Source: an uncultured Candidatus Saccharibacteria bacterium | Lineage (GTDB): Bacteria; Patescibacteriota; Saccharimonadia; Saccharimonadales; AWTP1-31 | NCBI GenBank assembly: GCA_964409615.1 | Contig: CAYPDT010000001.1 | Location: forward strand, 78,629 to 142,628 | Length of the DNA: 64,000 nucleotides | Direction: 5' to 3' | Shown: positions 1 to 64,000 of the stretch, in pieces | How the letters are laid out: every line of letters starts with the position of its first letter | Position numbering within the stretch: position 1 is the first letter of the stretch | Notes under the pieces: model-generated | Database searches by the model: none | Told to the model about the DNA's origin: nothing | The model's input: only the letters and a program-made list of their open reading frames with translations | Made by a program: the position numbers and the translations under genes

Positions 1-176
1 AGCAACGCCACGAGCAAACTGGTACGAAGATTCTGCTGACCGACAATCCGCTTTTCGTACGAACTGGTAATGGTGTCCAGTATCTGTTTGGTCTTAGCCA
101 ACTCTTCATTCGATAATCCGCTCTTAAAAACTGGTGCTGCGGGTGCTGGTCCTGCAGGTGCTGGCTGTGGTGACAT
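1..176 (-). CDS. MoxR-like AAA+ ATPase, N-terminal 58 codons only (gene runs off the left edge)
   Basis: Manual reverse translation from ATG at 174-176 gives MSPQPAPAGPAPAAPVFKSGLSNEELAKTKQILDTITSSYEKRIVGQQNLRTSLLVALL. The IVGQ..L...LLVALL segment is the conserved lead-in to Walker A in MoxR-type ATPases. Not in the ORF track because it is truncated. Confidence 0.5.
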   Translation of the reverse strand, partial: MSPQPAPAGPAPAAPVFKSGLSNEELAKTKQILDTITSSYEKRIVGQQNLRTSLLVAL

Positions 177-240
177 AGTTGGCATTGCTGATTGAGTTGG
201 TTGTTGGCCGAGTTGTTGAGGCTGCACGTGATTCTCCTTG

Positions 241-912
241 TTATTGCTGTGGTGTTAGTGGTTTCCAGAACTGCGAAATATTCATGGCTATCTGCTGCAG
301 GGTTTCTAATGGATACGGGTCGGTTTTCTCGAAGTAGTGGCCATCATCGAACATCGAACTCATCACATCCATCAGTCGCACTTGGTCGGCTGTCAGGCGC
401 ATAAGGTCGGCAGCATCAACATCGATATTGCCAACCGCAGCAATGACTGAGCGTGGACGATAAGGTTTCATAATATTCTTAATGGCACCAATATGTAGCT
501 GATCTTTGATGATGTCGGCGCACAAAATAACCAATCGGTCGTTAAAAACCTCTGGGTTTAGATGCCCGTAAACGCTAGCCGACTGATTAAGCCGCGAGAA
601 TGCTTGGCGTTTTTTATCTTCTATCACGCCGTGGTTTTCCATCATGATGTCTTCTACTTCAAACCGTGAAAGCGCAGGATTAACCGTATAACTTCCATCT
701 GAGCTTATAACCCCAAGCACACGGTTGTCGGCATCCAGTTGGATGGTTTCTGACACTAACGGATATATCCAACCATGAAGACTACTGGCCAACGATACTG
801 CCGTAGCAAGCGACGATTCTTTTAGGCAAACGATGATTGGTTCTGGCACCACGATAGAAGATATCTGAATTGCTAACCGGCTGCCCAAATCGGTTCGATC
901 AATATAGTACAT
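241..912 (-). CDS. Phosphoribosyltransferase-like protein (degenerate PRTase fold), function unknown
   Basis: 223-aa ORF. YIDRTDLGSRLA...IIVCLKESSLATAVSLASSL and RLVILCADIIKDQLHIGAIKNI resemble the stand-alone putative-PRTase family, but the acidic PRPP loop is degenerate. Motif match from memory only. Confidence 0.4.
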   Translation of the reverse strand: MYYIDRTDLGSRLAIQISSIVVPEPIIVCLKESSLATAVSLASSLHGWIYPLVSETIQLDADNRVLGVISSDGSYTVNPALSRFEVEDIMMENHGVIEDKKRQAFSRLNQSASVYGHLNPEVFNDRLVILCADIIKDQLHIGAIKNIMKPYRPRSVIAAVGNIDVDAADLMRLTADQVRLMDVMSSMFDDGHYFEKTDPYPLETLQQIAMNISQFWKPLTPQQ

Positions 913-1025
913 TGTTTCTCCACTGTTGAGAGTAATTATGGATGACTACATACATAAGCGCAAGCGTTAATGTGAATAATTACCCAGTAGTTTGTTATAC
1001 TTATGGCAATAACGAAAAATAAACA

Positions 1026-1361
1026 ATGACAAAATACCATCAAAAAGCACATCAAAAACAGCAAAAAGTTTTAGTCATCAAGAAACAAGCCAAAACAAAG
1101 CTTGTCGACCGCATGACATACCTGGTTGCCGCCATAGAGCCAATTGTCACCATTCCCCAGGTGTACGTTATCTTTCACGATAAAACCGCTGAAGGGATTG
1201 CCATTAGTTCGTGGATTGGCTACGAACTGTTCACTCTAATCTGGCTATGGTACGGCATCGTACACAAAGAAAAAGTTATTATTTTTTACCAGCTGTGCTG
1301 GCTAGTACTTCAGCTGGTAATCATTATTGGCGGCTTGATGTACGGGGCTAAGTGGATCTAA
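1026..1361 (+). CDS. Small PQ-loop / SemiSWEET-like membrane protein
   Basis: 111 aa. A basic N-terminus is followed by three hydrophobic helices with a PQ motif in helix 1 (IVTIPQVYVIF). Size and topology fit SemiSWEET/PQ-loop proteins. Confidence 0.5.
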   Translation: MTKYHQKAHQKQQKVLVIKKQAKTKLVDRMTYLVAAIEPIVTIPQVYVIFHDKTAEGIAISSWIGYELFTLIWLWYGIVHKEKVIIFYQLCWLVLQLVIIIGGLMYGAKWI

Positions 1362-1370
1362 ACCGATAGT

Positions 1371-2234
1371 CTACGCTGCCGGAGCATCGTAACGAACAAC
1401 TGGTGTGCTCAGATATTGCTGCGCACCAGCCAACAATACACGATCTACAGGAATTATAGAATCGACTACAGAGGGCCTGAAGTCTCGTATGCTAATGTCG
1501 CTGCCGTTCATTTTGGTGAAGAGTCCATAGAAAACTGCATCAGACATATTACGAAACACCATTGACGTTGCCGCCACAGCTGCGTAGTCGAGTGACTCTA
1601 CTGCACCCGTTACATGCTGAGTAAGGTCCTCAATGCCACGGTAGGCGGCATATGCTTTCATGGCACCCAGAGCAAACATAAATGTTCGCCCAACATGTGA
1701 CCCTCTTCGACCTATCTCTGGAAAGTACGCAACATCCAGCACATTAGACCTGATTGAGCTCTCGACGACGCCGCTTTTGATAGCGCCGTCAAGTGCTCGT
1801 GCCCAAGACACTGGCTGGTCTTGCAACCCACGGGCTGCGAGGCCGTCACGGATTTGTGCGGTGTCGAGGTCGACCGTGCCATCAGGGCGGTAATAAGCAC
1901 TGTAAAAACGGCGCGTGATATCGCTGCCCTGATTGGGGGCGCTTGAAGTTGTACCACGACTGAGCCGCGCTTTTTGCTTTACGCGAGTTAGCGACATAGT
2001 GCCGTCGAAATTAACACTGGCATTGGCATTCGTTTGTGTTTCGAGTGTGGCACTAGCAACTGTCAAGCTTCCTAAACCTCCGCCTGACCGAGCTAAGCGG
2101 CGTAGTCGAGTCGGATTAACCATGAGGCGGTCAGCGTCAAGCTCCTTCGGAACAGGCAAACGCCAGTCGATTTTATTTTTAGCAAACACCTCGGGTGCAC
2201 GCTCATCATTCACGGATATCCACATAAGTGACAT
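1371..2234 (-). CDS. Hypothetical protein
   Basis: ORF track gives 1371..2306. I prefer the internal Met (MSLMWISVNDE, ATG at 2232-2234) because the longer form overlaps the divergent neighbour. No recognisable motif. Confidence 0.4.
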   Translation of the reverse strand: MSLMWISVNDERAPEVFAKNKIDWRLPVPKELDADRLMVNPTRLRRLARSGGGLGSLTVASATLETQTNANASVNFDGTMSLTRVKQKARLSRGTTSSAPNQGSDITRRFYSAYYRPDGTVDLDTAQIRDGLAARGLQDQPVSWARALDGAIKSGVVESSIRSNVLDVAYFPEIGRRGSHVGRTFMFALGAMKAYAAYRGIEDLTQHVTGAVESLDYAAVAATSMVFRNMSDAVFYGLFTKMNGSDISIRDFRPSVVDSIIPVDRVLLAGAQQYLSTPVVRYDAPAA

Positions 2235-2306
2235 ATTATACTGTTGCCACATCAACTTTGCAAAACAATGTTGCGATGTTTGCAGTTTTATTTTATAATA
2301 CAACAA

Positions 2307-3182
2307 ATGTCAATCAATGTCTTCCCTGACCGCTATAGTACCGAGCTCAATATGCCTGAGCTTGAATTACCAATGAGCTATGGTATGAATTGTGGTTGGG
2401 GCACTATACAAGTCACTGAAGGTGCGCATGAAGCGTATGGCTTGACGCCTCTAGTGCCTACCGTTACCGACAGAAGCGACCTGCGTGCAACTAATGACAC
2501 GACGAAATCACTAGTAAAGGTAGTCTTGGCTGCGCCACATGAATTGCCCGAGCCACCTCAGGAAGGTTCTATTTGGACAAGTCACGTCCAAAGCAAATCA
2601 GATATCGGAATTCTAGTGGGTCTGGGGATGGACTTGCCCCGTGCGAAAGAACTGAAAAAAGCATCTTTATTTGAGCAATTTCAACCATTGTTAGGTGAAG
2701 ACCTGACAATTGACGAGGTCTTAGGACGGATGGTAACACCAGACAACGTGCCTATTATAGATACCATCGAGGCACAAACAAAAAGTCTAATAGCTCACCA
2801 ACTATCCAATTCTGTTTCTGATGAGACAAGCATTGCACTGGCTGCAAGAGAACGACACTACGATAACATGTCTATAAAACAGCGTTTGCAGATTTTGGGC
2901 GGCGTTGGCATAACATCGACATTTGCCCCGCTTTTTGTGGTCACCGCGCTAGAAGTACCATTACAACCCGCTTCTCTCGCGTTCCCGGCCGCCACCGCAC
3001 TTACAACGGCAGTGCTTTCGAGCCGTTCTCTTGGTCGTTGGCTTAGGCAGCAGCCTACTAGAGAAGCTGCGTTTTCAAATCACGCCGATTACGCTGGACA
3101 ACTAGTAGGCGATAACTTTCATGATGCCTATTGTACAAACCACTTCGACAATCAGTTCACACAGATGCTGCCACAAGATTAG
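2307..3182 (+). CDS. Hypothetical protein with C-terminal hydrophobic segments
   Basis: ORF 2244..3182. Likely start at MSINVFPDRY (2307). Hydrophobic stretch GGVGITSTFAPLFVVTALEV...AATALTTAVLS. No family recognised. Confidence 0.4.
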   Translation: MSINVFPDRYSTELNMPELELPMSYGMNCGWGTIQVTEGAHEAYGLTPLVPTVTDRSDLRATNDTTKSLVKVVLAAPHELPEPPQEGSIWTSHVQSKSDIGILVGLGMDLPRAKELKKASLFEQFQPLLGEDLTIDEVLGRMVTPDNVPIIDTIEAQTKSLIAHQLSNSVSDETSIALAARERHYDNMSIKQRLQILGGVGITSTFAPLFVVTALEVPLQPASLAFPAATALTTAVLSSRSLGRWLRQQPTREAAFSNHADYAGQLVGDNFHDAYCTNHFDNQFTQMLPQD

Positions 3183-3222
3183 CTGGCTTTAGATAATTTT
3201 CTGCAAGCAATCTAAGCTTGAA

Positions 3223-3798
3223 TTAGTTAGGACCATTAGAATCACCGGTTATAGGGTCAATACCGTAACCTGCCTGGCGCAGAGTAGCTAAGGCTTCGGC
3301 GGCCTCTGGGCCCACACGGTACTCAGAACCGATACGACAAACTACGGCTGACTGCGTGGCAAATCTCTCGCTCGTAAAGAAAACCCCGTCGTCCTGCAGC
3401 TGAAAATATGCATCATACAAGGCTGCAGTACGTTCTAGCGCATCACTTGGGCCAGTGAGCCCTGAAACATCTTCGTGGCTCATGCCTACAGCCTCGTCTA
3501 TCACTGGCTGATACACCCGATGAAAGCCTTCAACCAATTTTACTGGATTGGCTCGCTGCCCCTGCCAACCTTGCGGGCAGACTGGTGTTTCGTATGGCCA
3601 CAACTGGTTATCACTGGCAACATTGCCGATATCAAGCACTAAAACCGTTGTCGCCAAAAGTGCATTACCAGCTAAAACACCAGCAACCAAAGCGGCCCGC
3701 CTGAGCCCGGGGCGGTGGAAAAATGATTCTTGGTTGTCTTTTTCTGGTACTGGACTGGTGTTTCGTGGTGAAAACATAGAAGTATATTTTCTACGCAT
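3223..3798 (-). CDS. Hypothetical N-terminally membrane-anchored protein
   Basis: 191 aa. Single TM near the N-terminus (AALVAGVLAGNALLATTVLVL). No family recognised. Confidence 0.4.
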   Translation of the reverse strand: MRRKYTSMFSPRNTSPVPEKDNQESFFHRPGLRRAALVAGVLAGNALLATTVLVLDIGNVASDNQLWPYETPVCPQGWQGQRANPVKLVEGFHRVYQPVIDEAVGMSHEDVSGLTGPSDALERTAALYDAYFQLQDDGVFFTSERFATQSAVVCRIGSEYRVGPEAAEALATLRQAGYGIDPITGDSNGPN

Positions 3799-3885
3799 AT
3801 TTATGATTTGTCAATAACTGCCCACCCGCTGCATGACCTGATACATGCTTATGGTTAGATGGTATACTTCTACCAGAAGTAATCT

Positions 3886-5289
3886 ATGTCAAAATTCATA
3901 CATCTTACCGTCGATCACCTGCGACACGGCCGGGTTGTACACTACAAAGCTGGCGATGTATTAACTATAGCTTTTAAACAAAATATTGCAGGTTTTGGGG
4001 TACGGTTTGCGCCACTTCAAAGCTATCAATCATGGAACCTGCGCACAGTAAATAGTAGTGTGGGCCTTACCACCTATGCACCCAGTCAAGCATTTAGCCT
4101 AGACGGTATTCATCTTGAATTTGTCTCGCCAGGCGATGAGGGGCTCGAGATAGTTCCCCACCGGTCTGGTAAACAACTAATTATTCATACAACTAATGCA
4201 GGCGTATTACAACGACGCACACGAGCGCACAAAAGCTATGCCCCACCCCAGTGAGCTTATGACTTCTGGTTTACGACCTCCTGGACGCGTATGAGCCGAG
4301 AAAATGTAACAACAGATATAGCTGAGGCTAAGCAGCACCATCTCGCTCCACGAGTGTGGTTACTCGATGCAGGCTGGTCATCAGACGCATCATACTTAGA
4401 TTTCAATAAACGTCGATTTGCAGATGGAAATAACTTTCTGACTACTTTGCGCGACCAGCAGATACAACCGATCGTCTGGATGGCACCGTATATAACGGTT
4501 AAGACTAGGAACTGGGAACAGTTTCATGCCAATGGCTGGTTCGTTAAGGATGTCCATGGTAACTCAATGGTCTTTGCCGTGACTGGCGACAACTTGCAAT
4601 TTGGTTCGTATATCGACTATACCAATGAATCATTATTACAGTTTCTGCAGCAAAAAATTACCGCACTCCATCAAGCAGGATTACAAGGCATCATGTTTGA
4701 TTTTGGTGAATCTTTGCCTGACGGTGCTGTCTTCCAAAATTCTTCTCCAGCAGTAAATATTCACGCGCAACGTAGCCTTCAAGGTCATAACTGGTACGTT
4801 GGCGAAGCAAAGCGAGCCCTGCACCAAATAGTTCGACAATTTGATTTGTGTCTCATATCTCGTTCGGGATGGACAGATACCTATACCCACTCTGGCCTGT
4901 GGCTTGGAGACCAGTCGTCAGATATGTCACGCTTTGCAGGCCTCGGGAGTCTAACTTGGGGGTATAAAACTGCCTACGAAGCCGGCTATAACTTTGTAGG
5001 CATGGATATTGGGGGCTATTTTGGCTTTCCATCACCGCACGACTACAAACGCTGGCTAGACCTAGCCGTCACTATGCCGTTTGCCATGCTGCACGGCGCC
5101 TACCGCAATGACCCCTGGGATGAAGGCAGTGAGGTGCTCAGTCACTTCAGAAAACGCCGCGAGCAACATAACCAAATATGGCAAAACCCAACAAAAGTAA
5201 TTCCAGAATTTACAGTCAGCAGTAATACACTAAAGATAGAGAAGATACATGTTGCTAGCTTCACCTTCAATAATACAAACGTAAACTAA
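3886..5289 (+). pseudogene. Glycoside hydrolase family 31 (alpha-glucosidase/xylosidase-like) interrupted by an in-frame TGA
   Basis: ORFs 3886..4254 and 4291..5289 share a frame and are separated by TGA at 4252-4254. Read-through gives APPQ*AYDFWFTTSW, which aligns with the GH31 PPxWxxGxWxTTS motif (E. coli YicI LPPAWSFGLWLTTSF), with the stop at the conserved Trp. Downstream GH31 motifs: IMFDFGE, SRSGW...LWLGDQSS, GMDIGGY. Confidence 0.7.
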
Positions 5290-5333
5290 TCAGGATAAGC
5301 ACCTTCGAGTGCTCGTCATGAACGAACTGGCTT

Positions 5334-5519
5334 TTGCTTCGCAAAAGACTCAGTTCAAGTTTGGGTGACCAAGAAAAAGACCCCAGTCAAGCTGAGGTAC
5401 TTTTCTTGGTGGCTCCTCCCAGGGAAAACTGGAACGACATCTTCTCTGGAATCACTAGATTGAGCGATGAACTGGAGAAGCTCGGCATCGACATAGTTAT
5501 GGAGACCGACAATGCGTAG
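5334..5519 (+). CDS. Small hypothetical ORF overlapping the start of the PLD-like gene
   Basis: 61-aa ORF with a TTG start. Its end overlaps the ATG of the next gene by 8 nt. No motif; coding status uncertain. Confidence 0.25.
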   Translation: MLRKRLSSSLGDQEKDPSQAEVLFLVAPPRENWNDIFSGITRLSDELEKLGIDIVMETDNA

Positions 5520-6018
5520 ATTCCTCTTCCTGTTAGGTCAACGAGCCTACGATAACTCCGCTCTGCTTAGTTCGCAATTACTCAATGAGGAAGCTTTTTA
5601 TGACGTGTTCCTACATGATATTCGTCGAGCTAGAAGAAGTGTAATCATCGAAAGTCCATTCATCACCACGAAACGTTTACTTTTGTTGCACTATCCACTT
5701 AAAAGAGCACGCAAGCGGGGCGTACATATTGTTATAAACACCCGCGATCCAGATACACATAGAGGTTCAATGCGCCAACAAGCACGAGATGGCGTCGCTT
5801 GGTTACAACATCTAGGAGTAACGGTGATCTATACAGGTAATCTGCACCGCAAGCTAGCAATCATCGACCACCGCATATTGTATGAGGGCAGTCTGAATAT
5901 CTTGTCGCAGTCAGATAGTTGTGAAATGATGCGCCGTACCGACTCGGCAGAGCTTGTACGGCAAATGATACGCTTTACCAACCTCCGAAAGTGGTATAAG
6001 ATTGCAAATCATGAGTGA
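5512..6018 (+). CDS. Single-HKD phospholipase D / Nuc-like nuclease family protein (copy 1)
   Basis: 168 aa. HKD motif HRKLAIIDHRILYEGSLN in a Nuc-sized protein. Roughly 45% identical by eye to the ORF at 47536..48033. Confidence 0.75.
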   Translation: MRRFLFLLGQRAYDNSALLSSQLLNEEAFYDVFLHDIRRARRSVIIESPFITTKRLLLLHYPLKRARKRGVHIVINTRDPDTHRGSMRQQARDGVAWLQHLGVTVIYTGNLHRKLAIIDHRILYEGSLNILSQSDSCEMMRRTDSAELVRQMIRFTNLRKWYKIANHE

Positions 6019-6229
6019 TCACTTTACCGACGAAGACATTGCAGCAGTTGGACGTTATATGAAAATGTTTTATCCTGACCGTCCCGAAAAGGCCGAACCG
6101 GCTTACTGCTTGGCTTTCTTGGAGCACATCAAAGCGCGTATCGATGAAAACGTCCGCAGCATCGCACTTGATAACCCTGATAAGTTCGAAGAACTAGTCA
6201 ACGAATACGAAAAATCTCTAAACAGCTAG
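6002..6229 (+). CDS. Small helical partner protein of PLD-like nuclease (copy 1)
   Basis: 75 aa. Start overlaps the PLD stop by 17 nt. Homologous to ORF 47327..47518 (EDIAAVGRYM...DNPDKFEELV versus KDIESVMRYL...SNPELLEKLR). Confidence 0.5.
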   Translation: MQIMSDHFTDEDIAAVGRYMKMFYPDRPEKAEPAYCLAFLEHIKARIDENVRSIALDNPDKFEELVNEYEKSLNS

Positions 6230-6438
6230 AACGGCATTACGCTCGAAGACGACACTCCGAGTGCTTTAACGATCTTTTCTAGTGTTTTGAGTGATGGCAC
6301 AACTTCACCGCGTTCAATTTTGGCATAGTGATTCACCGTAGTACCGGCTCGCTTAGCGACCTCGGCCTGCGTGTAACCCTTCTTTTGTCGAGCAGACTGT
6401 AGTTTGTGACCGATGTGCTTGGAAGTTTTTTCTGACAT
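6226..6438 (-). CDS. XRE-family helix-turn-helix transcriptional regulator
   Basis: 70 aa. Classic HTH_3 pattern: LQSARQKKGYTQAEVAKRAGTTVNHYAKIERGEVVPSLKTLEKIVKALGV. Confidence 0.85.
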   Translation of the reverse strand: MSEKTSKHIGHKLQSARQKKGYTQAEVAKRAGTTVNHYAKIERGEVVPSLKTLEKIVKALGVSSSSVMPF

Positions 6439-6464
6439 ATTGTTATTTTACTACGACGATCATT

Positions 6465-7019
6465 TTATCTAGACCTTAAGCTTGGAAATTGCGAATTAAT
6501 AGGAGCATTCTGCGAGAAATCTACTGAACCATGCCATTCGTCCGCCAGTTCATCGGCAAATTCATTATCCAGCTCGTATATCTTACCGTCAGCTAGATCA
6601 AGAGCAATTCCTCGTATTTGGAGTCCGTCATCGTTACGATCAATAGCAATACTACTAGGACTGTGCTTTGTAACTTCAGTAGCAATCATATCTGCGGTAG
6701 GCCATTCATGTTCATCGGTGTGTTGTTGAGCTTGGACAATTTGCACGCTTGCAGCTTCAAAGCCAGCACCGAATTGTCTGACTAATCTTTCTACGTCCAA
6801 ATCTAGCATTCGAGCATGCGACAAATGCGCTAGCAGCCCTCTTTGTGCTTCAGGAGAGTACATAGCAATTGCCTTGCAGGTGAAGAGTCCCATGGTGGCC
6901 AAAAAGGGTCGTTCTGGCGTATGATCTGCCGCCACAAAGTAACCTTCTAAGACAGAGTAAAAGTCAATTTTTCTGTCCAAGGGTGAGGTAGAGAATGTTC
7001 TTATTTCACCAGATGTCAT
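6465..7019 (-). CDS. Hypothetical protein with CheD-like (Cys/His deamidase) motif pattern
   Basis: 184 aa, immediately upstream of the XRE gene. EGYFVA...PFLATMGLFTCKAIAMYSPEAQRGLLAHLSH parallels the CheD core GEY.V...TLGLGSCVAV...GMAHVMLP (Cys and His retained). From-memory alignment. Confidence 0.35.
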   Translation of the reverse strand: MTSGEIRTFSTSPLDRKIDFYSVLEGYFVAADHTPERPFLATMGLFTCKAIAMYSPEAQRGLLAHLSHARMLDLDVERLVRQFGAGFEAASVQIVQAQQHTDEHEWPTADMIATEVTKHSPSSIAIDRNDDGLQIRGIALDLADGKIYELDNEFADELADEWHGSVDFSQNAPINSQFPSLRSR

Positions 7020-7114
7020 AAGAATTATTATACCACTTATACTTATGTATGTAAATGCTACTATTTGACAGGATGCAGTTGTATATGTCCTAATAATCTG
7101 GTACTATGTATGTG

Positions 7115-7169
7115 GATTGGGGTGTCCCCAATCGGCATAAGGTCTCACTAGTTGAGGCTTTTTGTTTTT
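7115..7169 (+). terminator. Plus-strand two-hairpin element ending in a U-tract (orphan terminator or 3' end of a small RNA)
   Basis: Hairpin GATTGGGG-tgt-CCCCAATC (7115-7133). Then GTCTCA-ctagt-TGAGGC (7142-7158). Then TTTTTGTTTTT (7159-7169). Both neighbouring genes are on the minus strand. Confidence 0.35.
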
Positions 7170-7175
7170 CTATAA

Positions 7176-8465
<1,290 letters not shown>

Positions 8466-8480
8466 TGAGGTTGTACTCGT

Positions 8481-8915
8481 TTACTGAATAATTACTTGGC
8501 TGGCGGTTATCTTGTCGTCTGCGTCTTTGCCGATAACAATGACCTTGGCGCCAACTTGAATTGCTTCTCGGTTAGAACCGCCCGCACCTTTCTTGGTGAT
8601 TACAACTGAATCGGTGAATGTAGCGGTTTCAATCTTGTCTTTATTATTCTTAACGGTGATAGTCTTATCTGTTACCGCTTCGACAGTACCGACAATACTC
8701 CAATAGTTTCTATTCTCTTCAAGTTGGTCGGCCACTAAAGCGGTAGACTTCTTGGTTGTATCTTTGGTAGTGTTATCTGACTTTTTTGACTGTCTGCCAA
8801 GAAAGAAGGCGCCCACTAGGGCTAAGACAATGATAAAAATTGTCCCAATGAGAATAAATCGCGTTTTATTTGCAGGCTTTAAATTTGTCGTCACATTTGT
8901 ATTTGAATCTTGCAT
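8481..8915 (-). CDS. Hypothetical membrane-anchored small protein
   Basis: 144 aa. N-terminal TM (FILIGTIFIIVLALVGAFFLG) followed by a beta-rich domain. No family assigned. Confidence 0.5.
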   Translation of the reverse strand: MQDSNTNVTTNLKPANKTRFILIGTIFIIVLALVGAFFLGRQSKKSDNTTKDTTKKSTALVADQLEENRNYWSIVGTVEAVTDKTITVKNNKDKIETATFTDSVVITKKGAGGSNREAIQVGAKVIVIGKDADDKITASQVIIQ

Positions 8916-8945
8916 GACTCTCCTGGGAATTACACCTTAAATCTG

Positions 8946-8974
8946 TTGCTATTAAACTGTCATATCACTACAAT
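8946..8974 (+). promoter_or_regulatory. Candidate sigma70-type promoter of the giant kinase gene
   Basis: TTGCTA (8946-8951), 17-nt spacer, TACAAT (8969-8974). The ATG at 8989 is only 14 nt downstream and has no Shine-Dalgarno, implying a very short or leaderless 5' end. Confidence 0.35.
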
Positions 8975-8988
8975 TATATATAACACTT

Positions 8989-11900
8989 ATGGATAAAAAG
9001 AGGAAGTTTTTGCCGAGGGTGCTGAAGGCCACGTTGCAAAGTCGACGAGGTGCTATTCGTGTTGCCACTACGACTGTATTCGCAGCTTCTCTGGCCGTTC
9101 TTTTTAACTCCATTGATGCCTTAGGCTCAGCAACAACTCGTTTAAATAGATTACTGCTTGACCACAGTACTTTTGTGACGGCCATTGCTTTTATAGCAGT
9201 ACTCGTCCTGGCTGTGGTGCTGTATCTCCATATTGACTACCAGGCACATAAGCGGCCGCTTACAACCGAAGATAAGACGGTGGACTACAGTTTTCGGAAT
9301 CATGTGCGCGTTGTTACTATCCCCCTAATGGTCATGAAGTGGCGGCAATTTGCGGTAAGTTGTTTAGCACTCGGATTAGCTTTCGTGACGTATACCGGTA
9401 TATCAGTGAGCATGAGTAAAGGTACATTGGCAGCACCCGGTTCGCTATCCGTTACGATTAACCAGAAGGCCGGGACGGCAGATCCTAACCCATCATATAC
9501 TTCCGTATACACGGTGGTATTCTCTGTGCCAATAAGTAAGACAAGCTTTACTTCGAATGATATTACTTTCAGTGGAACTGCCGTAAGTCCTCAAATACAG
9601 TCAATTACCGAATCGGCACCTTTCAACAAGACGACGTATGAGGTTAGGGTGCAGGTAGCGGGTTCGGGCACGATAGTCCCCTCTATTGCCGCTGAGTCAG
9701 TCTCTGCAGAGAACTTTGATAACGGCACCAACCAGGCTTCGACATCAACTGATAACAGCGTTTCATATAATGGCACCTATACTCCAAATCAGTTCGTTAC
9801 TAAATGGAAAACTGATAACCCGGGCCTCACAGCTTCGAATCAGCTTGTAATCTACGCACAGCCTGGCTACACCTACAACCACACCATTAACTGGGGGGAT
9901 GGCAACATCCAGTCAGGGATAACAAATAGCCCAACGCATACCTACGCATCGCCTGGAACGTACACGGTTACTATTACTGGCCTGTTTCCTAAGTTCACCG
10001 CAGGGCCAGATGGACAGAAATTACTTAGTGTTGAACAGTGGGGCAACAATCCGTGGGAATCTCTTAATGGTGGGTTTAAGGATGCTACCAACTTTACGCT
10101 TGTCAATCTTGATGCACCAAACTTAAGTAATACGCTAGATTTCCATGAGTTGTTTATGAACGCTACTAACTTTAATACCAGTATTAATCACTGGGATGTG
10201 AGTCATGTAGTGGGTATGGCTGGAGTGTTTCGAGGTGCCACTTCATTCAATCAGCCCTTAAATAATTGGGACACTAGTAGCGCGACTAATATGAGCGCCA
10301 TTTTTGATGGCGCCACTTCCTTCAACCAGCCCTTAAATAATTGGGACGTGAGCCATGTTGGCAGTGGTTCGCTGCTATTCAGGGGTGCCACTTCCTTCAA
10401 CCAGCCCTTAAATAATTGGGACACGAGCGACTGGCTTGATATGGGCTCTACGTTTCTTAATGCCACTTCCTTCAACCAGCCCTTAAATCGATGGAATATT
10501 CGTAATGTTGCAGACGCCAATGGCGTCCTTTCCAATACCGGCATGTCGACGGTCAACTATGATATTACCTTGAAGGGCTGGGATACGCAGACGCTGCAAA
10601 GTGGCGTGACCATGGATGCCACTGGCATTACGTACTGTAGTGCTGAGTCACAAAGAGCAAATATTATCTCAACCTATGGTTGGACGATTAATGACGCAGG
10701 CAAGAACTGTACCACCCAGCAACCTTTTATCACTACCTGGAAAACCGACAACACGGGGGACATAAACGATCGAACTATAACTATCCCTACGCTGTTTGGC
10801 GGCTATAACTACGACGTAGATTGGGGGGATGGAAATACGAGCATTGGACAGACAGGGAATGCAAGTCACACCTATGCTATTCCAGGCACATATACTGTTT
10901 CGATATCGGGCACCTTCCCTCATCTGTACATGCAAAATTACGGTGGGGCGGAAAAGCTTTTGACTGTTGAGCAGTGGGGGACGAATTCGTGGCGGTCGAT
11001 GAGGAGCGCATTTTTGGGAGCCTCAAACCTAACTATTCAAGCGACCGATAAACCAGATCTTTCCAATGTCACTGACATGAACTACATGTTTTACTATGCC
11101 TCGTCCTTCAACCAACCCATTGAAGACTGGGATGTGAGTGGCATCACAAGTATGAACGGATTGTTTACAGGCGCTACATCCTTCAACCAGCCGCTCAATA
11201 CATGGGATGTAAGCAATGTGATAGATATGCATAATTTATTCGTAGGTGCCTCATCCTTCAACCAACCCATTGAAGATTGGGATGTCAGCAATGCGGGCGA
11301 TATGGGCGGTATGTTCTTTAACGCACTATCCTTCAACCAATCCCTGAATACATGGGATGTTAGTAATGCCGTGAATATGGCTGGTATGTTCACAGGTTCG
11401 CTTTTCAACCAACCACTCAATAGTTGGAATGTTAGTAGTGTTACTCATATGCAGAGTATGTTCTTCTACACACCGTTCAACCAACCCCTAAATAGTTGGA
11501 ACGTTAGTAATGTGACTACTATGGCCAATATGCTCTCCTACACACCGTTTAACCAACCACTCAATAGTTGGAATGTAGCTAACGTAACGAATATGAGTGG
11601 TATGTTCGATGGCGCCACTGCTTTCAATAGATCACTGGGTAGTTGGCATGTAGATAATGTCACGAATATGGTGGGCATGTTTGGTTTTGGTTCCGGACTC
11701 TCTGTTACGAATTACGACGCTACACTTACAGGTTGGAGTAATCGTCCGCTTCGTAATAATGTCACCTTTGATGCCGGCACCAGTCAATATTGTAATGCCG
11801 AAGCGCAGAGGCAAAGCATTATAACCTCACGTAGTTGGACTATTAATGATTCAGGTGAAGCCCCAGGGTGTGTGCCGACAGATCCAGATGATTTTATCAC

Positions 11901-14900
11901 TACCTGGAAAACCGATAACCCTGGCGACAGTGCAAGCAACCAGATAATGATACCAACAATTTCTGGACCATATACTTACGACTATGATGTCGACTGGGGT
12001 GACAACACGACGAGTGCTAACGTGACTACCTCTATAACACATACCTACGCCAGCCCAGGAACGTATACTGTAAAAATAAGTGGTGCATTTCCGAGCATAC
12101 AGTTTTGCGATATGGCAGAGGCGCAAAAATTGCTAACTATTGAACAGTGGGGAACTGGTGCATGGGAGCGGCTAGACTGTGCGTTCAGCGGAGCAACTAA
12201 CTTAACAATTCCTGCTACTGACGCACCAAATCTTTCATTTGTGACAGATATCTCATATATGTTCAGGGGTGCTGTAAGTCTCAATTCAGATCTCGAGTCC
12301 TGGGATGTAAGCCATATTAATCTGATGGGTGGAATGTTCTCCTACGCTACAGCATTCAACCAACCCCTGGATGGGTGGAATGTCGAAAACGTAACCCATA
12401 TGGGTGGAATGTTTGCGCATGCCTCTTCTTTTAACCAACCATTAAATGGGTGGAACACCGACAGCGTAGTTAATATGGGTGGAATGTTCTCCTACGCTAC
12501 AGCATTCAACCAAGATATTGGTGGATGGACCACTGACAATGTGACAAACATGGGTAGCATGTTCTCCTACGCTACAGCATTCAACCAGCCACTCAACAAC
12601 TGGGAGGTAGGCAACGTTACGGACATGGGTAGCATGTTTGGTGGTGCTACAAGCTTTGATCAGAATATTGGTGGATGGAGCGTGAGCAATCTTACAAATG
12701 CAGTTTCTATGTTCCAGGGTGCTAGTGCCTTCAACCAACCCCTGGATGGCTGGACTACACCCAGCCTCACAGACGTGTGGGGTATGTTTATGAACGCCAC
12801 GTCGTTTAACCAAGATATAAACGATTGGGATGTTACTCATGTCATAGCAACTAATAATCTATTTTATGGTGCCACGGCATTCAACCAACCCCTCAACAAC
12901 TGGGAGGTGGGTAACGTTACGGACATGGGGAGTATGTTTAGCGGTGCCACAAGCTTTGATCAGTCATTGGGCGACTGGGATGTTAGTGGCGCTGTAAACT
13001 TGGGGCACATGTTCTCTCTAGGTTCTGGCCTTTCCACCGTAAACTACGATGCAACACTCATTGGCTGGAATGCACTTGCTTTGCAGAATGACGTAAATTT
13101 TGGAGCTGGTACAAGTAGGTACTGTACTGCTGAGGCTGAGCGGCAAAATATCATAGATACGTTTGACTGGAATATTGTCGACCAAGGAAACGCCTGTGCC
13201 CCACAACGTCCCTTGATTATGAAGGTTAAAACTGATAATCCAGGCGACAGTGGCAACAATGAGTTCGAGGTGACATATGGTAATGACAGTGATACCTACG
13301 ACTTTGACGTAGATTGCGACAACGATGGCACGCCAGAGTTCACGCATCAAACGTATTCAGTCGTTTGTAGCTACCCGTCTGCAGGTGAATATGAAGTTGC
13401 GGTTTCTGGGGCATTTCCACACATGGCGCTCAACTCAGGAAATGGACACGATGCAGAGAAGATACTGGAAGTTCAGCAATGGGGTGATATTGAATGGCAT
13501 AGTATGGAAGGTATGTTCTGGGGAGCTTCAAATGTGCAAGTCACAGCGACGGACAGTCCAAATCTACAGGCTGTAACTAATATGAGCGCTATGTTCTACG
13601 AGGCAACCACGTTCAACGCAAATATAGGGTCATGGGACACTAGTAACGTCACAAATATGGCAATGATGTTCTACGGAGCCACCGCCTTCAACCAGTCCCT
13701 TAACGGTTGGAGTACTGGCAACGTTACAAATATGGGTGAAATGTTCAAAGAGGCTTCGAGTTTTAACGCAAATATTAGCAGTTGGAACACTGGTAATGTG
13801 ACCAATATGTTTGGTATGTTCAGTGACGGATCGATATTCAATCAGGATATTAGCGGCTGGAACACTGGTAATGTCACGGACATGTCAGAACTATTCTTTA
13901 GTAACAGCCATTTTAACCAGCCAATTGGGCAGTGGCAGACGGGTAGCGTGACTGCTATGCGAAGAATGTTTGGTAGCGCTGCGAACTTTAACCAAGACAT
14001 TGGGGGTTGGAATGTAGGTAATGTTACCAATATGTCCGAGATGTTCAACATGGCCACTACGTTTAACCAGCCGTTGGGTAGTTGGAACACCGGTAGTGTT
14101 ACGGATATGTCTTCAATGTTTACATTTGCAACTGTATTCAGCCAACCGATTAATTCTTGGAATGTAGGTAACGTCACAAATATGGCAATGATGTTTAATA
14201 GTGCACCTCAGTTTAATCAGCCATTGAGTAATTGGAATATTGATCAGGTGACCACTATGCAGTCAATGTTCGGTAGCTTTGTAGATTACATGGAATTTTA
14301 CTATGGCCCAGTTGCTGATTGGGATCAGAATTTTAAGACCATGGTTTTTGATGAGCTTTCACAGATTGTTGGTCATACTATGAACGAGCAGAATTATCAG
14401 ACTCTCGAATCAGGTATGTCGGCAACAAACTACGATGCTACGCTCATTGGTTGGAGTGCTCGCTCCTTGCAAGATGACGTCATTTTTGATGCCGGTTATA
14501 GCCGCTACTGCACTGCAGAGGTTGAGCGTCAAAGCATCATAGACACATTCGGGTGGACTATCAACGACCAAGGCAAGGAATGCCAACAATACTTATCGAC
14601 CGACATGAGTCTGGCCACCACATTAACAAATTCAGGAGCGATTAAGGTGGGAGATACGTTGAACTACACGCTCACCGTGCGAAATCATGGTCCAAACAAT
14701 GGTGACACTAATCATGATGCCTCAGTACTTACATTACTCCCAGCTACTGTGGAGTTTGTGTCTGCGGCCGGAACATCACCAGTGAACTGCACGGTGGTGT
14801 TAGCTGAAGACATAGGTATACCTGCTTTTGTGCAGCACTATTCTGGGCTGCAAGTAGTGTTCTGTATTTGGACACCAACACCACTCCTTACTCCTGGCGA

Positions 14901-16857
14901 TACGACAACTTTGAATATACAGACAAAACTTAAGTCGACCGTCCAAAATGGTAATGAAGTAAAGCTTCGTTCTTTGCTGTATTGGTATAACGATATCGAT
15001 AGGAGTGCTCTTGAGGATGCTCTTGATGACGGCGAAGATGTCTATCAACTTACGGGTAATAATATATCGAACTATGCGTTTACTTACACTACAACACCAG
15101 ACGTTCCTGATGTCCCGAATCCGCAGACACCAACAAATCCTAATCCCCCTGGAACACCTATACGACCAAGACCGACTACGCTTAGCCCCACAGTTAAAGG
15201 TGTGTGTGAGGCGCTAACGGTGCGTACCGTTGGTAGTGATCCATACGCTGTCCCACTGGCGGTAGTCTATACGGTAGAAACGACCGGTGATACTACGGGT
15301 ACAACGTACGTATATGATTTTGGGGATGGAACTACTCAGGAGTCGTCAGATAAGGTAGTCGAACACACCTACGACAAGTGGGGAACATATAGCGCAGCGG
15401 TGCGGCTAAAAACAGGTAACGGCCTAGCAGAGCAAAACCCACTTTGTTCTGTAAGGCTCGGCGTTGGCCAAGTAGTGGCAAAGGAATCAGTAGGTGTATT
15501 TGGAGGGGCATTGGCTTCCGTTCGTACGCACAATTTGCTTACACGAACCATTGCGCTACTGCCATTTGTGTTCACCTCACTTCTGCTTCTAATTGCCATG
15601 ATCTACCTGTGGCTGGCTTATCGAGATAAGAAACAACAAGATAAACTCAAGGAGTTGCTGGAGCGAAATAGAAAGACGCGCCAAAGTATTTCAAACTTTG
15701 TAGCGATTTCGTCGCACTACCTTAATACACCATTGGCTACTATGCAGGGTGCATTAGAAATACTTACCGCCGCCAAGCAAAAAGGAACTCTGACATCGAT
15801 AACGACCTACACGCTAGATGGTATACGAAAACAATTACAAGGACTGAGCAGCTATGTCCAAGGCATAGTCGGGCAGAATGAATCGGTGCTGCAGGCTGAT
15901 ACGAAGCAGGTGGGCTCTGTAGGCTTCGTAGAACTCGCTAAGACCAAGCGTATTTGGATGCCGTTAGCCATAACGGGTCTAATGGTAGCCATTGTTGATA
16001 TCGGTCTTACCTTGTCTGGTGGCTACAAGCTTGCAGAACTTCGACTAGCTAATGCCGTGGCGTTCTTTGCGCTGGCAGGTATTTCAATCATTGTAGCTGG
16101 CATTATGCGTTCTCGCAGTGAAGCGCTGCGGGCTGGAATTGAGCAAGAGCTGGCAAGTGAAAAAACACTACTGAGTCAAAAACAAGCACTTATCCATGAT
16201 ATCGCCGGACAACTTGAAAGCTACCAGCATCTACTCATTCAGGAGAGCGCTACTGTTCAACAACTCCCCGAAGGGCGACTATTCTTTAATGGCCTTAAAG
16301 ACTTTGGAAAACTGACCCAGTCGCTTATTTCCGGTGCGCGTTTTGCTACTTTGTCAGCATCACCTCAGTCGATATTGGCTACTGAGATCATCACCTCAGT
16401 AGTTACGTCACTTGATCCTGTCGCTAAGCAGAAGAATGTGACTATCCAATCTACTATAGAACCGGAAGTAACTATGCAGCTGGAAGGCAGTGAGGCGCGC
16501 TTCTTGCTCACAGCATTCCTGGACAATGCTATTAAGTTTAGTCCAGAAAACGCAAAGGTTGAGCTGCAGGCACGAAGACACGGCAAGCATGATATCTTCA
16601 CCATACGTGACGGAGGTCCTGGTATTGACCAGGCGATAGTCTCGCAGCTTTCACGGCCATTCACGAGAGGAACTGACACTATAACCTACAATAACCAAGG
16701 ACTCGGACTAGGACTCTATAACGCTAAAATACTTATAGAAAAACTTGGTGGATCGCTCGAATTAGCGGCAAGCACTCATGGGGCAGGCACGGTAGCAACT
16801 ATTACGCTTCCACATACAAATAGTCTACCTACGAGCATGGTGTATGCTCCAGCGTAG
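8989..16857 (+). CDS. Giant membrane sensor histidine kinase with a BspA/DUF285-type LRR, PKD and DUF11 ectodomain
   Basis: 2,622 uninterrupted codons. Three N-terminal TMs, then four super-modules of FNQPLxxWDVSxVTxMxxMF repeats with PKD-like DWGDG...HTYAxPGTYTV heads. Then DUF11 (YTLTVRNHGPNNGD), a Pro-rich linker, PKD and a TM. Kinase core: H-box SSHYLNTPL (His codon 15715-15717), two TMs, HATPase_c boxes LDNAIKFS, DGGPGID, GLGLGLYNAK. Confidence 0.85.
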   Translation: MDKKRKFLPRVLKATLQSRRGAIRVATTTVFAASLAVLFNSIDALGSATTRLNRLLLDHSTFVTAIAFIAVLVLAVVLYLHIDYQAHKRPLTTEDKTVDYSFRNHVRVVTIPLMVMKWRQFAVSCLALGLAFVTYTGISVSMSKGTLAAPGSLSVTINQKAGTADPNPSYTSVYTVVFSVPISKTSFTSNDITFSGTAVSPQIQSITESAPFNKTTYEVRVQVAGSGTIVPSIAAESVSAENFDNGTNQASTSTDNSVSYNGTYTPNQFVTKWKTDNPGLTASNQLVIYAQPGYTYNHTINWGDGNIQSGITNSPTHTYASPGTYTVTITGLFPKFTAGPDGQKLLSVEQWGNNPWESLNGGFKDATNFTLVNLDAPNLSNTLDFHELFMNATNFNTSINHWDVSHVVGMAGVFRGATSFNQPLNNWDTSSATNMSAIFDGATSFNQPLNNWDVSHVGSGSLLFRGATSFNQPLNNWDTSDWLDMGSTFLNATSFNQPLNRWNIRNVADANGVLSNTGMSTVNYDITLKGWDTQTLQSGVTMDATGITYCSAESQRANIISTYGWTINDAGKNCTTQQPFITTWKTDNTGDINDRTITIPTLFGGYNYDVDWGDGNTSIGQTGNASHTYAIPGTYTVSISGTFPHLYMQNYGGAEKLLTVEQWGTNSWRSMRSAFLGASNLTIQATDKPDLSNVTDMNYMFYYASSFNQPIEDWDVSGITSMNGLFTGATSFNQPLNTWDVSNVIDMHNLFVGASSFNQPIEDWDVSNAGDMGGMFFNALSFNQSLNTWDVSNAVNMAGMFTGSLFNQPLNSWNVSSVTHMQSMFFYTPFNQPLNSWNVSNVTTMANMLSYTPFNQPLNSWNVANVTNMSGMFDGATAFNRSLGSWHVDNVTNMVGMFGFGSGLSVTNYDATLTGWSNRPLRNNVTFDAGTSQYCNAEAQRQSIITSRSWTINDSGEAPGCVPTDPDDFITTWKTDNPGDSASNQIMIPTISGPYTYDYDVDWGDNTTSANVTTSITHTYASPGTYTVKISGAFPSIQFCDMAEAQKLLTIEQWGTGAWERLDCAFSGATNLTIPATDAPNLSFVTDISYMFRGAVSLNSDLESWDVSHINLMGGMFSYATAFNQPLDGWNVENVTHMGGMFAHASSFNQPLNGWNTDSVVNMGGMFSYATAFNQDIGGWTTDNVTNMGSMFSYATAFNQPLNNWEVGNVTDMGSMFGGATSFDQNIGGWSVSNLTNAVSMFQGASAFNQPLDGWTTPSLTDVWGMFMNATSFNQDINDWDVTHVIATNNLFYGATAFNQPLNNWEVGNVTDMGSMFSGATSFDQSLGDWDVSGAVNLGHMFSLGSGLSTVNYDATLIGWNALALQNDVNFGAGTSRYCTAEAERQNIIDTFDWNIVDQGNACAPQRPLIMKVKTDNPGDSGNNEFEVTYGNDSDTYDFDVDCDNDGTPEFTHQTYSVVCSYPSAGEYEVAVSGAFPHMALNSGNGHDAEKILEVQQWGDIEWHSMEGMFWGASNVQVTATDSPNLQAVTNMSAMFYEATTFNANIGSWDTSNVTNMAMMFYGATAFNQSLNGWSTGNVTNMGEMFKEASSFNANISSWNTGNVTNMFGMFSDGSIFNQDISGWNTGNVTDMSELFFSNSHFNQPIGQWQTGSVTAMRRMFGSAANFNQDIGGWNVGNVTNMSEMFNMATTFNQPLGSWNTGSVTDMSSMFTFATVFSQPINSWNVGNVTNMAMMFNSAPQFNQPLSNWNIDQVTTMQSMFGSFVDYMEFYYGPVADWDQNFKTMVFDELSQIVGHTMNEQNYQTLESGMSATNYDATLIGWSARSLQDDVIFDAGYSRYCTAEVERQSIIDTFGWTINDQGKECQQYLSTDMSLATTLTNSGAIKVGDTLNYTLTVRNHGPNNGDTNHDASVLTLLPATVEFVSAAGTSPVNCTVVLAEDIGIPAFVQHYSGLQVVFCIWTPTPLLTPGDTTTLNIQTKLKSTVQNGNEVKLRSLLYWYNDIDRSALEDALDDGEDVYQLTGNNISNYAFTYTTTPDVPDVPNPQTPTNPNPPGTPIRPRPTTLSPTVKGVCEALTVRTVGSDPYAVPLAVVYTVETTGDTTGTTYVYDFGDGTTQESSDKVVEHTYDKWGTYSAAVRLKTGNGLAEQNPLCSVRLGVGQVVAKESVGVFGGALASVRTHNLLTRTIALLPFVFTSLLLLIAMIYLWLAYRDKKQQDKLKELLERNRKTRQSISNFVAISSHYLNTPLATMQGALEILTAAKQKGTLTSITTYTLDGIRKQLQGLSSYVQGIVGQNESVLQADTKQVGSVGFVELAKTKRIWMPLAITGLMVAIVDIGLTLSGGYKLAELRLANAVAFFALAGISIIVAGIMRSRSEALRAGIEQELASEKTLLSQKQALIHDIAGQLESYQHLLIQESATVQQLPEGRLFFNGLKDFGKLTQSLISGARFATLSASPQSILATEIITSVVTSLDPVAKQKNVTIQSTIEPEVTMQLEGSEARFLLTAFLDNAIKFSPENAKVELQARRHGKHDIFTIRDGGPGIDQAIVSQLSRPFTRGTDTITYNNQGLGLGLYNAKILIEKLGGSLELAASTHGAGTVATITLPHTNSLPTSMVYAPA
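9793..14586 (+). repeat. Four tandem intragenic super-modules (about 9793-10725, 10726-11892, 11893-13213, 13214-14586) built from 66-75-nt LRR units
   Basis: Each module starts with F[IV]TxWKTDNPG and ends with NYDxTLxGW...YC.AE..R..II....W.I.D.G..C. By my count of FN(Q)-x-W cores there are 5+8+10+9 repeats. Nucleotide-identical stretches occur, for example 10312-10347 = 10387-10422 (36 nt) and 12325-12363 = 12475-12513 (39 nt). Confidence 0.85.
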
Positions 16858-16917
16858 GTTTGTAGCAAATAAACTACTTGTCTAAAGTAACCATAACCGT
16901 TACAGTTGGCAGTAACG

Positions 16918-17652
16918 ATGAGACAATCCAAATTGCGACTGTACTGTTTTTCGCCGCCTGTAATGTTGGCGACCTTTATTATCGAAATCGGACTATTCCT
17001 CTGGGTACTTGGTAAGTGGGGTGCAAAGAGTACGGCTAACAGGCTGGTGCTGGCAATATTATTCTTCCTGGCCTTGTTCCAGTTGGCTGAATATAACGTT
17101 TGTGGACGGTTTAATATAGACGCATTGACGTGGTCTCGCATCGGCTTTGTGTCCATTACGATGCTGCCGCCGCTTGGTATGTATCTAGTCTACGTCCTGG
17201 CTGGTAAGAAGGAGCGCGTATTAGCGTGGTTGAGCTATCTCATGGGTGCGGTGTTTATTTACATATTTGCGTTCAGTAGTGTGGCCTTTAACTCGCATGT
17301 CTGTGCTGGTAACTATGCCATCTTCCAGCTGAATGCAGATATGCACCTTGGTGGTCTGTACTTTATCTACTACTACGGCTGGTTATTCATGGCCATGGCT
17401 TTTGCGGCGCTATATGCCAGAACTGTCAAGAAAGCCCAGGCCAAGGCACTGTGGTATGTCATTGCAGGGTACTGCTTCTTCCTTATACCTACAACAGTAG
17501 TTAACATGGTCAAGCCCGAGACGATGAGCGGCATACCGAGTGTTATGTGTGGCTTTGCAGTTACCTGGGCACTGGTACTCGTGTTTGGTATTCTGCCCGT
17601 GACAAAAGAGATGTCCTCTGGCCCGAGTAAGAAAACAGTCAAGAAAAAGTAG
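16918..17652 (+). CDS. Polytopic membrane protein (about 7 predicted TM helices), function unknown
   Basis: ORF 16906..17652 (TTG); ATG at 16918 preferred. Almost entirely hydrophobic helices. Lies 48-60 nt downstream of the kinase gene on the same strand. Confidence 0.6.
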   Translation: MRQSKLRLYCFSPPVMLATFIIEIGLFLWVLGKWGAKSTANRLVLAILFFLALFQLAEYNVCGRFNIDALTWSRIGFVSITMLPPLGMYLVYVLAGKKERVLAWLSYLMGAVFIYIFAFSSVAFNSHVCAGNYAIFQLNADMHLGGLYFIYYYGWLFMAMAFAALYARTVKKAQAKALWYVIAGYCFFLIPTTVVNMVKPETMSGIPSVMCGFAVTWALVLVFGILPVTKEMSSGPSKKTVKKK

Positions 17653-17657
17653 CGTAC

Positions 17658-17685
17658 TTGACATTGCCGCCAATGCGGTTATGAT
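17658..17685 (+). promoter_or_regulatory. Strong sigma70-type promoter
   Basis: Consensus TTGACA (17658-17663), 16-nt spacer, TATGAT (17680-17685). Starts 6 nt after the stop of the upstream gene. Confidence 0.5.
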
Positions 17686-17691
17686 TAGAAT

Positions 17692-17803
17692 AATCGTGCG
17701 CTCTAGCGGCGTTTGCAAAACAAACATTGACCAAAACAAAAAGCACCCGCCGCGGGTGGGCGCGCACGACAGTGAGAACACCTCTTTTACGGAGGTGTTT
17801 TTG
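17692..17803 (+). ncRNA. Candidate structured small RNA or 5'-leader (about 110 nt), bounded by its own promoter and intrinsic terminator
   Basis: Long-range stem CGTGCGC (17694-17700) / GCGCACG (17764-17770) encloses a GC hairpin CACCCG-ccg-CGGGTG. Terminator ACACCTC-ttttacg-GAGGTGT plus TTTTTG lies at 17778-17803. No family recognised. Confidence 0.4.
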
Positions 17804-17866
17804 TTATTCGTACTCTTTACGCTTATGGTATACTTTTGGTAATACAATCTAAAACAAAAAAGATAT

Positions 17867-19426
17867 ATGGCACAAACAAAAAGAACTGCAAAGCGCCCGA
17901 CCGGAAGTAAGTCTAAAAGCACGCCCAACCCAATTTTGAAACAATTCACTAATCTGACTATGCGGAGCAAAGTCCTCGTTGGAGCTCTGCTGTTTGCATT
18001 AGTGGGCGGCGCTGTTGTAGCCTTTTCTAGTGCGGCAGATCCTAATACTGTGTCGGTGGACATTATTAAGACGCAGTATGCTTATCCGTCTAATGCTCTC
18101 TTTGTGTCTCCTGGCGGCAATGACTGTACTACTACTTCTTGCGGTACGCAGAATGCGCCGTATAAGACACTTAAATTCGCTGTCTCTAAGGCGGTTTCTG
18201 GTAATACCATTGTGATGCGTGAGGGAATTTACCGTGAAGCTCTTGGGAGCATGACCAAATCCCTGATGATACAGGCATATCCTAATGAAAAGGTCTGGCT
18301 GGATGGCTCAGATGTCATTCCACAAAATGAATGGATTCAAGATGGAACCAGCTGGCGCAAGGATAACTGGGTCGCAGCTAACGCAATGTGTCCTAAGAAG
18401 ACGACGCCAGAAGATCCAAGTAATCCAGATAATGTCGTTAATTATAGCTGTTACACCACTGACCCACAGGGCTCTAAATGGCTAGTCAATGCGGCAAATC
18501 CTGCATCTTTCTTGCCTGACATGTTCTTTGTAGACGGCATACAACTTAAGCAAGTGCTCACGCGTAACGAAGTTAAAGCTGGGACATTCTATATTAACCG
18601 AAATACTTCGCAGGTCTTTATCGGGGACAACCCAAGTGGTAAGCAGGTAGAAGGTTCAACAAGACAGCAGGCTATACAGTATTACAAAGCGGGCACTGCA
18701 GGTAGCAAGCTCCGCGGTATTGGTGTCCGTAAGTTTGCTTCTAAGATTGTCTTTACCTCTCAGCCAGGGCAGATTGAAGTGAGCAATGGCGCTAAAGGCA
18801 TTGAATTCGATAACATGGTCTTTACGCAGTCTGCCGCCAATGGATTGTTTGTAACTGGCTCAGCAGCAGATAAATCAACAGGGCTGGTGGTACGGAATAG
18901 TATCTTTGCAAACAATGGTACTTCTGGTTTGTCAGGCAACCAAGTCGACTCCATGACCGTCGAGAACAATATCTTCTATAACAACAATACCGAAAAAGCT
19001 GAGTGGGAGGGGGATTACGGATCCTTTGCCGGTTCTAAGATGGCTGTTATGACTAATTCAACAGTCAAGAACAACTTATTCCAGGGTAACTACGGTTCAG
19101 GCTTCTGGTGCGACTTAAGCTGCCAGAATAATGCTATCATCGGCAATATGTCACGAGATAACCTGGTCAATGGCATATACTACGAGATCAGCTTTGATGG
19201 CATCATTGCCTCTAACGTTACCTACGGCAATGGTGCGGCAGGACTTAAGGCCATAAAACAACATAATGAATGGCGAGGCTACAGAAGATACTGCCAGAGC
19301 GATGAACGAGACAATCCGCGAGTAAGCTTCGCTGAAAAGCAGGATGGTTGCTGGCTTGAATCGCTTCATAAACCAGTTGCTTGTCTTGAAGCCAATAGTG
19401 CTCCAAATATAGTTAGCAGACAATAA
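17867..19426 (+). CDS. Secreted or anchored right-handed parallel beta-helix repeat protein, probably 3'-truncated near 19250
   Basis: N-terminal TM (VLVGALLFALVGGAVVAF). Beta-helix repeats NSIFANNGTSG, NNIFYNNN, NNLFQGNYGSGFWCD, IIGNMSRDNLVNGIYYE. The last roughly 56 codons are antisense to hydrophobic MFS helices and look non-native. Confidence 0.6.
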   Translation: MAQTKRTAKRPTGSKSKSTPNPILKQFTNLTMRSKVLVGALLFALVGGAVVAFSSAADPNTVSVDIIKTQYAYPSNALFVSPGGNDCTTTSCGTQNAPYKTLKFAVSKAVSGNTIVMREGIYREALGSMTKSLMIQAYPNEKVWLDGSDVIPQNEWIQDGTSWRKDNWVAANAMCPKKTTPEDPSNPDNVVNYSCYTTDPQGSKWLVNAANPASFLPDMFFVDGIQLKQVLTRNEVKAGTFYINRNTSQVFIGDNPSGKQVEGSTRQQAIQYYKAGTAGSKLRGIGVRKFASKIVFTSQPGQIEVSNGAKGIEFDNMVFTQSAANGLFVTGSAADKSTGLVVRNSIFANNGTSGLSGNQVDSMTVENNIFYNNNTEKAEWEGDYGSFAGSKMAVMTNSTVKNNLFQGNYGSGFWCDLSCQNNAIIGNMSRDNLVNGIYYEISFDGIIASNVTYGNGAAGLKAIKQHNEWRGYRRYCQSDERDNPRVSFAEKQDGCWLESLHKPVACLEANSAPNIVSRQ

Positions 19427-20167
19427 GCTACCCACGTATGACAACGGAACATATTGTCGGTAATATGCTGGCATCATGTTCCATGCTGCGCCACCCACGC
19501 CACCACCTAAGATCGAAGCAAAACTCATCATCCGCAGGTGTGAGTTAGCTCGATAGTAGCGGAACGTATCACCGAGATGACTCAAGAAAGTTCCCGTTAC
19601 GGGTGTTGTTCGTGGCGGCTCAATGAGCGTGAAACTAGTGAGCACAGCCAACACTTGGGGCACAACAGAGATCCATAATACCCAGGTGTAGGATATGGCT
19701 GCGAAGATTGTCCCAGCAATAGCTGAAATGATCCCACCTACTTCTAGCGCAATATTGATCTTACTGTAATAGCGGTGAAATTCGTCTCGTTCCCCCGCGT
19801 GTCTGGCCGAATCGTACATGAGAGCATTGTTGGTTCCACTGAACAGCGCGAAACTGAGTCCCTGTAGTACTGCACCTACAAGCAACAAAGCGTAGGCAGG
19901 AGCGAGTGCATAGATGACAAGTCCGGCAAGACTTGCTACTGCGCCAATTCGCATACTAATTACTCTTCCAATCCGATCAGACATAATACCCGTTGGTATC
20001 TCTAGTACCGCTTGGGTAATCTGTACTGTTGCCCATACAGTCGCTCCGAGTGTAAAGGAATGCAAAATATGGGCAAAATATAGCACTAACACTACATAGT
20101 AGGGTTGTACGTTGGATAGGAACGTGAAGCGGAACAACGCCCGCATGTTGTGTTGCAATAGATTCAT
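19151..20167 (-). CDS. MFS transporter, probably 3'-truncated (about 10 of 12 TMs) near 19260
   Basis: 338 aa. About 10 TMs by my count, with the loop motif GIMSDRIGR. The tail KSCRTIAVGNVRGNDAIKADLVVYAIDQVIS is antisense to beta-helix coding sequence. Start overlaps the ABC-F stop by 4 nt. Confidence 0.65.
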   Translation of the reverse strand: MNLLQHNMRALFRFTFLSNVQPYYVVLVLYFAHILHSFTLGATVWATVQITQAVLEIPTGIMSDRIGRVISMRIGAVASLAGLVIYALAPAYALLLVGAVLQGLSFALFSGTNNALMYDSARHAGERDEFHRYYSKINIALEVGGIISAIAGTIFAAISYTWVLWISVVPQVLAVLTSFTLIEPPRTTPVTGTFLSHLGDTFRYYRANSHLRMMSFASILGGGVGGAAWNMMPAYYRQYVPLSYVGSLLSANYIWSTIGFKTSNWFMKRFKPATILLFSEAYSRIVSFIALAVSSVASPFIMLFYGLKSCRTIAVGNVRGNDAIKADLVVYAIDQVIS

Positions 20168-21627
20168 AGATGCAGCTCCTTAGTTGGCTGTAATGTCTCA
20201 GCAAAGTATGTATCGTGCGAAGCAAATAGTACTGCTCCTTGGTAGCGTTGCAGTGCCTCCTCAATGTGTTCGCGTGTTGGTAAGTCAAGGTGGTTTGTCG
20301 GTTCGTCCAAGATCAGTAAGTGATGCGAGGCGAGCAACAGCTTAGCAAAGCCAATCTTGGCTTGCTGGCCTCGTGATAGCTCCTCAACTGGTTTGGTGAG
20401 GTCATCTTTGGTAAGCCCCAAACTCCGTGCTTCTCGGAAAATGTCAGTCATATGAGCACCAGTGTGTTGTAAGTTAACAAGGCCAGATTGGTGGTGATCG
20501 AGCCCATCAACATCCTGGCTAAAATAGCCAACACTAACATTAGTGCCTATGTCTACTTGTCCGCTATCTGGTTGCAATCGTCCGGCAACAATACTCAGTA
20601 AGGTTGTTTTACCAGCTCCATTCGGCCCTTGTACATGGATGCGTTCGTTACCTCGGATCTCTAGATTGATTGAACGCAGACCAGATGCACCGTAGCGTTT
20701 TGTGACTTCAATTGCACGCAACACTAGCTTATCGCCATTAACCTGACCACCGAGTTTGATACCGTAGCTCTTAGCAAACTCTGGGCGTTCTACATCTTCC
20801 ATTTGATCGAGTCGTTTCTCTAACTGCTTGGCTTGTTGACCAAACTTATTGGTAACTCGATTCTTAAAGAAGTCACGTTGAGCCGTATCATGGTCATGTC
20901 GCGGCTTCATATGGCTATGGGTATGACTACCTTTTTCGCGTTGCTCACGCAGAGCAGCCGTTAGTCGGTTGCGTTCATCGATATTCTCTTGGTAGCGTGC
21001 CAATTCGCTTGCACGCTCTAGCTCCTTTTGCTGCTTATAGAAATCGTAGTTACCGCCATATTGCTTGAGGCTACCGTTATGCAGCTCTAACGTTTTAGTG
21101 GCTACCTGGTTAATGAACGCTCGGTCGTGACTAACCAACAATATTGCGCCATCAAAAGACGTAATGAAGCTACGCAGCCATTTAAGACCATCAGCATCGA
21201 GATTGTTAGTTGGTTCGTCTAGCAGTAACAACGAAGGCGTGGGATCTTGAGCCAGCACCACGGCAAAGCTAACCCGAGTCTTTTGGCCGCCACTCAAGGT
21301 TTTGACAGGTGCATCAAGATCTTTGTCTAAATCTACCTGCGACAAGGCGTACTGAATATGCCACGTCTCATGAGTAGCCGAAAAACTTTCTCGAATTGTT
21401 TTCCCTAAGGTCGCCTGTTGCGGAACATACCCGACCACGCCACGAAGTTGCACAGTACCACCATCTGGCTTAACTGTGCCGGTCAAGATCTGCAGTAAGG
21501 TAGTTTTGCCCGCACCGTTAGCACCGATTAAAGCAACTACCTCGTGGGCGTTAATGGCTAAACTGATATCATCTAGAACAGACAATCCGGAATATGATTT
21601 ACTGATATGGCGTAAGCTAAATGCCAT
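20164..21627 (-). CDS. ABC-F family ATPase (two ABC domains, no TMD), ARE/ribosome-protection-like size and linker
   Basis: 487 aa. Walker A GANGAGKTT and GPNGAGKTT. Signatures LSGGQKTRV and LSRGQQAKI. Walker B LLLLDEPTNNLD and LILDEPTNHLD. Long charged inter-domain linker. Confidence 0.9.
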   Translation of the reverse strand: MAFSLRHISKSYSGLSVLDDISLAINAHEVVALIGANGAGKTTLLQILTGTVKPDGGTVQLRGVVGYVPQQATLGKTIRESFSATHETWHIQYALSQVDLDKDLDAPVKTLSGGQKTRVSFAVVLAQDPTPSLLLLDEPTNNLDADGLKWLRSFITSFDGAILLVSHDRAFINQVATKTLELHNGSLKQYGGNYDFYKQQKELERASELARYQENIDERNRLTAALREQREKGSHTHSHMKPRHDHDTAQRDFFKNRVTNKFGQQAKQLEKRLDQMEDVERPEFAKSYGIKLGGQVNGDKLVLRAIEVTKRYGASGLRSINLEIRGNERIHVQGPNGAGKTTLLSIVAGRLQPDSGQVDIGTNVSVGYFSQDVDGLDHHQSGLVNLQHTGAHMTDIFREARSLGLTKDDLTKPVEELSRGQQAKIGFAKLLLASHHLLILDEPTNHLDLPTREHIEEALQRYQGAVLFASHDTYFAETLQPTKELHL

Positions 21628-21645
21628 GTTTTACTCCAATCAAAA

Positions 21646-21686
21646 AACCGAGCGATTATGCAGATATGCCACACATGCGCTCGGTT
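21646..21686 (-). terminator. Terminator/attenuator hairpin 20 nt upstream of the ABC-F start codon
   Basis: Minus strand: AACCGAGCG, 23-nt loop, CGCTCGGTT, then TTTTTG, then GGAG RBS and ATG. The loop contains the mini-ORF ATG TGT GGC ATA TCT GCA TAA (21676-21656). Confidence 0.5.
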
Positions 21687-21856
21687 TCTTTAGAAGTTAG
21701 GTTGAAAAATCAATCAATAGCAAAGCTACGCGTTCATGCGTGACATCTTAGCTGTTGATTAAATCTATCATTGGATATGTTCTTCCTTTACGTTTCAAGC
21801 ATATTAACATAACCGTTGTCATGTGTCAACTTTATGTAATTGCGCGCAAGGTTCTC

Positions 21857-22645
21857 TCAATCATAGCTTACAAATTCCAACGGCAACCCGTGATACACCA
21901 ACTCCTCATCCCAATCTACCTCAATCGGCCGCAACCAGATATTTTTCTCGCCACTCAGCAAGCGTTCTTCAGTTGTGGTGTAGAGTTCTGAATCCCACAT
22001 AAGGTCGGTTGACATCTTAATAATGCGTTTCTCGGTATTGTCGTTGCCAGCTACTAATAATAGGTATGGGTAGCGGTAGTCTACCTCGTCGGAGTAATCG
22101 ATATGCTGGTTTATGCGCTTTCGGATAATCCAGCTTTGTTCACCAGCAGGGATATATTCTACGAAGAGTTCTGGGGCATCTTCGTCGTCCGGTGACAGCA
22201 ATAGCCAAGGTATAGGGTTGATGTATGTTTCCGGGTCAAGTTGGTACTTGGTGTAGGTGCGGAACATTTTTGGGTAGTTGCGGTGTATATTCAGACTAAA
22301 CTTCGGATAGCGGTAGTATTCGTCTATCTGGTGTTCAGTAAAGTCCTTGTTTTTGTAGTGGATCTGGGTACGGGGGATATCTCGTGATTTTAGGTAGCGT
22401 ATGCCAGCAGGTGCTAAGTAATAGGTAGCTGGTCGTCTATCTATCCTGTAAGTGCCCTCGTATTTCTTCGCAACGTATCCTTGATCTACTAGTACTGCTA
22501 ATCTTTCGTATATTGTTGATCTGTCTTTCTTTAATAGTTCAGCTAGTAAGTCAGTTGTTAGGAATCGGTATTTTAGTAATGCTAGTAATATTGCAGTTTG
22601 TGAAGGACTAATTTTGTATCTTGCTCTTGTCTCCGCCCGTCTCAT
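21857..22645 (-). CDS. Replication-relaxation-family-like winged-helix protein (element A)
   Basis: 262 aa. N-terminal wHTH pattern SPSQTAILLALLKYRFLTTDLLAELL...TIYERLAVLVDQGYVAKK...YYLAPAGIRYL. Paralog of 33446..34213. Confidence 0.55.
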   Translation of the reverse strand: MRRAETRARYKISPSQTAILLALLKYRFLTTDLLAELLKKDRSTIYERLAVLVDQGYVAKKYEGTYRIDRRPATYYLAPAGIRYLKSRDIPRTQIHYKNKDFTEHQIDEYYRYPKFSLNIHRNYPKMFRTYTKYQLDPETYINPIPWLLLSPDDEDAPELFVEYIPAGEQSWIIRKRINQHIDYSDEVDYRYPYLLLVAGNDNTEKRIIKMSTDLMWDSELYTTTEERLLSGEKNIWLRPIEVDWDEELVYHGLPLEFVSYD

Positions 22646-22775
22646 GGTTTCTTCTCCTATATGTATATATAAAAGAGGAGAAGTTGAAAGTAAAGGTATA
22701 ACAGGTTAAAGTCATTTGTAAATTACCCTGTGCCTTAGTGGGGATTTTGAACAGCAGTTCTAGACAATAATAGTC

Positions 22776-22805
22776 TTGCAACTATTCATATTTGGGTGCT
22801 ATACT
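22776..22805 (+). promoter_or_regulatory. Candidate promoter for the small-ORF/recombinase A operon
   Basis: TTGCAA (22776-22781), 18-nt spacer, extended -10 TGCTATACT (22797-22805), about 35 nt upstream of the ATG at 22840. Confidence 0.4.
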
Positions 22806-22839
22806 ATCCATATAAAGCATAGTGCTAGAGGGTAGTAAT

Positions 22840-22980
22840 ATGGGTAGAACTAAGGGCGCAACCAACAAAGAAATACCGCTTCCAGAAGTCTATACATTAT
22901 CGCCGGAGCAACGCTTGCACGTTATAGCTGACTTGCTGATCGAACTCATATGCGAGGAAGAGGTATGCAGCCAGGAGTAG
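22840..22980 (+). CDS. Small element protein (46 aa, MGRTKGATNK...), homolog of 32505..32699
   Basis: Manually translated: MGRTKGATNKEIPLPEVYTLSPEQRLHVIADLLIELICEEEVCSQE. Aligns with MARTKGSKNKQTTALSEFVYMPSEERLKLIANLVIDRVIEDQ in element B. Overlaps the recombinase start in both elements. Not in the ORF track. Confidence 0.45.
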   Translation: MGRTKGATNKEIPLPEVYTLSPEQRLHVIADLLIELICEEEVCSQE

Positions 22981-24698
22981 AACGGCGTAACGCTGTCATA
23001 GCTATTCGGGTATCGTCCGATAAGCAGTTTCAGGAAGGCGATTCCCCAGAAGCACAACGTGAACAGCTCCAGCAACTTGCGGACAACCTGAATGCACAAG
23101 TGGCCAAGGTCTTTATATTTGCTGAATCTGGTGCAAAACTTCATCAGCCAATGCAGGAGGCAATCGATTACTGCGCCGACAGACGCAACAACATTCAGCT
23201 ATTCCTTATTAAGTCGATTGATCGGTTTACTCGTGGCGGTGCTGACTTTTACGCTCCTTTGAAACGCCAGCTTGATGCTATCGATGTACAGCTAGTAGAT
23301 AAATACGGCGTAATTAGTCAGAACCGAGTCAATACCTTAGAGCACTTGGGTGTGGAGTATAGCTGGAGTAAATATTCACCAAGTCAGAAGATTGAGTACT
23401 TAGAAGCCGAACGTGCCAAAGATGAACTACGTGACATATTAACCCGCACTGTCGGTGCATCGGTACGCTATACACGACTGGGTTACTGGATGCGACAACC
23501 GCCTTACGGTTTTGTGAGCGAGAAGACCGAAACCCGCAATGGCAAGCGTGCCATCTTAAAGCCCCAGCCTACTGAAGCTCCACTTATTAAACGGATGTTT
23601 GAAATGCGTGCCACAGGAACAATGCACGACAAAGACATTATTGCTGAGCTCAATCGCATGGGTTTTCGCACCAGAACGCACTATATACGAGACAAACAAG
23701 ACCGCTCAAAGATTATTAGTAGACGAGGTGGCAATCCACTCGATAAAGATGCTATGGACTTATTCCTACGTAATCCGATTTATGCTGGGGTTAATAACGA
23801 AAAGTGGACACAGGGCACACCAGTACGCACCGTGTTTGATGGGTTGGTGAGTATTGATACATTTAATGCTGCCAATCGGGGCAAAGTCATGATTATCGAG
23901 GACGGAAACGATATAGAGATTAAAAAGGAGGCAGCGCCAGAACACCAGCTCAACAAAGGAATTAAAAGCCCCGAGTTTGCCTATCGACGATTTATTGGTT
24001 GCTCGAAATGTGGCAGACCCATGTACGGTAGCTCCAATCGTGGACAAGGCGGTAAACTGTATCCGGCTTATCATTGCGACAAAGGACACTACTTCCGTAT
24101 TCCCAAAGCCGAGCTAGAGGCGACTGTTGTTGAGTTCGTAAAGAATATAGCCTTACCCCAAGAACAGATAGATCTAATAGCCAGCACCGTCATGGCTGAA
24201 TGGGATAAGCGCCTGGAGCACCTCGTAGCCGATCTAGCACGCTACGACACGCAGATTAAGGAACTGGAATTAGAGGCCGATATGGCCGTCAAAAAGCTTA
24301 AGATGGTCGAATCGGAAACAGCAATTAAATATATGGAGGCAGATCTTATGAACATCGAACAAAAGATACGTGAGCTACGAGCCGAGAAAGATAAGAAAAC
24401 GAGCGAGAAGCCGATAAACATGGAGCGAATCGTAGCGAGGGTTAAGTATTTTCTGGAACACCTCGATGAACTGCTCATAAAACAGATTGACCCGATCAAA
24501 AAAGCACAGTTCTTTGGGGTATTTTTCGATAAAATACCAACATACGCAGAATTAAAATCTGGAACTCAAAATGCGGCCAAATTAACAGAGGTCAGCAAGC
24601 TTTTTGAACTTGCCGACCTCAATTTACCTGGTTTGGTGGCTCCTCCCAGACTCGAACTGGGGACACAAGGCTCTTCAGGCCTCTGCTCTACCAACTGA
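22950..24698 (+). CDS. Large serine recombinase (element A)
   Basis: 582 aa. Catalytic region AVIAIRVSSDKQ...SIDRFTRGG, recombinase domain, Zn ribbon CSKCGRPMYG...YHCDKGHY, coiled coil. The last 21 codons (LVAPPRLELGTQGSSGLCSTN*) are the antisense of tRNA-Phe. Confidence 0.9.
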   Translation: MRGRGMQPGVERRNAVIAIRVSSDKQFQEGDSPEAQREQLQQLADNLNAQVAKVFIFAESGAKLHQPMQEAIDYCADRRNNIQLFLIKSIDRFTRGGADFYAPLKRQLDAIDVQLVDKYGVISQNRVNTLEHLGVEYSWSKYSPSQKIEYLEAERAKDELRDILTRTVGASVRYTRLGYWMRQPPYGFVSEKTETRNGKRAILKPQPTEAPLIKRMFEMRATGTMHDKDIIAELNRMGFRTRTHYIRDKQDRSKIISRRGGNPLDKDAMDLFLRNPIYAGVNNEKWTQGTPVRTVFDGLVSIDTFNAANRGKVMIIEDGNDIEIKKEAAPEHQLNKGIKSPEFAYRRFIGCSKCGRPMYGSSNRGQGGKLYPAYHCDKGHYFRIPKAELEATVVEFVKNIALPQEQIDLIASTVMAEWDKRLEHLVADLARYDTQIKELELEADMAVKKLKMVESETAIKYMEADLMNIEQKIRELRAEKDKKTSEKPINMERIVARVKYFLEHLDELLIKQIDPIKKAQFFGVFFDKIPTYAELKSGTQNAAKLTEVSKLFELADLNLPGLVAPPRLELGTQGSSGLCSTN

Positions 24699-24709
24699 GC
24701 TAAAGAGCC
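24634..24709 (-). tRNA. tRNA-Phe (anticodon GAA), CCA encoded
   Basis: Reverse complement folds as GGCUCUU-UA-GCUC-AGUUGGUA-GAGC-A-GAGGC-CUGAAGA-GCCUU-GUGUC-CCCAG-UUCGAGU-CUGGG-AGGAGCC-A-CCA (76 nt). Confidence 0.9.
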
Positions 24710-24785
24710 AGATTGTACTCGCGGACGAGCACAACTGCTGTTTGGTCAACGTGTCTAGGATACAGTATCAGGGGTAATTTTACAA

Positions 24786-25100
24786 TTACTTCTTCTTGAA
24801 TCGGCCAACATCGCGGGTGCTTAGTTTGCTAAGAACGCGCTCCATTGCTGGGTCTAGTTGTAAGCCCTGACTGTTTGCAATACAAATAGCTGCATGAATC
24901 ACATCTGCAAGTTCGTCTTCTAACAGTTCATGTTCTTCAGTAGGCTTTTTTGGCTTATCGCCATACTGGTGGTTCATAATGCGAGCAACTTCGCCAACCT
25001 CTTCTGTTAAGCGAGCCAAGATACTGAGCGGTTCCCAGTAAGGCTTTTCATATTGCTGTAGTTCATCATCAACACGTTTTTGGTAATCTGCTAACGACAT
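24786..25100 (-). CDS. MazG-like nucleotide pyrophosphohydrolase (small all-alpha NTP-PPase)
   Basis: 104 aa. LTEEVGEVARI...EELEDELADVIHAAICIANSQGLQL, the EExxE / ExxD metal-binding helices of the MazG family. Confidence 0.8.
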   Translation of the reverse strand: MSLADYQKRVDDELQQYEKPYWEPLSILARLTEEVGEVARIMNHQYGDKPKKPTEEHELLEDELADVIHAAICIANSQGLQLDPAMERVLSKLSTRDVGRFKKK

Positions 25101-25525
25101 AATTCAACAACTCCTATCTCATCGGGGTTAAAGTCGAGTCGCTTCATTTCATCGTGGTTAAAGTAACCGACTTCAGATGCTTCATCAGTAACGGTAAATT
25201 GGTCGCTGGCAAGTTGACCAGTGATAACAAGCTTGAGGGCGCGGTAATCGTATTTACTGTTTTTGCCATCCCAGAAACCTACTGGCGTGGCATCGATATG
25301 CTTGATATCCACGCCCAGCTCTTCTTGAATTTCTCGGCGGATACACTGCTCTACCGTTTCGCCGTAATCCCAACCACCCCCAGGCAAACACCAGCTACCG
25401 TCATCTTTGTTGCGCACCAACAGCGCACGGCCATCTGCATCGCGGACCATCAGCTTGATTGACACCCGGAAGAAAGAAGGCGGAATCACATACTGCTTGG
25501 TATCTATAGAGAAGCTATGGCTCAC
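25091..25525 (-). CDS. NUDIX hydrolase
   Basis: 144 aa. Complete Nudix box [24 protein letters not shown] (Gx5Ex7REUxEExGU). Confidence 0.85.
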
Positions 25526-26280
25526 TTACCCAGCTCTTTAGCGACAAATTTCTTAACATCACTCATAGAATCCATCAGCTGAGCTGGGAAGATAATGGTA
25601 CTGTTCTTTTCTACGGCGATTTCGCTGAGCACCTGCAGGTTGCGCAGCTGTAATGCAATTGGGTTCTTAGCAATCTCGGCTGCAGCCTCACCAAGCTTGG
25701 CAGCGCTTTGAGCCTCACCTTCTGCAGCGATAATCTTAGCTCGCTTTTCACGTTCTGCTTCTGCCTGCTTGGCCATAGCGCGTTGCATAGATTCTGGAAG
25801 GCGGATGTCTTTGAGCTCGACAGTACTAATGTACACGCCCCATTTTTCGGTAGCGATATCTAAGATAGATTTAATTTTCTCGTTAATGACCTTGGTTTCA
25901 CTGAGCACTTCGTCGAGATTACTCTGGCCAACAATATTACGAATAGTAGTTTGGGCAATTTGGTAAGTGGCCGATACAACATTACTGATTTCTACTAATG
26001 ACTTGATGGAGTTGTTTACCTGATAGTAGGCAACGGCACCAACTTCGATAGAAACGTTATCTTTGGTAATAATTTGCTGACTGTCGACTGGTAGCGTAAT
26101 GATGCGCATATCCACCTTTTTCATGATGTCAATAAACGGAATGATTACCCGCAGTCCAGCTAGCTTTGGTGCTGAGCGCACTCGGCCAAGTCGGAATACT
26201 ACGCCTTGCTCATACTGATTGACCAATCGTAGGCCCATAATTACACCAACGGCCACTAGAATTAACAGAAAAATCCACAT
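25522..26280 (-). CDS. SPFH / band-7 (stomatin-like) membrane protein
   Basis: 252 aa. N-terminal TM, then [11 protein letters not shown]...ITKDNV...VAYYQV and the C-terminal [21 protein letters not shown] coiled coil typical of the stomatin/HflK/C family. Confidence 0.9.
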
Positions 26281-26352
26281 TTCGCATCTCCTTTATATAT
26301 AGGTATCGTAGCACCAGACTCTCGAAAGCGAAACCATTTTTTGTTAGCTAGT

Positions 26353-27294
26353 TTACCAATTCAGATAAGCACCGTCCGGCTGGAAATACATTTCTCCGGT
26401 CTCTAAGATTTCTACCGAACCCGGCTCTAGAAATTCCGGAATCCGCTCTATTTTCTTCCACATGGGGATATCACTATTTCTGGCTGCCACATTGTCGCGT
26501 GTTAGAATGAAATTCTCAACAACTGATTGTGCTACTTTTTGCCCACGAAATTTATCTAAAACTGCTCGAGCAATCCGTTCATTCTTGCCTAACTGAGGAT
26601 ATCGCGGAGTAATTTGAAGTACATTATTGTCATACGACTTACTTGCTTCATCATATTCCCAGTCGGCATACTCTAAACCTACCGACCATTGGTCAACAGT
26701 GGGCAATCGGGCGCGTAGTTGTTGATGAGTTGCCGCGGGTTTGCCAGATTTAACGAGTAATTTACGGACACGGGGGCTGACGCCACCAATAACTGCCGTT
26801 TCTTCAATTCGGTCACCATATACTCCAACGTACAAGCATTCCCACCGTACGATACACGATGCGCATATTCTTTGTGCAAGTGGCAGTTGTTCTAGATGTA
26901 CTGGGTGGAATATCACTGGGTCTTTACCTTTACAGTTTGCATCTTTTTTAAGCAATTCGCGTAAATCATCTATATAGTCGAGGGTTGCCTGGTCTTTCAC
27001 CCGATTGTCTTCGTCGGCTTCGGCTAATAGTCGTCTGACCAATAGAGCGTGTTCAGATAGCTGCTGTGCATAACGCATAAGAAATTCCGGTATCAGTTGG
27101 TTTTGCTCCAACATACCAGAGCGAGCAAACAAGTCACGGACCAATTCAATATCCTCGCGTGAGGCAATAACATCTTCTAGTAATGACATGTCATTCTCAA
27201 TAGCAGCCATAAAAATCGTATTCTGGGTTTCACTAAAATCGCTAACTATTTCGCTTACTTCATCTTCAGTTAACCGCCGGCGGCGAATTGCCAC
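26353..27294 (-). CDS. 313-aa protein with an internal WhiB-like (Wbl) 4-Cys domain
   Basis: Residues 121-180 read CKGKDPVIFHP-x13-CASCIVRWEC...AVIGGVSPRVRKLL. This is C-x22-C-x2-C-x5-C with the DPxxFxP and G[VI]xGG..S..R motifs of Wbl proteins (nt 26755-26934). It is flanked by about 120-aa N- and C-terminal extensions. Confidence 0.55.
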   Translation of the reverse strand: MAIRRRRLTEDEVSEIVSDFSETQNTIFMAAIENDMSLLEDVIASREDIELVRDLFARSGMLEQNQLIPEFLMRYAQQLSEHALLVRRLLAEADEDNRVKDQATLDYIDDLRELLKKDANCKGKDPVIFHPVHLEQLPLAQRICASCIVRWECLYVGVYGDRIEETAVIGGVSPRVRKLLVKSGKPAATHQQLRARLPTVDQWSVGLEYADWEYDEASKSYDNNVLQITPRYPQLGKNERIARAVLDKFRGQKVAQSVVENFILTRDNVAARNSDIPMWKKIERIPEFLEPGSVEILETGEMYFQPDGAYLNW

Positions 27295-27344
27295 CGCGTG
27301 AGGCGTGGCCAGTATGGAAGATTGCTGGCCGGCCTCTGAGGGGC

Positions 27345-29009
27345 CTACGCTAAAAAACTTGGCGTCTTGCTGAGTGGCCTTACGGTTCGCGTAAAGGTTG
27401 GCTCTTTATAGCCAATTGGAGTAGCGGCTTGTAGCCAGGTGTCACCGGTTTCAGAATCGAATCTCAGCAACCCGTTTACATGGCTCGCATTATTCAACTT
27501 AGCAATCAAGGCGGTTATCTCGCCATGCAGTGTGTCTGAGTCTTTAGAAAGCAGACCGACTTCTTGGAGTCGAGGAATGTTAATTCGACAGTCTGGTGAA
27601 AGCACCAATAGATTCAAGAGCGTAACTTCTGGTCTACTAAATTGTAATGGCCTACCATTGAGTACACAGCGTTTAGCAGGCTCCAGACGTAGTAGTTCAA
27701 TATCGCCATCACGCGCAGGAATATAGTCGGCATGGACGTAGTCTCCTGCAAGGAAATTTCTCAATTTCGCAGGGTCTGCGCTTGGGTCACCGAGGTATTC
27801 GGCAAGTCGTGCAATATCCCACACTCCAAATTCCGCATCCACAAATGGTTCAGCAGTAGAATCCTCATCTTTTTCAGTGTCGCGATTTGCTTCGCCTGCA
27901 TTAGTTCTTTGAGTCAGTTGAGGAGATGGTTTTCTATCGGAATCTTTAGCCCCTCCTTCGTTCGCAGTAGAATCGTTATCTGAATATTCAACGACCCCAG
28001 ACGTAATTCTTGATGCTATGGCACGCTGATTAGGAATCAACTGACTCATAGAATCACCGGTGTATGCCTTTAGTCCTTTTAGTCGAGAGTTATACGCTCC
28101 AGGACTTAAAACTAATAGCTTGCACATGTCTTGATTACGCAAAAAACCAAAGGGTGAAAGGGCAAGCAAGATATTCATCACTTCACGCTGCCCTTCAAAC
28201 CGGACAACTGAAGTTGTACCGTCCGCATGCAATAACGTGTTGTTACTAATCGCCCGCAACGATGGCAACAAAGCGTCAAATTTACCGCCTCGGTATTCCG
28301 TATAAACGTCTACTAACCGCTGTCCCAAATGACCTTCAGCTAATTGACCTGGAATATCAAACATTTCTGTAACACGTATAAAGTCTGAAATTAATCCGCG
28401 CTTATCAACAAAATCAGGTAGCTCACCGCGCGAAATACAATCGAGTGCTTCATCTATGAATTGTTGTCTGGCAGTTCGCTCAACAGGAGCTGCTGCTTCA
28501 ACCGGCTGAGTGGTGATGATTGGCTGTGATTCGTCACTGCGTTCTATCAGCCAAACCAGGTCATCATCAGTATCTTGGTCGTCAGCTTCTATTACCGGAA
28601 GTACCGTATTAGCTTCTTCATCTAGCGTAGCTGGTGTTTCTACTGTTTGTGTTGGTGTTGGTGTTGGTGTTGGTGCTGGCGCCGGCGATTCCGCGCACGA
28701 ATCATCCAGGCAGAAGTCTTCTTCGGTAAGTTTGATTGCAGGCTGGGCAGCTACAGGTAATGCTGTTTCAACATCAGCTCGTGCTGCCTCTGGCAGCAAA
28801 ATAGACGTTCCTCCCAATAGTCGCTGCATTTCGGCAAGGACCGCCGTAGCTCTTTGTTCATCTGCGAACCCATCTACTCGTGCAAAGCTGTTTGCCAAAG
28901 CAATGTGTGCAAGCGCTTCACGTAAGTGGGCGTCGGCAGCAGTAATTTCTGCTGTCATCGATTGAGCAGCGTGTTCCATCCCATTACTTGCAGCAGTTGG
29001 AGTAGTCAT
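27345..29009 (-). CDS. Acidic 554-aa protein with a C-terminal OmpR/PhoB-type winged-helix (Trans_reg_C-like) domain and no receiver domain
   Basis: The C-terminus LRLEPAKRCVLNGRPLQFSRPEVTLLNLLVLSPDCRINIPRLQEVGLL...ITALIAKLN...IGYKE fits the Trans_reg_C pattern. Has a PAPAPTPTPTPT linker. Paralog of the divergent neighbour. Confidence 0.45.
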   Translation of the reverse strand: MTTPTAASNGMEHAAQSMTAEITAADAHLREALAHIALANSFARVDGFADEQRATAVLAEMQRLLGGTSILLPEAARADVETALPVAAQPAIKLTEEDFCLDDSCAESPAPAPTPTPTPTQTVETPATLDEEANTVLPVIEADDQDTDDDLVWLIERSDESQPIITTQPVEAAAPVERTARQQFIDEALDCISRGELPDFVDKRGLISDFIRVTEMFDIPGQLAEGHLGQRLVDVYTEYRGGKFDALLPSLRAISNNTLLHADGTTSVVRFEGQREVMNILLALSPFGFLRNQDMCKLLVLSPGAYNSRLKGLKAYTGDSMSQLIPNQRAIASRITSGVVEYSDNDSTANEGGAKDSDRKPSPQLTQRTNAGEANRDTEKDEDSTAEPFVDAEFGVWDIARLAEYLGDPSADPAKLRNFLAGDYVHADYIPARDGDIELLRLEPAKRCVLNGRPLQFSRPEVTLLNLLVLSPDCRINIPRLQEVGLLSKDSDTLHGEITALIAKLNNASHVNGLLRFDSETGDTWLQAATPIGYKEPTFTRTVRPLSKTPSFLA

Positions 29010-29136
29010 TCAACCTAGTGTACGTAGTTGTTATGTTCTGAGGCAAGGCGCAGGTATTAATTTACAACAATGCTTAGCAGACAAAGCGACAACTTTATTG
29101 ATTCGCTGGTATTGCAGTGCTATGCTTCGAGACAAG

Positions 29137-30531
29137 ATGACTATTCATACCGCACCAGCACTCCCATTGTCTCCAGAATTCAGTTTGCCGGAAGCATCTC
29201 TATCACCCGACGACCATTTACTGCGAGCGGCCGAACATATTGCGATTGCAGCTTTGCACGCATCACTTGCACAAGGCCAAGAAACCGATAGACTCCAGCC
29301 TATCGCACAAGAACTCTCCATACAATTAGGTGAAATAGAACGCTTGCTACCAGCTGCCGCCGTGGCACTATCTACCATTGTTGCACCTCCTGAGGTAGAG
29401 ACTCCCGAAGTGACAATCGACCTTGCCGATAATCCTGATGGTTCTACAGCAGAACCAACAATTACTACCATCGAGGATGTACTACCTCATCCAGTTTCTG
29501 AAGAGACTCCAGAGCACTCACCACAACCCGAATTATTTGATGACGCAACTCGGGCAAGATACCAGACAGTTTTGGGGAAAATTTTTGGAGACGACTCTAT
29601 TCAAGACCTGCATGATTCGGCGCTCATTCAACTCTTCCAAAGTGTAAGCTCGCGGTACACAGACATGACCATCACTCGACTGAGCAGTCAGGCAAAGCAA
29701 GACCGTGCTGCACAATTACAGCTTCATCTAGATGGAAAATCCAACCTTGAAATTGCTCAACAATATGGCAGCACTCGAGAAGCAATCAGTCAGGCTCTGC
29801 GGAAATTCTACGAAAGTTTTAACAGTCGGGTTACGCCAGAAGAGCTCGAGCAAACGCTTTCCAATGCCCAGGACGAAGTATTAAAACCAGAAGCATTGGA
29901 CGCTGCAACCACTGAAAAACCCGAAATACACCTGACCGACAGCGGCATAGTCATCAACAATGTTTGGTACGCAGCATCATCCGAACAATTACCCTACCTA
30001 GATATAATGCTCAATCTTGATACTGCAATTAGCGCTTCACGCTTAGCAGCCAAGCTCTCGAGTAGCGATGATGCAGCTACCAATTCTGAGGTTGACGTCG
30101 CCGAAGAGGCGTTGATTGACCTGCACCGACGAGGTATTGTAGAAGAAGTAAGTCATGAAATTGATGGTGAGATTCTAGTTGAATATAGAGTAAGCGCTAA
30201 TCCTGAAATTGGACTCAAGCGGAGAAATATTGTCACCATTGACGATAAAGTGCTCTACCTGACTGATTTAGATGTTGACGTACTGCAAATACTGACCGCA
30301 GATTTCATCTCGCTAAACACTAGTGCTATTTCGAGACTATTGAGCCCCGACCAACTTCTCACCAAACCAGTTTTCGATAAAATGGCCCGTGGTATCAAAA
30401 AATACTTAATTCCACAGGGTATTGTACAAAAAGTCTATCCACCGGATAGTCAAGTTACACCTGAATTTCAAGTTTCAAGTCAGTATTTCGGCGCTGTGCA
30501 CGATACTATCGCTGAACTAAAACGCAACTAA
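29137..30531 (+). CDS. Paralog of 27345..29009: sigma-70 region-4/LuxR-like HTH plus C-terminal OmpR-type winged helix, no receiver domain
   Basis: ORF track 29098..30531. Start chosen at MTIHTAPA to match the paralog's MTTPTAA. HTH LHLDGKSNLEIAQQYGSTREAISQALRKF. C-terminus IVTIDDKVLYLTDLDVDVLQILTADFISLNTSAISRLL. Confidence 0.5.
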   Translation: MTIHTAPALPLSPEFSLPEASLSPDDHLLRAAEHIAIAALHASLAQGQETDRLQPIAQELSIQLGEIERLLPAAAVALSTIVAPPEVETPEVTIDLADNPDGSTAEPTITTIEDVLPHPVSEETPEHSPQPELFDDATRARYQTVLGKIFGDDSIQDLHDSALIQLFQSVSSRYTDMTITRLSSQAKQDRAAQLQLHLDGKSNLEIAQQYGSTREAISQALRKFYESFNSRVTPEELEQTLSNAQDEVLKPEALDAATTEKPEIHLTDSGIVINNVWYAASSEQLPYLDIMLNLDTAISASRLAAKLSSSDDAATNSEVDVAEEALIDLHRRGIVEEVSHEIDGEILVEYRVSANPEIGLKRRNIVTIDDKVLYLTDLDVDVLQILTADFISLNTSAISRLLSPDQLLTKPVFDKMARGIKKYLIPQGIVQKVYPPDSQVTPEFQVSSQYFGAVHDTIAELKRN

Positions 30532-30555
30532 CTGGTGCATTCACTCAAACAAATT

Positions 30556-30576
30556 AAAAACCCACCGACAGGTGGG
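30556..30576 (-). terminator. Intrinsic terminator downstream of tRNA-Val
   Basis: Minus strand: CCCACC-tgtc-GGTGGG followed by TTTTT, 9 nt after the tRNA-Val 3' end. It also sits 25 nt after the stop of the plus-strand gene. Confidence 0.6.
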
Positions 30577-30584
30577 ATGTAATA

Positions 30585-30661
30585 TGGTGGGCGCTGAGGG
30601 ACTCGAACCCCCGACCCCCTCGGTGTAAACGAGGTGCTCTAGCCAGCTGAGCTAAGCGCCC
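30585..30661 (-). tRNA. tRNA-Val (anticodon UAC), CCA encoded
   Basis: Reverse complement GGGCGCUUAGCUCAGCUGGCUAGAGCACCUCGUUUACACCGAGGGGGUCGGGGGUUCGAGUCCCUCAGCGCCCACCA. Anticodon loop UUUACAC. Confidence 0.9.
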
Positions 30662-30729
30662 AAACCAATAGCAACTATTTTACACTTTTCACTAATATTA
30701 TTCAAGCTGTTAGTATAGTTAAACGCTAT

Positions 30730-30758
30730 TTACGAACCACTACCAAAAATGGTAGAAT
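30730..30758 (+). promoter_or_regulatory. Candidate promoter of tRNA-Leu(GAG)
   Basis: TTACGA (30730-30735), 17-nt spacer, TAGAAT (30753-30758). The tRNA starts 13 nt downstream. Confidence 0.5.
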
Positions 30759-30770
30759 AACCGTTGATTT

Positions 30771-30857
30771 GCGCGAGTGCTGGAATTGGTAGACAGGCTA
30801 CGTTGAGGTCGTAGTGTTCGCAAGGACGTGGAGGTTCAAGTCCTCTCTCGCGCACCA
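30771..30857 (+). tRNA. tRNA-Leu (anticodon GAG), long variable arm, CCA encoded
   Basis: GCGCGAGUGCUGGAAUUGGUAGACAGGCUACGUUGAGGUCGUAGUGUUCGCAAGGACGUGGAGGUUCAAGUCCUCUCUCGCGCACCA. Anticodon loop UUGAGGU. Confidence 0.9.
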
Positions 30858-32533
30858 CAAGTGACCAATTGGTCACTTTTTACTTTAAAGAGCTCATTCA
30901 GACCTGTTATTAGGCTTGGGTTTGTGGTTCCAGATTCTATTTCTGCATAGGTTGGAGTTTGGTTAAAAAGTACTCCAAAAAAGTTAGCTTTTTTAAGCGG
31001 ATCACTCTGTTGTAACAGTAGGTAATCCATGTGTTCCAGAAAGTATCTTAGGTACTTCAGAACTAGGTCAAAATTAAGTGGTTCTTTTGCTTTCTTCACT
31101 AGTTTTTCCTCCTCCAGTGTTTTAATTTCTTTCTCGATCTTCACTACATCCTCCTCAATGTATTTAATAGCGGTTTTACTACTCAGCATCTTGAGCTTAT
31201 CGACTAAAGCCCCTAATTGCAGTTGCAACTCAGTAATTCGCTCATCTATGGATCGAGTCTCGACTCCCAGTGATTCTTGACGCGTTGCCCATGTTTCTTC
31301 CAGAACAGTGATCAAACTGTCTATCTGCTCTTGTGGCATGGTTACACGGCGTACAAATTGCTCAATAGTACTCTCGAACTCATCTTTTGCGACACGAAAA
31401 TAGTGGCCACGCTTGTTGCAGTGGTAAGCGGGATACTTTTTCCCACTCCGACCCTGAGATGCGCTACCGTAGAGCGGCTTCTCGCAACCTGAGCACATAA
31501 CAATCTTTCTATATGGATAGTCTGCGTTAAATCTACCTTTACGCTGTTGGTGTTCAGGAGCTTCGCGCTTGATTATCTTAGTCTTACCATCGTCCTCTAC
31601 GAGCGTAATCTTGCCTCGGTTAGCCTTGTTGAAGTCCTCATACGTCACGAGACCTTCAAACTTTGCCTTAACAGGCTCGCTATCAGTCCATTTCTCGCAT
31701 ATAACTCCAGCGTAGATAGGATGCTCAATAAACTTCCAAAATCGCTTCAGTGTAAGCTTATTGCCACCCATTGTTTTGGATACCTTGCCACTTGATATAG
31801 TTTTTCGCCTAATCATGGTTCGCGACTTGTAGCCTAAGCGGTTAATCTCATCAACAATCTGCTGGTCAGTTAAATTACCCTGGGAACGGAGTTCAAACAT
31901 CTTTAATACGTAAAACTCCTCACTCTCAACTGGCGCAAGTATGTAGCGTTTGCCATTTGGCGTATCAATACGCTGACTGCAATATCCATAAGGCGCACGC
32001 CGCATATAGTAGCCAAGTCGCGTGTAACGGACTTCTGCGCCTATCATACGGCTCATAATGTCTCTTAGTTCAGACTTTGCTCGTTCGGCTTCTAGTAGCT
32101 CTGTAGTGTGAGATGGCGAAAACTTGCTCCAATAATACTCCACCCCGAGGTGCTCCAGAGTATTAACCTTAACATTGCTAATAACCCCATACATATCTAT
32201 TAGCTCGATCCCTCGCGGCTCTAGCTGTCGTTTCAGCTGATCGTAGAAGTAAGATCCGCCACGCGTAAATCTGTCGATAGACTTAACCAGCACTACCTCA
32301 ATTCCATTTTTAGGATTAATTGCATAGTCGATTAGATTTTGCATCGGCTGTTCTTCGTGCGATGCAGATTCAAGGTAGGTCAGTGTTTTTACGATACGAA
32401 GATTACGATTTGGTGCGAACTTCTGCCCTTGTTCTATTTGCGCATCGGGTGAATCACCATCAATACTTTGGCCTGGCGTAGAAGCACGAACGCCCAGTAG
32501 TGTATTACGTGGTCGAGATTGTTCCAATAGCAT
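30836..32533 (-). CDS. Large serine recombinase (element B)
   Basis: 565 aa, roughly 55% identical by eye to recombinase A. LLGVRASTPGQ...SIDRFTRGG. Zn ribbon CSGCEKPLYG...YHCNKRGHY. The last 7 codons (CGARERT*) are the antisense of the tRNA-Leu acceptor/T-arm. Confidence 0.9.
   Translation of the reverse strand: MLLEQSRPRNTLLGVRASTPGQSIDGDSPDAQIEQGQKFAPNRNLRIVKTLTYLESASHEEQPMQNLIDYAINPKNGIEVVLVKSIDRFTRGGSYFYDQLKRQLEPRGIELIDMYGVISNVKVNTLEHLGVEYYWSKFSPSHTTELLEAERAKSELRDIMSRMIGAEVRYTRLGYYMRRAPYGYCSQRIDTPNGKRYILAPVESEEFYVLKMFELRSQGNLTDQQIVDEINRLGYKSRTMIRRKTISSGKVSKTMGGNKLTLKRFWKFIEHPIYAGVICEKWTDSEPVKAKFEGLVTYEDFNKANRGKITLVEDDGKTKIIKREAPEHQQRKGRFNADYPYRKIVMCSGCEKPLYGSASQGRSGKKYPAYHCNKRGHYFRVAKDEFESTIEQFVRRVTMPQEQIDSLITVLEETWATRQESLGVETRSIDERITELQLQLGALVDKLKMLSSKTAIKYIEEDVVKIEKEIKTLEEEKLVKKAKEPLNFDLVLKYLRYFLEHMDYLLLQQSDPLKKANFFGVLFNQTPTYAEIESGTTNPSLITGLNELFKVKSDQLVTCGARERT
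30861..30881 (+). terminator. Perfect 16-bp palindrome plus T5, 3 nt after tRNA-Leu(GAG): tRNA terminator and/or recombinase att core
   Basis: GTGACCAATTGGTCAC (30861-30876) followed by TTTTT. It lies inside the 3' end of the recombinase B coding sequence on the opposite strand. Confidence 0.45.
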
Positions 32534-32699
32534 GGTCTACCCTCAACTTACGCTCTATATGCTTATCGCCCTTTTGATCTTCTATTACACGATCAATCAC
32601 TAGATTTGCTATAAGCTTTAACCGTTCTTCACTCGGCATGTATACAAACTCGGATAGGGCGGTCGTCTGTTTATTCTTTGAGCCTTTGGTGCGTGCCAT
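32505..32699 (-). CDS. Small element protein (MARTKGSKNK...), homolog of 22840..22980
   Basis: ORF 32505..32732. Start set at MARTKG by homology with element A. Overlaps the recombinase B start by 29 nt. Confidence 0.5.
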   Translation of the reverse strand: MARTKGSKNKQTTALSEFVYMPSEERLKLIANLVIDRVIEDQKGDKHIERKLRVDHAIGTISTT

Positions 32700-32700
32700 C

Positions 32701-32883
32701 TTATAACTTCTTTCGGCTCGCCTTGGCTTCAAAGCCTAGGCTTATCTCTCGTTTAGTGAGTTTTCCGGTAATCTCATTCTGAACAAAGCAAATAATCCGG
32801 ACATCGGCAATCTCTACAATCATCTCTCCAACTGCTAATACTTTGAGCATTTGTCTTCTGTTTGATGATTTGACCTTACCCAT
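32701..32883 (-). CDS. Small hypothetical protein (element B)
   Basis: 60-aa ORF tightly packed between the RHH gene and the MARTKG gene. No motif recognised. Confidence 0.3.
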   Translation of the reverse strand: MGKVKSSNRRQMLKVLAVGEMIVEIADVRIICFVQNEITGKLTKREISLGFEAKASRKKL

Positions 32884-32945
32884 GTCTACCCTCCACTAAA
32901 AAACGTACCGTTGATAGGTACGCTTATAACTCGACTAACAGGAGG

Positions 32946-33158
32946 TTATTTCTCCCAGGGTCTGCCTGGTTTAGGTCTGTCTTTTAATTCTTGTTCCACT
33001 AACTTTTTAAGTTCTTTGTCGCCAGAACTGGCAAGGAGCTTCAGGATGAGTTCGCTAAGTGTCTTGCCGTTTTTCTGGGCAACAGCTTTAGCGCGGCTAC
33101 GAACCGCGTCTGACACTCGTATCTGCATACTCACTATCTTCCTGGACATAAGCCCCAT
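32946..33158 (-). CDS. Ribbon-helix-helix (CopG/Arc-like) DNA-binding protein (element B)
   Basis: MQIRVSDAVRSRAKAVAQKNGKTLSELILKLL shows the beta-strand then helix-helix pattern of RHH repressors. The true start may be the internal Met (about 33128). Confidence 0.55.
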   Translation of the reverse strand: MGLMSRKIVSMQIRVSDAVRSRAKAVAQKNGKTLSELILKLLASSGDKELKKLVEQELKDRPKPGRPWEK

Positions 33159-33445
33159 TTTAATACTTAATCAGTTTTTCTGCTACATATACCCTCGTTT
33201 AGCCGAATTATTAACGTACCTTCTACATATAAATAGTATTACTAATTAAACTAAATAGCAATACTAATTAACGATTTTCTGACGTAATATTTACTCCAAT
33301 AAAGGTTGCTACCGTAAGCAACGATTATTACTTAAATTAACAGATGTAAACCTACCTCAATATTCTTCCTCTATTATATAAATATAAGAGTGACAAGAGT
33401 ATAGTACAGAGACAGGAATAGAGAGCGGTGGTGAGAGAGTGTTAG

Positions 33446-34213
33446 ATGCCAAGAAAAGAGTACAAGTTAAATCAAAATCAAGTACAGTTTTTAAAACTAT
33501 TGTTTAAGTTTAGGTTTGCAAATACTGAGTTATTAGCAAGATATAAGAGTGTCAGTCAGACAGCTATTAAGAAAACATTGGCTAACCTTACTGAACGAAA
33601 GCTCATTGATCGACACTACGGCAGTTCCTACAAGTTCAGCGGTAGAGGCGCTGAGTACTACCTTACCCTTGAGGGTATGAAGTTGCTTAGGGATATGGGG
33701 CTAAGCCAGAAAGCCATGCGGACTATGTATAACAATACAAAGGCGACGCTTGAGTTTAGGCAACAATGTCTAGATATATTTGCAGCTTACTTACGATTAC
33801 GAGAACTCTATCCTGAAACCTTTAGTATGTTTACCCGTTCTGAGCTGGCTGATTTCGCTTATTTCCCCCAACCCTCACCAGATCTCTATTTGATACGCAA
33901 AACACCCTTAGATGACCTGATAAACGAGTACATGCTAGAAATAAACACCGACGCACGCTTTTTCGTCCAAAAAAAGCGGTTAGATGTCTATTTTGAACAC
34001 GCCGACTCAGGGGAGTGGGATGATCAGGGTAATGGCTATCCAATCTTGCTGTGGATATGTGGGGATAGTCGTATGGAAATGAAAGTACAAAAATATCTAG
34101 AGAACAGATTAGATGATCTTGAGGTGCGCACTACTACTTTGAAAGCATTGCTCAATAAGCACTCTCAGGAAAAAGTAATTTGGAGTACTGAAGAAAAGCT
34201 AGTTGATTTATAA
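33446..34213 (+). CDS. Replication-relaxation-family-like winged-helix protein (element B)
   Basis: 255 aa. LNQNQVQFLKLLFKFRFANTELLARY...TAIKKTLANLTERKLIDRH...YYLTLEGMKLL. Paralog of 21857..22645. A 9-bp hairpin at 34245-34266 follows. Confidence 0.55.
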   Translation: MPRKEYKLNQNQVQFLKLLFKFRFANTELLARYKSVSQTAIKKTLANLTERKLIDRHYGSSYKFSGRGAEYYLTLEGMKLLRDMGLSQKAMRTMYNNTKATLEFRQQCLDIFAAYLRLRELYPETFSMFTRSELADFAYFPQPSPDLYLIRKTPLDDLINEYMLEINTDARFFVQKKRLDVYFEHADSGEWDDQGNGYPILLWICGDSRMEMKVQKYLENRLDDLEVRTTTLKALLNKHSQEKVIWSTEEKLVDL

Positions 34214-34469
34214 CTTCACTTGGCATTATATAAAATAACAAGCCACCTTGTCGCTTGCGACGAGGTTTGATCGTAATATAGTGGAGGTCTGGATACATTC
34301 AGTGACGACAATCACCCGAGAATCATACGTTTTGCTTTCTTTATCATACCGGCCAGTGCACGTTATGAGATTAAGTTGCTAGGCTCATTTTCAAAACTGC
34401 ATGATTTGTATGTATGTAGTTATTACCTCAACACGTCTTATGAATCAGCGTTATCGATTGGTATCTAAG

Positions 34470-37400
34470 TCAATCTAAGCCTGTTGTTGGCTTGATGATA
34501 TAGCTGTTCTGGCCGCCCACCTCGCCTTTTAGTCGTGGGAGACTAATCTTCACGCTCGTACCAGCTCCTACTTCACTGTCTATGGATATGGTCCCGCCGC
34601 TCTGTTCAATGACATGCTTGGCTACAAACATGCTCAAACCAAGTCCTTGGTGATCAAACGTCTGGGTGTCCGTACCACGCTGTAGTGGCTCAAATAGTCC
34701 ATTAAGTACTTCGGGGCTGAGGCCTGGACCATTGTCGCTCACCTTAATGGACACCTTATTTCTCTGGCTTTGCGCCCCTACAACTGCCTTGCTTCCTGCA
34801 GGGCTGTACTCTATTGCATTGCCAATAACGGCACTGAGAATGTAGTCGAGCTGGTCAGATTGAAGCGGCACTAACAGACCGTCCGCCACATTAGACTGTA
34901 ACGTACTGCCCTTTTCTTGTGCTAATCTTTGAACCGCAGGTTCAATAGATTGTTTGTAGTAACTTGCTGCGTCCACAGAAGCTGCTGGATTAATCTGCGT
35001 CAGACGTTGGTAACTCGTAAGTTCCTGAGTCAGCTTGTGCAACATGGTTAGTCCGTTGACAAGTAGATGAGCGTCAGGAAGCTGTGCCATACCTTCAGTC
35101 CCTTGACTCAACTGGTCGGTGTGGTGCTGCAAAGCAGGCGCTACTGACTGCAGGAGCTCTTCTTTTTGCTTGGTCACCATCTGAACATTTGCTAATTCTC
35201 GGTCGATGTCAGCATGTAAGACTTTGGATCGCTTATGGTAGACGTAGTAAATTCCAATAAGCAGCGCACTGAAAATGGCTAGGAGTATCAAGTTAACGAG
35301 GCGGGCACCGCGCTTCTCGTAGGCACCTGTCAACAGCAGGGTCAGGTCAATAGCGGCGATAGCCAGGGCAATCCCAAGCAAGCTAGCCCACATCGTACGT
35401 GCCTTAGTGAGCAGTTTTTGGTCAGAATCCGCGAAGCTTGATTGACCACCCTGTGCCAGTGAGGCTTCCACTGAACCTTCGAAACCTTGCACCGTTGAAC
35501 GCAGTGCAATGAGTTTCTGCCCAAAGTTGGCAAGGAATATACTATCCAGTGTATGCTTGCTGGTCATGAGTTCATGGGCACCCTGCAAAACTGCTAACGG
35601 CGTATTAAGGTAGTGGGTGATGATCTCAAGGAATTGCTGAGTCATGCTGGCTCGTTGTTTAGCTTTTGCGATGGCCTGCTGAGCATCTCGTGTAAAGCGG
35701 TACTCTCGCCATGCTTGCAGTACATAAGCAAGCGCAAGCAACAGGAGTAAGGATATGAATAGGTAGTAATCTGCTCCAGGCTTTCGAAGCATGTCACTAC
35801 CTGATGAGCTCTTTTTGGTAGTCGCTCGATCTCTAGTCTGCCGGTACAAATTCTTAGGTGTTGGTATGTTACTTTTGTCTAGATTAGTATTTTGAGAGCT
35901 CGTTGGCGCACGAGGAACGGAGCTGATACTAACTGTTACGGCACAAGTATTTGCGACAGTTGTTGTACCCTGACTGGTTTTAATCCGCGCGGTTGCTTTG
36001 TATGTCCCATTCTTTATATACCTATGATTGGCGGCGGGCGCAGATGACTCAATACTGCTACCGTCTCCAAAATCAAATAAGTAGGACTGAATATTAGTGT
36101 TACTGACTTGTCCCTTTGCCGTGAAGCTAACATCTAGTGGTGCCGTTCGTAGTGCGTTGCTAGTGTCTGCCAGTGCTACGAGGCGAGTGCAGGCATAGCT
36201 GGTCGTTGGCTGAGTAGGCGGAGGTACACTGGGTGTATGATAGGTGGCACGCGCTGCATTATTGATAGGCAATAAGGTCAGATCTTGATGCATGGCATAG
36301 GCGTTTTCAAACTGCTGCAAAGAATCTGATTCGTTTGCATCATCCAAATAATATCCCCCGAAGATAGCACCTTCGGCAGTAGTAATGGTCGCCGTCAGGG
36401 TTATATCGAACTCTATACTTTGATCAACTGCCAGTGGAATTGAATCATCTGCAGCAACACACGCAATCAACCCATTGTTAGGATAAAGATCATTGAAGTA
36501 TGGGTCATCAAAATCAGAGCCAGTTCCGATGTATTGACACCCGACCTGACTCGTATTTGTGTTGGAAACATAGGTGAATCCAGCTGGCATAAAGTAGTAT
36601 AGTCCACCACCAAAGAATGAATTATATGGCCCATAATTTGTAATCGTAATGTGCGACGATACCGTTGCTCCACTCTGTATAGGTGATGGTCCTGGCGCAG
36701 TAATAGCCAGTCCGAAATCAGTCTGAATCACGGTATTAATACGGATGTTATGGTTGGAGCCAAGCGTAAGGCCGCCACCGAGCGGCCATCGAGCGCTATC
36801 TAGCGATAGATCTTGTATATTTTGGTACTTTATACTGCCACCATTAAGAGACAGGAAATCGGGACTTACGTAGGACCAATCTAGATCAGTCGTATTGTCG
36901 CCTGGCGACACTGTGTAGGTGAACGTCAGAACTGCTGTCCCCGATCCTCCGGTATACTGAGCGGTCAGTCCGTCACGCAAGTTCAGTTGGGGCGCGCCAG
37001 TAACATAGACTGGGGTGGCAAACGTTAACTTTAGGGCAATTACCGTACCCACACCATATGTTCCATCGGGGGTTGATGTATCAATGGTTGGCACCTCACA
37101 CTTCTCGCCTGCATCGATGATGACCCAGTTGTAGTCGGCTGTAAGCGTTTGATGAACTGTAATAGCCTGGCAATACGCTACACTAGGTGCATCAAGTGGC
37201 ACATTCGACTGAACGCCATGTGCTAGCCATCCGATAAGAGATTGATCGTAGCTCTGCAAAGAAAAACCTTCTGAGCCGATCAGCATTCCTTCCATAGTTG
37301 TGACATTGCCAACATCCCAGGTATCAAGTGACTGGTCAAAGGCGCTGGCATTCTGGAACATACCTCCCATATTAGTAACATGGCTCACATCCCAGCCGTT

Positions 37401-37520
37401 GAGGGATTGGTTGAAGGATGTAGCTCCACTGAACATTCTATTCATGTTGGTAACATGGCTCACATCCCAGTCGCCCAGCGGCTGGTCGAAGGCGCTGGAA
37501 TTCATGAACATACCATCCAT
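34470..37520 (-). CDS. Sensor histidine kinase paralog, C-terminal fragment (3 LRR units, cap, Ig-like, DUF11, PKD, TM, H-box, TM hairpin, HATPase_c)
   Basis: 1,016 aa. AFDQPLGDWDVSHVTNM repeats. H-box ITHYLNTPLAVLQGAHEL. HATPase_c boxes IGNAIEYS, DNGPGLS, GLGLSMFVAKHV. Same frame as 37536..39044, with only a TAA plus 5 sense codons between them. Confidence 0.8.
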   Translation of the reverse strand: MDGMFMNSSAFDQPLGDWDVSHVTNMNRMFSGATSFNQSLNGWDVSHVTNMGGMFQNASAFDQSLDTWDVGNVTTMEGMLIGSEGFSLQSYDQSLIGWLAHGVQSNVPLDAPSVAYCQAITVHQTLTADYNWVIIDAGEKCEVPTIDTSTPDGTYGVGTVIALKLTFATPVYVTGAPQLNLRDGLTAQYTGGSGTAVLTFTYTVSPGDNTTDLDWSYVSPDFLSLNGGSIKYQNIQDLSLDSARWPLGGGLTLGSNHNIRINTVIQTDFGLAITAPGPSPIQSGATVSSHITITNYGPYNSFFGGGLYYFMPAGFTYVSNTNTSQVGCQYIGTGSDFDDPYFNDLYPNNGLIACVAADDSIPLAVDQSIEFDITLTATITTAEGAIFGGYYLDDANESDSLQQFENAYAMHQDLTLLPINNAARATYHTPSVPPPTQPTTSYACTRLVALADTSNALRTAPLDVSFTAKGQVSNTNIQSYLFDFGDGSSIESSAPAANHRYIKNGTYKATARIKTSQGTTTVANTCAVTVSISSVPRAPTSSQNTNLDKSNIPTPKNLYRQTRDRATTKKSSSGSDMLRKPGADYYLFISLLLLLALAYVLQAWREYRFTRDAQQAIAKAKQRASMTQQFLEIITHYLNTPLAVLQGAHELMTSKHTLDSIFLANFGQKLIALRSTVQGFEGSVEASLAQGGQSSFADSDQKLLTKARTMWASLLGIALAIAAIDLTLLLTGAYEKRGARLVNLILLAIFSALLIGIYYVYHKRSKVLHADIDRELANVQMVTKQKEELLQSVAPALQHHTDQLSQGTEGMAQLPDAHLLVNGLTMLHKLTQELTSYQRLTQINPAASVDAASYYKQSIEPAVQRLAQEKGSTLQSNVADGLLVPLQSDQLDYILSAVIGNAIEYSPAGSKAVVGAQSQRNKVSIKVSDNGPGLSPEVLNGLFEPLQRGTDTQTFDHQGLGLSMFVAKHVIEQSGGTISIDSEVGAGTSVKISLPRLKGEVGGQNSYIIKPTTGLD

Positions 37521-38025
37521 GCCATAGTATGAATATTAGAGTCCACCGGTACCAACAACACTTGAAGTGTCCCAACTATTGAGGGGCTGGTTGAAGGATG
37601 TAGCTCCACTGAACATTAGAGCCATGTTTGTAACACTGCCTGTATTCCAACTATTGAGGGGCTGGTTGAAGGACAAAGCTCCGGAGAACATACTCTCCAT
37701 TGAGAGTACTGCATCAGTGTCCCAACTATTGAGGGGCTGGTTGAAGGATGTAGCTCCACTGAACATTAGAGCCATGTTTGTAACACTGCCTGTATTCCAA
37801 CTATTGAGGGGTTGATTAAATGTTGGGGTGTTCAAAAACATTCTTGACATATTTGTAACACTGCCTGTATTCCAACTATTGAGGGGCTGGTTGAAGGATG
37901 TAGCCCCCCAGAACATCCCTCTCATGTCGGTAACGTTGCTGGCGTCCCAGTCGCCCAGCGGATAGTCAAAGGCGCTGGCATTCTGGAACATACCTCCCAT
38001 ATTAGTAACATGGCTCACATCCCAG
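37335..38025 (-). repeat. 61-nt perfect direct repeat (37335-37395 = 37965-38025) flanking the in-frame stop
   Basis: GTCAAAGGCGCTGGCATTCTGGAACATACCTCCCATATTAGTAACATGGCTCACATCCCAG occurs twice, 630 nt apart, one copy on each side of the TAA at 37536-37538. Confidence 0.9.
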
Positions 38026-39044
38026 GAGTTTAGAGGCTGATTAAAACTCGATGCCCCAGAGAACATACCATCCATAGCAGTTACACTACTCACATCCCAA
38101 CTGTCGAGGGGTTGATTAAAAGCAGAAGCATCCTGAAACATGTTGTTCGTATAGGTAACATGGCTCACATCCCAGGAGTTTAGAGGCTGATTCACTTTAC
38201 TGGCTCCATGAAACATATTGTCCATGTAAGTAACATTGGACAAATCGGGTGTATCTGTTGCGGTGATCGTAAGGTTGGAAGCATTTTCGAACGAAGACGC
38301 CATGCTCGCCCACTGATTCGTTCCCCATTGTTCTACGGTCAGTAGTTCCGGAGCATTTGCCGGACTCAGAAGCATGCGAGGGAATGTCCCAGTTATCTTA
38401 ACGGTATACACTCCTGTGGATGCATACGTATGATATGCAGCATCAGTAACACCCATATCCACTGCGCTATCCCCCCAATCAATATCGTAGTTGTAACCGC
38501 CCAAACTATAGGAGGGTATGGAAAGTGCCTTGCTAGCATTTTGAATATTCCAAGTAGTCACAAACTCATCAGGGGCATAAGCGTAGGTTCGACTTAATTG
38601 CACGGCCGCCGCAGTTATCAATAAGGTGAGCAGGACTCCAGTATACCCCGACCATAGCAATAATCTTTTCTTGTAGTACAGTGCTCTAGGAATAAACACC
38701 GCCTTGGCATGATGCAGCAACCCGTATCGAACCCTCGGGTCTTCCACTATGAGTGGTCTTTGGTGCCGCTTGTAGTCGAGCTGGTAGCAAATACTCAGCA
38801 CTATTACTAACAGGAGAGCTATGCATCCTAGAACAGCAAGTACAGCTAGGTAATCAATCTTGTTACCGGTAAACAGTAGTCTCCAGATGTCCCGACTTAA
38901 CGAAGAGGTGGAGCGGAGTGACAATGATATGAAAATCATGAGCAACAATGACCCGGCTACAATCATGAAATCTCTGCTATGATTGGTCAGACGGGTTCTG
39001 TGACTATAAAATCGGGTACTAATTCTGTTTCTGGTCTTACGCAT
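37536..39044 (-). CDS. Sensor histidine kinase paralog, N-terminal fragment (3 TMs, PKD-like head, 9 DUF285 LRR units), ending at an in-frame TAA
   Basis: 502 aa. N-terminus is homologous to the giant kinase (CYQLDYKRHQRPLIVEDPRVRY versus YLHIDYQAHKRPLTTEDKTVDY). FVTTWN...DIDWGDS...HTYASTGVYTVKITG. Stop TAA is at 37536-37538 (minus strand). Confidence 0.8.
   Translation of the reverse strand: MRKTRNRISTRFYSHRTRLTNHSRDFMIVAGSLLLMIFISLSLRSTSSLSRDIWRLLFTGNKIDYLAVLAVLGCIALLLVIVLSICYQLDYKRHQRPLIVEDPRVRYGLLHHAKAVFIPRALYYKKRLLLWSGYTGVLLTLLITAAAVQLSRTYAYAPDEFVTTWNIQNASKALSIPSYSLGGYNYDIDWGDSAVDMGVTDAAYHTYASTGVYTVKITGTFPRMLLSPANAPELLTVEQWGTNQWASMASSFENASNLTITATDTPDLSNVTYMDNMFHGASKVNQPLNSWDVSHVTYTNNMFQDASAFNQPLDSWDVSSVTAMDGMFSGASSFNQPLNSWDVSHVTNMGGMFQNASAFDYPLGDWDASNVTDMRGMFWGATSFNQPLNSWNTGSVTNMSRMFLNTPTFNQPLNSWNTGSVTNMALMFSGATSFNQPLNSWDTDAVLSMESMFSGALSFNQPLNSWNTGSVTNMALMFSGATSFNQPLNSWDTSSVVGTGGL
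37566..37811 (-). repeat. 96-nt perfect tandem duplication (37566-37661 = 37716-37811; 150-nt period, two LRR units)
   Basis: Base-by-base comparison of the two stretches shows them identical. First mismatches are at 37565/37715 and 37662/37812. Confidence 0.9.
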
Positions 39045-39167
39045 AATGCATCTAGCTAAGGGGATTACCTTTACATAATGTTTCCGTTTAAGCTTTATTA
39101 CTTTAAGTATAGCGGTCTTGCTCGCTACAAACTAGCGCTGAGTACTTGCGTGCCATACCAATAAAAT

Positions 39168-39785
39168 CTATAGCAGAGCAGCAATACTCTTAAGCATTCC
39201 TATATCAATCTCAACCTCTGGGTCAAGTTTACTAATAGTAATGGTGACTACAGTACTGTCCTTTAGATAGTGGAGTTGATTTGAGTCTTCGGTATAGTGC
39301 GCCGCTCCAGCAAGACCAGCTATTGCCTTGCCGTTGTCCTGGATCATACGGGTATAGATCTTTTGGGCCTCAGCCTGGTCATCTATAGTACGCGCAGTAA
39401 TACTGACCGCCCGTAATTTCTGAGTATTCGACTGAGTTACTGCATATGAGCACCCCGCTGTGGTTCCCTCACTCGTTTTGACATCTGGAAATGGAATCAT
39501 TTTTTCTTGAATTGGCTCGCCGATTATGCCCTGGATCTGATTCCTAGTGATTTTTTTACAGATTGTGCTGCTAGAATTTTCGGGGAGCTTCATAAAGCTA
39601 CCAGCATCTATAGGCTTGGATTGGGGACTCCTGAAGACCACCTTATCTCCATCATCACTAGAGGACTTGCGTACCTGCCAGAAAACAATAGAGAGTGCAA
39701 TAACAAGAAGAGCCACAGCTACACGCATGACTAGCGATCTGCGACTAGTCTTGTAGGTACGTCGTAGTGGCCGCTCCATTTTCAT
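39168..39785 (-). CDS. Hypothetical membrane-anchored protein
   Basis: ORF 39168..39854. Start set at MKMERPL (39785), which removes the overlap with the upstream gene. Single TM VAVALLVIALSIVFW. Confidence 0.45.
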   Translation of the reverse strand: MKMERPLRRTYKTSRRSLVMRVAVALLVIALSIVFWQVRKSSSDDGDKVVFRSPQSKPIDAGSFMKLPENSSSTICKKITRNQIQGIIGEPIQEKMIPFPDVKTSEGTTAGCSYAVTQSNTQKLRAVSITARTIDDQAEAQKIYTRMIQDNGKAIAGLAGAAHYTEDSNQLHYLKDSTVVTITISKLDPEVEIDIGMLKSIAALL

Positions 39786-39804
39786 CACTATATGCGCCGC
39801 TTCA

Positions 39805-42750
39805 TTAGCGAGCAGGCCTTCTGTGGCGACGCAAAAGCCAGAGAGAACCACCAAGCAACAATATAGGCAGCAAGACGGACACTATTCGCTGACCGGTCTC
39901 TCCTAGAGCATTAATCAGTCCGCCACCATTTCCACTATTACCAGAGCCACCTGGCGTTTCTGGACTTGGGATAGTGTAGGCAGCGAGCGCGATACCCTGC
40001 CCCAGCGAGTTAGCAGTAAAGTCATCAATAGCATCAGTACCAAGCACATATGCGTTGGCAAAGACTTGTTGGCCCATATAGCTTTCGGGATCACCATAGA
40101 CAATTGGTACAAGCATGGCAAAGTTTGTGAAACCATCCTCTACCGTTCCGTTCACCGTGGCAACCACGTGCACCGTAATGGATTCGCCACTGGCAAGCTC
40201 TCCTGCACCAGTGTAGAAACAATGAATGACATTATAGTTTGGGTGGCCCGAGAAGAATGGCAGTGCGTTGGCCGGCGCCAGCATACTACAGGTCACATCA
40301 TCACCCTCCGCCGAAACAAAATCAAGATTATCGGGAAGTACGTCAAGAATCAGATCCTTTTGAACTGGTACTGACCCATCAGCCGGAGACAAGTCAGCCG
40401 GAAATGGCCCATTATTCGTAGCCGTTATAGTGTAGTTCAGAGTAGCTTGATCGGCCACATCTTGTGGATTATCTAGCGTCTTTGTAATACTCATATCACT
40501 TGTAAAGCTCGTAGCGTAGGCGATGTTGTTATTAGGCCGAGCTAAAAGATAGTCCACTACGTCACTCCCGCTCGCAAACGCAGCCAAAACTGTTCCATAG
40601 TCCGGATCTCCTTGTGTGAGAGGGCCAATAACAAAGTTAGCTTGCGTACTCGGCGTGTCGTTTACGACTGTTCCCGAAACAACGACCGAGACACTCTCCC
40701 CTTCGCTCAGGATCTTAGTGCCGTCCACATAGCCACAAAGTACAATTTCGTACGCTGTATGATTTGGGAAGTAGCTACCAAAGTACGCTCCAGCTGAACC
40801 AGGACCACCGCCTATACATTCCACGCCAGTATCTGTAGTAGAGCTGAGGAAAGCGACACCGGGTGGCATAAGATCGGCTAGTAGATCATTCGAACCATGG
40901 CTACTGCCGTCCCAATAGCTAATATCAAGTGGCTCAGGGCCTTTGTTGGTCAGTGAAATCTCATACTGGACAACCTGGCCCGTTACCATGGCCTCCGGAT
41001 TGAGTAGTCGTTTGCTTACGGCGAGATCGCTGGGTGGAGTTCCTGCTGCACCAAACTCACTCGTAGCACCAAACCCATTAGGGCTATCCTCATCGATCTC
41101 AGTTGCTGTCATAGTTATATTGTCATGATTGATACCGGTCAGAGTGTGATTCAATATGCTTTGGCCATTACCCGCGTAGACAATATCGACTGAACCAAGA
41201 TAGTGCTCACCCTCGCCCGGGCCATCAGTGTCGGCAACGGTATTACTAAAGAATTCTATTCGGTAATTGCCAGCCGCACCCTGATACGAATAATCCACTT
41301 TAGTGTTGCCACCCGACTCAGTCACCCTAAAGTAGGTTGGGTAGTTTAGTTTACCATTCGGTCCTGTATCGTTGTCGGTGGAGTCGTTCACAACCGGGCC
41401 ACCCCCACCGATACTAATACCTCGGTGATCATTGTCGTGTATAGAATTCTGCGAAATCGACACATGCTGTGCGTTACCCAGGATACCTATGCCATCGAGA
41501 TAAGTAGGGTTGGTATTACTGTGTGCATTGGCAATAATATTTTTTTCTATCCTGATGTAATCGCTGTCATCAGTAACTGTAATCTGATTTTCGGGTGTTG
41601 GATATGCGGTGGTGTTATCGTCCATAACACCTAAGTTATTACCAACAACCTGTATGTTCGTAGACGGATCGTCGGTGATTGTAGAATTACCAATAGTTAA
41701 CTCTTTTGAGTATTCACCGGCCATAACGTTTTTTCCTGCGGCATTCGTGGATCCAACAACCGAATCCGTAACACCACCTAAGAAAATGCCTGACGCTCTG
41801 GCAGTGCAACCACTACAAGTCTGGGGTGCCGATGCATTAAACATAATACGGTTCGCCTGAATCGTAAGACCCGAAACATCTTCTGCTCTCACCGCACCAA
41901 AGGTATTACTCTTAATAGTATTGCCTGCTCCAGTAGCCGTGCCACCAATAAAAGCGTTGGTAGCCCCTTCAGACAGAACGATTCCTGTACCCTTTGCGGC
42001 CGTAAATAAGTTGGCGACCGCATCAGCGCCAACACCGATAAAGTTGCCCAGGATGCGCAAGTTATTGGATGGGTCACCCGTCGAACCACTGGCGACGATA
42101 CAACTTTCGGTGCAGTAGCCTAGTATATTGCGGTCGGCGGCGGCCGTACCACCAATGGTCACGTTATCTGAGTTATTAATAACCACCGAGTTCACAAAAC
42201 CATCGGTCTTTTGTTTACCATAGCCAGCTGTCTGTGTGTCGAGGTAACTACCGAGTAGCTTAAAGCCGTCAGCATGATCAAGTACAATGTTGCCGTCTTC
42301 AGAGTCAGCTATATTAAGACCTTGCAGCGTTACGTTGGGCGCAGTAACGGTAAAACCACCACCAGCATTAGTGTTATATACAGCAACTCGAACAGTACCG
42401 TTAAATGGCTGGGGAGCCTGGTTGGTGTTCTTTACGGAGTCACCTTGTGTGTATCCATCAATGAATACACTCTGCGTAATAGTCATAGGGCTGAGTGGTT
42501 CAATAAACTTATCGCCTACGGCGTCACTATCAATGCTAAAGACAATGCTATCTTGGTCACTTGGGTTGCCATTACCATTAGCATCCACAATAGCCTGCCG
42601 CAGTGAACCTGCCCCTGAATCGTTGATATTAGTCACGGTAAACGTCTGTGGAGCGGCATAGACGTGATTTGTGAACGTCCCTACTCCGAGAAAAGCCAAC
42701 ACCGCCAAGGCAGGTAGAAACCAAGACGATCGTGATCGTTTAATAATCAT
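39805..42750 (-). CDS. Large surface protein: signal peptide, CSLREA-like/right-handed beta-helix, two DUF11 repeats, LPXTG-like sorting signal (LGETG)
   Basis: 981 aa. FTVTNINDSGAGSLRQAIVDAN. DUF11 motifs YEISLTNKGPEPLD and YTITATNNGPFPAD. C-terminus INALGETGQ, then hydrophobic IVSVLLPILLLGGSLWLL, then RRHRRPAR. Confidence 0.7.
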   Translation of the reverse strand: MIIKRSRSSWFLPALAVLAFLGVGTFTNHVYAAPQTFTVTNINDSGAGSLRQAIVDANGNGNPSDQDSIVFSIDSDAVGDKFIEPLSPMTITQSVFIDGYTQGDSVKNTNQAPQPFNGTVRVAVYNTNAGGGFTVTAPNVTLQGLNIADSEDGNIVLDHADGFKLLGSYLDTQTAGYGKQKTDGFVNSVVINNSDNVTIGGTAAADRNILGYCTESCIVASGSTGDPSNNLRILGNFIGVGADAVANLFTAAKGTGIVLSEGATNAFIGGTATGAGNTIKSNTFGAVRAEDVSGLTIQANRIMFNASAPQTCSGCTARASGIFLGGVTDSVVGSTNAAGKNVMAGEYSKELTIGNSTITDDPSTNIQVVGNNLGVMDDNTTAYPTPENQITVTDDSDYIRIEKNIIANAHSNTNPTYLDGIGILGNAQHVSISQNSIHDNDHRGISIGGGGPVVNDSTDNDTGPNGKLNYPTYFRVTESGGNTKVDYSYQGAAGNYRIEFFSNTVADTDGPGEGEHYLGSVDIVYAGNGQSILNHTLTGINHDNITMTATEIDEDSPNGFGATSEFGAAGTPPSDLAVSKRLLNPEAMVTGQVVQYEISLTNKGPEPLDISYWDGSSHGSNDLLADLMPPGVAFLSSTTDTGVECIGGGPGSAGAYFGSYFPNHTAYEIVLCGYVDGTKILSEGESVSVVVSGTVVNDTPSTQANFVIGPLTQGDPDYGTVLAAFASGSDVVDYLLARPNNNIAYATSFTSDMSITKTLDNPQDVADQATLNYTITATNNGPFPADLSPADGSVPVQKDLILDVLPDNLDFVSAEGDDVTCSMLAPANALPFFSGHPNYNVIHCFYTGAGELASGESITVHVVATVNGTVEDGFTNFAMLVPIVYGDPESYMGQQVFANAYVLGTDAIDDFTANSLGQGIALAAYTIPSPETPGGSGNSGNGGGLINALGETGQRIVSVLLPILLLGGSLWLLRRHRRPAR

Positions 42751-45055
42751 AACTATCTACCTCGTGACCTGTGTCAGTTTTAAGCGTCAGTGTATGGGGA
42801 GAAACAGTGTCTAGATCGTTTGAGTACTGACCCGCTACCAATACGCTGGCATGCCCTGCCTTATAGCCCGCATCATCACGTAGCAGATATATGTCACCAT
42901 TTGCAGGGATGACCGAACCAGCCGGAATGGTGTAGTCGATGCCTTCCATGAGCCATCCGGAAATATCTACGGGCGTATTTGATGAGTTACTTAATTTAAC
43001 AAGCTCACTAGCGTTAGTACCGCTAGCTACCACCTGTGATATAGAGACAGAGTTTTGCTGCGTTAACGTCTGTGACAATGGTATCGCCCAATCATTGCGA
43101 TGTTCGGCTACAAGAGTATGCTTTTGTGACATTATCCCCGAGAGAACATCAAAGTTGGGTGTTCGACTAAACCCTGGCTGTGATGGCCACTTAGCTTGGT
43201 CCAAGACACTATCTGCACCGTACAATGTATTAAGTTGAGAAACTTTTGTATGGAGTTGATCGCTACTGTAGAACTTGTCTACGAGCGTCCGTAGTCTACG
43301 GTAGTATGCGGCCTTCAGTTCAGGCTGATCATAGATAGCCTGCAGGGCAGCCTTCTCGCCGAGGGACATGTACGGTGCCGAGTTATAAGGACTCACGATA
43401 TTAAGGGGATCAAGCTGATACAGCAAATCCAGATCCCACGCCAGGGGTGTCCAGCGTTCCGTATCATTACTGCGATACAAAAGCGTGTTGCTAAAGAGCG
43501 ATGAGTCATGACCCCGCAAGATGGCCATGATAGCCATATTGTTAATCATTGCCGGGACATCGTTCTCGTCGAGCGCATAGTTTCTGCGGGCAGGATCTTT
43601 CCTATCGAGCGTCATATGCGACTGCCAGAGATCACGATCTGCGGTATCTGAACCCATAACTATCTCATACCAGTCTTCGATAAGTGTTCCGTTATTGAAG
43701 CCTTTTTCCTGACGCCATTCTTTCTCATACTTCTCTGCAAAGATATAGGAGCCTTCAAACTGCCCGTTTCGTTGCAAACGTACCGCACTAATATCCGGCA
43801 CTGCTGCCCCTGACTGTTCAACTACCCACCATGCAGCCAAAGTACGACCAATACTTGCTGTGGCGTAATCACTGTTCAAATGGAACTCATCCAATTCACG
43901 GTTACTCCCACCTGCTAGATTTATCTTGTGACCAGTTGGTAGATTAAACTTAAAGGACTTTTTAGGGAAAGATCTTGAATACTCGCCCTTAATACGAACT
44001 CGGGAGTTATCAAAAATCTTGTCCCCGTATGCTACAACTGCAGGAAAGGTGACATTATCGTTAACATGGTTTGTCGTCATGTCCGTAAAGTCAGCATCGT
44101 CAATGTACCAGTTAATAATAGGCGCATTGGAGGTGACCGCTGGGTTCTTTACGGCGTAACCCAGGTAGTTAATCGAGTCGTCATTACCGGGATTTGTTTT
44201 AGTACCGTCCCCGTTCGTAGCCGATATCTTAAACCGTACGAGCGTCGATGCCACTTGCCCAGGAATCTCCGCCCCATATACTCCGTCGCTGGCAGCTCCG
44301 TCGCCACTATTGCCGTCATCGTTCATAGTAATGGTTTGCTCAGCATCAAAGTTAGTGCGATACACCAAATCTACGCTATCAGCGTCAGCTACATTTGCCG
44401 TCACCACAACTGCACTCGCCGGATCTATGTTGGATGGCTGCGAAACATTGGTGATAGTTGGCGTGTTGAGTAACATCTGACTATTTACTGCTCCTGGGGT
44501 GGGTGCGCCGAGGCTTGCTGCCCAGTTGGCCGGTGCGGTGTTGTCTAGATCTACGTCCTTTAATTCCAACGAGGGACCAGAACCGTCAGGACTAGTTGGC
44601 CACAGATCTCGATCTGAATACGTTACAGTACTAATGACGTTTCGAGTGGGGGTAGCATTATCGCTCAGTGTTACTGTTTCGCCGCTGTTAGATAGATTAC
44701 CGGTGTACTCTGCGATTGGCGTGACGCCTGCGTAGGTTCCTTGTGTAGCCGAGATACTAGGTGACACCACTACATAACCGTGTGACGGGATACTGTGCGA
44801 AGGCCCAAAACAAAGGGTAATACCAGCTGTAAAACACCAGCCATCAAGCTGTATTGTGCTTCCTGTCTTGTTGTATAACTCAAGATAGTCATCACTCGTG
44901 AGGTCAGAAGCAGCATGGTACATTATCTCGTTAATCACCACGTCATTAAGACTAGCCGCCTGGGCGTGACGCAGATTTAACGCAAAAGCAGCCCCCATAC
45001 TGAGAACTATGACCGCTGCAACTATAATGCCTACCGTACGTTTAATTTTAAACAT
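42740..45055 (-). CDS. CotH-family protein flanked by lamin-tail (LTD) domains
   Basis: ORF 42740..45097. Start set at MFKIKRTVG (signal/TM). LTD VVINEIMYHAASDLTSDDYLELYNKTGSTIQLDGWCF. CotH core RVRIKGEYSRSFPKKSFKFNL...LNSDYATASIGRTLAAWW...RLQRNGQFEGSYIFAEKYEK. C-terminal LTD-like LVKLSNSSNTPVDISGW. Confidence 0.7.
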   Translation of the reverse strand: MFKIKRTVGIIVAAVIVLSMGAAFALNLRHAQAASLNDVVINEIMYHAASDLTSDDYLELYNKTGSTIQLDGWCFTAGITLCFGPSHSIPSHGYVVVSPSISATQGTYAGVTPIAEYTGNLSNSGETVTLSDNATPTRNVISTVTYSDRDLWPTSPDGSGPSLELKDVDLDNTAPANWAASLGAPTPGAVNSQMLLNTPTITNVSQPSNIDPASAVVVTANVADADSVDLVYRTNFDAEQTITMNDDGNSGDGAASDGVYGAEIPGQVASTLVRFKISATNGDGTKTNPGNDDSINYLGYAVKNPAVTSNAPIINWYIDDADFTDMTTNHVNDNVTFPAVVAYGDKIFDNSRVRIKGEYSRSFPKKSFKFNLPTGHKINLAGGSNRELDEFHLNSDYATASIGRTLAAWWVVEQSGAAVPDISAVRLQRNGQFEGSYIFAEKYEKEWRQEKGFNNGTLIEDWYEIVMGSDTADRDLWQSHMTLDRKDPARRNYALDENDVPAMINNMAIMAILRGHDSSLFSNTLLYRSNDTERWTPLAWDLDLLYQLDPLNIVSPYNSAPYMSLGEKAALQAIYDQPELKAAYYRRLRTLVDKFYSSDQLHTKVSQLNTLYGADSVLDQAKWPSQPGFSRTPNFDVLSGIMSQKHTLVAEHRNDWAIPLSQTLTQQNSVSISQVVASGTNASELVKLSNSSNTPVDISGWLMEGIDYTIPAGSVIPANGDIYLLRDDAGYKAGHASVLVAGQYSNDLDTVSPHTLTLKTDTGHEVDSYDY

Positions 45056-45233
45056 GTGTGTTTCTCCGAACCAGCCTAAATAGCTTATGCCTACCAAGTA
45101 TACTATACATTCAACAGATTTATAATCTATACACCTAACTCACTCTGGGATTCAGTACAGGTACCTTACATTTGGATCTCCTGGTACGCTTTAGTTCGAA
45201 GATGCATAAGCGTATACTTGCAGTAGAATTCTT

Positions 45234-45785
45234 ATGAAAAAAAAGACCCCCTTCCAGCGTCAACGCACTAAACGACGCGTCCGGCAGTTATCGCAGCTGT
45301 TTGTGGTGCTCAGTATGATGACGGTAGGGGTTTATATCCTGGGCAACAGCTTTGCCGAGGTACCGTCCCAATCCTACTATGCTGCTCCCACTGGTACGGC
45401 CGCCGGTGATGGTTCTCTTGAGAAGCCATGGGATCTAAAAACAGCACTACTCAACAAGACGGTGATTAACCCGGGCGATAATCTCTGGCTCCGTGCGGGC
45501 ACGTATGGGACAGGTGCCAAAACTACTTTCGTTGATGATCTGAACGGTAGCCGAGAACAGCCGATCACGATTCGTAATTATAACAATGAACGGGCGACTA
45601 TCGATGGCAATATTACGGTCAATGGTAATTACAATCGATTATGGGGGCTTGAAGTCACCAATTCGTTCCTTGAGCGTAATACTACACTCGGTGAAAGAGT
45701 GGGTGGACTGACGCTGTATGGCAAAGGAGGATATGTTGGCAGGATCTTTGGTTGGCAACATAGGCGAAGGCAAAGCTCCGCTTAA
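45234..45785 (+). pseudogene. Right-handed beta-helix protein, N-terminal fragment only (3'-truncated near 45720)
   Basis: Signal-anchor, then YYAAPTGTAAGDGSLEKPWDLKTAL...PGDNLWLRAGTY...ITIRNYNNERATIDGNITVNG. The ORF then degenerates (GRIFGWQHRRRQSSA*), exactly where an amidase frame begins. Confidence 0.5.
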
Positions 45786-46668
45786 TTCACTCTATCCAGA
45801 TAGATTTACGGGCGGCTCATCTTCAGGTTCAGCATCGGCAGTCGCAGGAGATCTAGTGGATTTTGCCATTGGAACAGATACTGCTGGCTCTGTCCGTGTA
45901 CCAGCAGCGGCATGCGGGTTATACGGTATACGACCTACCTACGGGGATATAGGTACAGAGGGCGTGTTGCCGTGGGGTGCTTCCTTTGATACGGTCGGTA
46001 TTCTGTCTAAAGACCTAGGGCTAGTTCGAGATGTCTATAAAATACTCAGCGAGAACTCATTACAGACCAATGAGATTACAAAAATTCTGCTTCCAAGAGA
46101 TTGTCTTGAACAGGTAAGTCCTGAGACTGCAGAAGCAGTGACACTATTTGCTAATGAACTTGCTGAAAAACACAATATTAAACTCGAAGAAATTGATTTT
46201 GCTGAGTATGTTAGTCAGGATACCGCTGATTTGTTCGGTCGAATGGCTGGTCGAGATAATTGGAATGCACACGGTGAATGGATAAAAGCTAATTGGGATT
46301 CCCTTGCAGCCGATCTACAGACTAGGATGGAAGGCGCAGAGCAGTTCGCTGCCGACACTCAAGATAAAATTGATTCCGATAAGCAAGCTCGTGAGAACTT
46401 TACCGAGTCGGTTAGCCAGATAGTGAGTAGCGGCACAATACTTGTTATACCCGTTTTATATGACTTACCTCCAAAGCGCGATGCATCACCCGACGAACTC
46501 TTTAACTACAGAAAGATGGCCGTAAGATTAAATGCCGTAAGCGGACTGAGTGGTTTACCGGAAGTAGTTGTGCCAGTGCTTAATAAAAGTAATGACTTAA
46601 CTTATGGTGTGGGCTTAATAGGCTCAAAAAATTCAGAACTAGATATATTAGAATTTCTAATTAACTAA
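45718..46668 (+). pseudogene. Amidase-signature family enzyme (GatA-like), lacking about 130-150 N-terminal residues
   Basis: GGSSSGSASAVAGDLVDFAIGTDTAGSVRVPAAACGLYGIRPTYG is the AS-family signature. Normal members carry a long N-terminal region before it. Here the frame opens only about 30 codons upstream. Confidence 0.65.
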
Positions 46669-46698
46669 GTTGCCCATCGTTTTTGCTATAGTTAGATT

Positions 46699-47349
46699 AT
46701 GACAACTGAGGATGCCTACAAGTTATTTAGAACACCAAAAAACCTCCAGCAGCATATGTTGACCGTAACAGGCTTAATTTGTGCAGTTCAAGAACATTGG
46801 AGCGGTGATGACATAGACTGGGATGGCTTGATTAGAGCTGGGTTGCTACACGACCTTGGTAATGTTATTAAGTTTGATTTAGATAAATTTCCTCAGCTAC
46901 TTGGCGATGAACTGCCCCGAATTGAGTTCTGGAGAGAAGAACAAAAACGTCTAATAGCTAAGTATGGAAATGACGACCATGCTGCAACGGGTAAGATGCT
47001 CGACGAGCTTGGAGTAGATTCCAAGATCAAAGAAACTATACAGGCAAAGTCATTTGGAAACATACGGAAAACTGCATCATCCAGCAATTGGCTACCAAAG
47101 ATACTTCAATACTGCGACCTCAGAACATCACCACATGGGCTTATGACACTCGACGAACGAGTAAGTGATATTGAGGAGCGTTACGACAAATATGCTGGCA
47201 GATCAGATTTTCCTGAAATGATAGCAGCTGCTAAGTCTATAGAAAGCGAAATCGAACAATCCATAGATACTGACTTGGAGCAGATCATAACTAACGACAG
47301 TGCGGCTAAATTCAAGAACAAGCTGCTTACGTATCAAGTTCAGCTCTAA
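46699..47349 (+). CDS. HD-domain phosphohydrolase
   Basis: 216 aa. H...HD motif (QQHMLTV...GLLHDLGNVIKF) and downstream conserved D/H positions. Confidence 0.7.
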   Translation: MTTEDAYKLFRTPKNLQQHMLTVTGLICAVQEHWSGDDIDWDGLIRAGLLHDLGNVIKFDLDKFPQLLGDELPRIEFWREEQKRLIAKYGNDDHAATGKMLDELGVDSKIKETIQAKSFGNIRKTASSSNWLPKILQYCDLRTSPHGLMTLDERVSDIEERYDKYAGRSDFPEMIAAAKSIESEIEQSIDTDLEQIITNDSAAKFKNKLLTYQVQL

Positions 47350-47518
47350 GCTTCTCTAATAGCTCTGGATTACTGTGTGCCATGCCATGAAAACCCGCAC
47401 GCAGATCTTCAAGCAAAGAGATTGCCATTTCACGAGTCGCATTCTCTGGGTCATGAGCCTGTAAGTAGCGCATTACACTCTCTATGTCTTTTTCGTTGAT
47501 CTCATATTTCTTAGTCAT
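47327..47518 (-). CDS. Small helical partner protein of PLD-like nuclease (copy 2)
   Basis: 63 aa, homologous to 6002..6229, located 17 nt downstream of PLD copy 2. Confidence 0.5.
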   Translation of the reverse strand: MTKKYEINEKDIESVMRYLQAHDPENATREMAISLLEDLRAGFHGMAHSNPELLEKLRAELDT

Positions 47519-47535
47519 AATTACTCCTTACTATA

Positions 47536-48033
47536 TCACCAATAGAACCTCTTTAACCCCAAGAACCGTACCATCTGCTTCGTCAGCTCCTCCGATTCAA
47601 TTCGCCTCATAATCTCAGCGCTATTGCTTTGAGAGAGAATATTGAGGCTGCCCTCATATAATATTCGTCCGTCTAAGACAGCTATTTTGCGGTGATGGTA
47701 GTTACTAAAGAACCTTACCTTAACGCCAATACTTCTAAGAGACTTGGTGGCTACCCACGCTTGAATTCGTAGTTGCTCGTCATGGTGACCAGGAAAGCGT
47801 GTATTAACCCTCACCCTAACGCCACGTTTAACCAACTTTCTTAAAGTAGGAGCTAGTGCATTAACTCTAGTGACTGTCATATAAGGACTTTCAATGATCA
47901 CCTCTGTGTGACAGCGCTTTAAATCTCGCAAAAAAGTTGGATAGAAGCCTTTCTCGTTATACAATGTTGATGTTAGCAAGTCGGATGGAGACGGGGGTCG
48001 TCGCAAAAACCTAAACATGACTATCCTCCCCAT
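47536..48033 (-). CDS. Single-HKD phospholipase D / Nuc-like nuclease family protein (copy 2)
   Basis: 165 aa. HHRKIAVLDGRILYEGSLNILSQSNSAEIMRR. Collinear with copy 1 over its whole length. Confidence 0.75.
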   Translation of the reverse strand: MGRIVMFRFLRRPPSPSDLLTSTLYNEKGFYPTFLRDLKRCHTEVIIESPYMTVTRVNALAPTLRKLVKRGVRVRVNTRFPGHHDEQLRIQAWVATKSLRSIGVKVRFFSNYHHRKIAVLDGRILYEGSLNILSQSNSAEIMRRIESEELTKQMVRFLGLKRFYW

Positions 48034-48200
48034 CCAAGTACATTACCTTACCATTTTGGTAAACAACACCCAGCGCTTCTATTTTGGATTGTAGCAAATA
48101 TATGTCCTGCATAAGTGGTTCAAATAACAATCCAGTGAGCGCACCAAGTATAATGTCCAGCTACGGTTGGATTTTTTATTTTCGTTCATTACAGCTCAGA

Positions 48201-48656
48201 CTAGTTCGGAGCGTCAGCTGTTTGGCTGATTGCCACCTTGGCCACCGCAATACCTCGTGCAACATCGAGTAATTCTTGATGCTCGGCTAAAGCTTGGTCT
48301 GGTATGAATTCAGTGAAGACAAGTTGGTCAACAACCTTGATAAACGTCTTACGAGCTGCTTCGAGTTCGCCCTGAGTCATTGAACTCCGAACATCCAAGT
48401 ATCTAAAGAAGGTACGCGTCACTAATGAACCATCAGTGAAGTCTGCTGGCAAATCAAAATCCCGAGCACGAGCCATGTGGACGGGGTCTTCGACCGTAAC
48501 ATCAAGAGGGCTCCAACCTAACAACGTTGGTTCCTCTACTTGGCCTGCCGCTATAGTGCTGGTGCGCCATTCTTTCTTAAGTGATTGTTCAAGTCTGCCT
48601 ACATTAACAGGCTGACGACTACGGAAGCCTGATTTCGGCACTTGTTTTTTAGTCAT
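48201..48656 (-). CDS. Hypothetical protein
   Basis: 151-aa ORF; no motif recognised. Confidence 0.4.
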   Translation of the reverse strand: MTKKQVPKSGFRSRQPVNVGRLEQSLKKEWRTSTIAAGQVEEPTLLGWSPLDVTVEDPVHMARARDFDLPADFTDGSLVTRTFFRYLDVRSSMTQGELEAARKTFIKVVDQLVFTEFIPDQALAEHQELLDVARGIAVAKVAISQTADAPN

Positions 48657-48726
48657 ATATACATATTGTACAATGTTTTTTGTTTTTTTGCCACACTTAT
48701 GGTACGATTGGTCCTAGTCTTTATCT

Positions 48727-49428
48727 ATGAAAATCATCGAATCTTCACCCCCACCAATTATTGGTTTTGCCGAAATTGACCCTCGACTGCAGTTTCACGG
48801 CAACTACTCATTTGACAGTGTTGCTGGCGTTGCAGAACTTGGAGAGGTACTAGCCAAAAAAACCGTGCATATTGATTGGGTTGAGGTCACTGAAGCAATC
48901 GCGCCGGTTTGGAGGCAAGCGGAAGCAGATTTTAGAAATCTCTACAATTTAGCCGATGACGTCGTCTTACGACATAGCTTGCGGGTTCGACCAGATAGCA
49001 TGCAAGATGTTAGCCCCCCCATCTATGGACCGACCTTGCGTGAGTTGATGGGATTTCCAAAACGTACTCACTCCCGCCCTGGGGGCGCGCACATTGATGT
49101 GAATGTACTGGCACATCCTGGTAGGGCACGATATACCTATGCAAGCTCTGCATCTACCGAGTTCTTTTTAGGGAAGCGCTGGATTATACCGTTTAACCCC
49201 GATACTGGTGTAGAGTCTCCACGCATTGCTTCTGTACTGATGGAGACCCTGGCTAACAGTCTCTTCATATTGCCACAACTGAGACATTCTATGTATTATC
49301 AGCCGCAGCCAGGGTCAATCGTTCGTGTTGGAACTCAAGTCCACCGAAAGCCAAGCCGAGCATATAGCGGCCCTGAAGCTGGGATTCTTATCGTTAACGA
49401 TATAGGCGTTAAGAGAGCACCTAAATAA
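48727..49428 (+). CDS. Hypothetical protein
   Basis: 233-aa ORF; no motif recognised. Confidence 0.4.
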   Translation: MKIIESSPPPIIGFAEIDPRLQFHGNYSFDSVAGVAELGEVLAKKTVHIDWVEVTEAIAPVWRQAEADFRNLYNLADDVVLRHSLRVRPDSMQDVSPPIYGPTLRELMGFPKRTHSRPGGAHIDVNVLAHPGRARYTYASSASTEFFLGKRWIIPFNPDTGVESPRIASVLMETLANSLFILPQLRHSMYYQPQPGSIVRVGTQVHRKPSRAYSGPEAGILIVNDIGVKRAPK

Positions 49429-49437
49429 GTACGCACC

Positions 49438-51075
49438 CTAAGTGCGGGGTAAATGGTGCGCCAGGTGCTCCATGGAGTACTCATGGCGCAGTAGTGGCTT
49501 AATGTCATCTAGGGTGACATCTATTTTGACTCCAGGGTTGAGCGTGCCGTACGGGTCAAAAATAAGTTTGAGCTTTTGGAATACGCCGTACATAGCATCA
49601 CCGTAGAGCTTGCTCAAGTAAGGTGCTCGCAAGCGGCCGTCACCATGCTCACCGCTCGTGCTACCACCAAGGCTAATTACCATATTGTAGTATTCGTCGA
49701 TAATCTTGAAGACTTTTTGGCGATCGCCAATTTGACTGAGATCCAAGAAAGGTTGCATGTGTAAATTAGCATTTCCAGCATGTCCCCACAGGGCAACTTG
49801 TAAATTATAGCGATTGAAGAGCTCGTAAGCCTGCGTAATGTACTCTTGGAACTTCTCTACCGGTACGATACCGTCTTCTATAATTGGTATCGCTTTTGTG
49901 TTGCCCTCAGAGTGTGCAGCAACAGCAGCAGCACTATGACGAATTTTCCAGAGTCGCTCTTTTTCAATCTCTTCAGTTTCTAGGCGATACTGGATTTGTG
50001 ACTTAGTTAGAATTTTAGTAACTTTTTTGGCCATGCGTTTTTGCAAACGGATGTTTGCATCGTCAAACTCAATCAAGACAATCATCTTATGGAATGGCTT
50101 CTCTACAATTCCCTTCAGCTGATTAGGGCTGTGTACATCAATAAATTTTAGAAGATTTTCGTCAACCATTTCCATGGCGCTTGGGCTGTCTGATAATGAC
50201 CGAATTTCGGCCAAGACCTGTTCGGCAACTGATAGGTCATCGAAGAAAGCTGCAATAAGAGTTGTTTCTGGATTGTAGGCCACTGTCTTGATAGTCGCTT
50301 CGGTAACGATACCTAATGTTCCCTGAGAACCAACAATAAGCGGAGTTAGGTCAAAGGAGCCGTCTTTGCGTTTTACGTCGGCGAGCGCATAGCCAGCCGA
50401 ATTTTTACTGACGTGGAGTTTTGCATCGTTAATGGTTGCTTTCTTTTCCTCGATGAGCGCATCTACTGCTCGGTACAGCTCGCCCTCGAAGTTGGTCAAG
50501 CCCATCTTTTTGCTGAGTTCACGCTTGCTGAGTCGACGAGTTTCGATGACTTCACCATTAGCCAAAACAACTCGGAGAGTTTTTACGTAATCACGTGTAA
50601 CTCCATACTTCATGCTCTTTTCACCCGCAGCATTGTTGGCAATTGCACCACCAACCGTGCTGTACTCAATAGATGAAGGGAATGGCGGCAAGAAACGACC
50701 GTGGGTGTGCAACGTCTGCTGCAACTTACCATATGTTAAGCCTGGCTCTATAACCACATCACCAGTCTTACCATCGAGCTCTAAAATTCGGTTCATGTGT
50801 GCTGGGAAGACCATAAGCACGCCACTACCAACAGCGGCACCCGCTTGGTCGGTGCCAAGCCCGCGAGCAGTTATTGGGATTACCCGACCGCGTTCGGCAA
50901 GCTGCCACGTAAATCGTGCCGTTTTACGCACATCACTTTCGTTACGCGGATACACTACCAGCGAAGGTGTGACTGCGAAGACACTACCATCTGTTGAAAA
51001 ATACTTCCGAATCGCTGGAGTTGCGGTAACTTCTCCATGTAAATGTTCTTGTAAATACTGCGCGACTTTGCTCAT
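49438..51075 (-). CDS. FAD-linked oxidase (GlcD / D-lactate dehydrogenase-like)
   Basis: 545 aa. FAD_binding_4 pattern VVYPRNESDVRKTARF...ITARGLGTDQAGAAVG...LMVF and the C-terminal FAD-oxidase domain GGSTSGEHGDGRLR. Confidence 0.85.
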   Translation of the reverse strand: MSKVAQYLQEHLHGEVTATPAIRKYFSTDGSVFAVTPSLVVYPRNESDVRKTARFTWQLAERGRVIPITARGLGTDQAGAAVGSGVLMVFPAHMNRILELDGKTGDVVIEPGLTYGKLQQTLHTHGRFLPPFPSSIEYSTVGGAIANNAAGEKSMKYGVTRDYVKTLRVVLANGEVIETRRLSKRELSKKMGLTNFEGELYRAVDALIEEKKATINDAKLHVSKNSAGYALADVKRKDGSFDLTPLIVGSQGTLGIVTEATIKTVAYNPETTLIAAFFDDLSVAEQVLAEIRSLSDSPSAMEMVDENLLKFIDVHSPNQLKGIVEKPFHKMIVLIEFDDANIRLQKRMAKKVTKILTKSQIQYRLETEEIEKERLWKIRHSAAAVAAHSEGNTKAIPIIEDGIVPVEKFQEYITQAYELFNRYNLQVALWGHAGNANLHMQPFLDLSQIGDRQKVFKIIDEYYNMVISLGGSTSGEHGDGRLRAPYLSKLYGDAMYGVFQKLKLIFDPYGTLNPGVKIDVTLDDIKPLLRHEYSMEHLAHHLPRT

Positions 51076-51173
51076 GGCCCCTCTTATGTATAGGAAAGCT
51101 TAACTGTTTTTCTTTCATTCATAATAGCACAAACTAGTGCTCTGTCGGTATTCAATTCCAGATAAAATAATAC

Positions 51174-51659
51174 CTATTTTACGGAGTCAGCAGATAGTGT
51201 TGCACCGTGTTTAACAAGTGCGCCGGTAATGGCATTGCGTATGCTAAGGACATTTTCCATACCGAACAAACGATAGCCGGTATAAAACCACATGTACTGA
51301 AAACTGTACGGCTGAACCTCAATGAGGGTCTCTGCTGTTCGAATCTGGATGCGAGCCCAGTTGATCGCACCACCCTGGCGAACAGACGCCTGCTTAAGAT
51401 TAATCACTTCTTGCCTGCCCTTGTTTACAAAATCTATGGTTGCCGTACTGCCCTGCAATGTTAGTACTGCCTTGCTATTGATGGCCAGCTTGCCCGAAGA
51501 TTGCACCGAGGCATAGCAATTAATTACTGGGTTGGGCTGGTTGCAGGCTTCGGTAATTGCCTGCACCTTCTTTTTATCGCGAACGTATTGATATACCGAA
51601 CTCACAACGGCTAGAACTATCAATATTGGTGGAATATAACTTGTTATGTTTGTGCTCAT
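51174..51659 (-). CDS. Hypothetical N-terminally anchored protein (last gene of a 4-gene unknown operon)
   Basis: 161 aa. TM IPPILIVLAVVSSVY. Start overlaps the upstream stop by 4 nt. Confidence 0.45.
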   Translation of the reverse strand: MSTNITSYIPPILIVLAVVSSVYQYVRDKKKVQAITEACNQPNPVINCYASVQSSGKLAINSKAVLTLQGSTATIDFVNKGRQEVINLKQASVRQGGAINWARIQIRTAETLIEVQPYSFQYMWFYTGYRLFGMENVLSIRNAITGALVKHGATLSADSVK

Positions 51660-53569
51660 ACCGCTATTCTAGGTGACTCCGCTTGTTTATCCAAATCATC
51701 TGGTTTTGCCATCCAATATTTAGCACGAGGAAATAATTCTAGTTGATTTGCCACAAATTGCTGCAAAAATTCTAAGCCTTTTCTGGTTTCACCAGAAAGA
51801 ATTTGGGTCTTATAAGAATTTGACCGGACAAATAAAAGAACGGCTGGTGGATTAAGATGTCTATCCCACTCAACAACTGCAAAATAAGATAGTGCTGGCC
51901 CGAACTTCACAATCGTTTGCTCACTATTGTCATCAGTATTTATATGAACATCTAGTAACCCTGAATCGGTGATAACCTCTACCCACTGGGTATCTTTCCT
52001 AACTGGTATTTGATACGTTGCACTATCAAAACCAAATTGTTCAGATTCGTCGTTTATCTGCAGGTCTTTCTCGCAAATTAAGCCGACACTAAAATTTCGA
52101 ATATCGCTTGCCTGCAGATTCTCAACCAGCTCTGCCAGCCCAACCGACTGAGTTGTGAGCACCAAGCCGCCTTTTTCTGTATGGTCTGCAATAGCATATT
52201 TTTTAGAATCTGTGATAGATTTGAATTTCATACGAGCAACACTTTGCAGCACACGTTCTTTATTACCAGCCACTACTTTCTCTACGGCATCGCTCAAACT
52301 ATCAGATGAACCGAGCGAATAACACAAAACTTTTCTTACGAACATCTGCTTTACTTGGTGTAGCTCTTTGGCATATTCCTCAAGCAACAAAACTCGAGTT
52401 GCTACATGCAGATAACCCCCCAGTAAACTCTGAAAATTAAAGTCGTTATTCTCGTCAAACATGTAGCCCTCGAGGTCAATATCATTGGGGTCTGTAACAT
52501 CGAGCAAATCCTGGATAGCGAGTGGTAGTGAGTTGTCTAGTAGACTTTCGAGTGAGCTATCCAGTAACTCTTGCACCCGATTCGCATTACACTCCAGCCA
52601 GTAGTCGAATAGCTCAAGCTCATTATCAATATCGAATGGAGAATGGTCTTCGTACATAGCGGTTACTAGGTTGGCAAAAATATAACTTTCCATCTGGGGT
52701 ATTGTTTCGGTACGATTGATATTAACTGGGAGCTGGCTCATAGCATATGTCACAATATCTTGCTCGGTTATCGGCGTTTGATCATTTTTCGATTGCTTAA
52801 ATTGCATACGATAGGCACTCAGGAATGTCTGTGTTAATTCCAAGCCATCCTCCGTGCCACCCAAAGCAAGCGCAGTCTGGCTTATCGCAGAGTACACTTC
52901 TCTGAAGTCTTGGTAGACATCTCGCACAGTTATTGGTTCATCGCCGATATCTAGGGGTTCGCCATGAAAGCTGTCGGTGTCTATCAAACTACCGAGCGCA
53001 GTTATGTTTTGCTCATTCGGATATTTACATGCCAGTCCGAGAGCGTGAATTTTAGCAAGATTACTACCTGCGAACTGAATAGTTTGCTCAGTAAGGAATC
53101 TCCGAACATCTGCAGGATTGGTAGAGTCGAATGGTAGTTGCCCAGGTTTTATAAAGTGACGATTATATTTGGCAAATAACTCTTCCCTCAATTCAGGTTG
53201 AGCCAAATCAATCATTCGCATACTTGTATCCATAGCTCGTGCACTCACCATAAACGTTTCTCTGGTCAATTGTCCCTGCATTTCGGCTAGCTTCTCGGCA
53301 GTTCGCTTTTCTTCGGGGAGACGATTCCAGTCCGCCAACACAAGGCTGTCTTTATACGCTTGTAATGTCATTTTTTGGTGTGCATCTGTTTGCTCATCAA
53401 GGAGTGGTTTAGCAAAATACGTTGGCTCACTCAGCCCTAGTAAGTATTCAGTTCCGACTCCTGCAGCTCTTAACAGTGCCGAAACCCGTGCAACCCGCCC
53501 AAGCACTGCCAACTCCTGCAGCCCAAATGCAGTGTACCGTTCGCTCGACCCCGCAGATTGGGTGAGCAC
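51656..53569 (-). CDS. Hypothetical 637-aa protein
   Basis: Long uninterrupted ORF with coding-like composition. No motif I can recognise. Confidence 0.5.
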   Translation of the reverse strand: MLTQSAGSSERYTAFGLQELAVLGRVARVSALLRAAGVGTEYLLGLSEPTYFAKPLLDEQTDAHQKMTLQAYKDSLVLADWNRLPEEKRTAEKLAEMQGQLTRETFMVSARAMDTSMRMIDLAQPELREELFAKYNRHFIKPGQLPFDSTNPADVRRFLTEQTIQFAGSNLAKIHALGLACKYPNEQNITALGSLIDTDSFHGEPLDIGDEPITVRDVYQDFREVYSAISQTALALGGTEDGLELTQTFLSAYRMQFKQSKNDQTPITEQDIVTYAMSQLPVNINRTETIPQMESYIFANLVTAMYEDHSPFDIDNELELFDYWLECNANRVQELLDSSLESLLDNSLPLAIQDLLDVTDPNDIDLEGYMFDENNDFNFQSLLGGYLHVATRVLLLEEYAKELHQVKQMFVRKVLCYSLGSSDSLSDAVEKVVAGNKERVLQSVARMKFKSITDSKKYAIADHTEKGGLVLTTQSVGLAELVENLQASDIRNFSVGLICEKDLQINDESEQFGFDSATYQIPVRKDTQWVEVITDSGLLDVHINTDDNSEQTIVKFGPALSYFAVVEWDRHLNPPAVLLFVRSNSYKTQILSGETRKGLEFLQQFVANQLELFPRAKYWMAKPDDLDKQAESPRIAV

Positions 53570-53602
53570 AGCTTTTGTAACGTTGTTGCCCTTTAAGTTA
53601 AC

Positions 53603-53905
53603 CTATGTAAATGGGTTTCCAAATTCATCTGTCCAGTATTCTGGTAAAGATTCATCGCGTACTTCAAAAGACCGCACATGTATTGGCGTAAGACGCTCCA
53701 TCCGCTGACTATCCTGGGCCTCTGAGCCAAATTCGTCATCATTAAATGGCAAAGAATTTTCTGCACCTTCTGTAAATAAAAACGGACACCGTGTCAACAA
53801 GTCCTTAATGTATCGCCGACCCGGCTCAAAGCCTGCAATCTCGTGTGCAACATTGAAGTCACCAATATCGGTGACTTCGTAACAAGGAACGGTGCGTTGA
53901 ATCAT
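53603..53905 (-). CDS. Hypothetical protein
   Basis: 100-aa ORF in the same operon; no motif. Confidence 0.4.
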   Translation of the reverse strand: MIQRTVPCYEVTDIGDFNVAHEIAGFEPGRRYIKDLLTRCPFLFTEGAENSLPFNDDEFGSEAQDSQRMERLTPIHVRSFEVRDESLPEYWTDEFGNPFT

Positions 53906-53916
53906 GCAGTATCTAA

Positions 53917-54291
53917 CTATGGCTTAGCGGCAGTGGTCGTGGATTTTTTGGTTGGAGTCGGGCCCTGAGGTGGTGTAATTGAACTATTCATATCCATAAG
54001 TGCACTGTACGTTACCACCTTGCCTGCAAATTGCTGAAATTGACTTTCGTCTAATGGCGGCACCACTTCTAGGGTACCTGCTTCCATAAAGCGCCGATGC
54101 AACACAGACGCTACCTCGTAGCGCATGCCACGACTATCGCCCTGGCTGGCCACAATTGCCATGCCCTCTGCCTCTAGATCTGCGAGCAGTGTCAGTAAAC
54201 CTTCTCGTGGAGCTGGTGTGTGCAAAGCACTAATCTGCTCATCGAGCATTAAGAATGTATCTGCCTGTGGTAAATTTTCTAATCCTGCCAT
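53917..54291 (-). CDS. Hypothetical protein
   Basis: 124-aa ORF, first gene of the operon, 60 nt downstream of the tRNA-Leu(CAG) 3' end. Confidence 0.4.
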   Translation of the reverse strand: MAGLENLPQADTFLMLDEQISALHTPAPREGLLTLLADLEAEGMAIVASQGDSRGMRYEVASVLHRRFMEAGTLEVVPPLDESQFQQFAGKVVTYSALMDMNSSITPPQGPTPTKKSTTTAAKP

Positions 54292-54351
54292 AATAACTCC
54301 TTGCTTTTGTATAATTAAATACTACAAACCACTGAAAAGCAAAAGTTAGTT

Positions 54352-54438
54352 TGGTGCGGATGAAAGGACTTGAACCTTCACAGGATTGCTCCCACTACGA
54401 CCTGAACGTAGCGCGTCTACCAATTCCGCCACATCCGC
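54352..54438 (-). tRNA. tRNA-Leu (anticodon CAG), long variable arm, CCA encoded
   Basis: Reverse complement GCGGAUGUGGCGGAAUUGGUAGACGCGCUACGUUCAGGUCGUAGUGGGAGCAAUCCUGUGAAGGUUCAAGUCCUUUCAUCCGCACCA. Anticodon loop UUCAGGU. Confidence 0.9.
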
Positions 54439-54541
54439 ACATTGTTGCCTCGCGCCGCGCGTCTACGATTGCCATAAGGCCGCCACAGTCGCACAGCTAG
54501 AACTCTGTAATTCTAATCTATTGCGGGCTGCTTCTCAAGTG

Positions 54542-56329
54542 TTATGGGTTGGCCGGACGGTTTGCCACACGCACCATCCACTTTTCAACATTGTTAAAGC
54601 GATCAGCACCACTGTTCATACTGGTTGGTGAAAAGCCATAGAAACTATCCCGCGCTACATATAAGTATCGTGGCTGGTACAGGGCTAATGCTGGTGCATC
54701 TTGCTGCCATGCTTCCAAGAACGGCTTGTACTTTACAGCACGCACAAAGTCTTCGCTGCGAGTTCGACCACCTTCTAGAGCTTTATCGGCAACAGGTGAT
54801 TTATATTCAGAAAAGTTCAGACGGCTAGCCGAGCGAGAGTCTGCCTGGCTGCTATGCCAGAATGCAAACACATCAGGGTCGGCACCAAGAGCAATGCCGT
54901 ATAGCAAGGCATCGTAGGTGTGCCCTACTAGGGCAGACTGTAGTTCCTGGTCTTCCAGCTTAATAACTTTCACGTCTACGCCTAGCTCTCGCCACTGGTC
55001 TTTGAGATTTTTAGAAACAGTGTCGTAGACTGGATTTTTTTGAGTAGTGAGCATAAAGGTCAAAGGCTGTTTACTCTTAAAACGAATACCGTTAGCACCA
55101 ACTTTCCAGCCAGCAGCATCGAGCGCTTGCTTGGCAGCATCGATATTACCAGTCTGCTGTTTTATGGTCGGGTCGTAACCAATCTGACCTTTAAGCAACG
55201 GGCCGTAAGCCGGTAATACTGGCCGTCCGAGGTTGACCAAAATATCACCTACTTTTGTGCCCGATACAAGCGCGCGGCGCACCGCAGGGTCGGCGAAAAT
55301 ATCAGATGATGACTTAAAGAATACCATCACTTCATTAGTCAAGGGTACGTTATAAGCCTTGGTGGCAACATCGTCTTTTAGCTCATCGGGCATTGTACTT
55401 AAACCTGCTGCAGCGTTGACTTCTCGGCTAACCAAAGCATCTTTGAGCCGCTCTTCACTGGCAAAGCTTCGCATGATAAATTTGTCGATTTTTGGTGCTC
55501 CACCGACGTAATTTTCGTTGGGTACTAACGCTATACGCTGCTCACGCGCATCGGGGTCGGCCGATACAACCTCTACCGCTTCCCACTTGAAGGGGCCTGA
55601 GCCTACTGGGTTGCGGGTGTTAAACGGCGAAGATCGCAATTGTGATGGCGGGGTATCAGCCAGTAAATGCTTTGGCACAATGCCGTTGGTCATAGAGTAC
55701 GGGAAGGCACTCAAAATACTGGGCAACGTAAAGACAATCGTTTTTTTGTTGGGAGTCTCAACCTTAATGCCCTGCCAACTGCTGGCTAGCGGTGATTTGG
55801 CATCGGGATTCTGAATCATCTTGTAGGTGTATAGTACATCCGCAGATGTCAGCTCGGTACCATCGTGCCACTTTAAGTTATCTTTTAGGGTGACAGTATA
55901 GATTGTGCCCGATTCGTCCAATTGCCAGTTCTTGGCTAAATCACCAACTAATTTGTTGTTTTGGTCTGCTTTGAATAATCCAGAAAATACCAAACGCTCT
56001 ACACTACCATCCACGCTACCGGTAGCGTACAGAGGACTGACGTTAGTAAACGTACCGACAATACCTTCGGTAAAGATACCGCCAGGAGTTGGCGTGGCCG
56101 ATAGGTAATGATTACCCAGGGTTCGTGTTTGATACAATACTCCGCCAATCAACAATACAAACAAAACCACCCAGGCTGCAACGAAGCGTCGTACTTTGGT
56201 AAGTCGACTTAATCGAGTAAAGAAATGTTTCTCCAGCTGGTCTTCAGTTTGAGTACCAAACTCCTCGACCTGCTGTTTACTTCGTCTAAATTGACGCCGC
56301 CATCGTAACTTGGTGGTGCGATCAATCAT
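54542..56329 (-). CDS. ABC transporter substrate-binding protein, family 5 (peptide/nickel, OppA/DppA-like), N-terminally TM-anchored
   Basis: 595 aa. TM VAAWVVLFVLLIGGVLY, then an SBP_bac_5-like sequence (LVGDLAKNWQLDESGTIYTVTLKDNLKWHDGTELTSADV...). Confidence 0.85.
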   Translation of the reverse strand: MIDRTTKLRWRRQFRRSKQQVEEFGTQTEDQLEKHFFTRLSRLTKVRRFVAAWVVLFVLLIGGVLYQTRTLGNHYLSATPTPGGIFTEGIVGTFTNVSPLYATGSVDGSVERLVFSGLFKADQNNKLVGDLAKNWQLDESGTIYTVTLKDNLKWHDGTELTSADVLYTYKMIQNPDAKSPLASSWQGIKVETPNKKTIVFTLPSILSAFPYSMTNGIVPKHLLADTPPSQLRSSPFNTRNPVGSGPFKWEAVEVVSADPDAREQRIALVPNENYVGGAPKIDKFIMRSFASEERLKDALVSREVNAAAGLSTMPDELKDDVATKAYNVPLTNEVMVFFKSSSDIFADPAVRRALVSGTKVGDILVNLGRPVLPAYGPLLKGQIGYDPTIKQQTGNIDAAKQALDAAGWKVGANGIRFKSKQPLTFMLTTQKNPVYDTVSKNLKDQWRELGVDVKVIKLEDQELQSALVGHTYDALLYGIALGADPDVFAFWHSSQADSRSASRLNFSEYKSPVADKALEGGRTRSEDFVRAVKYKPFLEAWQQDAPALALYQPRYLYVARDSFYGFSPTSMNSGADRFNNVEKWMVRVANRPANP

Positions 56330-56349
56330 AAAACTCTCCCACTAAAGTT

Positions 56350-56562
56350 TTACGCTAAAATACCCAGGATCAACGACACTCCAAACACGAGCACCATGAC
56401 AATGGTAATCTGGTGAATTGTCTTGTCTGAACCACGTCGGACACTGTTGACTTCTCCACCACCACCAAGGCCTGCGCCCAAAGATGCGCCACGAGTTTGG
56501 ACCAAGATAAGAATTGTAGAGAGTACCGCAGAGACGATAGTTATGTAGTTAAATATGTTCAT
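56350..56562 (-). CDS. secG: Preprotein translocase subunit SecG
   Basis: 70 aa. Two TMs separated by a Gly-rich loop (LVQTRGASLGAGLGGGGE), the typical SecG layout. Confidence 0.75.
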   Translation of the reverse strand: MNIFNYITIVSAVLSTILILVQTRGASLGAGLGGGGEVNSVRRGSDKTIHQITIVMVLVFGVSLILGILA

Positions 56563-56921
56563 CGTTCTTCTAGTATAGTTGTTACAAGATAATTTACCAA
56601 GCCGATAACCATACCGGCAAGCATGGCTGCACCAAAGTTAGTGACGTGCAGTGGCGCATAAACCTTGCTAACTAACATGACCATTAGCCCATTAATTACC
56701 AGCATGAACAAGCCAAGGCTGAACAAGATTGCTGGAAGAGACAAAATAATGACAATTGGTTTAATGACGGTATTTACCAAAGCGAGTATTAAACCAGAGA
56801 TAATTATCACACCCAAACGCTGGTCGTAGTTGATGCGACCGCCGAGCAGGCCGGCTGCAATCCACAGACCAAGGCCACTCACAAACCAGCGAATTAGAAA
56901 CCGCGAGAAGGGCTTTTTCAT
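56559..56921 (-). CDS. Phage-holin-family-4 / YvlD-like 4-TM membrane protein
   Basis: 120 aa. WFVSGLGLWIAAGLL...ALVNTVIKPIVIILSLPAILFSLGLFMLVINGLMV resembles the PF04020 family. Confidence 0.6.
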   Translation of the reverse strand: MKKPFSRFLIRWFVSGLGLWIAAGLLGGRINYDQRLGVIIISGLILALVNTVIKPIVIILSLPAILFSLGLFMLVINGLMVMLVSKVYAPLHVTNFGAAMLAGMVIGLVNYLVTTILEER

Positions 56922-56983
56922 AGTTAAAAACAGTATAGCATGATGCTTATGAATAGTCTCTGTCTTTCAGCTACTATGTAATC

Positions 56984-58207
56984 TTAGAGGTCGTTAGATA
57001 ACCCTTCGGTCAATATGCTGTATCCGGTTTCGGTAATCAGTATGTCATCTTCAAGTCGAACACCCAAGCCTTCTTCTTGGATATAAATTCCAGGCTCAAC
57101 GGTAAGCACCATACCAGGCTCAAGAGGCCGGTCATAATCGCCAATATCATGTACGTCTATACCCAGGTGATGCGAGGTTGCGTGCGGGAAGAAGCGACGA
57201 ACTTCCTCGTGCTCAACGTTTTTTATAAGGCCCAAGCTACGTAATTTTTCGCCCATAAACTGCTCTATCTTTTGCTCATTATCTCGTACAACAGCGCCCG
57301 GCTTGAGTAAGGTATACGCATATTGCTGCACTTCTAGAACCGCCTCATAAACTTGCTTCTGGCGTTTTGTTGGCTGACCATTAAGTGAGTATGTTCGACT
57401 GATGTCGGCGGCGTAGCCAGCTACTTCTGCACCCACATCGAGCAGGAGCAGTCCTTTTGGGTCGAGTGGACTATTGTTGTGCATGTGATGGATAATGGCA
57501 GCGTTTGCACCGCCAGCAACGATAGGGTCAAAGGCATGACCACCGTTGCCATTCCATCTAAATCCATGGGTAATGTCGGCTTCTATCTGATATTCGTGTG
57601 TATACTTGGCAAGTTTGCGCTTAACTTTTTTAAGAGTATCGACCGTAATACTAATCGCTTGATTGATTGCGGCTATCTCTTCTGGCTGTTTAGTCATGCG
57701 CATAACTGCAAAGTGCTGTCGTAAATCAAGTAACTCAATAGATTCATTGACTTCTTTAATCTTTTTAACCAACTGAGCACGGCCAGGGTTTGTATAGAAG
57801 CCATAAACATCGATGTACTCTGGTGGTGGCGCTAAAGTTGCTACGTGTTTTACTTTGTGTAGCCGAGAGGATAGTTTTTTCCACCCGGTTTTTGCATCAT
57901 ATACCGTAGTAATGCCTGAGGTACGGGTAAATTTTTCGGCATCGCTTTCACCTAAGAAATCGCGCTGATACTGAGATTGCTCTGGCACAATCAAATATTC
58001 TTTATCTTTATCAAGAACTAAAATCACTTCTGGGTCAGTGATGCCCGTGAGGTAGTAAAAGTTGCCATCTTGCTGAAAAAAGGTTTCATCGATACCTTTC
58101 TGCAATGGCACACTTGCAGATAGCACTATAGGAGCAGTACCCTGGAACAAAGTTCGTAGCTTCTGACGATTGGCACTATAGAATCCTGCCGAAAAGAAGT
58201 CACTCAT
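56984..58207 (-). CDS. Xaa-Pro aminopeptidase (peptidase M24B)
   Basis: 407 aa. LLLLDVGAEVAGYAADISRT, HATSHHLGIDVHD, VLTVEPGIY, GVRLEDDIL are the M24 metal ligand motifs. Confidence 0.9.
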   Translation of the reverse strand: MSDFFSAGFYSANRQKLRTLFQGTAPIVLSASVPLQKGIDETFFQQDGNFYYLTGITDPEVILVLDKDKEYLIVPEQSQYQRDFLGESDAEKFTRTSGITTVYDAKTGWKKLSSRLHKVKHVATLAPPPEYIDVYGFYTNPGRAQLVKKIKEVNESIELLDLRQHFAVMRMTKQPEEIAAINQAISITVDTLKKVKRKLAKYTHEYQIEADITHGFRWNGNGGHAFDPIVAGGANAAIIHHMHNNSPLDPKGLLLLDVGAEVAGYAADISRTYSLNGQPTKRQKQVYEAVLEVQQYAYTLLKPGAVVRDNEQKIEQFMGEKLRSLGLIKNVEHEEVRRFFPHATSHHLGIDVHDIGDYDRPLEPGMVLTVEPGIYIQEEGLGVRLEDDILITETGYSILTEGLSNDL

Positions 58208-58255
58208 ACAAGAGATTAGTATACCACTAAGCTAATTATGAGCAGTAAGGATATG

Positions 58256-59752
58256 TTATTTGCGAGCAGCTCTTAGGTACTGCATGAGCACCGTAGCTTT
58301 CTTATCGCCTAGCATGTGTATCAATTCATCTTTACGTGCCTGCTGAACACCCCGCAAGCTACCAAATGTACGAATTAACTTCTTGCGAGTAGCCGGTCCG
58401 ATGCCGGGCACATCATCGAGAATACTCGATGTCTGGCGCTTAACTTTCAGAACACTGTGGTAGCTAACTGCAAAGCGATGTGACTCGTCACGTATACGTT
58501 GTAATAGTTTCACGATATTACTATTGTTGGGCAGGTCTACGAGCGTATAGTCTTCACTCTCTCGGCTAAAGCCTCGTAACTTCAATACCACCTTCGGGTC
58601 CAGGCGGGTTGCCGCCCAATTGTTACGTACAACGATCTCTTCGTGTTTTTTTGCCAAACCAATCATAGGTATTTTCAGCCCTTTTGCCTCAACTACTCCT
58701 GATGCAGCGGCTAACTGCCCCTTACCACCATCAATTAGTAGTAAGTCAGGCATACCCCATTCTTTTATATTCTTTTCACTCAAACGTCGCTCCATAGTTT
58801 CACGCATGTGGTCGAAGTCATCATTCGTTTGATTTCTTTGCTTGAACTTACGGTAGTTGGCTTTATCGGCAACTCCATTAGTAAAAACAACCATACTGGC
58901 TACCACGTCAGTACCGCTCATGTGCGAGATATCGTAACCCTCGATGCGTCGCGGTACTTTCTGTAATCCAAGCAAATCCGTCAGCTCTACCAGAGCATGA
59001 TCTTTAGATAAATCCAGAAATTCCTTGTCGCTAAACAAGACTCTGCGGTCGAGGTCATTGAGTGCAGTAATTCGGTTGCGTAGCTTGGCGGCCTGTTCAA
59101 ATTCCTTCGCCTTAGAAGCAATCTTCATTTCTTTTTCAAGCTCTGCAACAATTGTTCGTTTCTTGCCTTCCAGAACTTTTACGAGCCTACGAAGCGAAGC
59201 TTTATACTCTTTCTCATCTAACTCACCGGTCTCGGGGCCAGGGCACAAGTGCAGATGAACAAGCAGGCAAGCACGTTGTGGCAATATGGTATGAGTTGAA
59301 TATGGAAAAATTTTGCGTAAAAATTTCAACGCTCGTTTAACGGCAATAGTACTGAGAAACGGCCCATAGTAAGTAGCACCGTCGTCGAGCGGACGCCGGG
59401 TCATGGTTACAGTTGGATATTGATCTTTGAAATTTATCCGTACAAAGCTTTGACTTTTATCATCGCGCAGCAGAATGTTATAGCGCGGCATGTAGCGGCG
59501 AATCATTTCGGCTTCAAGAAATAATGCGTCGAATTCGCTATCTACAACCTGCCAGTCTGTATCAACAATTTCTGATACTAGTAAATCCGTTTTTGGGTCA
59601 CGGGCCCGTGATTTTTGAAAGTACTGTCGTACACGATTTTTCAAAATAGCTGCCTTGCCCACATAAATGATTTGCCCAGTCTTGTCTTTATGGAAATAGA
59701 CACCTGGTTGGGCGGGAAGTTCTTTGAGCTTGGCTTTAAGTTGGTCGTTCAC
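58256..59752 (-). CDS. uvrC: Excinuclease ABC subunit C (short form)
   Basis: 498 aa. GIY-YIG PGVYFHKDKTGQIIYVGKA..LKNRVRQY. UVR motif EFEQAAKLRNRITAL. Endonuclease domain. C-terminal HhH IPGIGPATRKKLIRTFGSL. Confidence 0.9.
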   Translation of the reverse strand: MNDQLKAKLKELPAQPGVYFHKDKTGQIIYVGKAAILKNRVRQYFQKSRARDPKTDLLVSEIVDTDWQVVDSEFDALFLEAEMIRRYMPRYNILLRDDKSQSFVRINFKDQYPTVTMTRRPLDDGATYYGPFLSTIAVKRALKFLRKIFPYSTHTILPQRACLLVHLHLCPGPETGELDEKEYKASLRRLVKVLEGKKRTIVAELEKEMKIASKAKEFEQAAKLRNRITALNDLDRRVLFSDKEFLDLSKDHALVELTDLLGLQKVPRRIEGYDISHMSGTDVVASMVVFTNGVADKANYRKFKQRNQTNDDFDHMRETMERRLSEKNIKEWGMPDLLLIDGGKGQLAAASGVVEAKGLKIPMIGLAKKHEEIVVRNNWAATRLDPKVVLKLRGFSRESEDYTLVDLPNNSNIVKLLQRIRDESHRFAVSYHSVLKVKRQTSSILDDVPGIGPATRKKLIRTFGSLRGVQQARKDELIHMLGDKKATVLMQYLRAARK

Positions 59753-59774
59753 CCTTCTATTATAGCGTCAGTAC

Positions 59775-60905
59775 TTATGATACTGGAACAACAGTAATAG
59801 TGTGTTTATCGCAGCTGACTAAATTCTTTGCCTTCAAACGGATATTAGCTTTACCATCATCATCCTGGTGGTCGCTGGTTTCTTCAGCATATTTAGTTGA
59901 AACGTCTTCAAATTCTTTGTAAAAATCTGCCACCGACGAGTCAACTTGCGACTGTGCGTACTCAGCAAAATCGGTGTCGAATGTAACTGTAATATTGCCT
60001 GGGTCAATACCATCAAGCTTCTCTGAGAACACCGTAGCATTGTGCTTGATAGCCTCTACTAATGCACCCTCACCTTCTTTCTGGATAGCGCACGCCGTAG
60101 CGATTTCGCCGGCGTTCTTGACTGTGCCATCTTCATGCTCAACTACTTTGCCCTCTTTGTTTTTCTTCTCGTAACCAAACGCAATGCGTGATGCCCATTG
60201 CCTCTCATTATCGCCATTGCAAACATCCACGCCACCTGTTGCGATTTTTACATCTGGGAGCCCACTCGAAACATCGACACTGGTAGCCGTCGACAGATTG
60301 CCAACGACTTCGATAGTGCCTTTATTACCTTTGCGTGTAATCTTGGCTTCAGAGACTAAGATGTCAGCATCGGCCGTGGTTTCGAGTCGCTGGTCTATGC
60401 CAGCATCACAGTTGAATGGTAGGTACGGTCGATCTAATGAATTGGTTGCCGTATAGTCAAATGATGAATCAATAGTGGCATAGGTAATAGTCCGGTCATA
60501 CACAACCTCTGACTCAACCTTATCAATTTCGACCGATAGGTCATGGGTTGCATCTGGGCCAATCTGAGGCATATGTGGCATATGCTCCGAGACATATTTT
60601 GCACCTGCAAGTAGAGCTCCGGCAGTAACCACAACACCTAAAGTTTTGAACATCCAGCGTCGCTTTGGACGCGTCACCACATCAACCGTGATAGTCGGCC
60701 GCGGCCCCTCATTCGAGTCACCTACTCGCTCCCCGCCGGTCAGTGGCGTTACTGCCTGCTCCTCTTGATTTTGATGCATCTGGTTTGTTTCTGATGGAGC
60801 ATGCTGTTGCTCCCACTGTTCGCGAGCCTGTTCATCGTGCTCAAACGCAACAACCTGCTCACCGTTAGGTATTCCAAATCCTCTAATCGAAATATTGTCT
60901 TCCAT
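59775..60905 (-). CDS. Hypothetical membrane-anchored protein
   Basis: 376 aa. One TM (FKTLGVVVTAGALLAGAKYV) after an acidic N-terminal region. No family recognised. Confidence 0.45.
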   Translation of the reverse strand: MEDNISIRGFGIPNGEQVVAFEHDEQAREQWEQQHAPSETNQMHQNQEEQAVTPLTGGERVGDSNEGPRPTITVDVVTRPKRRWMFKTLGVVVTAGALLAGAKYVSEHMPHMPQIGPDATHDLSVEIDKVESEVVYDRTITYATIDSSFDYTATNSLDRPYLPFNCDAGIDQRLETTADADILVSEAKITRKGNKGTIEVVGNLSTATSVDVSSGLPDVKIATGGVDVCNGDNERQWASRIAFGYEKKNKEGKVVEHEDGTVKNAGEIATACAIQKEGEGALVEAIKHNATVFSEKLDGIDPGNITVTFDTDFAEYAQSQVDSSVADFYKEFEDVSTKYAEETSDHQDDDGKANIRLKAKNLVSCDKHTITVVPVS

Positions 60906-60914
60906 ACATTCTCC

Positions 60915-63476
60915 TTAAGAAATAATCTGATTAATCTTTAGTTGCTCTATAAGCGCCAAGGTTTTTTCAACATACTGCTTGTCGATGCTATAGCTGCTAA
61001 CACCCTTAGTTCCCTGTCGAGTAGCAATACTGCCGTCGGGATTCAGCTCGTGTACCAATCCTTCGAGGTATAGCTTTGCATCATCTTTATGCGCGGCGGC
61101 GTCGGCGTACCAAGGCTTTTCGGTAATGAGTCGTGCATGATCTTCAATCGATTCAGCGAACGAACCATATGCCCGATATACATTTACGCCGTTAGCTCGC
61201 TCTTTGGTTTCAATGCTTATTGACGGACCTTCTGCACCAGCCGGCATTCGTACACCGAACAGATTAAATGCTCGAGTTGCCACCACGCTTGTGCCGTATG
61301 CACTTTCTAGACTTGCCTGGGCCAAAAGCACTTGTGGATTAACATTGTAGCGTGGAGCAATTTCGGCCACGACTGGAGCTATTGTTTTGAGAAAATTCTT
61401 TTGAGTCTCGTTTAGTTTTAATCCGTCAATCACAGCACTATCAACCTTCAGACTTTCAGGTTTTTTCTCAGCGGGTGCTGTGGTCTCTGGGGCAGGCGCA
61501 GGAGCAGGTGTGGCCTCGGTTTTCTTACGAATCTGCTCAGCGACCCAAGTCTCTAGTGCACCATGAATTTGGGTGTGCTTCTCGGGGCTAATAGCACGAG
61601 CGCGGTTTCCAATCCACAAATCTTCTTCGGTGCTTAGTAGTAGGTTTTTCGCTCGTAAACCAGATGCAGGTAAATTAAAAATCTTGTTGAAAATGAAGTG
61701 GTCGTGGTCTTCGTGTTCCATATCATCATCAAAAATCATAAATGCGTAGCCAAGTGCTTCATTTACTTTTTTAATAACAGCACGATTGCTGGAAACGACT
61801 TTCTGAACCACCCGCACGTCACCAACCTTGAGTCGTGCTGCGAACAACAACATATCTACGGTGAACTCTTCGCTGTAATTTGGTGAAAACTTACTATCGA
61901 ATACTGGCCCAGTAGAGTACTGCGTGACTGTCAAGTCTCGCTGGCTTGATACATCAAGCATCTGGCCATAGTTGTGACTATTATGAAACGGCGAGTTTGC
62001 ATCACGAATACGCAGCAATGAGCCGGCGAACTGCGGGTATTTCATGTAAATGAATTGCTCGAAGGCTTCTGACATAGCCCGCATAGATGCTTCTACCTGA
62101 GGAGTTGTATATCGTTCAGCACCCATAGTTCTCTCGGCTACCGTCCGAAGTCGTGTAGCACCTTGTATTTCATTAGGAAGCGCCATTTTGACGTATCCAG
62201 CCGGCAAGCCAGGGTAACGGTCAGGGTCATTTGGAGCATATGCGGCATCGGCTGCTTTTACTGCCTCGACCAAATCACTCAGGTCGATAGTTGATGCATT
62301 GATATTAACGGCACCAAGCAGCTCATTAACTCTGGCTACCTCGGGTGAAACTGGTTCAGCCAATACCTCAGGGATTGTAGTTGTAGTAGTCTCAGGTGCT
62401 ATGGTGGTTGTTTCTGGCGCTGAAGTTGTGGTGTCTGCAGCTGATGTACTGGTTTCTGCAACCTGCAAAAGACCAGTCGTAGTTGTTATAGCTTCAACAG
62501 GTATTGCATCCGCTGGAATTGCAAGTGTATCACCCCCATCAAAACCAGGGTCAAGTTCAGCCAACACAGCCGTGTCGCTGTCGGTTGCCTCTGCAACACC
62601 AGGGAGTTGTACCGCTTGTTCGGGTGTTACATTTGTCTTAGCAGAAATAAGAACAACTGGCTTAGGAATAATAATCGACGTCGCCTTTACAGCAACTGGT
62701 TGGTCAGCTGCAAGATCTTGCAGTGAATCATTGGCAGCTCGAAGTAAGTTCGGAGCAACGCCAAATCGCTGTGACAACGACTGGATTGATTCACCATATT
62801 TTGGTGCATAAGCAGTACCTTGTGCGTCCAATCGAACACTCTTGCCTGCTGGCAATACATCCATTTCACCGGGCACCGCACCAAGCTGAGGTGCCAACTG
62901 GTTCGCGACCTCATCAGAATCCATATCTAGACCCACCGCCAAGTCGTAGACACGCACTGGCTTGTCGGGCACTGTATAGTTAACTGTTATCACTTTTGGC
63001 ATTTGCATCGGCGAAACGTTATCAAGTGACGTAGCCTCAGAAGTTTCAGCAGCATGAGGTAATACCTGTCCGATTATGCCAAGACTTAGGGCAACTGCAG
63101 TCATTGCAACACCGGCAATTTTCCGTTGTTTACGGTCAAGACGTTGCCAGATAGCGCTTGAAATTTCATAAATATCTCGCCCTAAACTATGCTCTTCTTC
63201 GTCAACTTGGGATTGTGCTTCTGAAAGCACATTCGAAAGCCGTGACGTATTACGAGTAAAGTCTTGCGAGGTAACAACTGCGGGCATAGCTATTTCGGTT
63301 GCTTCGCTTGGAAGTCGAACCAAAACAGGGTCAAATGAACCACCTGCAGGTCCATAGATACCGGTGCGCTTACCTTCTGCTTCAAACACTTCTAGCAGAA
63401 CTGCATCGGGGAATGGTGCAAACGGGTCTTGTTCGGGTCCTGCATGTTCAGGACCAAAATTGGTAGTATCCGACAT
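60915..63476 (-). CDS. Peptidoglycan hydrolase: TM anchor, LysM-like repeats, C-terminal glucosaminidase (FlgJ/muramidase-type) domain
   Basis: 853 aa. C-terminus VNPQVLLAQASLESAYGTS...NLFGV...YRAYGSFAESIEDHARLI matches the mannosyl-glycoprotein endo-beta-N-acetylglucosaminidase family. LysM-like GESIQSLSQRFGVAPNLLRAAN. Confidence 0.7.
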   Translation of the reverse strand: MSDTTNFGPEHAGPEQDPFAPFPDAVLLEVFEAEGKRTGIYGPAGGSFDPVLVRLPSEATEIAMPAVVTSQDFTRNTSRLSNVLSEAQSQVDEEEHSLGRDIYEISSAIWQRLDRKQRKIAGVAMTAVALSLGIIGQVLPHAAETSEATSLDNVSPMQMPKVITVNYTVPDKPVRVYDLAVGLDMDSDEVANQLAPQLGAVPGEMDVLPAGKSVRLDAQGTAYAPKYGESIQSLSQRFGVAPNLLRAANDSLQDLAADQPVAVKATSIIIPKPVVLISAKTNVTPEQAVQLPGVAEATDSDTAVLAELDPGFDGGDTLAIPADAIPVEAITTTTGLLQVAETSTSAADTTTSAPETTTIAPETTTTTIPEVLAEPVSPEVARVNELLGAVNINASTIDLSDLVEAVKAADAAYAPNDPDRYPGLPAGYVKMALPNEIQGATRLRTVAERTMGAERYTTPQVEASMRAMSEAFEQFIYMKYPQFAGSLLRIRDANSPFHNSHNYGQMLDVSSQRDLTVTQYSTGPVFDSKFSPNYSEEFTVDMLLFAARLKVGDVRVVQKVVSSNRAVIKKVNEALGYAFMIFDDDMEHEDHDHFIFNKIFNLPASGLRAKNLLLSTEEDLWIGNRARAISPEKHTQIHGALETWVAEQIRKKTEATPAPAPAPETTAPAEKKPESLKVDSAVIDGLKLNETQKNFLKTIAPVVAEIAPRYNVNPQVLLAQASLESAYGTSVVATRAFNLFGVRMPAGAEGPSISIETKERANGVNVYRAYGSFAESIEDHARLITEKPWYADAAAHKDDAKLYLEGLVHELNPDGSIATRQGTKGVSSYSIDKQYVEKTLALIEQLKINQIIS

Positions 63477-63509
63477 AGCATCCTCCTAATGTCGTTACAT
63501 ATAACTACC

Positions 63510-63537
63510 AAAAAGCGGTCTGGTGGCCCAAACCGCT
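63510..63537 (-). terminator. Intrinsic terminator downstream of trhO
   Basis: Minus strand: AGCGGT-ttgggccaccag-ACCGCT followed by TTTTT. Confidence 0.5.
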
Positions 63538-63668
63538 CATAATCGAGAGTGGTTTTGTTGCCCGGTTACGCTAGCGACTCCACAATACTCAAGCGTCCAA
63601 ATACGAGTAATGCTTCACTGTCTACAACCAAAACTTTTTGGTGAATGCATAATACTACATTTTTGATA

Positions 63669-64000
63669 TTATGTCAATACTGTAGTTTTATCTTGTTCGG
63701 TGGATGTTGCATGGTTTTCACAGTGAGTTTCTTGCGAACAACTATCGCACACCAACACCAGTCGATTGCAGCTTTTGTCTGCACAGTTGATGTAACGACT
63801 GGTTTTACCGCCACAATGGATGCACTCACCAATATCCACTGATTTATCCGAAAAACGATGGGTCATACGGTCGTCAAAAATATGTAACGCACCTTCCCAC
63901 AAGCCCTCGTCGCCGTATTTTTCGCCATACTTTACGATGCCACCATCAATTTGGTAAACCTCTTTGAAGCCCCGGTTTTTCATCAGTACACTTAGTGCTT
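63669..64000 (-). CDS. trhO: Rhodanese-domain tRNA uridine(34) hydroxylase TrhO/YceA-like, C-terminal part (gene runs off the right edge)
   Basis: GFKEVYQIDGGIVKYGE...GALHIFDDRM, followed by the Cys-rich tail CIHCGGKTSRYINCADKSCNRLVLVCDSC typical of UPF0176/TrhO. The frame stays open to the window edge. Confidence 0.65.
   Translation of the reverse strand, partial: ALSVLMKNRGFKEVYQIDGGIVKYGEKYGDEGLWEGALHIFDDRMTHRFSDKSVDIGECIHCGGKTSRYINCADKSCNRLVLVCDSCSQETHCENHATSTEQDKTTVLT

Follow-up and report, generated by a model that had tools for sequence, protein, structure and literature searches.

A premature stop codon in a putative PARCEL-repeat histidine kinase gene of an uncultured Candidatus Saccharibacteria bacterium, a probable recent pseudogene

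Two open reading frames on the minus strand of a 64,000-nt stretch of Candidatus Saccharibacteria DNA (the window; contig CAYPDT010000001.1, positions 78,629 to 142,628) lie in one common frame and are parted by a single stop codon, which raises the question of whether they are two genes, one broken gene, or one state of a gene that is varied by its own repeats. As the initial annotation had described, only a TAA and five sense codons separate the frames 39044..37536 (502 codons) and 37520..34470 (1016 codons). The joined reading of 1525 codons has one internal stop, TAA at 37536-37538 (codon 503), followed by YSYYG and then ATG, and no other lesion was found in it. Probably (at about 0.75), the locus is a single membrane sensor histidine kinase gene that has become a real and recent nonsense pseudogene, with recombination among its repeats being independent of the stop; an ordinary recent pseudogene is thus most likely, and not a repeat-driven switch.

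Architecture of the joined reading

From the N- to the C-terminus, the joined protein begins with a three-helix anchor and a module of 12 PARCEL/DUF285 units enclosed by an N-cap and a C-cap; a PKD domain and a transmembrane helix come next, and after these an H-box, a transmembrane hairpin and a HATPase_c domain. Its domains and helices bear out the proposal that it reproduces, with a single 12-repeat module, the giant four-module paralog (2622 aa; 8989..16857, plus strand), which lies outside the lesion and was used for comparison only; the kinase modules of the two are only 32% identical. A Kyte-Doolittle scan gave six hydrophobic segments, arranged as three, the ectodomain, one and two, with the stop inside the ectodomain. 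The N-terminus is predicted to be cytoplasmic, the three helices being followed by an extracellular 12-unit module with its caps, an Ig-like/PKD stalk, the fourth helix, the H-box, the two-helix hairpin and the ATPase domain.

The 5' fragment (37536..39044, minus strand, as are all features of the gene given below) encodes a positively charged N-terminus (8 K/R among 26 residues), three transmembrane helices, the N-cap and PARCEL units 1-9, reaches 11 codons into unit 10, and matched DUF285 (E=1.9e-95) and TIGR02167 (E=6e-39) in Pfam and NCBIfam profile searches. The helices are TM1 (residues 23-46, 38907..38978), TM2 (residues 60-92, 38769..38867), which is followed by a loop with a conserved DY.RH.RPL..ED motif, and TM3 (residues 128-148, 38601..38663), the final anchor or export segment ahead of the ectodomain. 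The N-cap (38247..38564; FVTTW...YDIDWGD...HTYA..G.YTV...EQWG) was aligned to the modules of the giant kinase as well as to further PARCEL proteins. The exact sequence of the 5' fragment protein is also on record from a 698,658-nt NCBI contig.

The 3' fragment (34470..37520), open from the first ATG past the stop, encodes the remainder of unit 10, units 11-12, the C-cap (37098..37316; DVGNVTTM...SLIGW...YC...DYNWVIIDAGEKC), an Ig-like/DUF11-like stalk, the PKD domain (35931..36155; PF18911, E=4e-11), TM4 (residues 1090-1113, 35706..35777), where the chain would re-enter the membrane past the ectodomain, the H-box or DHp-like segment (FLEIITHYLNTPLAVLQGAHELM, 35565..35633), the TM5/TM6 hairpin (35232..35396), located between the H-box and the ATPase domain, and the HATPase_c catalytic domain (34533..34859; PF02518, E=1.6e-19) with its N-box (34800-34832), G1 (34716-34742) and G2 (34626-34646). 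The fragment scored 70.8 bits for HATPase_c, 43 bits for PKD_4 and 102 bits for DUF285, while HisKA reached 19.4 bits, under the Pfam cut-off of 26.9. The H-box His is conserved in the ortholog, in a further homolog (L002) and in the giant paralog; the hairpin is conserved in that paralog too, as well as in 26 family representatives matching the full kinase-module profile, and the catalytic motifs H, N, G1 and G2 are all intact in the broken gene. In the source annotation, the gene caller chose an internal Met start for this fragment (P0001, 963 aa). Many gene remnants and mobile elements are found in the neighbourhood of the locus.

The stop codon and the fate of the two fragments

The one PARCEL-ectodomain ortholog compared (P0002/L001) is intact (1682 aa), and synteny is conserved upstream of it (UvrC, M24 peptidase, SBP_bac_5 and FAD oxidase). 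The stop lies in a Tyr-rich loop insert within unit 10 (GTGGL*YSYY, 37524..37553, edges ambiguous by one or two codons), which is 10 codons long and not about 11 as first estimated, unit 10 having 35 residues against 25 in the other units. The corresponding place in the ortholog reads SSVTGESGVYYQYYGMDSMF, and the ungapped alignment sets the codons CTC TAA TAT TCA TAC TAT GGC ATG GAT of the window against GTT TAT TAT CAG TAC TAC GGC ATG GAT, the stop facing a TAT Tyr codon. Since the intact syntenic ortholog has the same insert, the insert is ancestral; the unit order around it is also the same in both, and when the ortholog module was modelled with AlphaFold, it (residues 449-460) came out as a stretch of lower confidence (pLDDT about 63) flanked by confidently modelled repeats. 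In this loop, one third-position change, at window base 37536, probably converted a conserved tyrosine codon (TAT or TAC) to TAA. TAA ends 20 of the 39 ORFs of the window, more than any other stop, a search for a suppressor tRNA found none, and in Escherichia coli a UAA with U as the next base terminates translation efficiently. With the stop at codon 503, translation would therefore end inside the ectodomain.

The same TAA is present in a second haplotype from the same population, a separately assembled metagenome contig (L088; JGI 3300010345), which differs from the window by 2 mismatches in 1435 nt upstream and by none in 551 nt across and past the stop, and whose array has 11 units of different composition against 12 in the window. 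This contig, perhaps from the same sample as the source genome or a related one, shows the base call to be reproducible, though not the stop to be fixed in the population. The mutation is considered real and recent because it is common to two near-identical haplotypes, is the sole lesion and leaves the catalytic motifs intact; together with the ungapped Tyr codon in the ortholog, this supports the recent pseudogene that the initial annotation had listed among its outcomes. That the 1016-codon frame is still open would be expected after a very recent event, but equally under continued constraint.

The comparison with related genomes, which had also been proposed, found the syntenic ortholog and the L002 homolog (1697 aa; 78% identity in the best segment, the kinase part, with a different ectodomain) to be intact single polypeptides. 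The anchor module stands at the N-terminal start of 40 representatives, 26 of which, each of 1000 aa or more, combine the three-helix anchor with the ectodomain and the full kinase module in one polypeptide. The same split was seen in no relative; other splits in the family are due to different lesions at different places, with independent frameshifts in other lineages, and the family is recombination-prone and often found broken.

It is improbable, though it survives better than the other alternatives, that the gene has been functionally split into a three-helix-anchored PARCEL surface protein (an adhesin or decoy) and a reinitiated kinase detached from the anchor. The part of this proposal that concerns the 5' ORF stands to some degree: it retains its own start codon and three helices, its product could still be made, and the N-fragment could keep some surface function because genuine short family genes with an anchor and ectodomain and no kinase exist (P0226/L087). 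The stop is shared by two haplotypes with differing arrays, and the 3' frame is open with its catalytic motifs; moreover, the ATG at 37520, five codons (15 nt) past the stop, could permit termination-reinitiation, so some C-fragment may be made. However, no Shine-Dalgarno sequence precedes this ATG, no promoter-like or terminator-like site was found near the stop on the minus strand, and the 3' ORF has no export signal. Having lost the sole N-terminal export or anchor segment, its product would be led by about 580 ectodomain residues (repeats, C-cap and PKD), and export of long N-terminal domains by Sec/YidC generally requires a signal or anchor. The 5' product, for its part, ends within a repeat unit without a C-cap, while the ortholog, the L002 homolog and the 26 representatives are single polypeptides and the other splits of the family come from lesions elsewhere. 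Under the preferred reading of a pseudogene, the 5' ORF would yield no more than a stump of repeats anchored in the membrane, and kinase signalling would be lost, as the 3' part has no export route for its portion of the ectodomain.

Perfect repeats and variation of the array

According to the unit table and identity matrix, the array (37317..38246) comprises eleven 75-nt units and the longer unit 10 (105 nt, 37467-37571), with direct-repeat families spaced 75 nt across it. The units, previously described as LRRs, are 25-residue PARCEL/DUF285 repeats (PF03382, TIGR02167; 'BspA family LRR' in the NCBI naming) and not classical LRRs. The two perfect repeats that had been reported were both recovered, neither being extendable by a single base. 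One (96/96 nt) comprises 37716..37811, which runs from the last 15 nt of unit 6 through all of unit 7 and 6 nt into unit 8, and 37566..37661, which likewise runs from the last 15 nt of unit 8 through all of unit 9 and 6 nt into unit 10; the other (61/61 nt) occupies the heads of unit 4 (37965..38025) and unit 12 (37335..37395), at an in-frame spacing of 630 nt. The former is not the tandem duplication it was thought to be, since its copies are spaced 150 nt apart with 54 nt of the divergent unit 8 in between. Units 7 and 9 are identical (75/75), unit 8 shares 65% identity with these two and 53% with units 6 and 10, units 4 and 12 share 88% over 75 nt, and the thirteen 75-nt units of the matrix are otherwise 37-88% identical to one another. 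The longest exact intragenic repeat in the giant paralog and in the ortholog is only 39 nt, and no match of more than 20 nt was found between the array and the giant paralog. The perfect repeats exceed chance, and the 96-nt repeat is a conversion-like patch equalising units 7 and 9 across unit 8; both repeats probably arose because the 75-nt units still undergo gene conversion or unequal recombination with one another inside the gene.

The second haplotype contains a perfect repeat of its own, 62 nt long and with its copies spaced by 150 nt. The flanks of the two haplotypes differ by about 0.1% and their arrays differ, suggesting that recombination in the array is fast; it is unusual that the array of a broken gene still differs in this way. 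Rearrangements in the register of the units remain in frame with or without selection, and an intact array is therefore uninformative on constraint. Because the insert is ancestral and the repeats are conversion patches of a kind also seen in the other haplotype, the link that had been implied between the stop, the atypical insert and fresh duplications is coincidental. Repeat recombination probably continues on both haplotypes independently of the stop, and could at most delete it irreversibly.

The repeats had also suggested an on/off variant, with direct-repeat recombination removing the stop in frame and OFF (stop) and ON (deleted) alleles coexisting, which we consider very unlikely. In-frame direct repeats do flank the stop (a 61-nt pair with copies 630 nt apart, and 30-nt pairs spaced by 180 or 330 nt), the array differs between near-identical haplotypes, and module 3 of the giant paralog has been replaced between strains with 96-98.6% identical flanks. 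However, a deletion would be in frame automatically, because the units are of 75 nt and the insert of 30 nt, and it would be irreversible and therefore not a switch. The sole other haplotype found retains the stop and both 61-nt copies, no second copy of the insert that could act as a repair donor was found, and the stop is a point substitution and not a change in a hypermutable tract. No more probable is a sequencing, consensus or assembly error in a gene intact in the cell: the stop adjoins highly repetitive sequence, prone to mapping or polishing faults, and L088 is possibly from the same sample, but the base lies in the unique insert, outside any repeated unit, the change is a substitution and not a homopolymer indel, and an error of one assembly is unlikely because the separately assembled contig, with its different array, has the same base amid 551 nt of perfect identity.

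Comparison with known systems

PARCEL or DUF285 repeats (PF03382, TIGR02167) were described by Roske et al. 2010 (PMC2996958), and NCBI names such proteins 'BspA family leucine-rich repeat surface protein'. The array shares with them the 25-residue amphipathic unit, the tandem arrangement in variable number in membrane-targeted proteins, signs of intragenic shuffling, and Pfam and NCBIfam scores far over the cut-offs. Antisense ORFs, noted as a PARCEL feature (PMC2996958), are open across it as well (37300-37527 and 37567-37815, plus strand). Unlike PARCEL ORFs, treated as genes of unknown function encoding mostly lipoproteins (PMC2996958), the array here serves a histidine kinase as its ectodomain, preceded by the three-helix anchor at the N-terminus and followed by the kinase module at the C-terminus; no paper linking DUF285 to a histidine kinase was found in the literature.

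With classical sensor histidine kinases (HisKA and HATPase_c; PhoR, WalK, EnvZ) the protein has in common a HATPase_c domain over the cut-off, the N, G1 and G2 boxes and an H-box with a conserved His, and its best partial NCBIfam matches are PhoR, PnpS and WalK; a stand-alone receiver gene follows a family member in L084. It differs from them in the HisKA score under the cut-off, in the two-helix hairpin which, with some 130 additional residues, sets the H-box apart from the ATPase domain, in three N-terminal helices instead of one, in an ectodomain of 900-2000 residues, and in having no response regulator nearby in the window, L001, L002, L083 or L085.

By analogy, the perfect repeat patches within the array and the variation in unit number and composition between near-identical haplotypes (12 against 11) may recall the size and antigenic variation of repeat surface proteins, such as Mycoplasma Vlp/Vsa, the group B Streptococcus alpha C protein and streptococcal M proteins. 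There the gene remains open and its function lies in the variation itself, whereas here the variation surrounds a fixed premature stop, and no variant found restores the frame. From nonsense and frameshift pseudogenes of large surface or sensor genes in reduced genomes the locus differs in nothing essential: it shares with them a single disabling point mutation relative to an intact ortholog, an otherwise undegraded sequence, surroundings rich in remnants and mobile elements, and independent frameshifts of the family in other lineages.

A one-module PARCEL sensor kinase and its family

The minus-strand gene at 39044-34470, which encodes a sensor kinase with a one-module PARCEL ectodomain, has probably suffered a real and recent nonsense mutation (TAY to TAA), a reading that is given a probability of about three in four from sequence comparison. 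The gene is represented by a 5' ORF (39044-37536, minus strand, 502 codons followed by TAA) and a 3' ORF in the same frame (37520-34470, minus strand, 1016 codons), and the 1525 joined codons are interrupted by a single internal stop, the TAA at 37536-37538, after which YSYYG and then an ATG are read. The ORF list and translation bear out the initial annotation, which had described two same-frame ORFs split by one TAA and five sense codons. Twelve units of 25 residues each, at 75-nt spacing, make up the repeat array, and the scores of PF03382 (315 and 102 bits for the 5' and 3' fragments respectively, cut-off 25) and TIGR02167 (131 bits, cut-off 30) identify them, by profile matching, as bona fide PARCEL/DUF285 units.

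The 3' part carries a PKD domain, a sub-threshold HisKA match (PF00512, 19.4 bits, under the cut-off of 26.9) and a clear HATPase_c domain (PF02518, 70.8 bits against a cut-off of 26.4), in which the N, G1 and G2 boxes are all present (GNAIEYSP, DNGPG and GLGLS). The predicted phospho-acceptor histidine of the H-box, ITHYLNTPL, is conserved in the syntenic ortholog, in a second intact homolog (locus L002) and in the giant paralog encoded at 8989-16857, and this part of the protein is a divergent two-component sensor kinase. Six hydrophobic segments were found by a hydropathy scan, three of which precede the ectodomain (residues 23-46, 60-92 and 128-148), followed by residues 1090-1113 and a hairpin at 1217-1271; the positively charged parts are the N-terminus and the TM2-TM3 loop. 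The predicted protein has its N-terminus inside the cell and crosses the membrane with three helices; about 940 residues of ectodomain follow (N-cap, 12 units, C-cap, Ig-like/DUF11-like stalk and PKD), and then TM4, H-box, hairpin and ATPase domain. The giant kinase follows the same plan but has four PARCEL modules, so that the earlier likening of the joined ORFs to a giant kinase with a single 12-repeat module holds. The two kinase modules are only 32% identical, and the genes are therefore old paralogs.

A protein search with the non-repeat stalk gave only partial Ig-like matches and no new orthologs, and missed the self match as well. The AlphaFold model of the ortholog's PARCEL module (pLDDT 79, pTM 0.70) has approximately one short strand per 25 residues, and Foldseek found nothing in the PDB at E<=0.001 with this model, the best weak matches being LRR proteins (E=0.65). 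As to a partner, one relative (locus L084) has a stand-alone receiver gene (138 aa) directly after its kinase, and a tblastn search with that receiver gave no match in the window or in loci L001, L002, L083 and L085; the response regulator may be encoded elsewhere in the genome.

The kinase module is an unusual one, consisting of a TM helix, the H-box, a two-helix membrane hairpin, about 130 residues and HATPase_c (34470-35800 and 15574-16857 in the window, and also in L001 and L002), and it occurs together with a conserved three-helix module at the N-terminus and with interchangeable ectodomains (PARCEL, NHL, fn3). Among 1.84 billion representatives, a profile search with the N-terminal anchor found 40 proteins that have this module at their start, and 26 of them, at least 1000 aa long and with PARCEL or non-PARCEL ectodomains, have the complete kinase module in one chain, indicating that a single polypeptide is the rule in the family. 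The segment comprising TM2 and 'DY.RH.RPL..ED' (about 38670-38840; positions 70-123 in the profile of alignment A2) has further matches at the C-terminal ends of many unrelated proteins (about 450-800 aa long), and it recurs in many free-standing proteins of some 80 aa; it looks like a small membrane module of wide distribution. In the literature searched, neither a PARCEL array joined to a histidine kinase nor DUF285/LRR histidine kinases in Saccharibacteria were found, nor was there a description of a three-helix anchor combined with a hairpin kinase module and interchangeable ectodomains, and this family of Saccharibacteria sensor kinases is apparently undescribed so far. These sensor kinases are plausible contact-sensing genes in organisms attached to host bacteria, and which copies are dead and which live is relevant to any functional work.

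Nature of the internal stop

The syntenic ortholog P0002 (locus L001) is an intact protein of 1682 aa, found by protein search with 55% identity and 100% coverage. UvrC, M24 peptidase, SBP_bac_5 and FAD oxidase genes lie upstream of it in the same order as in the window (59752-49438). It has 18 PARCEL units, one of which contains an equivalent 10-residue insert, reading SSVTGESGVYYQYYGMDSMF where the window reads SSVVGTGGL*YSYYGMDGMF. Since the ortholog possesses the insert, and TAA stands opposite TAT (Tyr) in a gapless codon alignment, the insert is an inherited tyrosine-rich loop and the stop is one third-position substitution. The atypical insert of about 11 codons noticed before does lie within a repeat unit, but it is 10 residues long and ancestral. 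In the model of the ortholog's module it forms a lower-confidence stretch flanked by confident repeats, and small insertions at the same unit position occur in other PARCEL proteins; the insert itself was absent from all PARCEL loci among the matches listed in a metagenome scan with the peptide FNQPLNSW (at least 80 loci, 35-52% identity). DNA identity to the ortholog is only 67-71%, and synonymous sites are therefore saturated in this comparison. The L002 homolog, from a Saccharibacteria MAG, is likewise intact (1697 aa) and keeps the anchor and kinase module (78% identity over the segment that matches best), while its ectodomain is quite different and NHL-like. The relatives are labelled Candidatus Saccharibacteria or Saccharimonadales.

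Of the outcomes considered in the initial annotation, a recent pseudogene agrees with the data, given the TAA against a conserved TAT in the ortholog and the same TAA in a second metagenomic contig. The type of lesion is well known, and the gene is most likely an ordinary pseudogene.

A partly functional split, in which an anchored surface protein and a separate kinase would both be made, is possible but of low probability. The cell could still make and anchor the 5' product, although it would end within unit 10 and lack the C-cap, and reinitiation at the ATG at 37520 is possible. Against this, no Shine-Dalgarno sequence was found in the 25 nt upstream of that ATG, and the minus strand around the stop shows neither promoter-like nor terminator-like sites. 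The 3' product from this ATG would start with about 580 ectodomain residues with no signal or anchor ahead of them, and in Sec/YidC export such an unsignalled ectodomain portion would stay in the cytoplasm. The 3' protein of the source record (P0001, 963 aa) has its start at an internal Met, where the codons for NMGGMF read GGAGGT ATG, which looks like an artefact of the gene caller. The ortholog, the L002 homolog and the 26 family representatives are all single polypeptides, and with no signals of a second gene the proposed split is not sustained.

The same stop was met again in a contig of 2275 nt (L088) from JGI metagenome 3300010345, which encodes protein P0138 and spans 39472-37123 of the window. 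Its frame reads MRKTRN...SSVVGTGGL*YSYYGMDGMF..., with a TAA identical to that of the window. With the middle of the array excluded, the two sequences differ at 2 of 1435 nt upstream and at none of the last 551 nt, which take in the insert unit and the stop. The L088 array has 11 units instead of 12, in the order W1, W2, a W3 variant, a new unit, a second W3-like unit, W4, W5, one copy of W7/9, W10 (with the stop), W11 and W12, where W1-W12 are the units of the window gene. The new unit is identical to W6 at 62 of 75 positions, and the contig has a perfect repeat of its own (62 nt, at 150-nt spacing); no near-identical source for the L088-specific segment was found elsewhere in the window. Because a contig with a different array carries the same TAA, the stop is no quirk of a single assembly and is common to two haplotypes with rearranged arrays, possibly of related samples. 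An assembly error, which had been named as a way for the stop to be spurious, thus has a low probability.

Another explanation could be that the array serves to rescue the gene by deletion, or as an on/off switch, as had been suggested from the 61-nt perfect repeat on both sides of the stop (37335-37395 = 37965-38025). This repeat was confirmed exactly, and recombination between its copies would indeed delete 630 nt in frame and remove the stop. Further direct repeats of 30 nt lie in frame on either side of the stop, at 180-nt and 330-nt spacing. However, since the units are of 75 nt and the insert of 30 nt, any unit-register event keeps the frame, and the 630-nt deletion has no special meaning. 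A phase-variable switch is also at odds with the nature of the stop, a point substitution in unique sequence, as well as with the irreversibility of a repeat-mediated deletion and the presence of the stop in both haplotypes seen, so that this suggestion was abandoned, and a deletion-rescue system is possible only with low probability. Annotators should not read the two ORFs as a surface protein and an orphan kinase, nor as a switch. Codon reassignment or suppression was rejected, as 20 of the window's 39 ORFs end in TAA, more than in any other stop codon, and its four detected tRNAs are all ordinary, with no suppressor tRNA among them.

Disrupted relatives and a plastic neighbourhood

Several other members of the family are found disrupted. 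L083 (1232-9135; ENA ERZ650287 NODE_373), a metagenome contig from a strain with 96-98.6% DNA identity to the window, lacks one T at window position 10025 (TT to T), so that its counterpart of the giant kinase falls into pieces of 371 and 2252 aa; coverage is about 5x, and the missing base reflects either a true frameshift or an error of assembly. The third PARCEL module of the giant kinase (11916-13042 in the window, 4137-5320 in L083) shows about 50% protein identity between flanks that are 96-98.6% identical in DNA, which looks like a cassette-type replacement by recombination. In two members whose ectodomains are of the NHL/fn3 type, an apparent 1-nt frameshift in a homopolymer interrupts the part of the gene that encodes the ectodomain: at a G6 run in L084 (4567-11362), leaving pieces of 504 and 1725 aa, and at an A7 run in L085 (385-8238), leaving 481 and 2102 aa. 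P0226, with anchor and ectodomain, is a genuine short gene. P0162 (L089, 6001-10359; also L090) is a protein of 1128 aa that lacks the kinase module, and an IS1595 transposase gene begins 19 nt further on, followed by Fic/VbhA genes. This locus may be an insertion-sequence disruption; it was not counted as a proven one, because a HATPase_c ORF 5 kb further on does not match the profile of the family kinase module. Some of the splits may be low-coverage assembly errors.

The very long genes of this family are thus often found disrupted, and since the lesion is different in each case, this fits decay better than a conserved split. It is also conceivable, but unlikely, that populations of Saccharibacteria repeatedly inactivate or remodel their giant surface sensor kinases, the N-terminal stump being kept as an anchored PARCEL protein, perhaps driven by host bacteria or phages that recognise the ectodomain. 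The nonsense mutation described here, the 1-nt deletion in L083, the frameshifts at the G6 and A7 runs, the module replacement and the reshuffling among haplotypes that share the stop would all fit such remodelling.

The surroundings of the broken kinase are a plastic and decaying region. In L001 the FAD oxidase and kinase genes abut, but here about 10 kb (39168-49428) lie between the oxidase gene and the start of the kinase, and an insertion of about 10 kb may have parted the kinase from its former upstream operon. This block encodes a CotH/LTD (lamin-tail) protein of 785 aa, a DUF11 surface protein of 981 aa with a C-terminal anchor, and PLD-like and HD-domain proteins. Directly downstream of the kinase lies a mobile-element-like block (22950-34213) with two large serine recombinases (22950-24698, plus strand; 30836-32533, minus strand), tRNA-Phe, tRNA-Val and tRNA-Leu, and WhiB-domain, KorA-like and Replic_Relax-like genes. 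At 7446-8465 (plus strand) only the C-terminal half of LigA is encoded (profile positions 350-664 of 664), with no adenylation domain upstream, and this fragment is either a gene remnant or a second truncated copy. An amidase ORF (45718-46668, plus strand) lacks approximately the first 80 profile positions and is probably a truncated remnant; the ORF overlapping its start (45234-45785) is unrelated, with a weak match to a pectate lyase N-terminus.

A beta-helix protein has 519 aa in the window (17867-19426) and 870 aa in L083 (10145-12757), and as DNA similarity stops at 19253, a rearrangement breakpoint lies within this gene. Several genes (e.g. at 7019, 58207, 59752 and 48656) lack a Shine-Dalgarno sequence, and a TATAAT-like hexamer lies 6-10 nt ahead of their start codon, which suggests that leaderless transcripts may be frequent in the source genome.

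Perfect repeats and turnover of the array

Neither the 61-nt repeat nor the 96-nt repeat (37566-37661 = 37716-37811) can be extended by a single base. Chance does not account for either: identity among the thirteen 75-nt units is otherwise 37-88%, and the longest exact intragenic repeat in the giant paralog and in the ortholog is 39 nt. Units 4 and 12, with 88% identity over their 75 nt, begin alike, and this common head is the 61-nt repeat. The 96-nt match consists of units 7 and 9, identical at 75 of 75 positions, together with 15 nt from the end of the preceding unit and 6 nt from the start of the next.

The initial annotation had called the 96-nt match a perfect tandem duplication; its identity is perfect, but the copies are not in tandem, being separated by unit 8, whose identity is 65% with units 7/9 and 53% with units 6 and 10. 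The idea of a fresh tandem duplication of 150 nt was dropped, since it would leave 150 identical bases, not 96, the other 54 nt belonging to a divergent unit. The order of units ahead of the insert matches that of the ortholog (X, a 'MESMF' unit, X'), and the simplest reading of the alignment is that the 96-nt repeat may be a gene-conversion patch. The giant paralog was rejected as the donor because the longest match to it is 20 nt, and the homogenisation is therefore intragenic. The perfect repeats are taken to reflect the normal fast turnover of the array and to have no connection with the stop; in this family, repeat arrays change faster than the flanking DNA gains substitutions.

Two plus-strand ORFs run across the array (37300-37527, 75 aa; 37567-37815, 82 aa), and these antisense frames encode a repeating SQLLRGWLKDVAPLNI-like peptide. 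Open frames on the opposite strand of the arrays have been noted for many PARCELs (Roske et al. 2010, PMC2996958), and the array of the broken gene shares this opposite-strand openness with PARCEL coding sequences described there.
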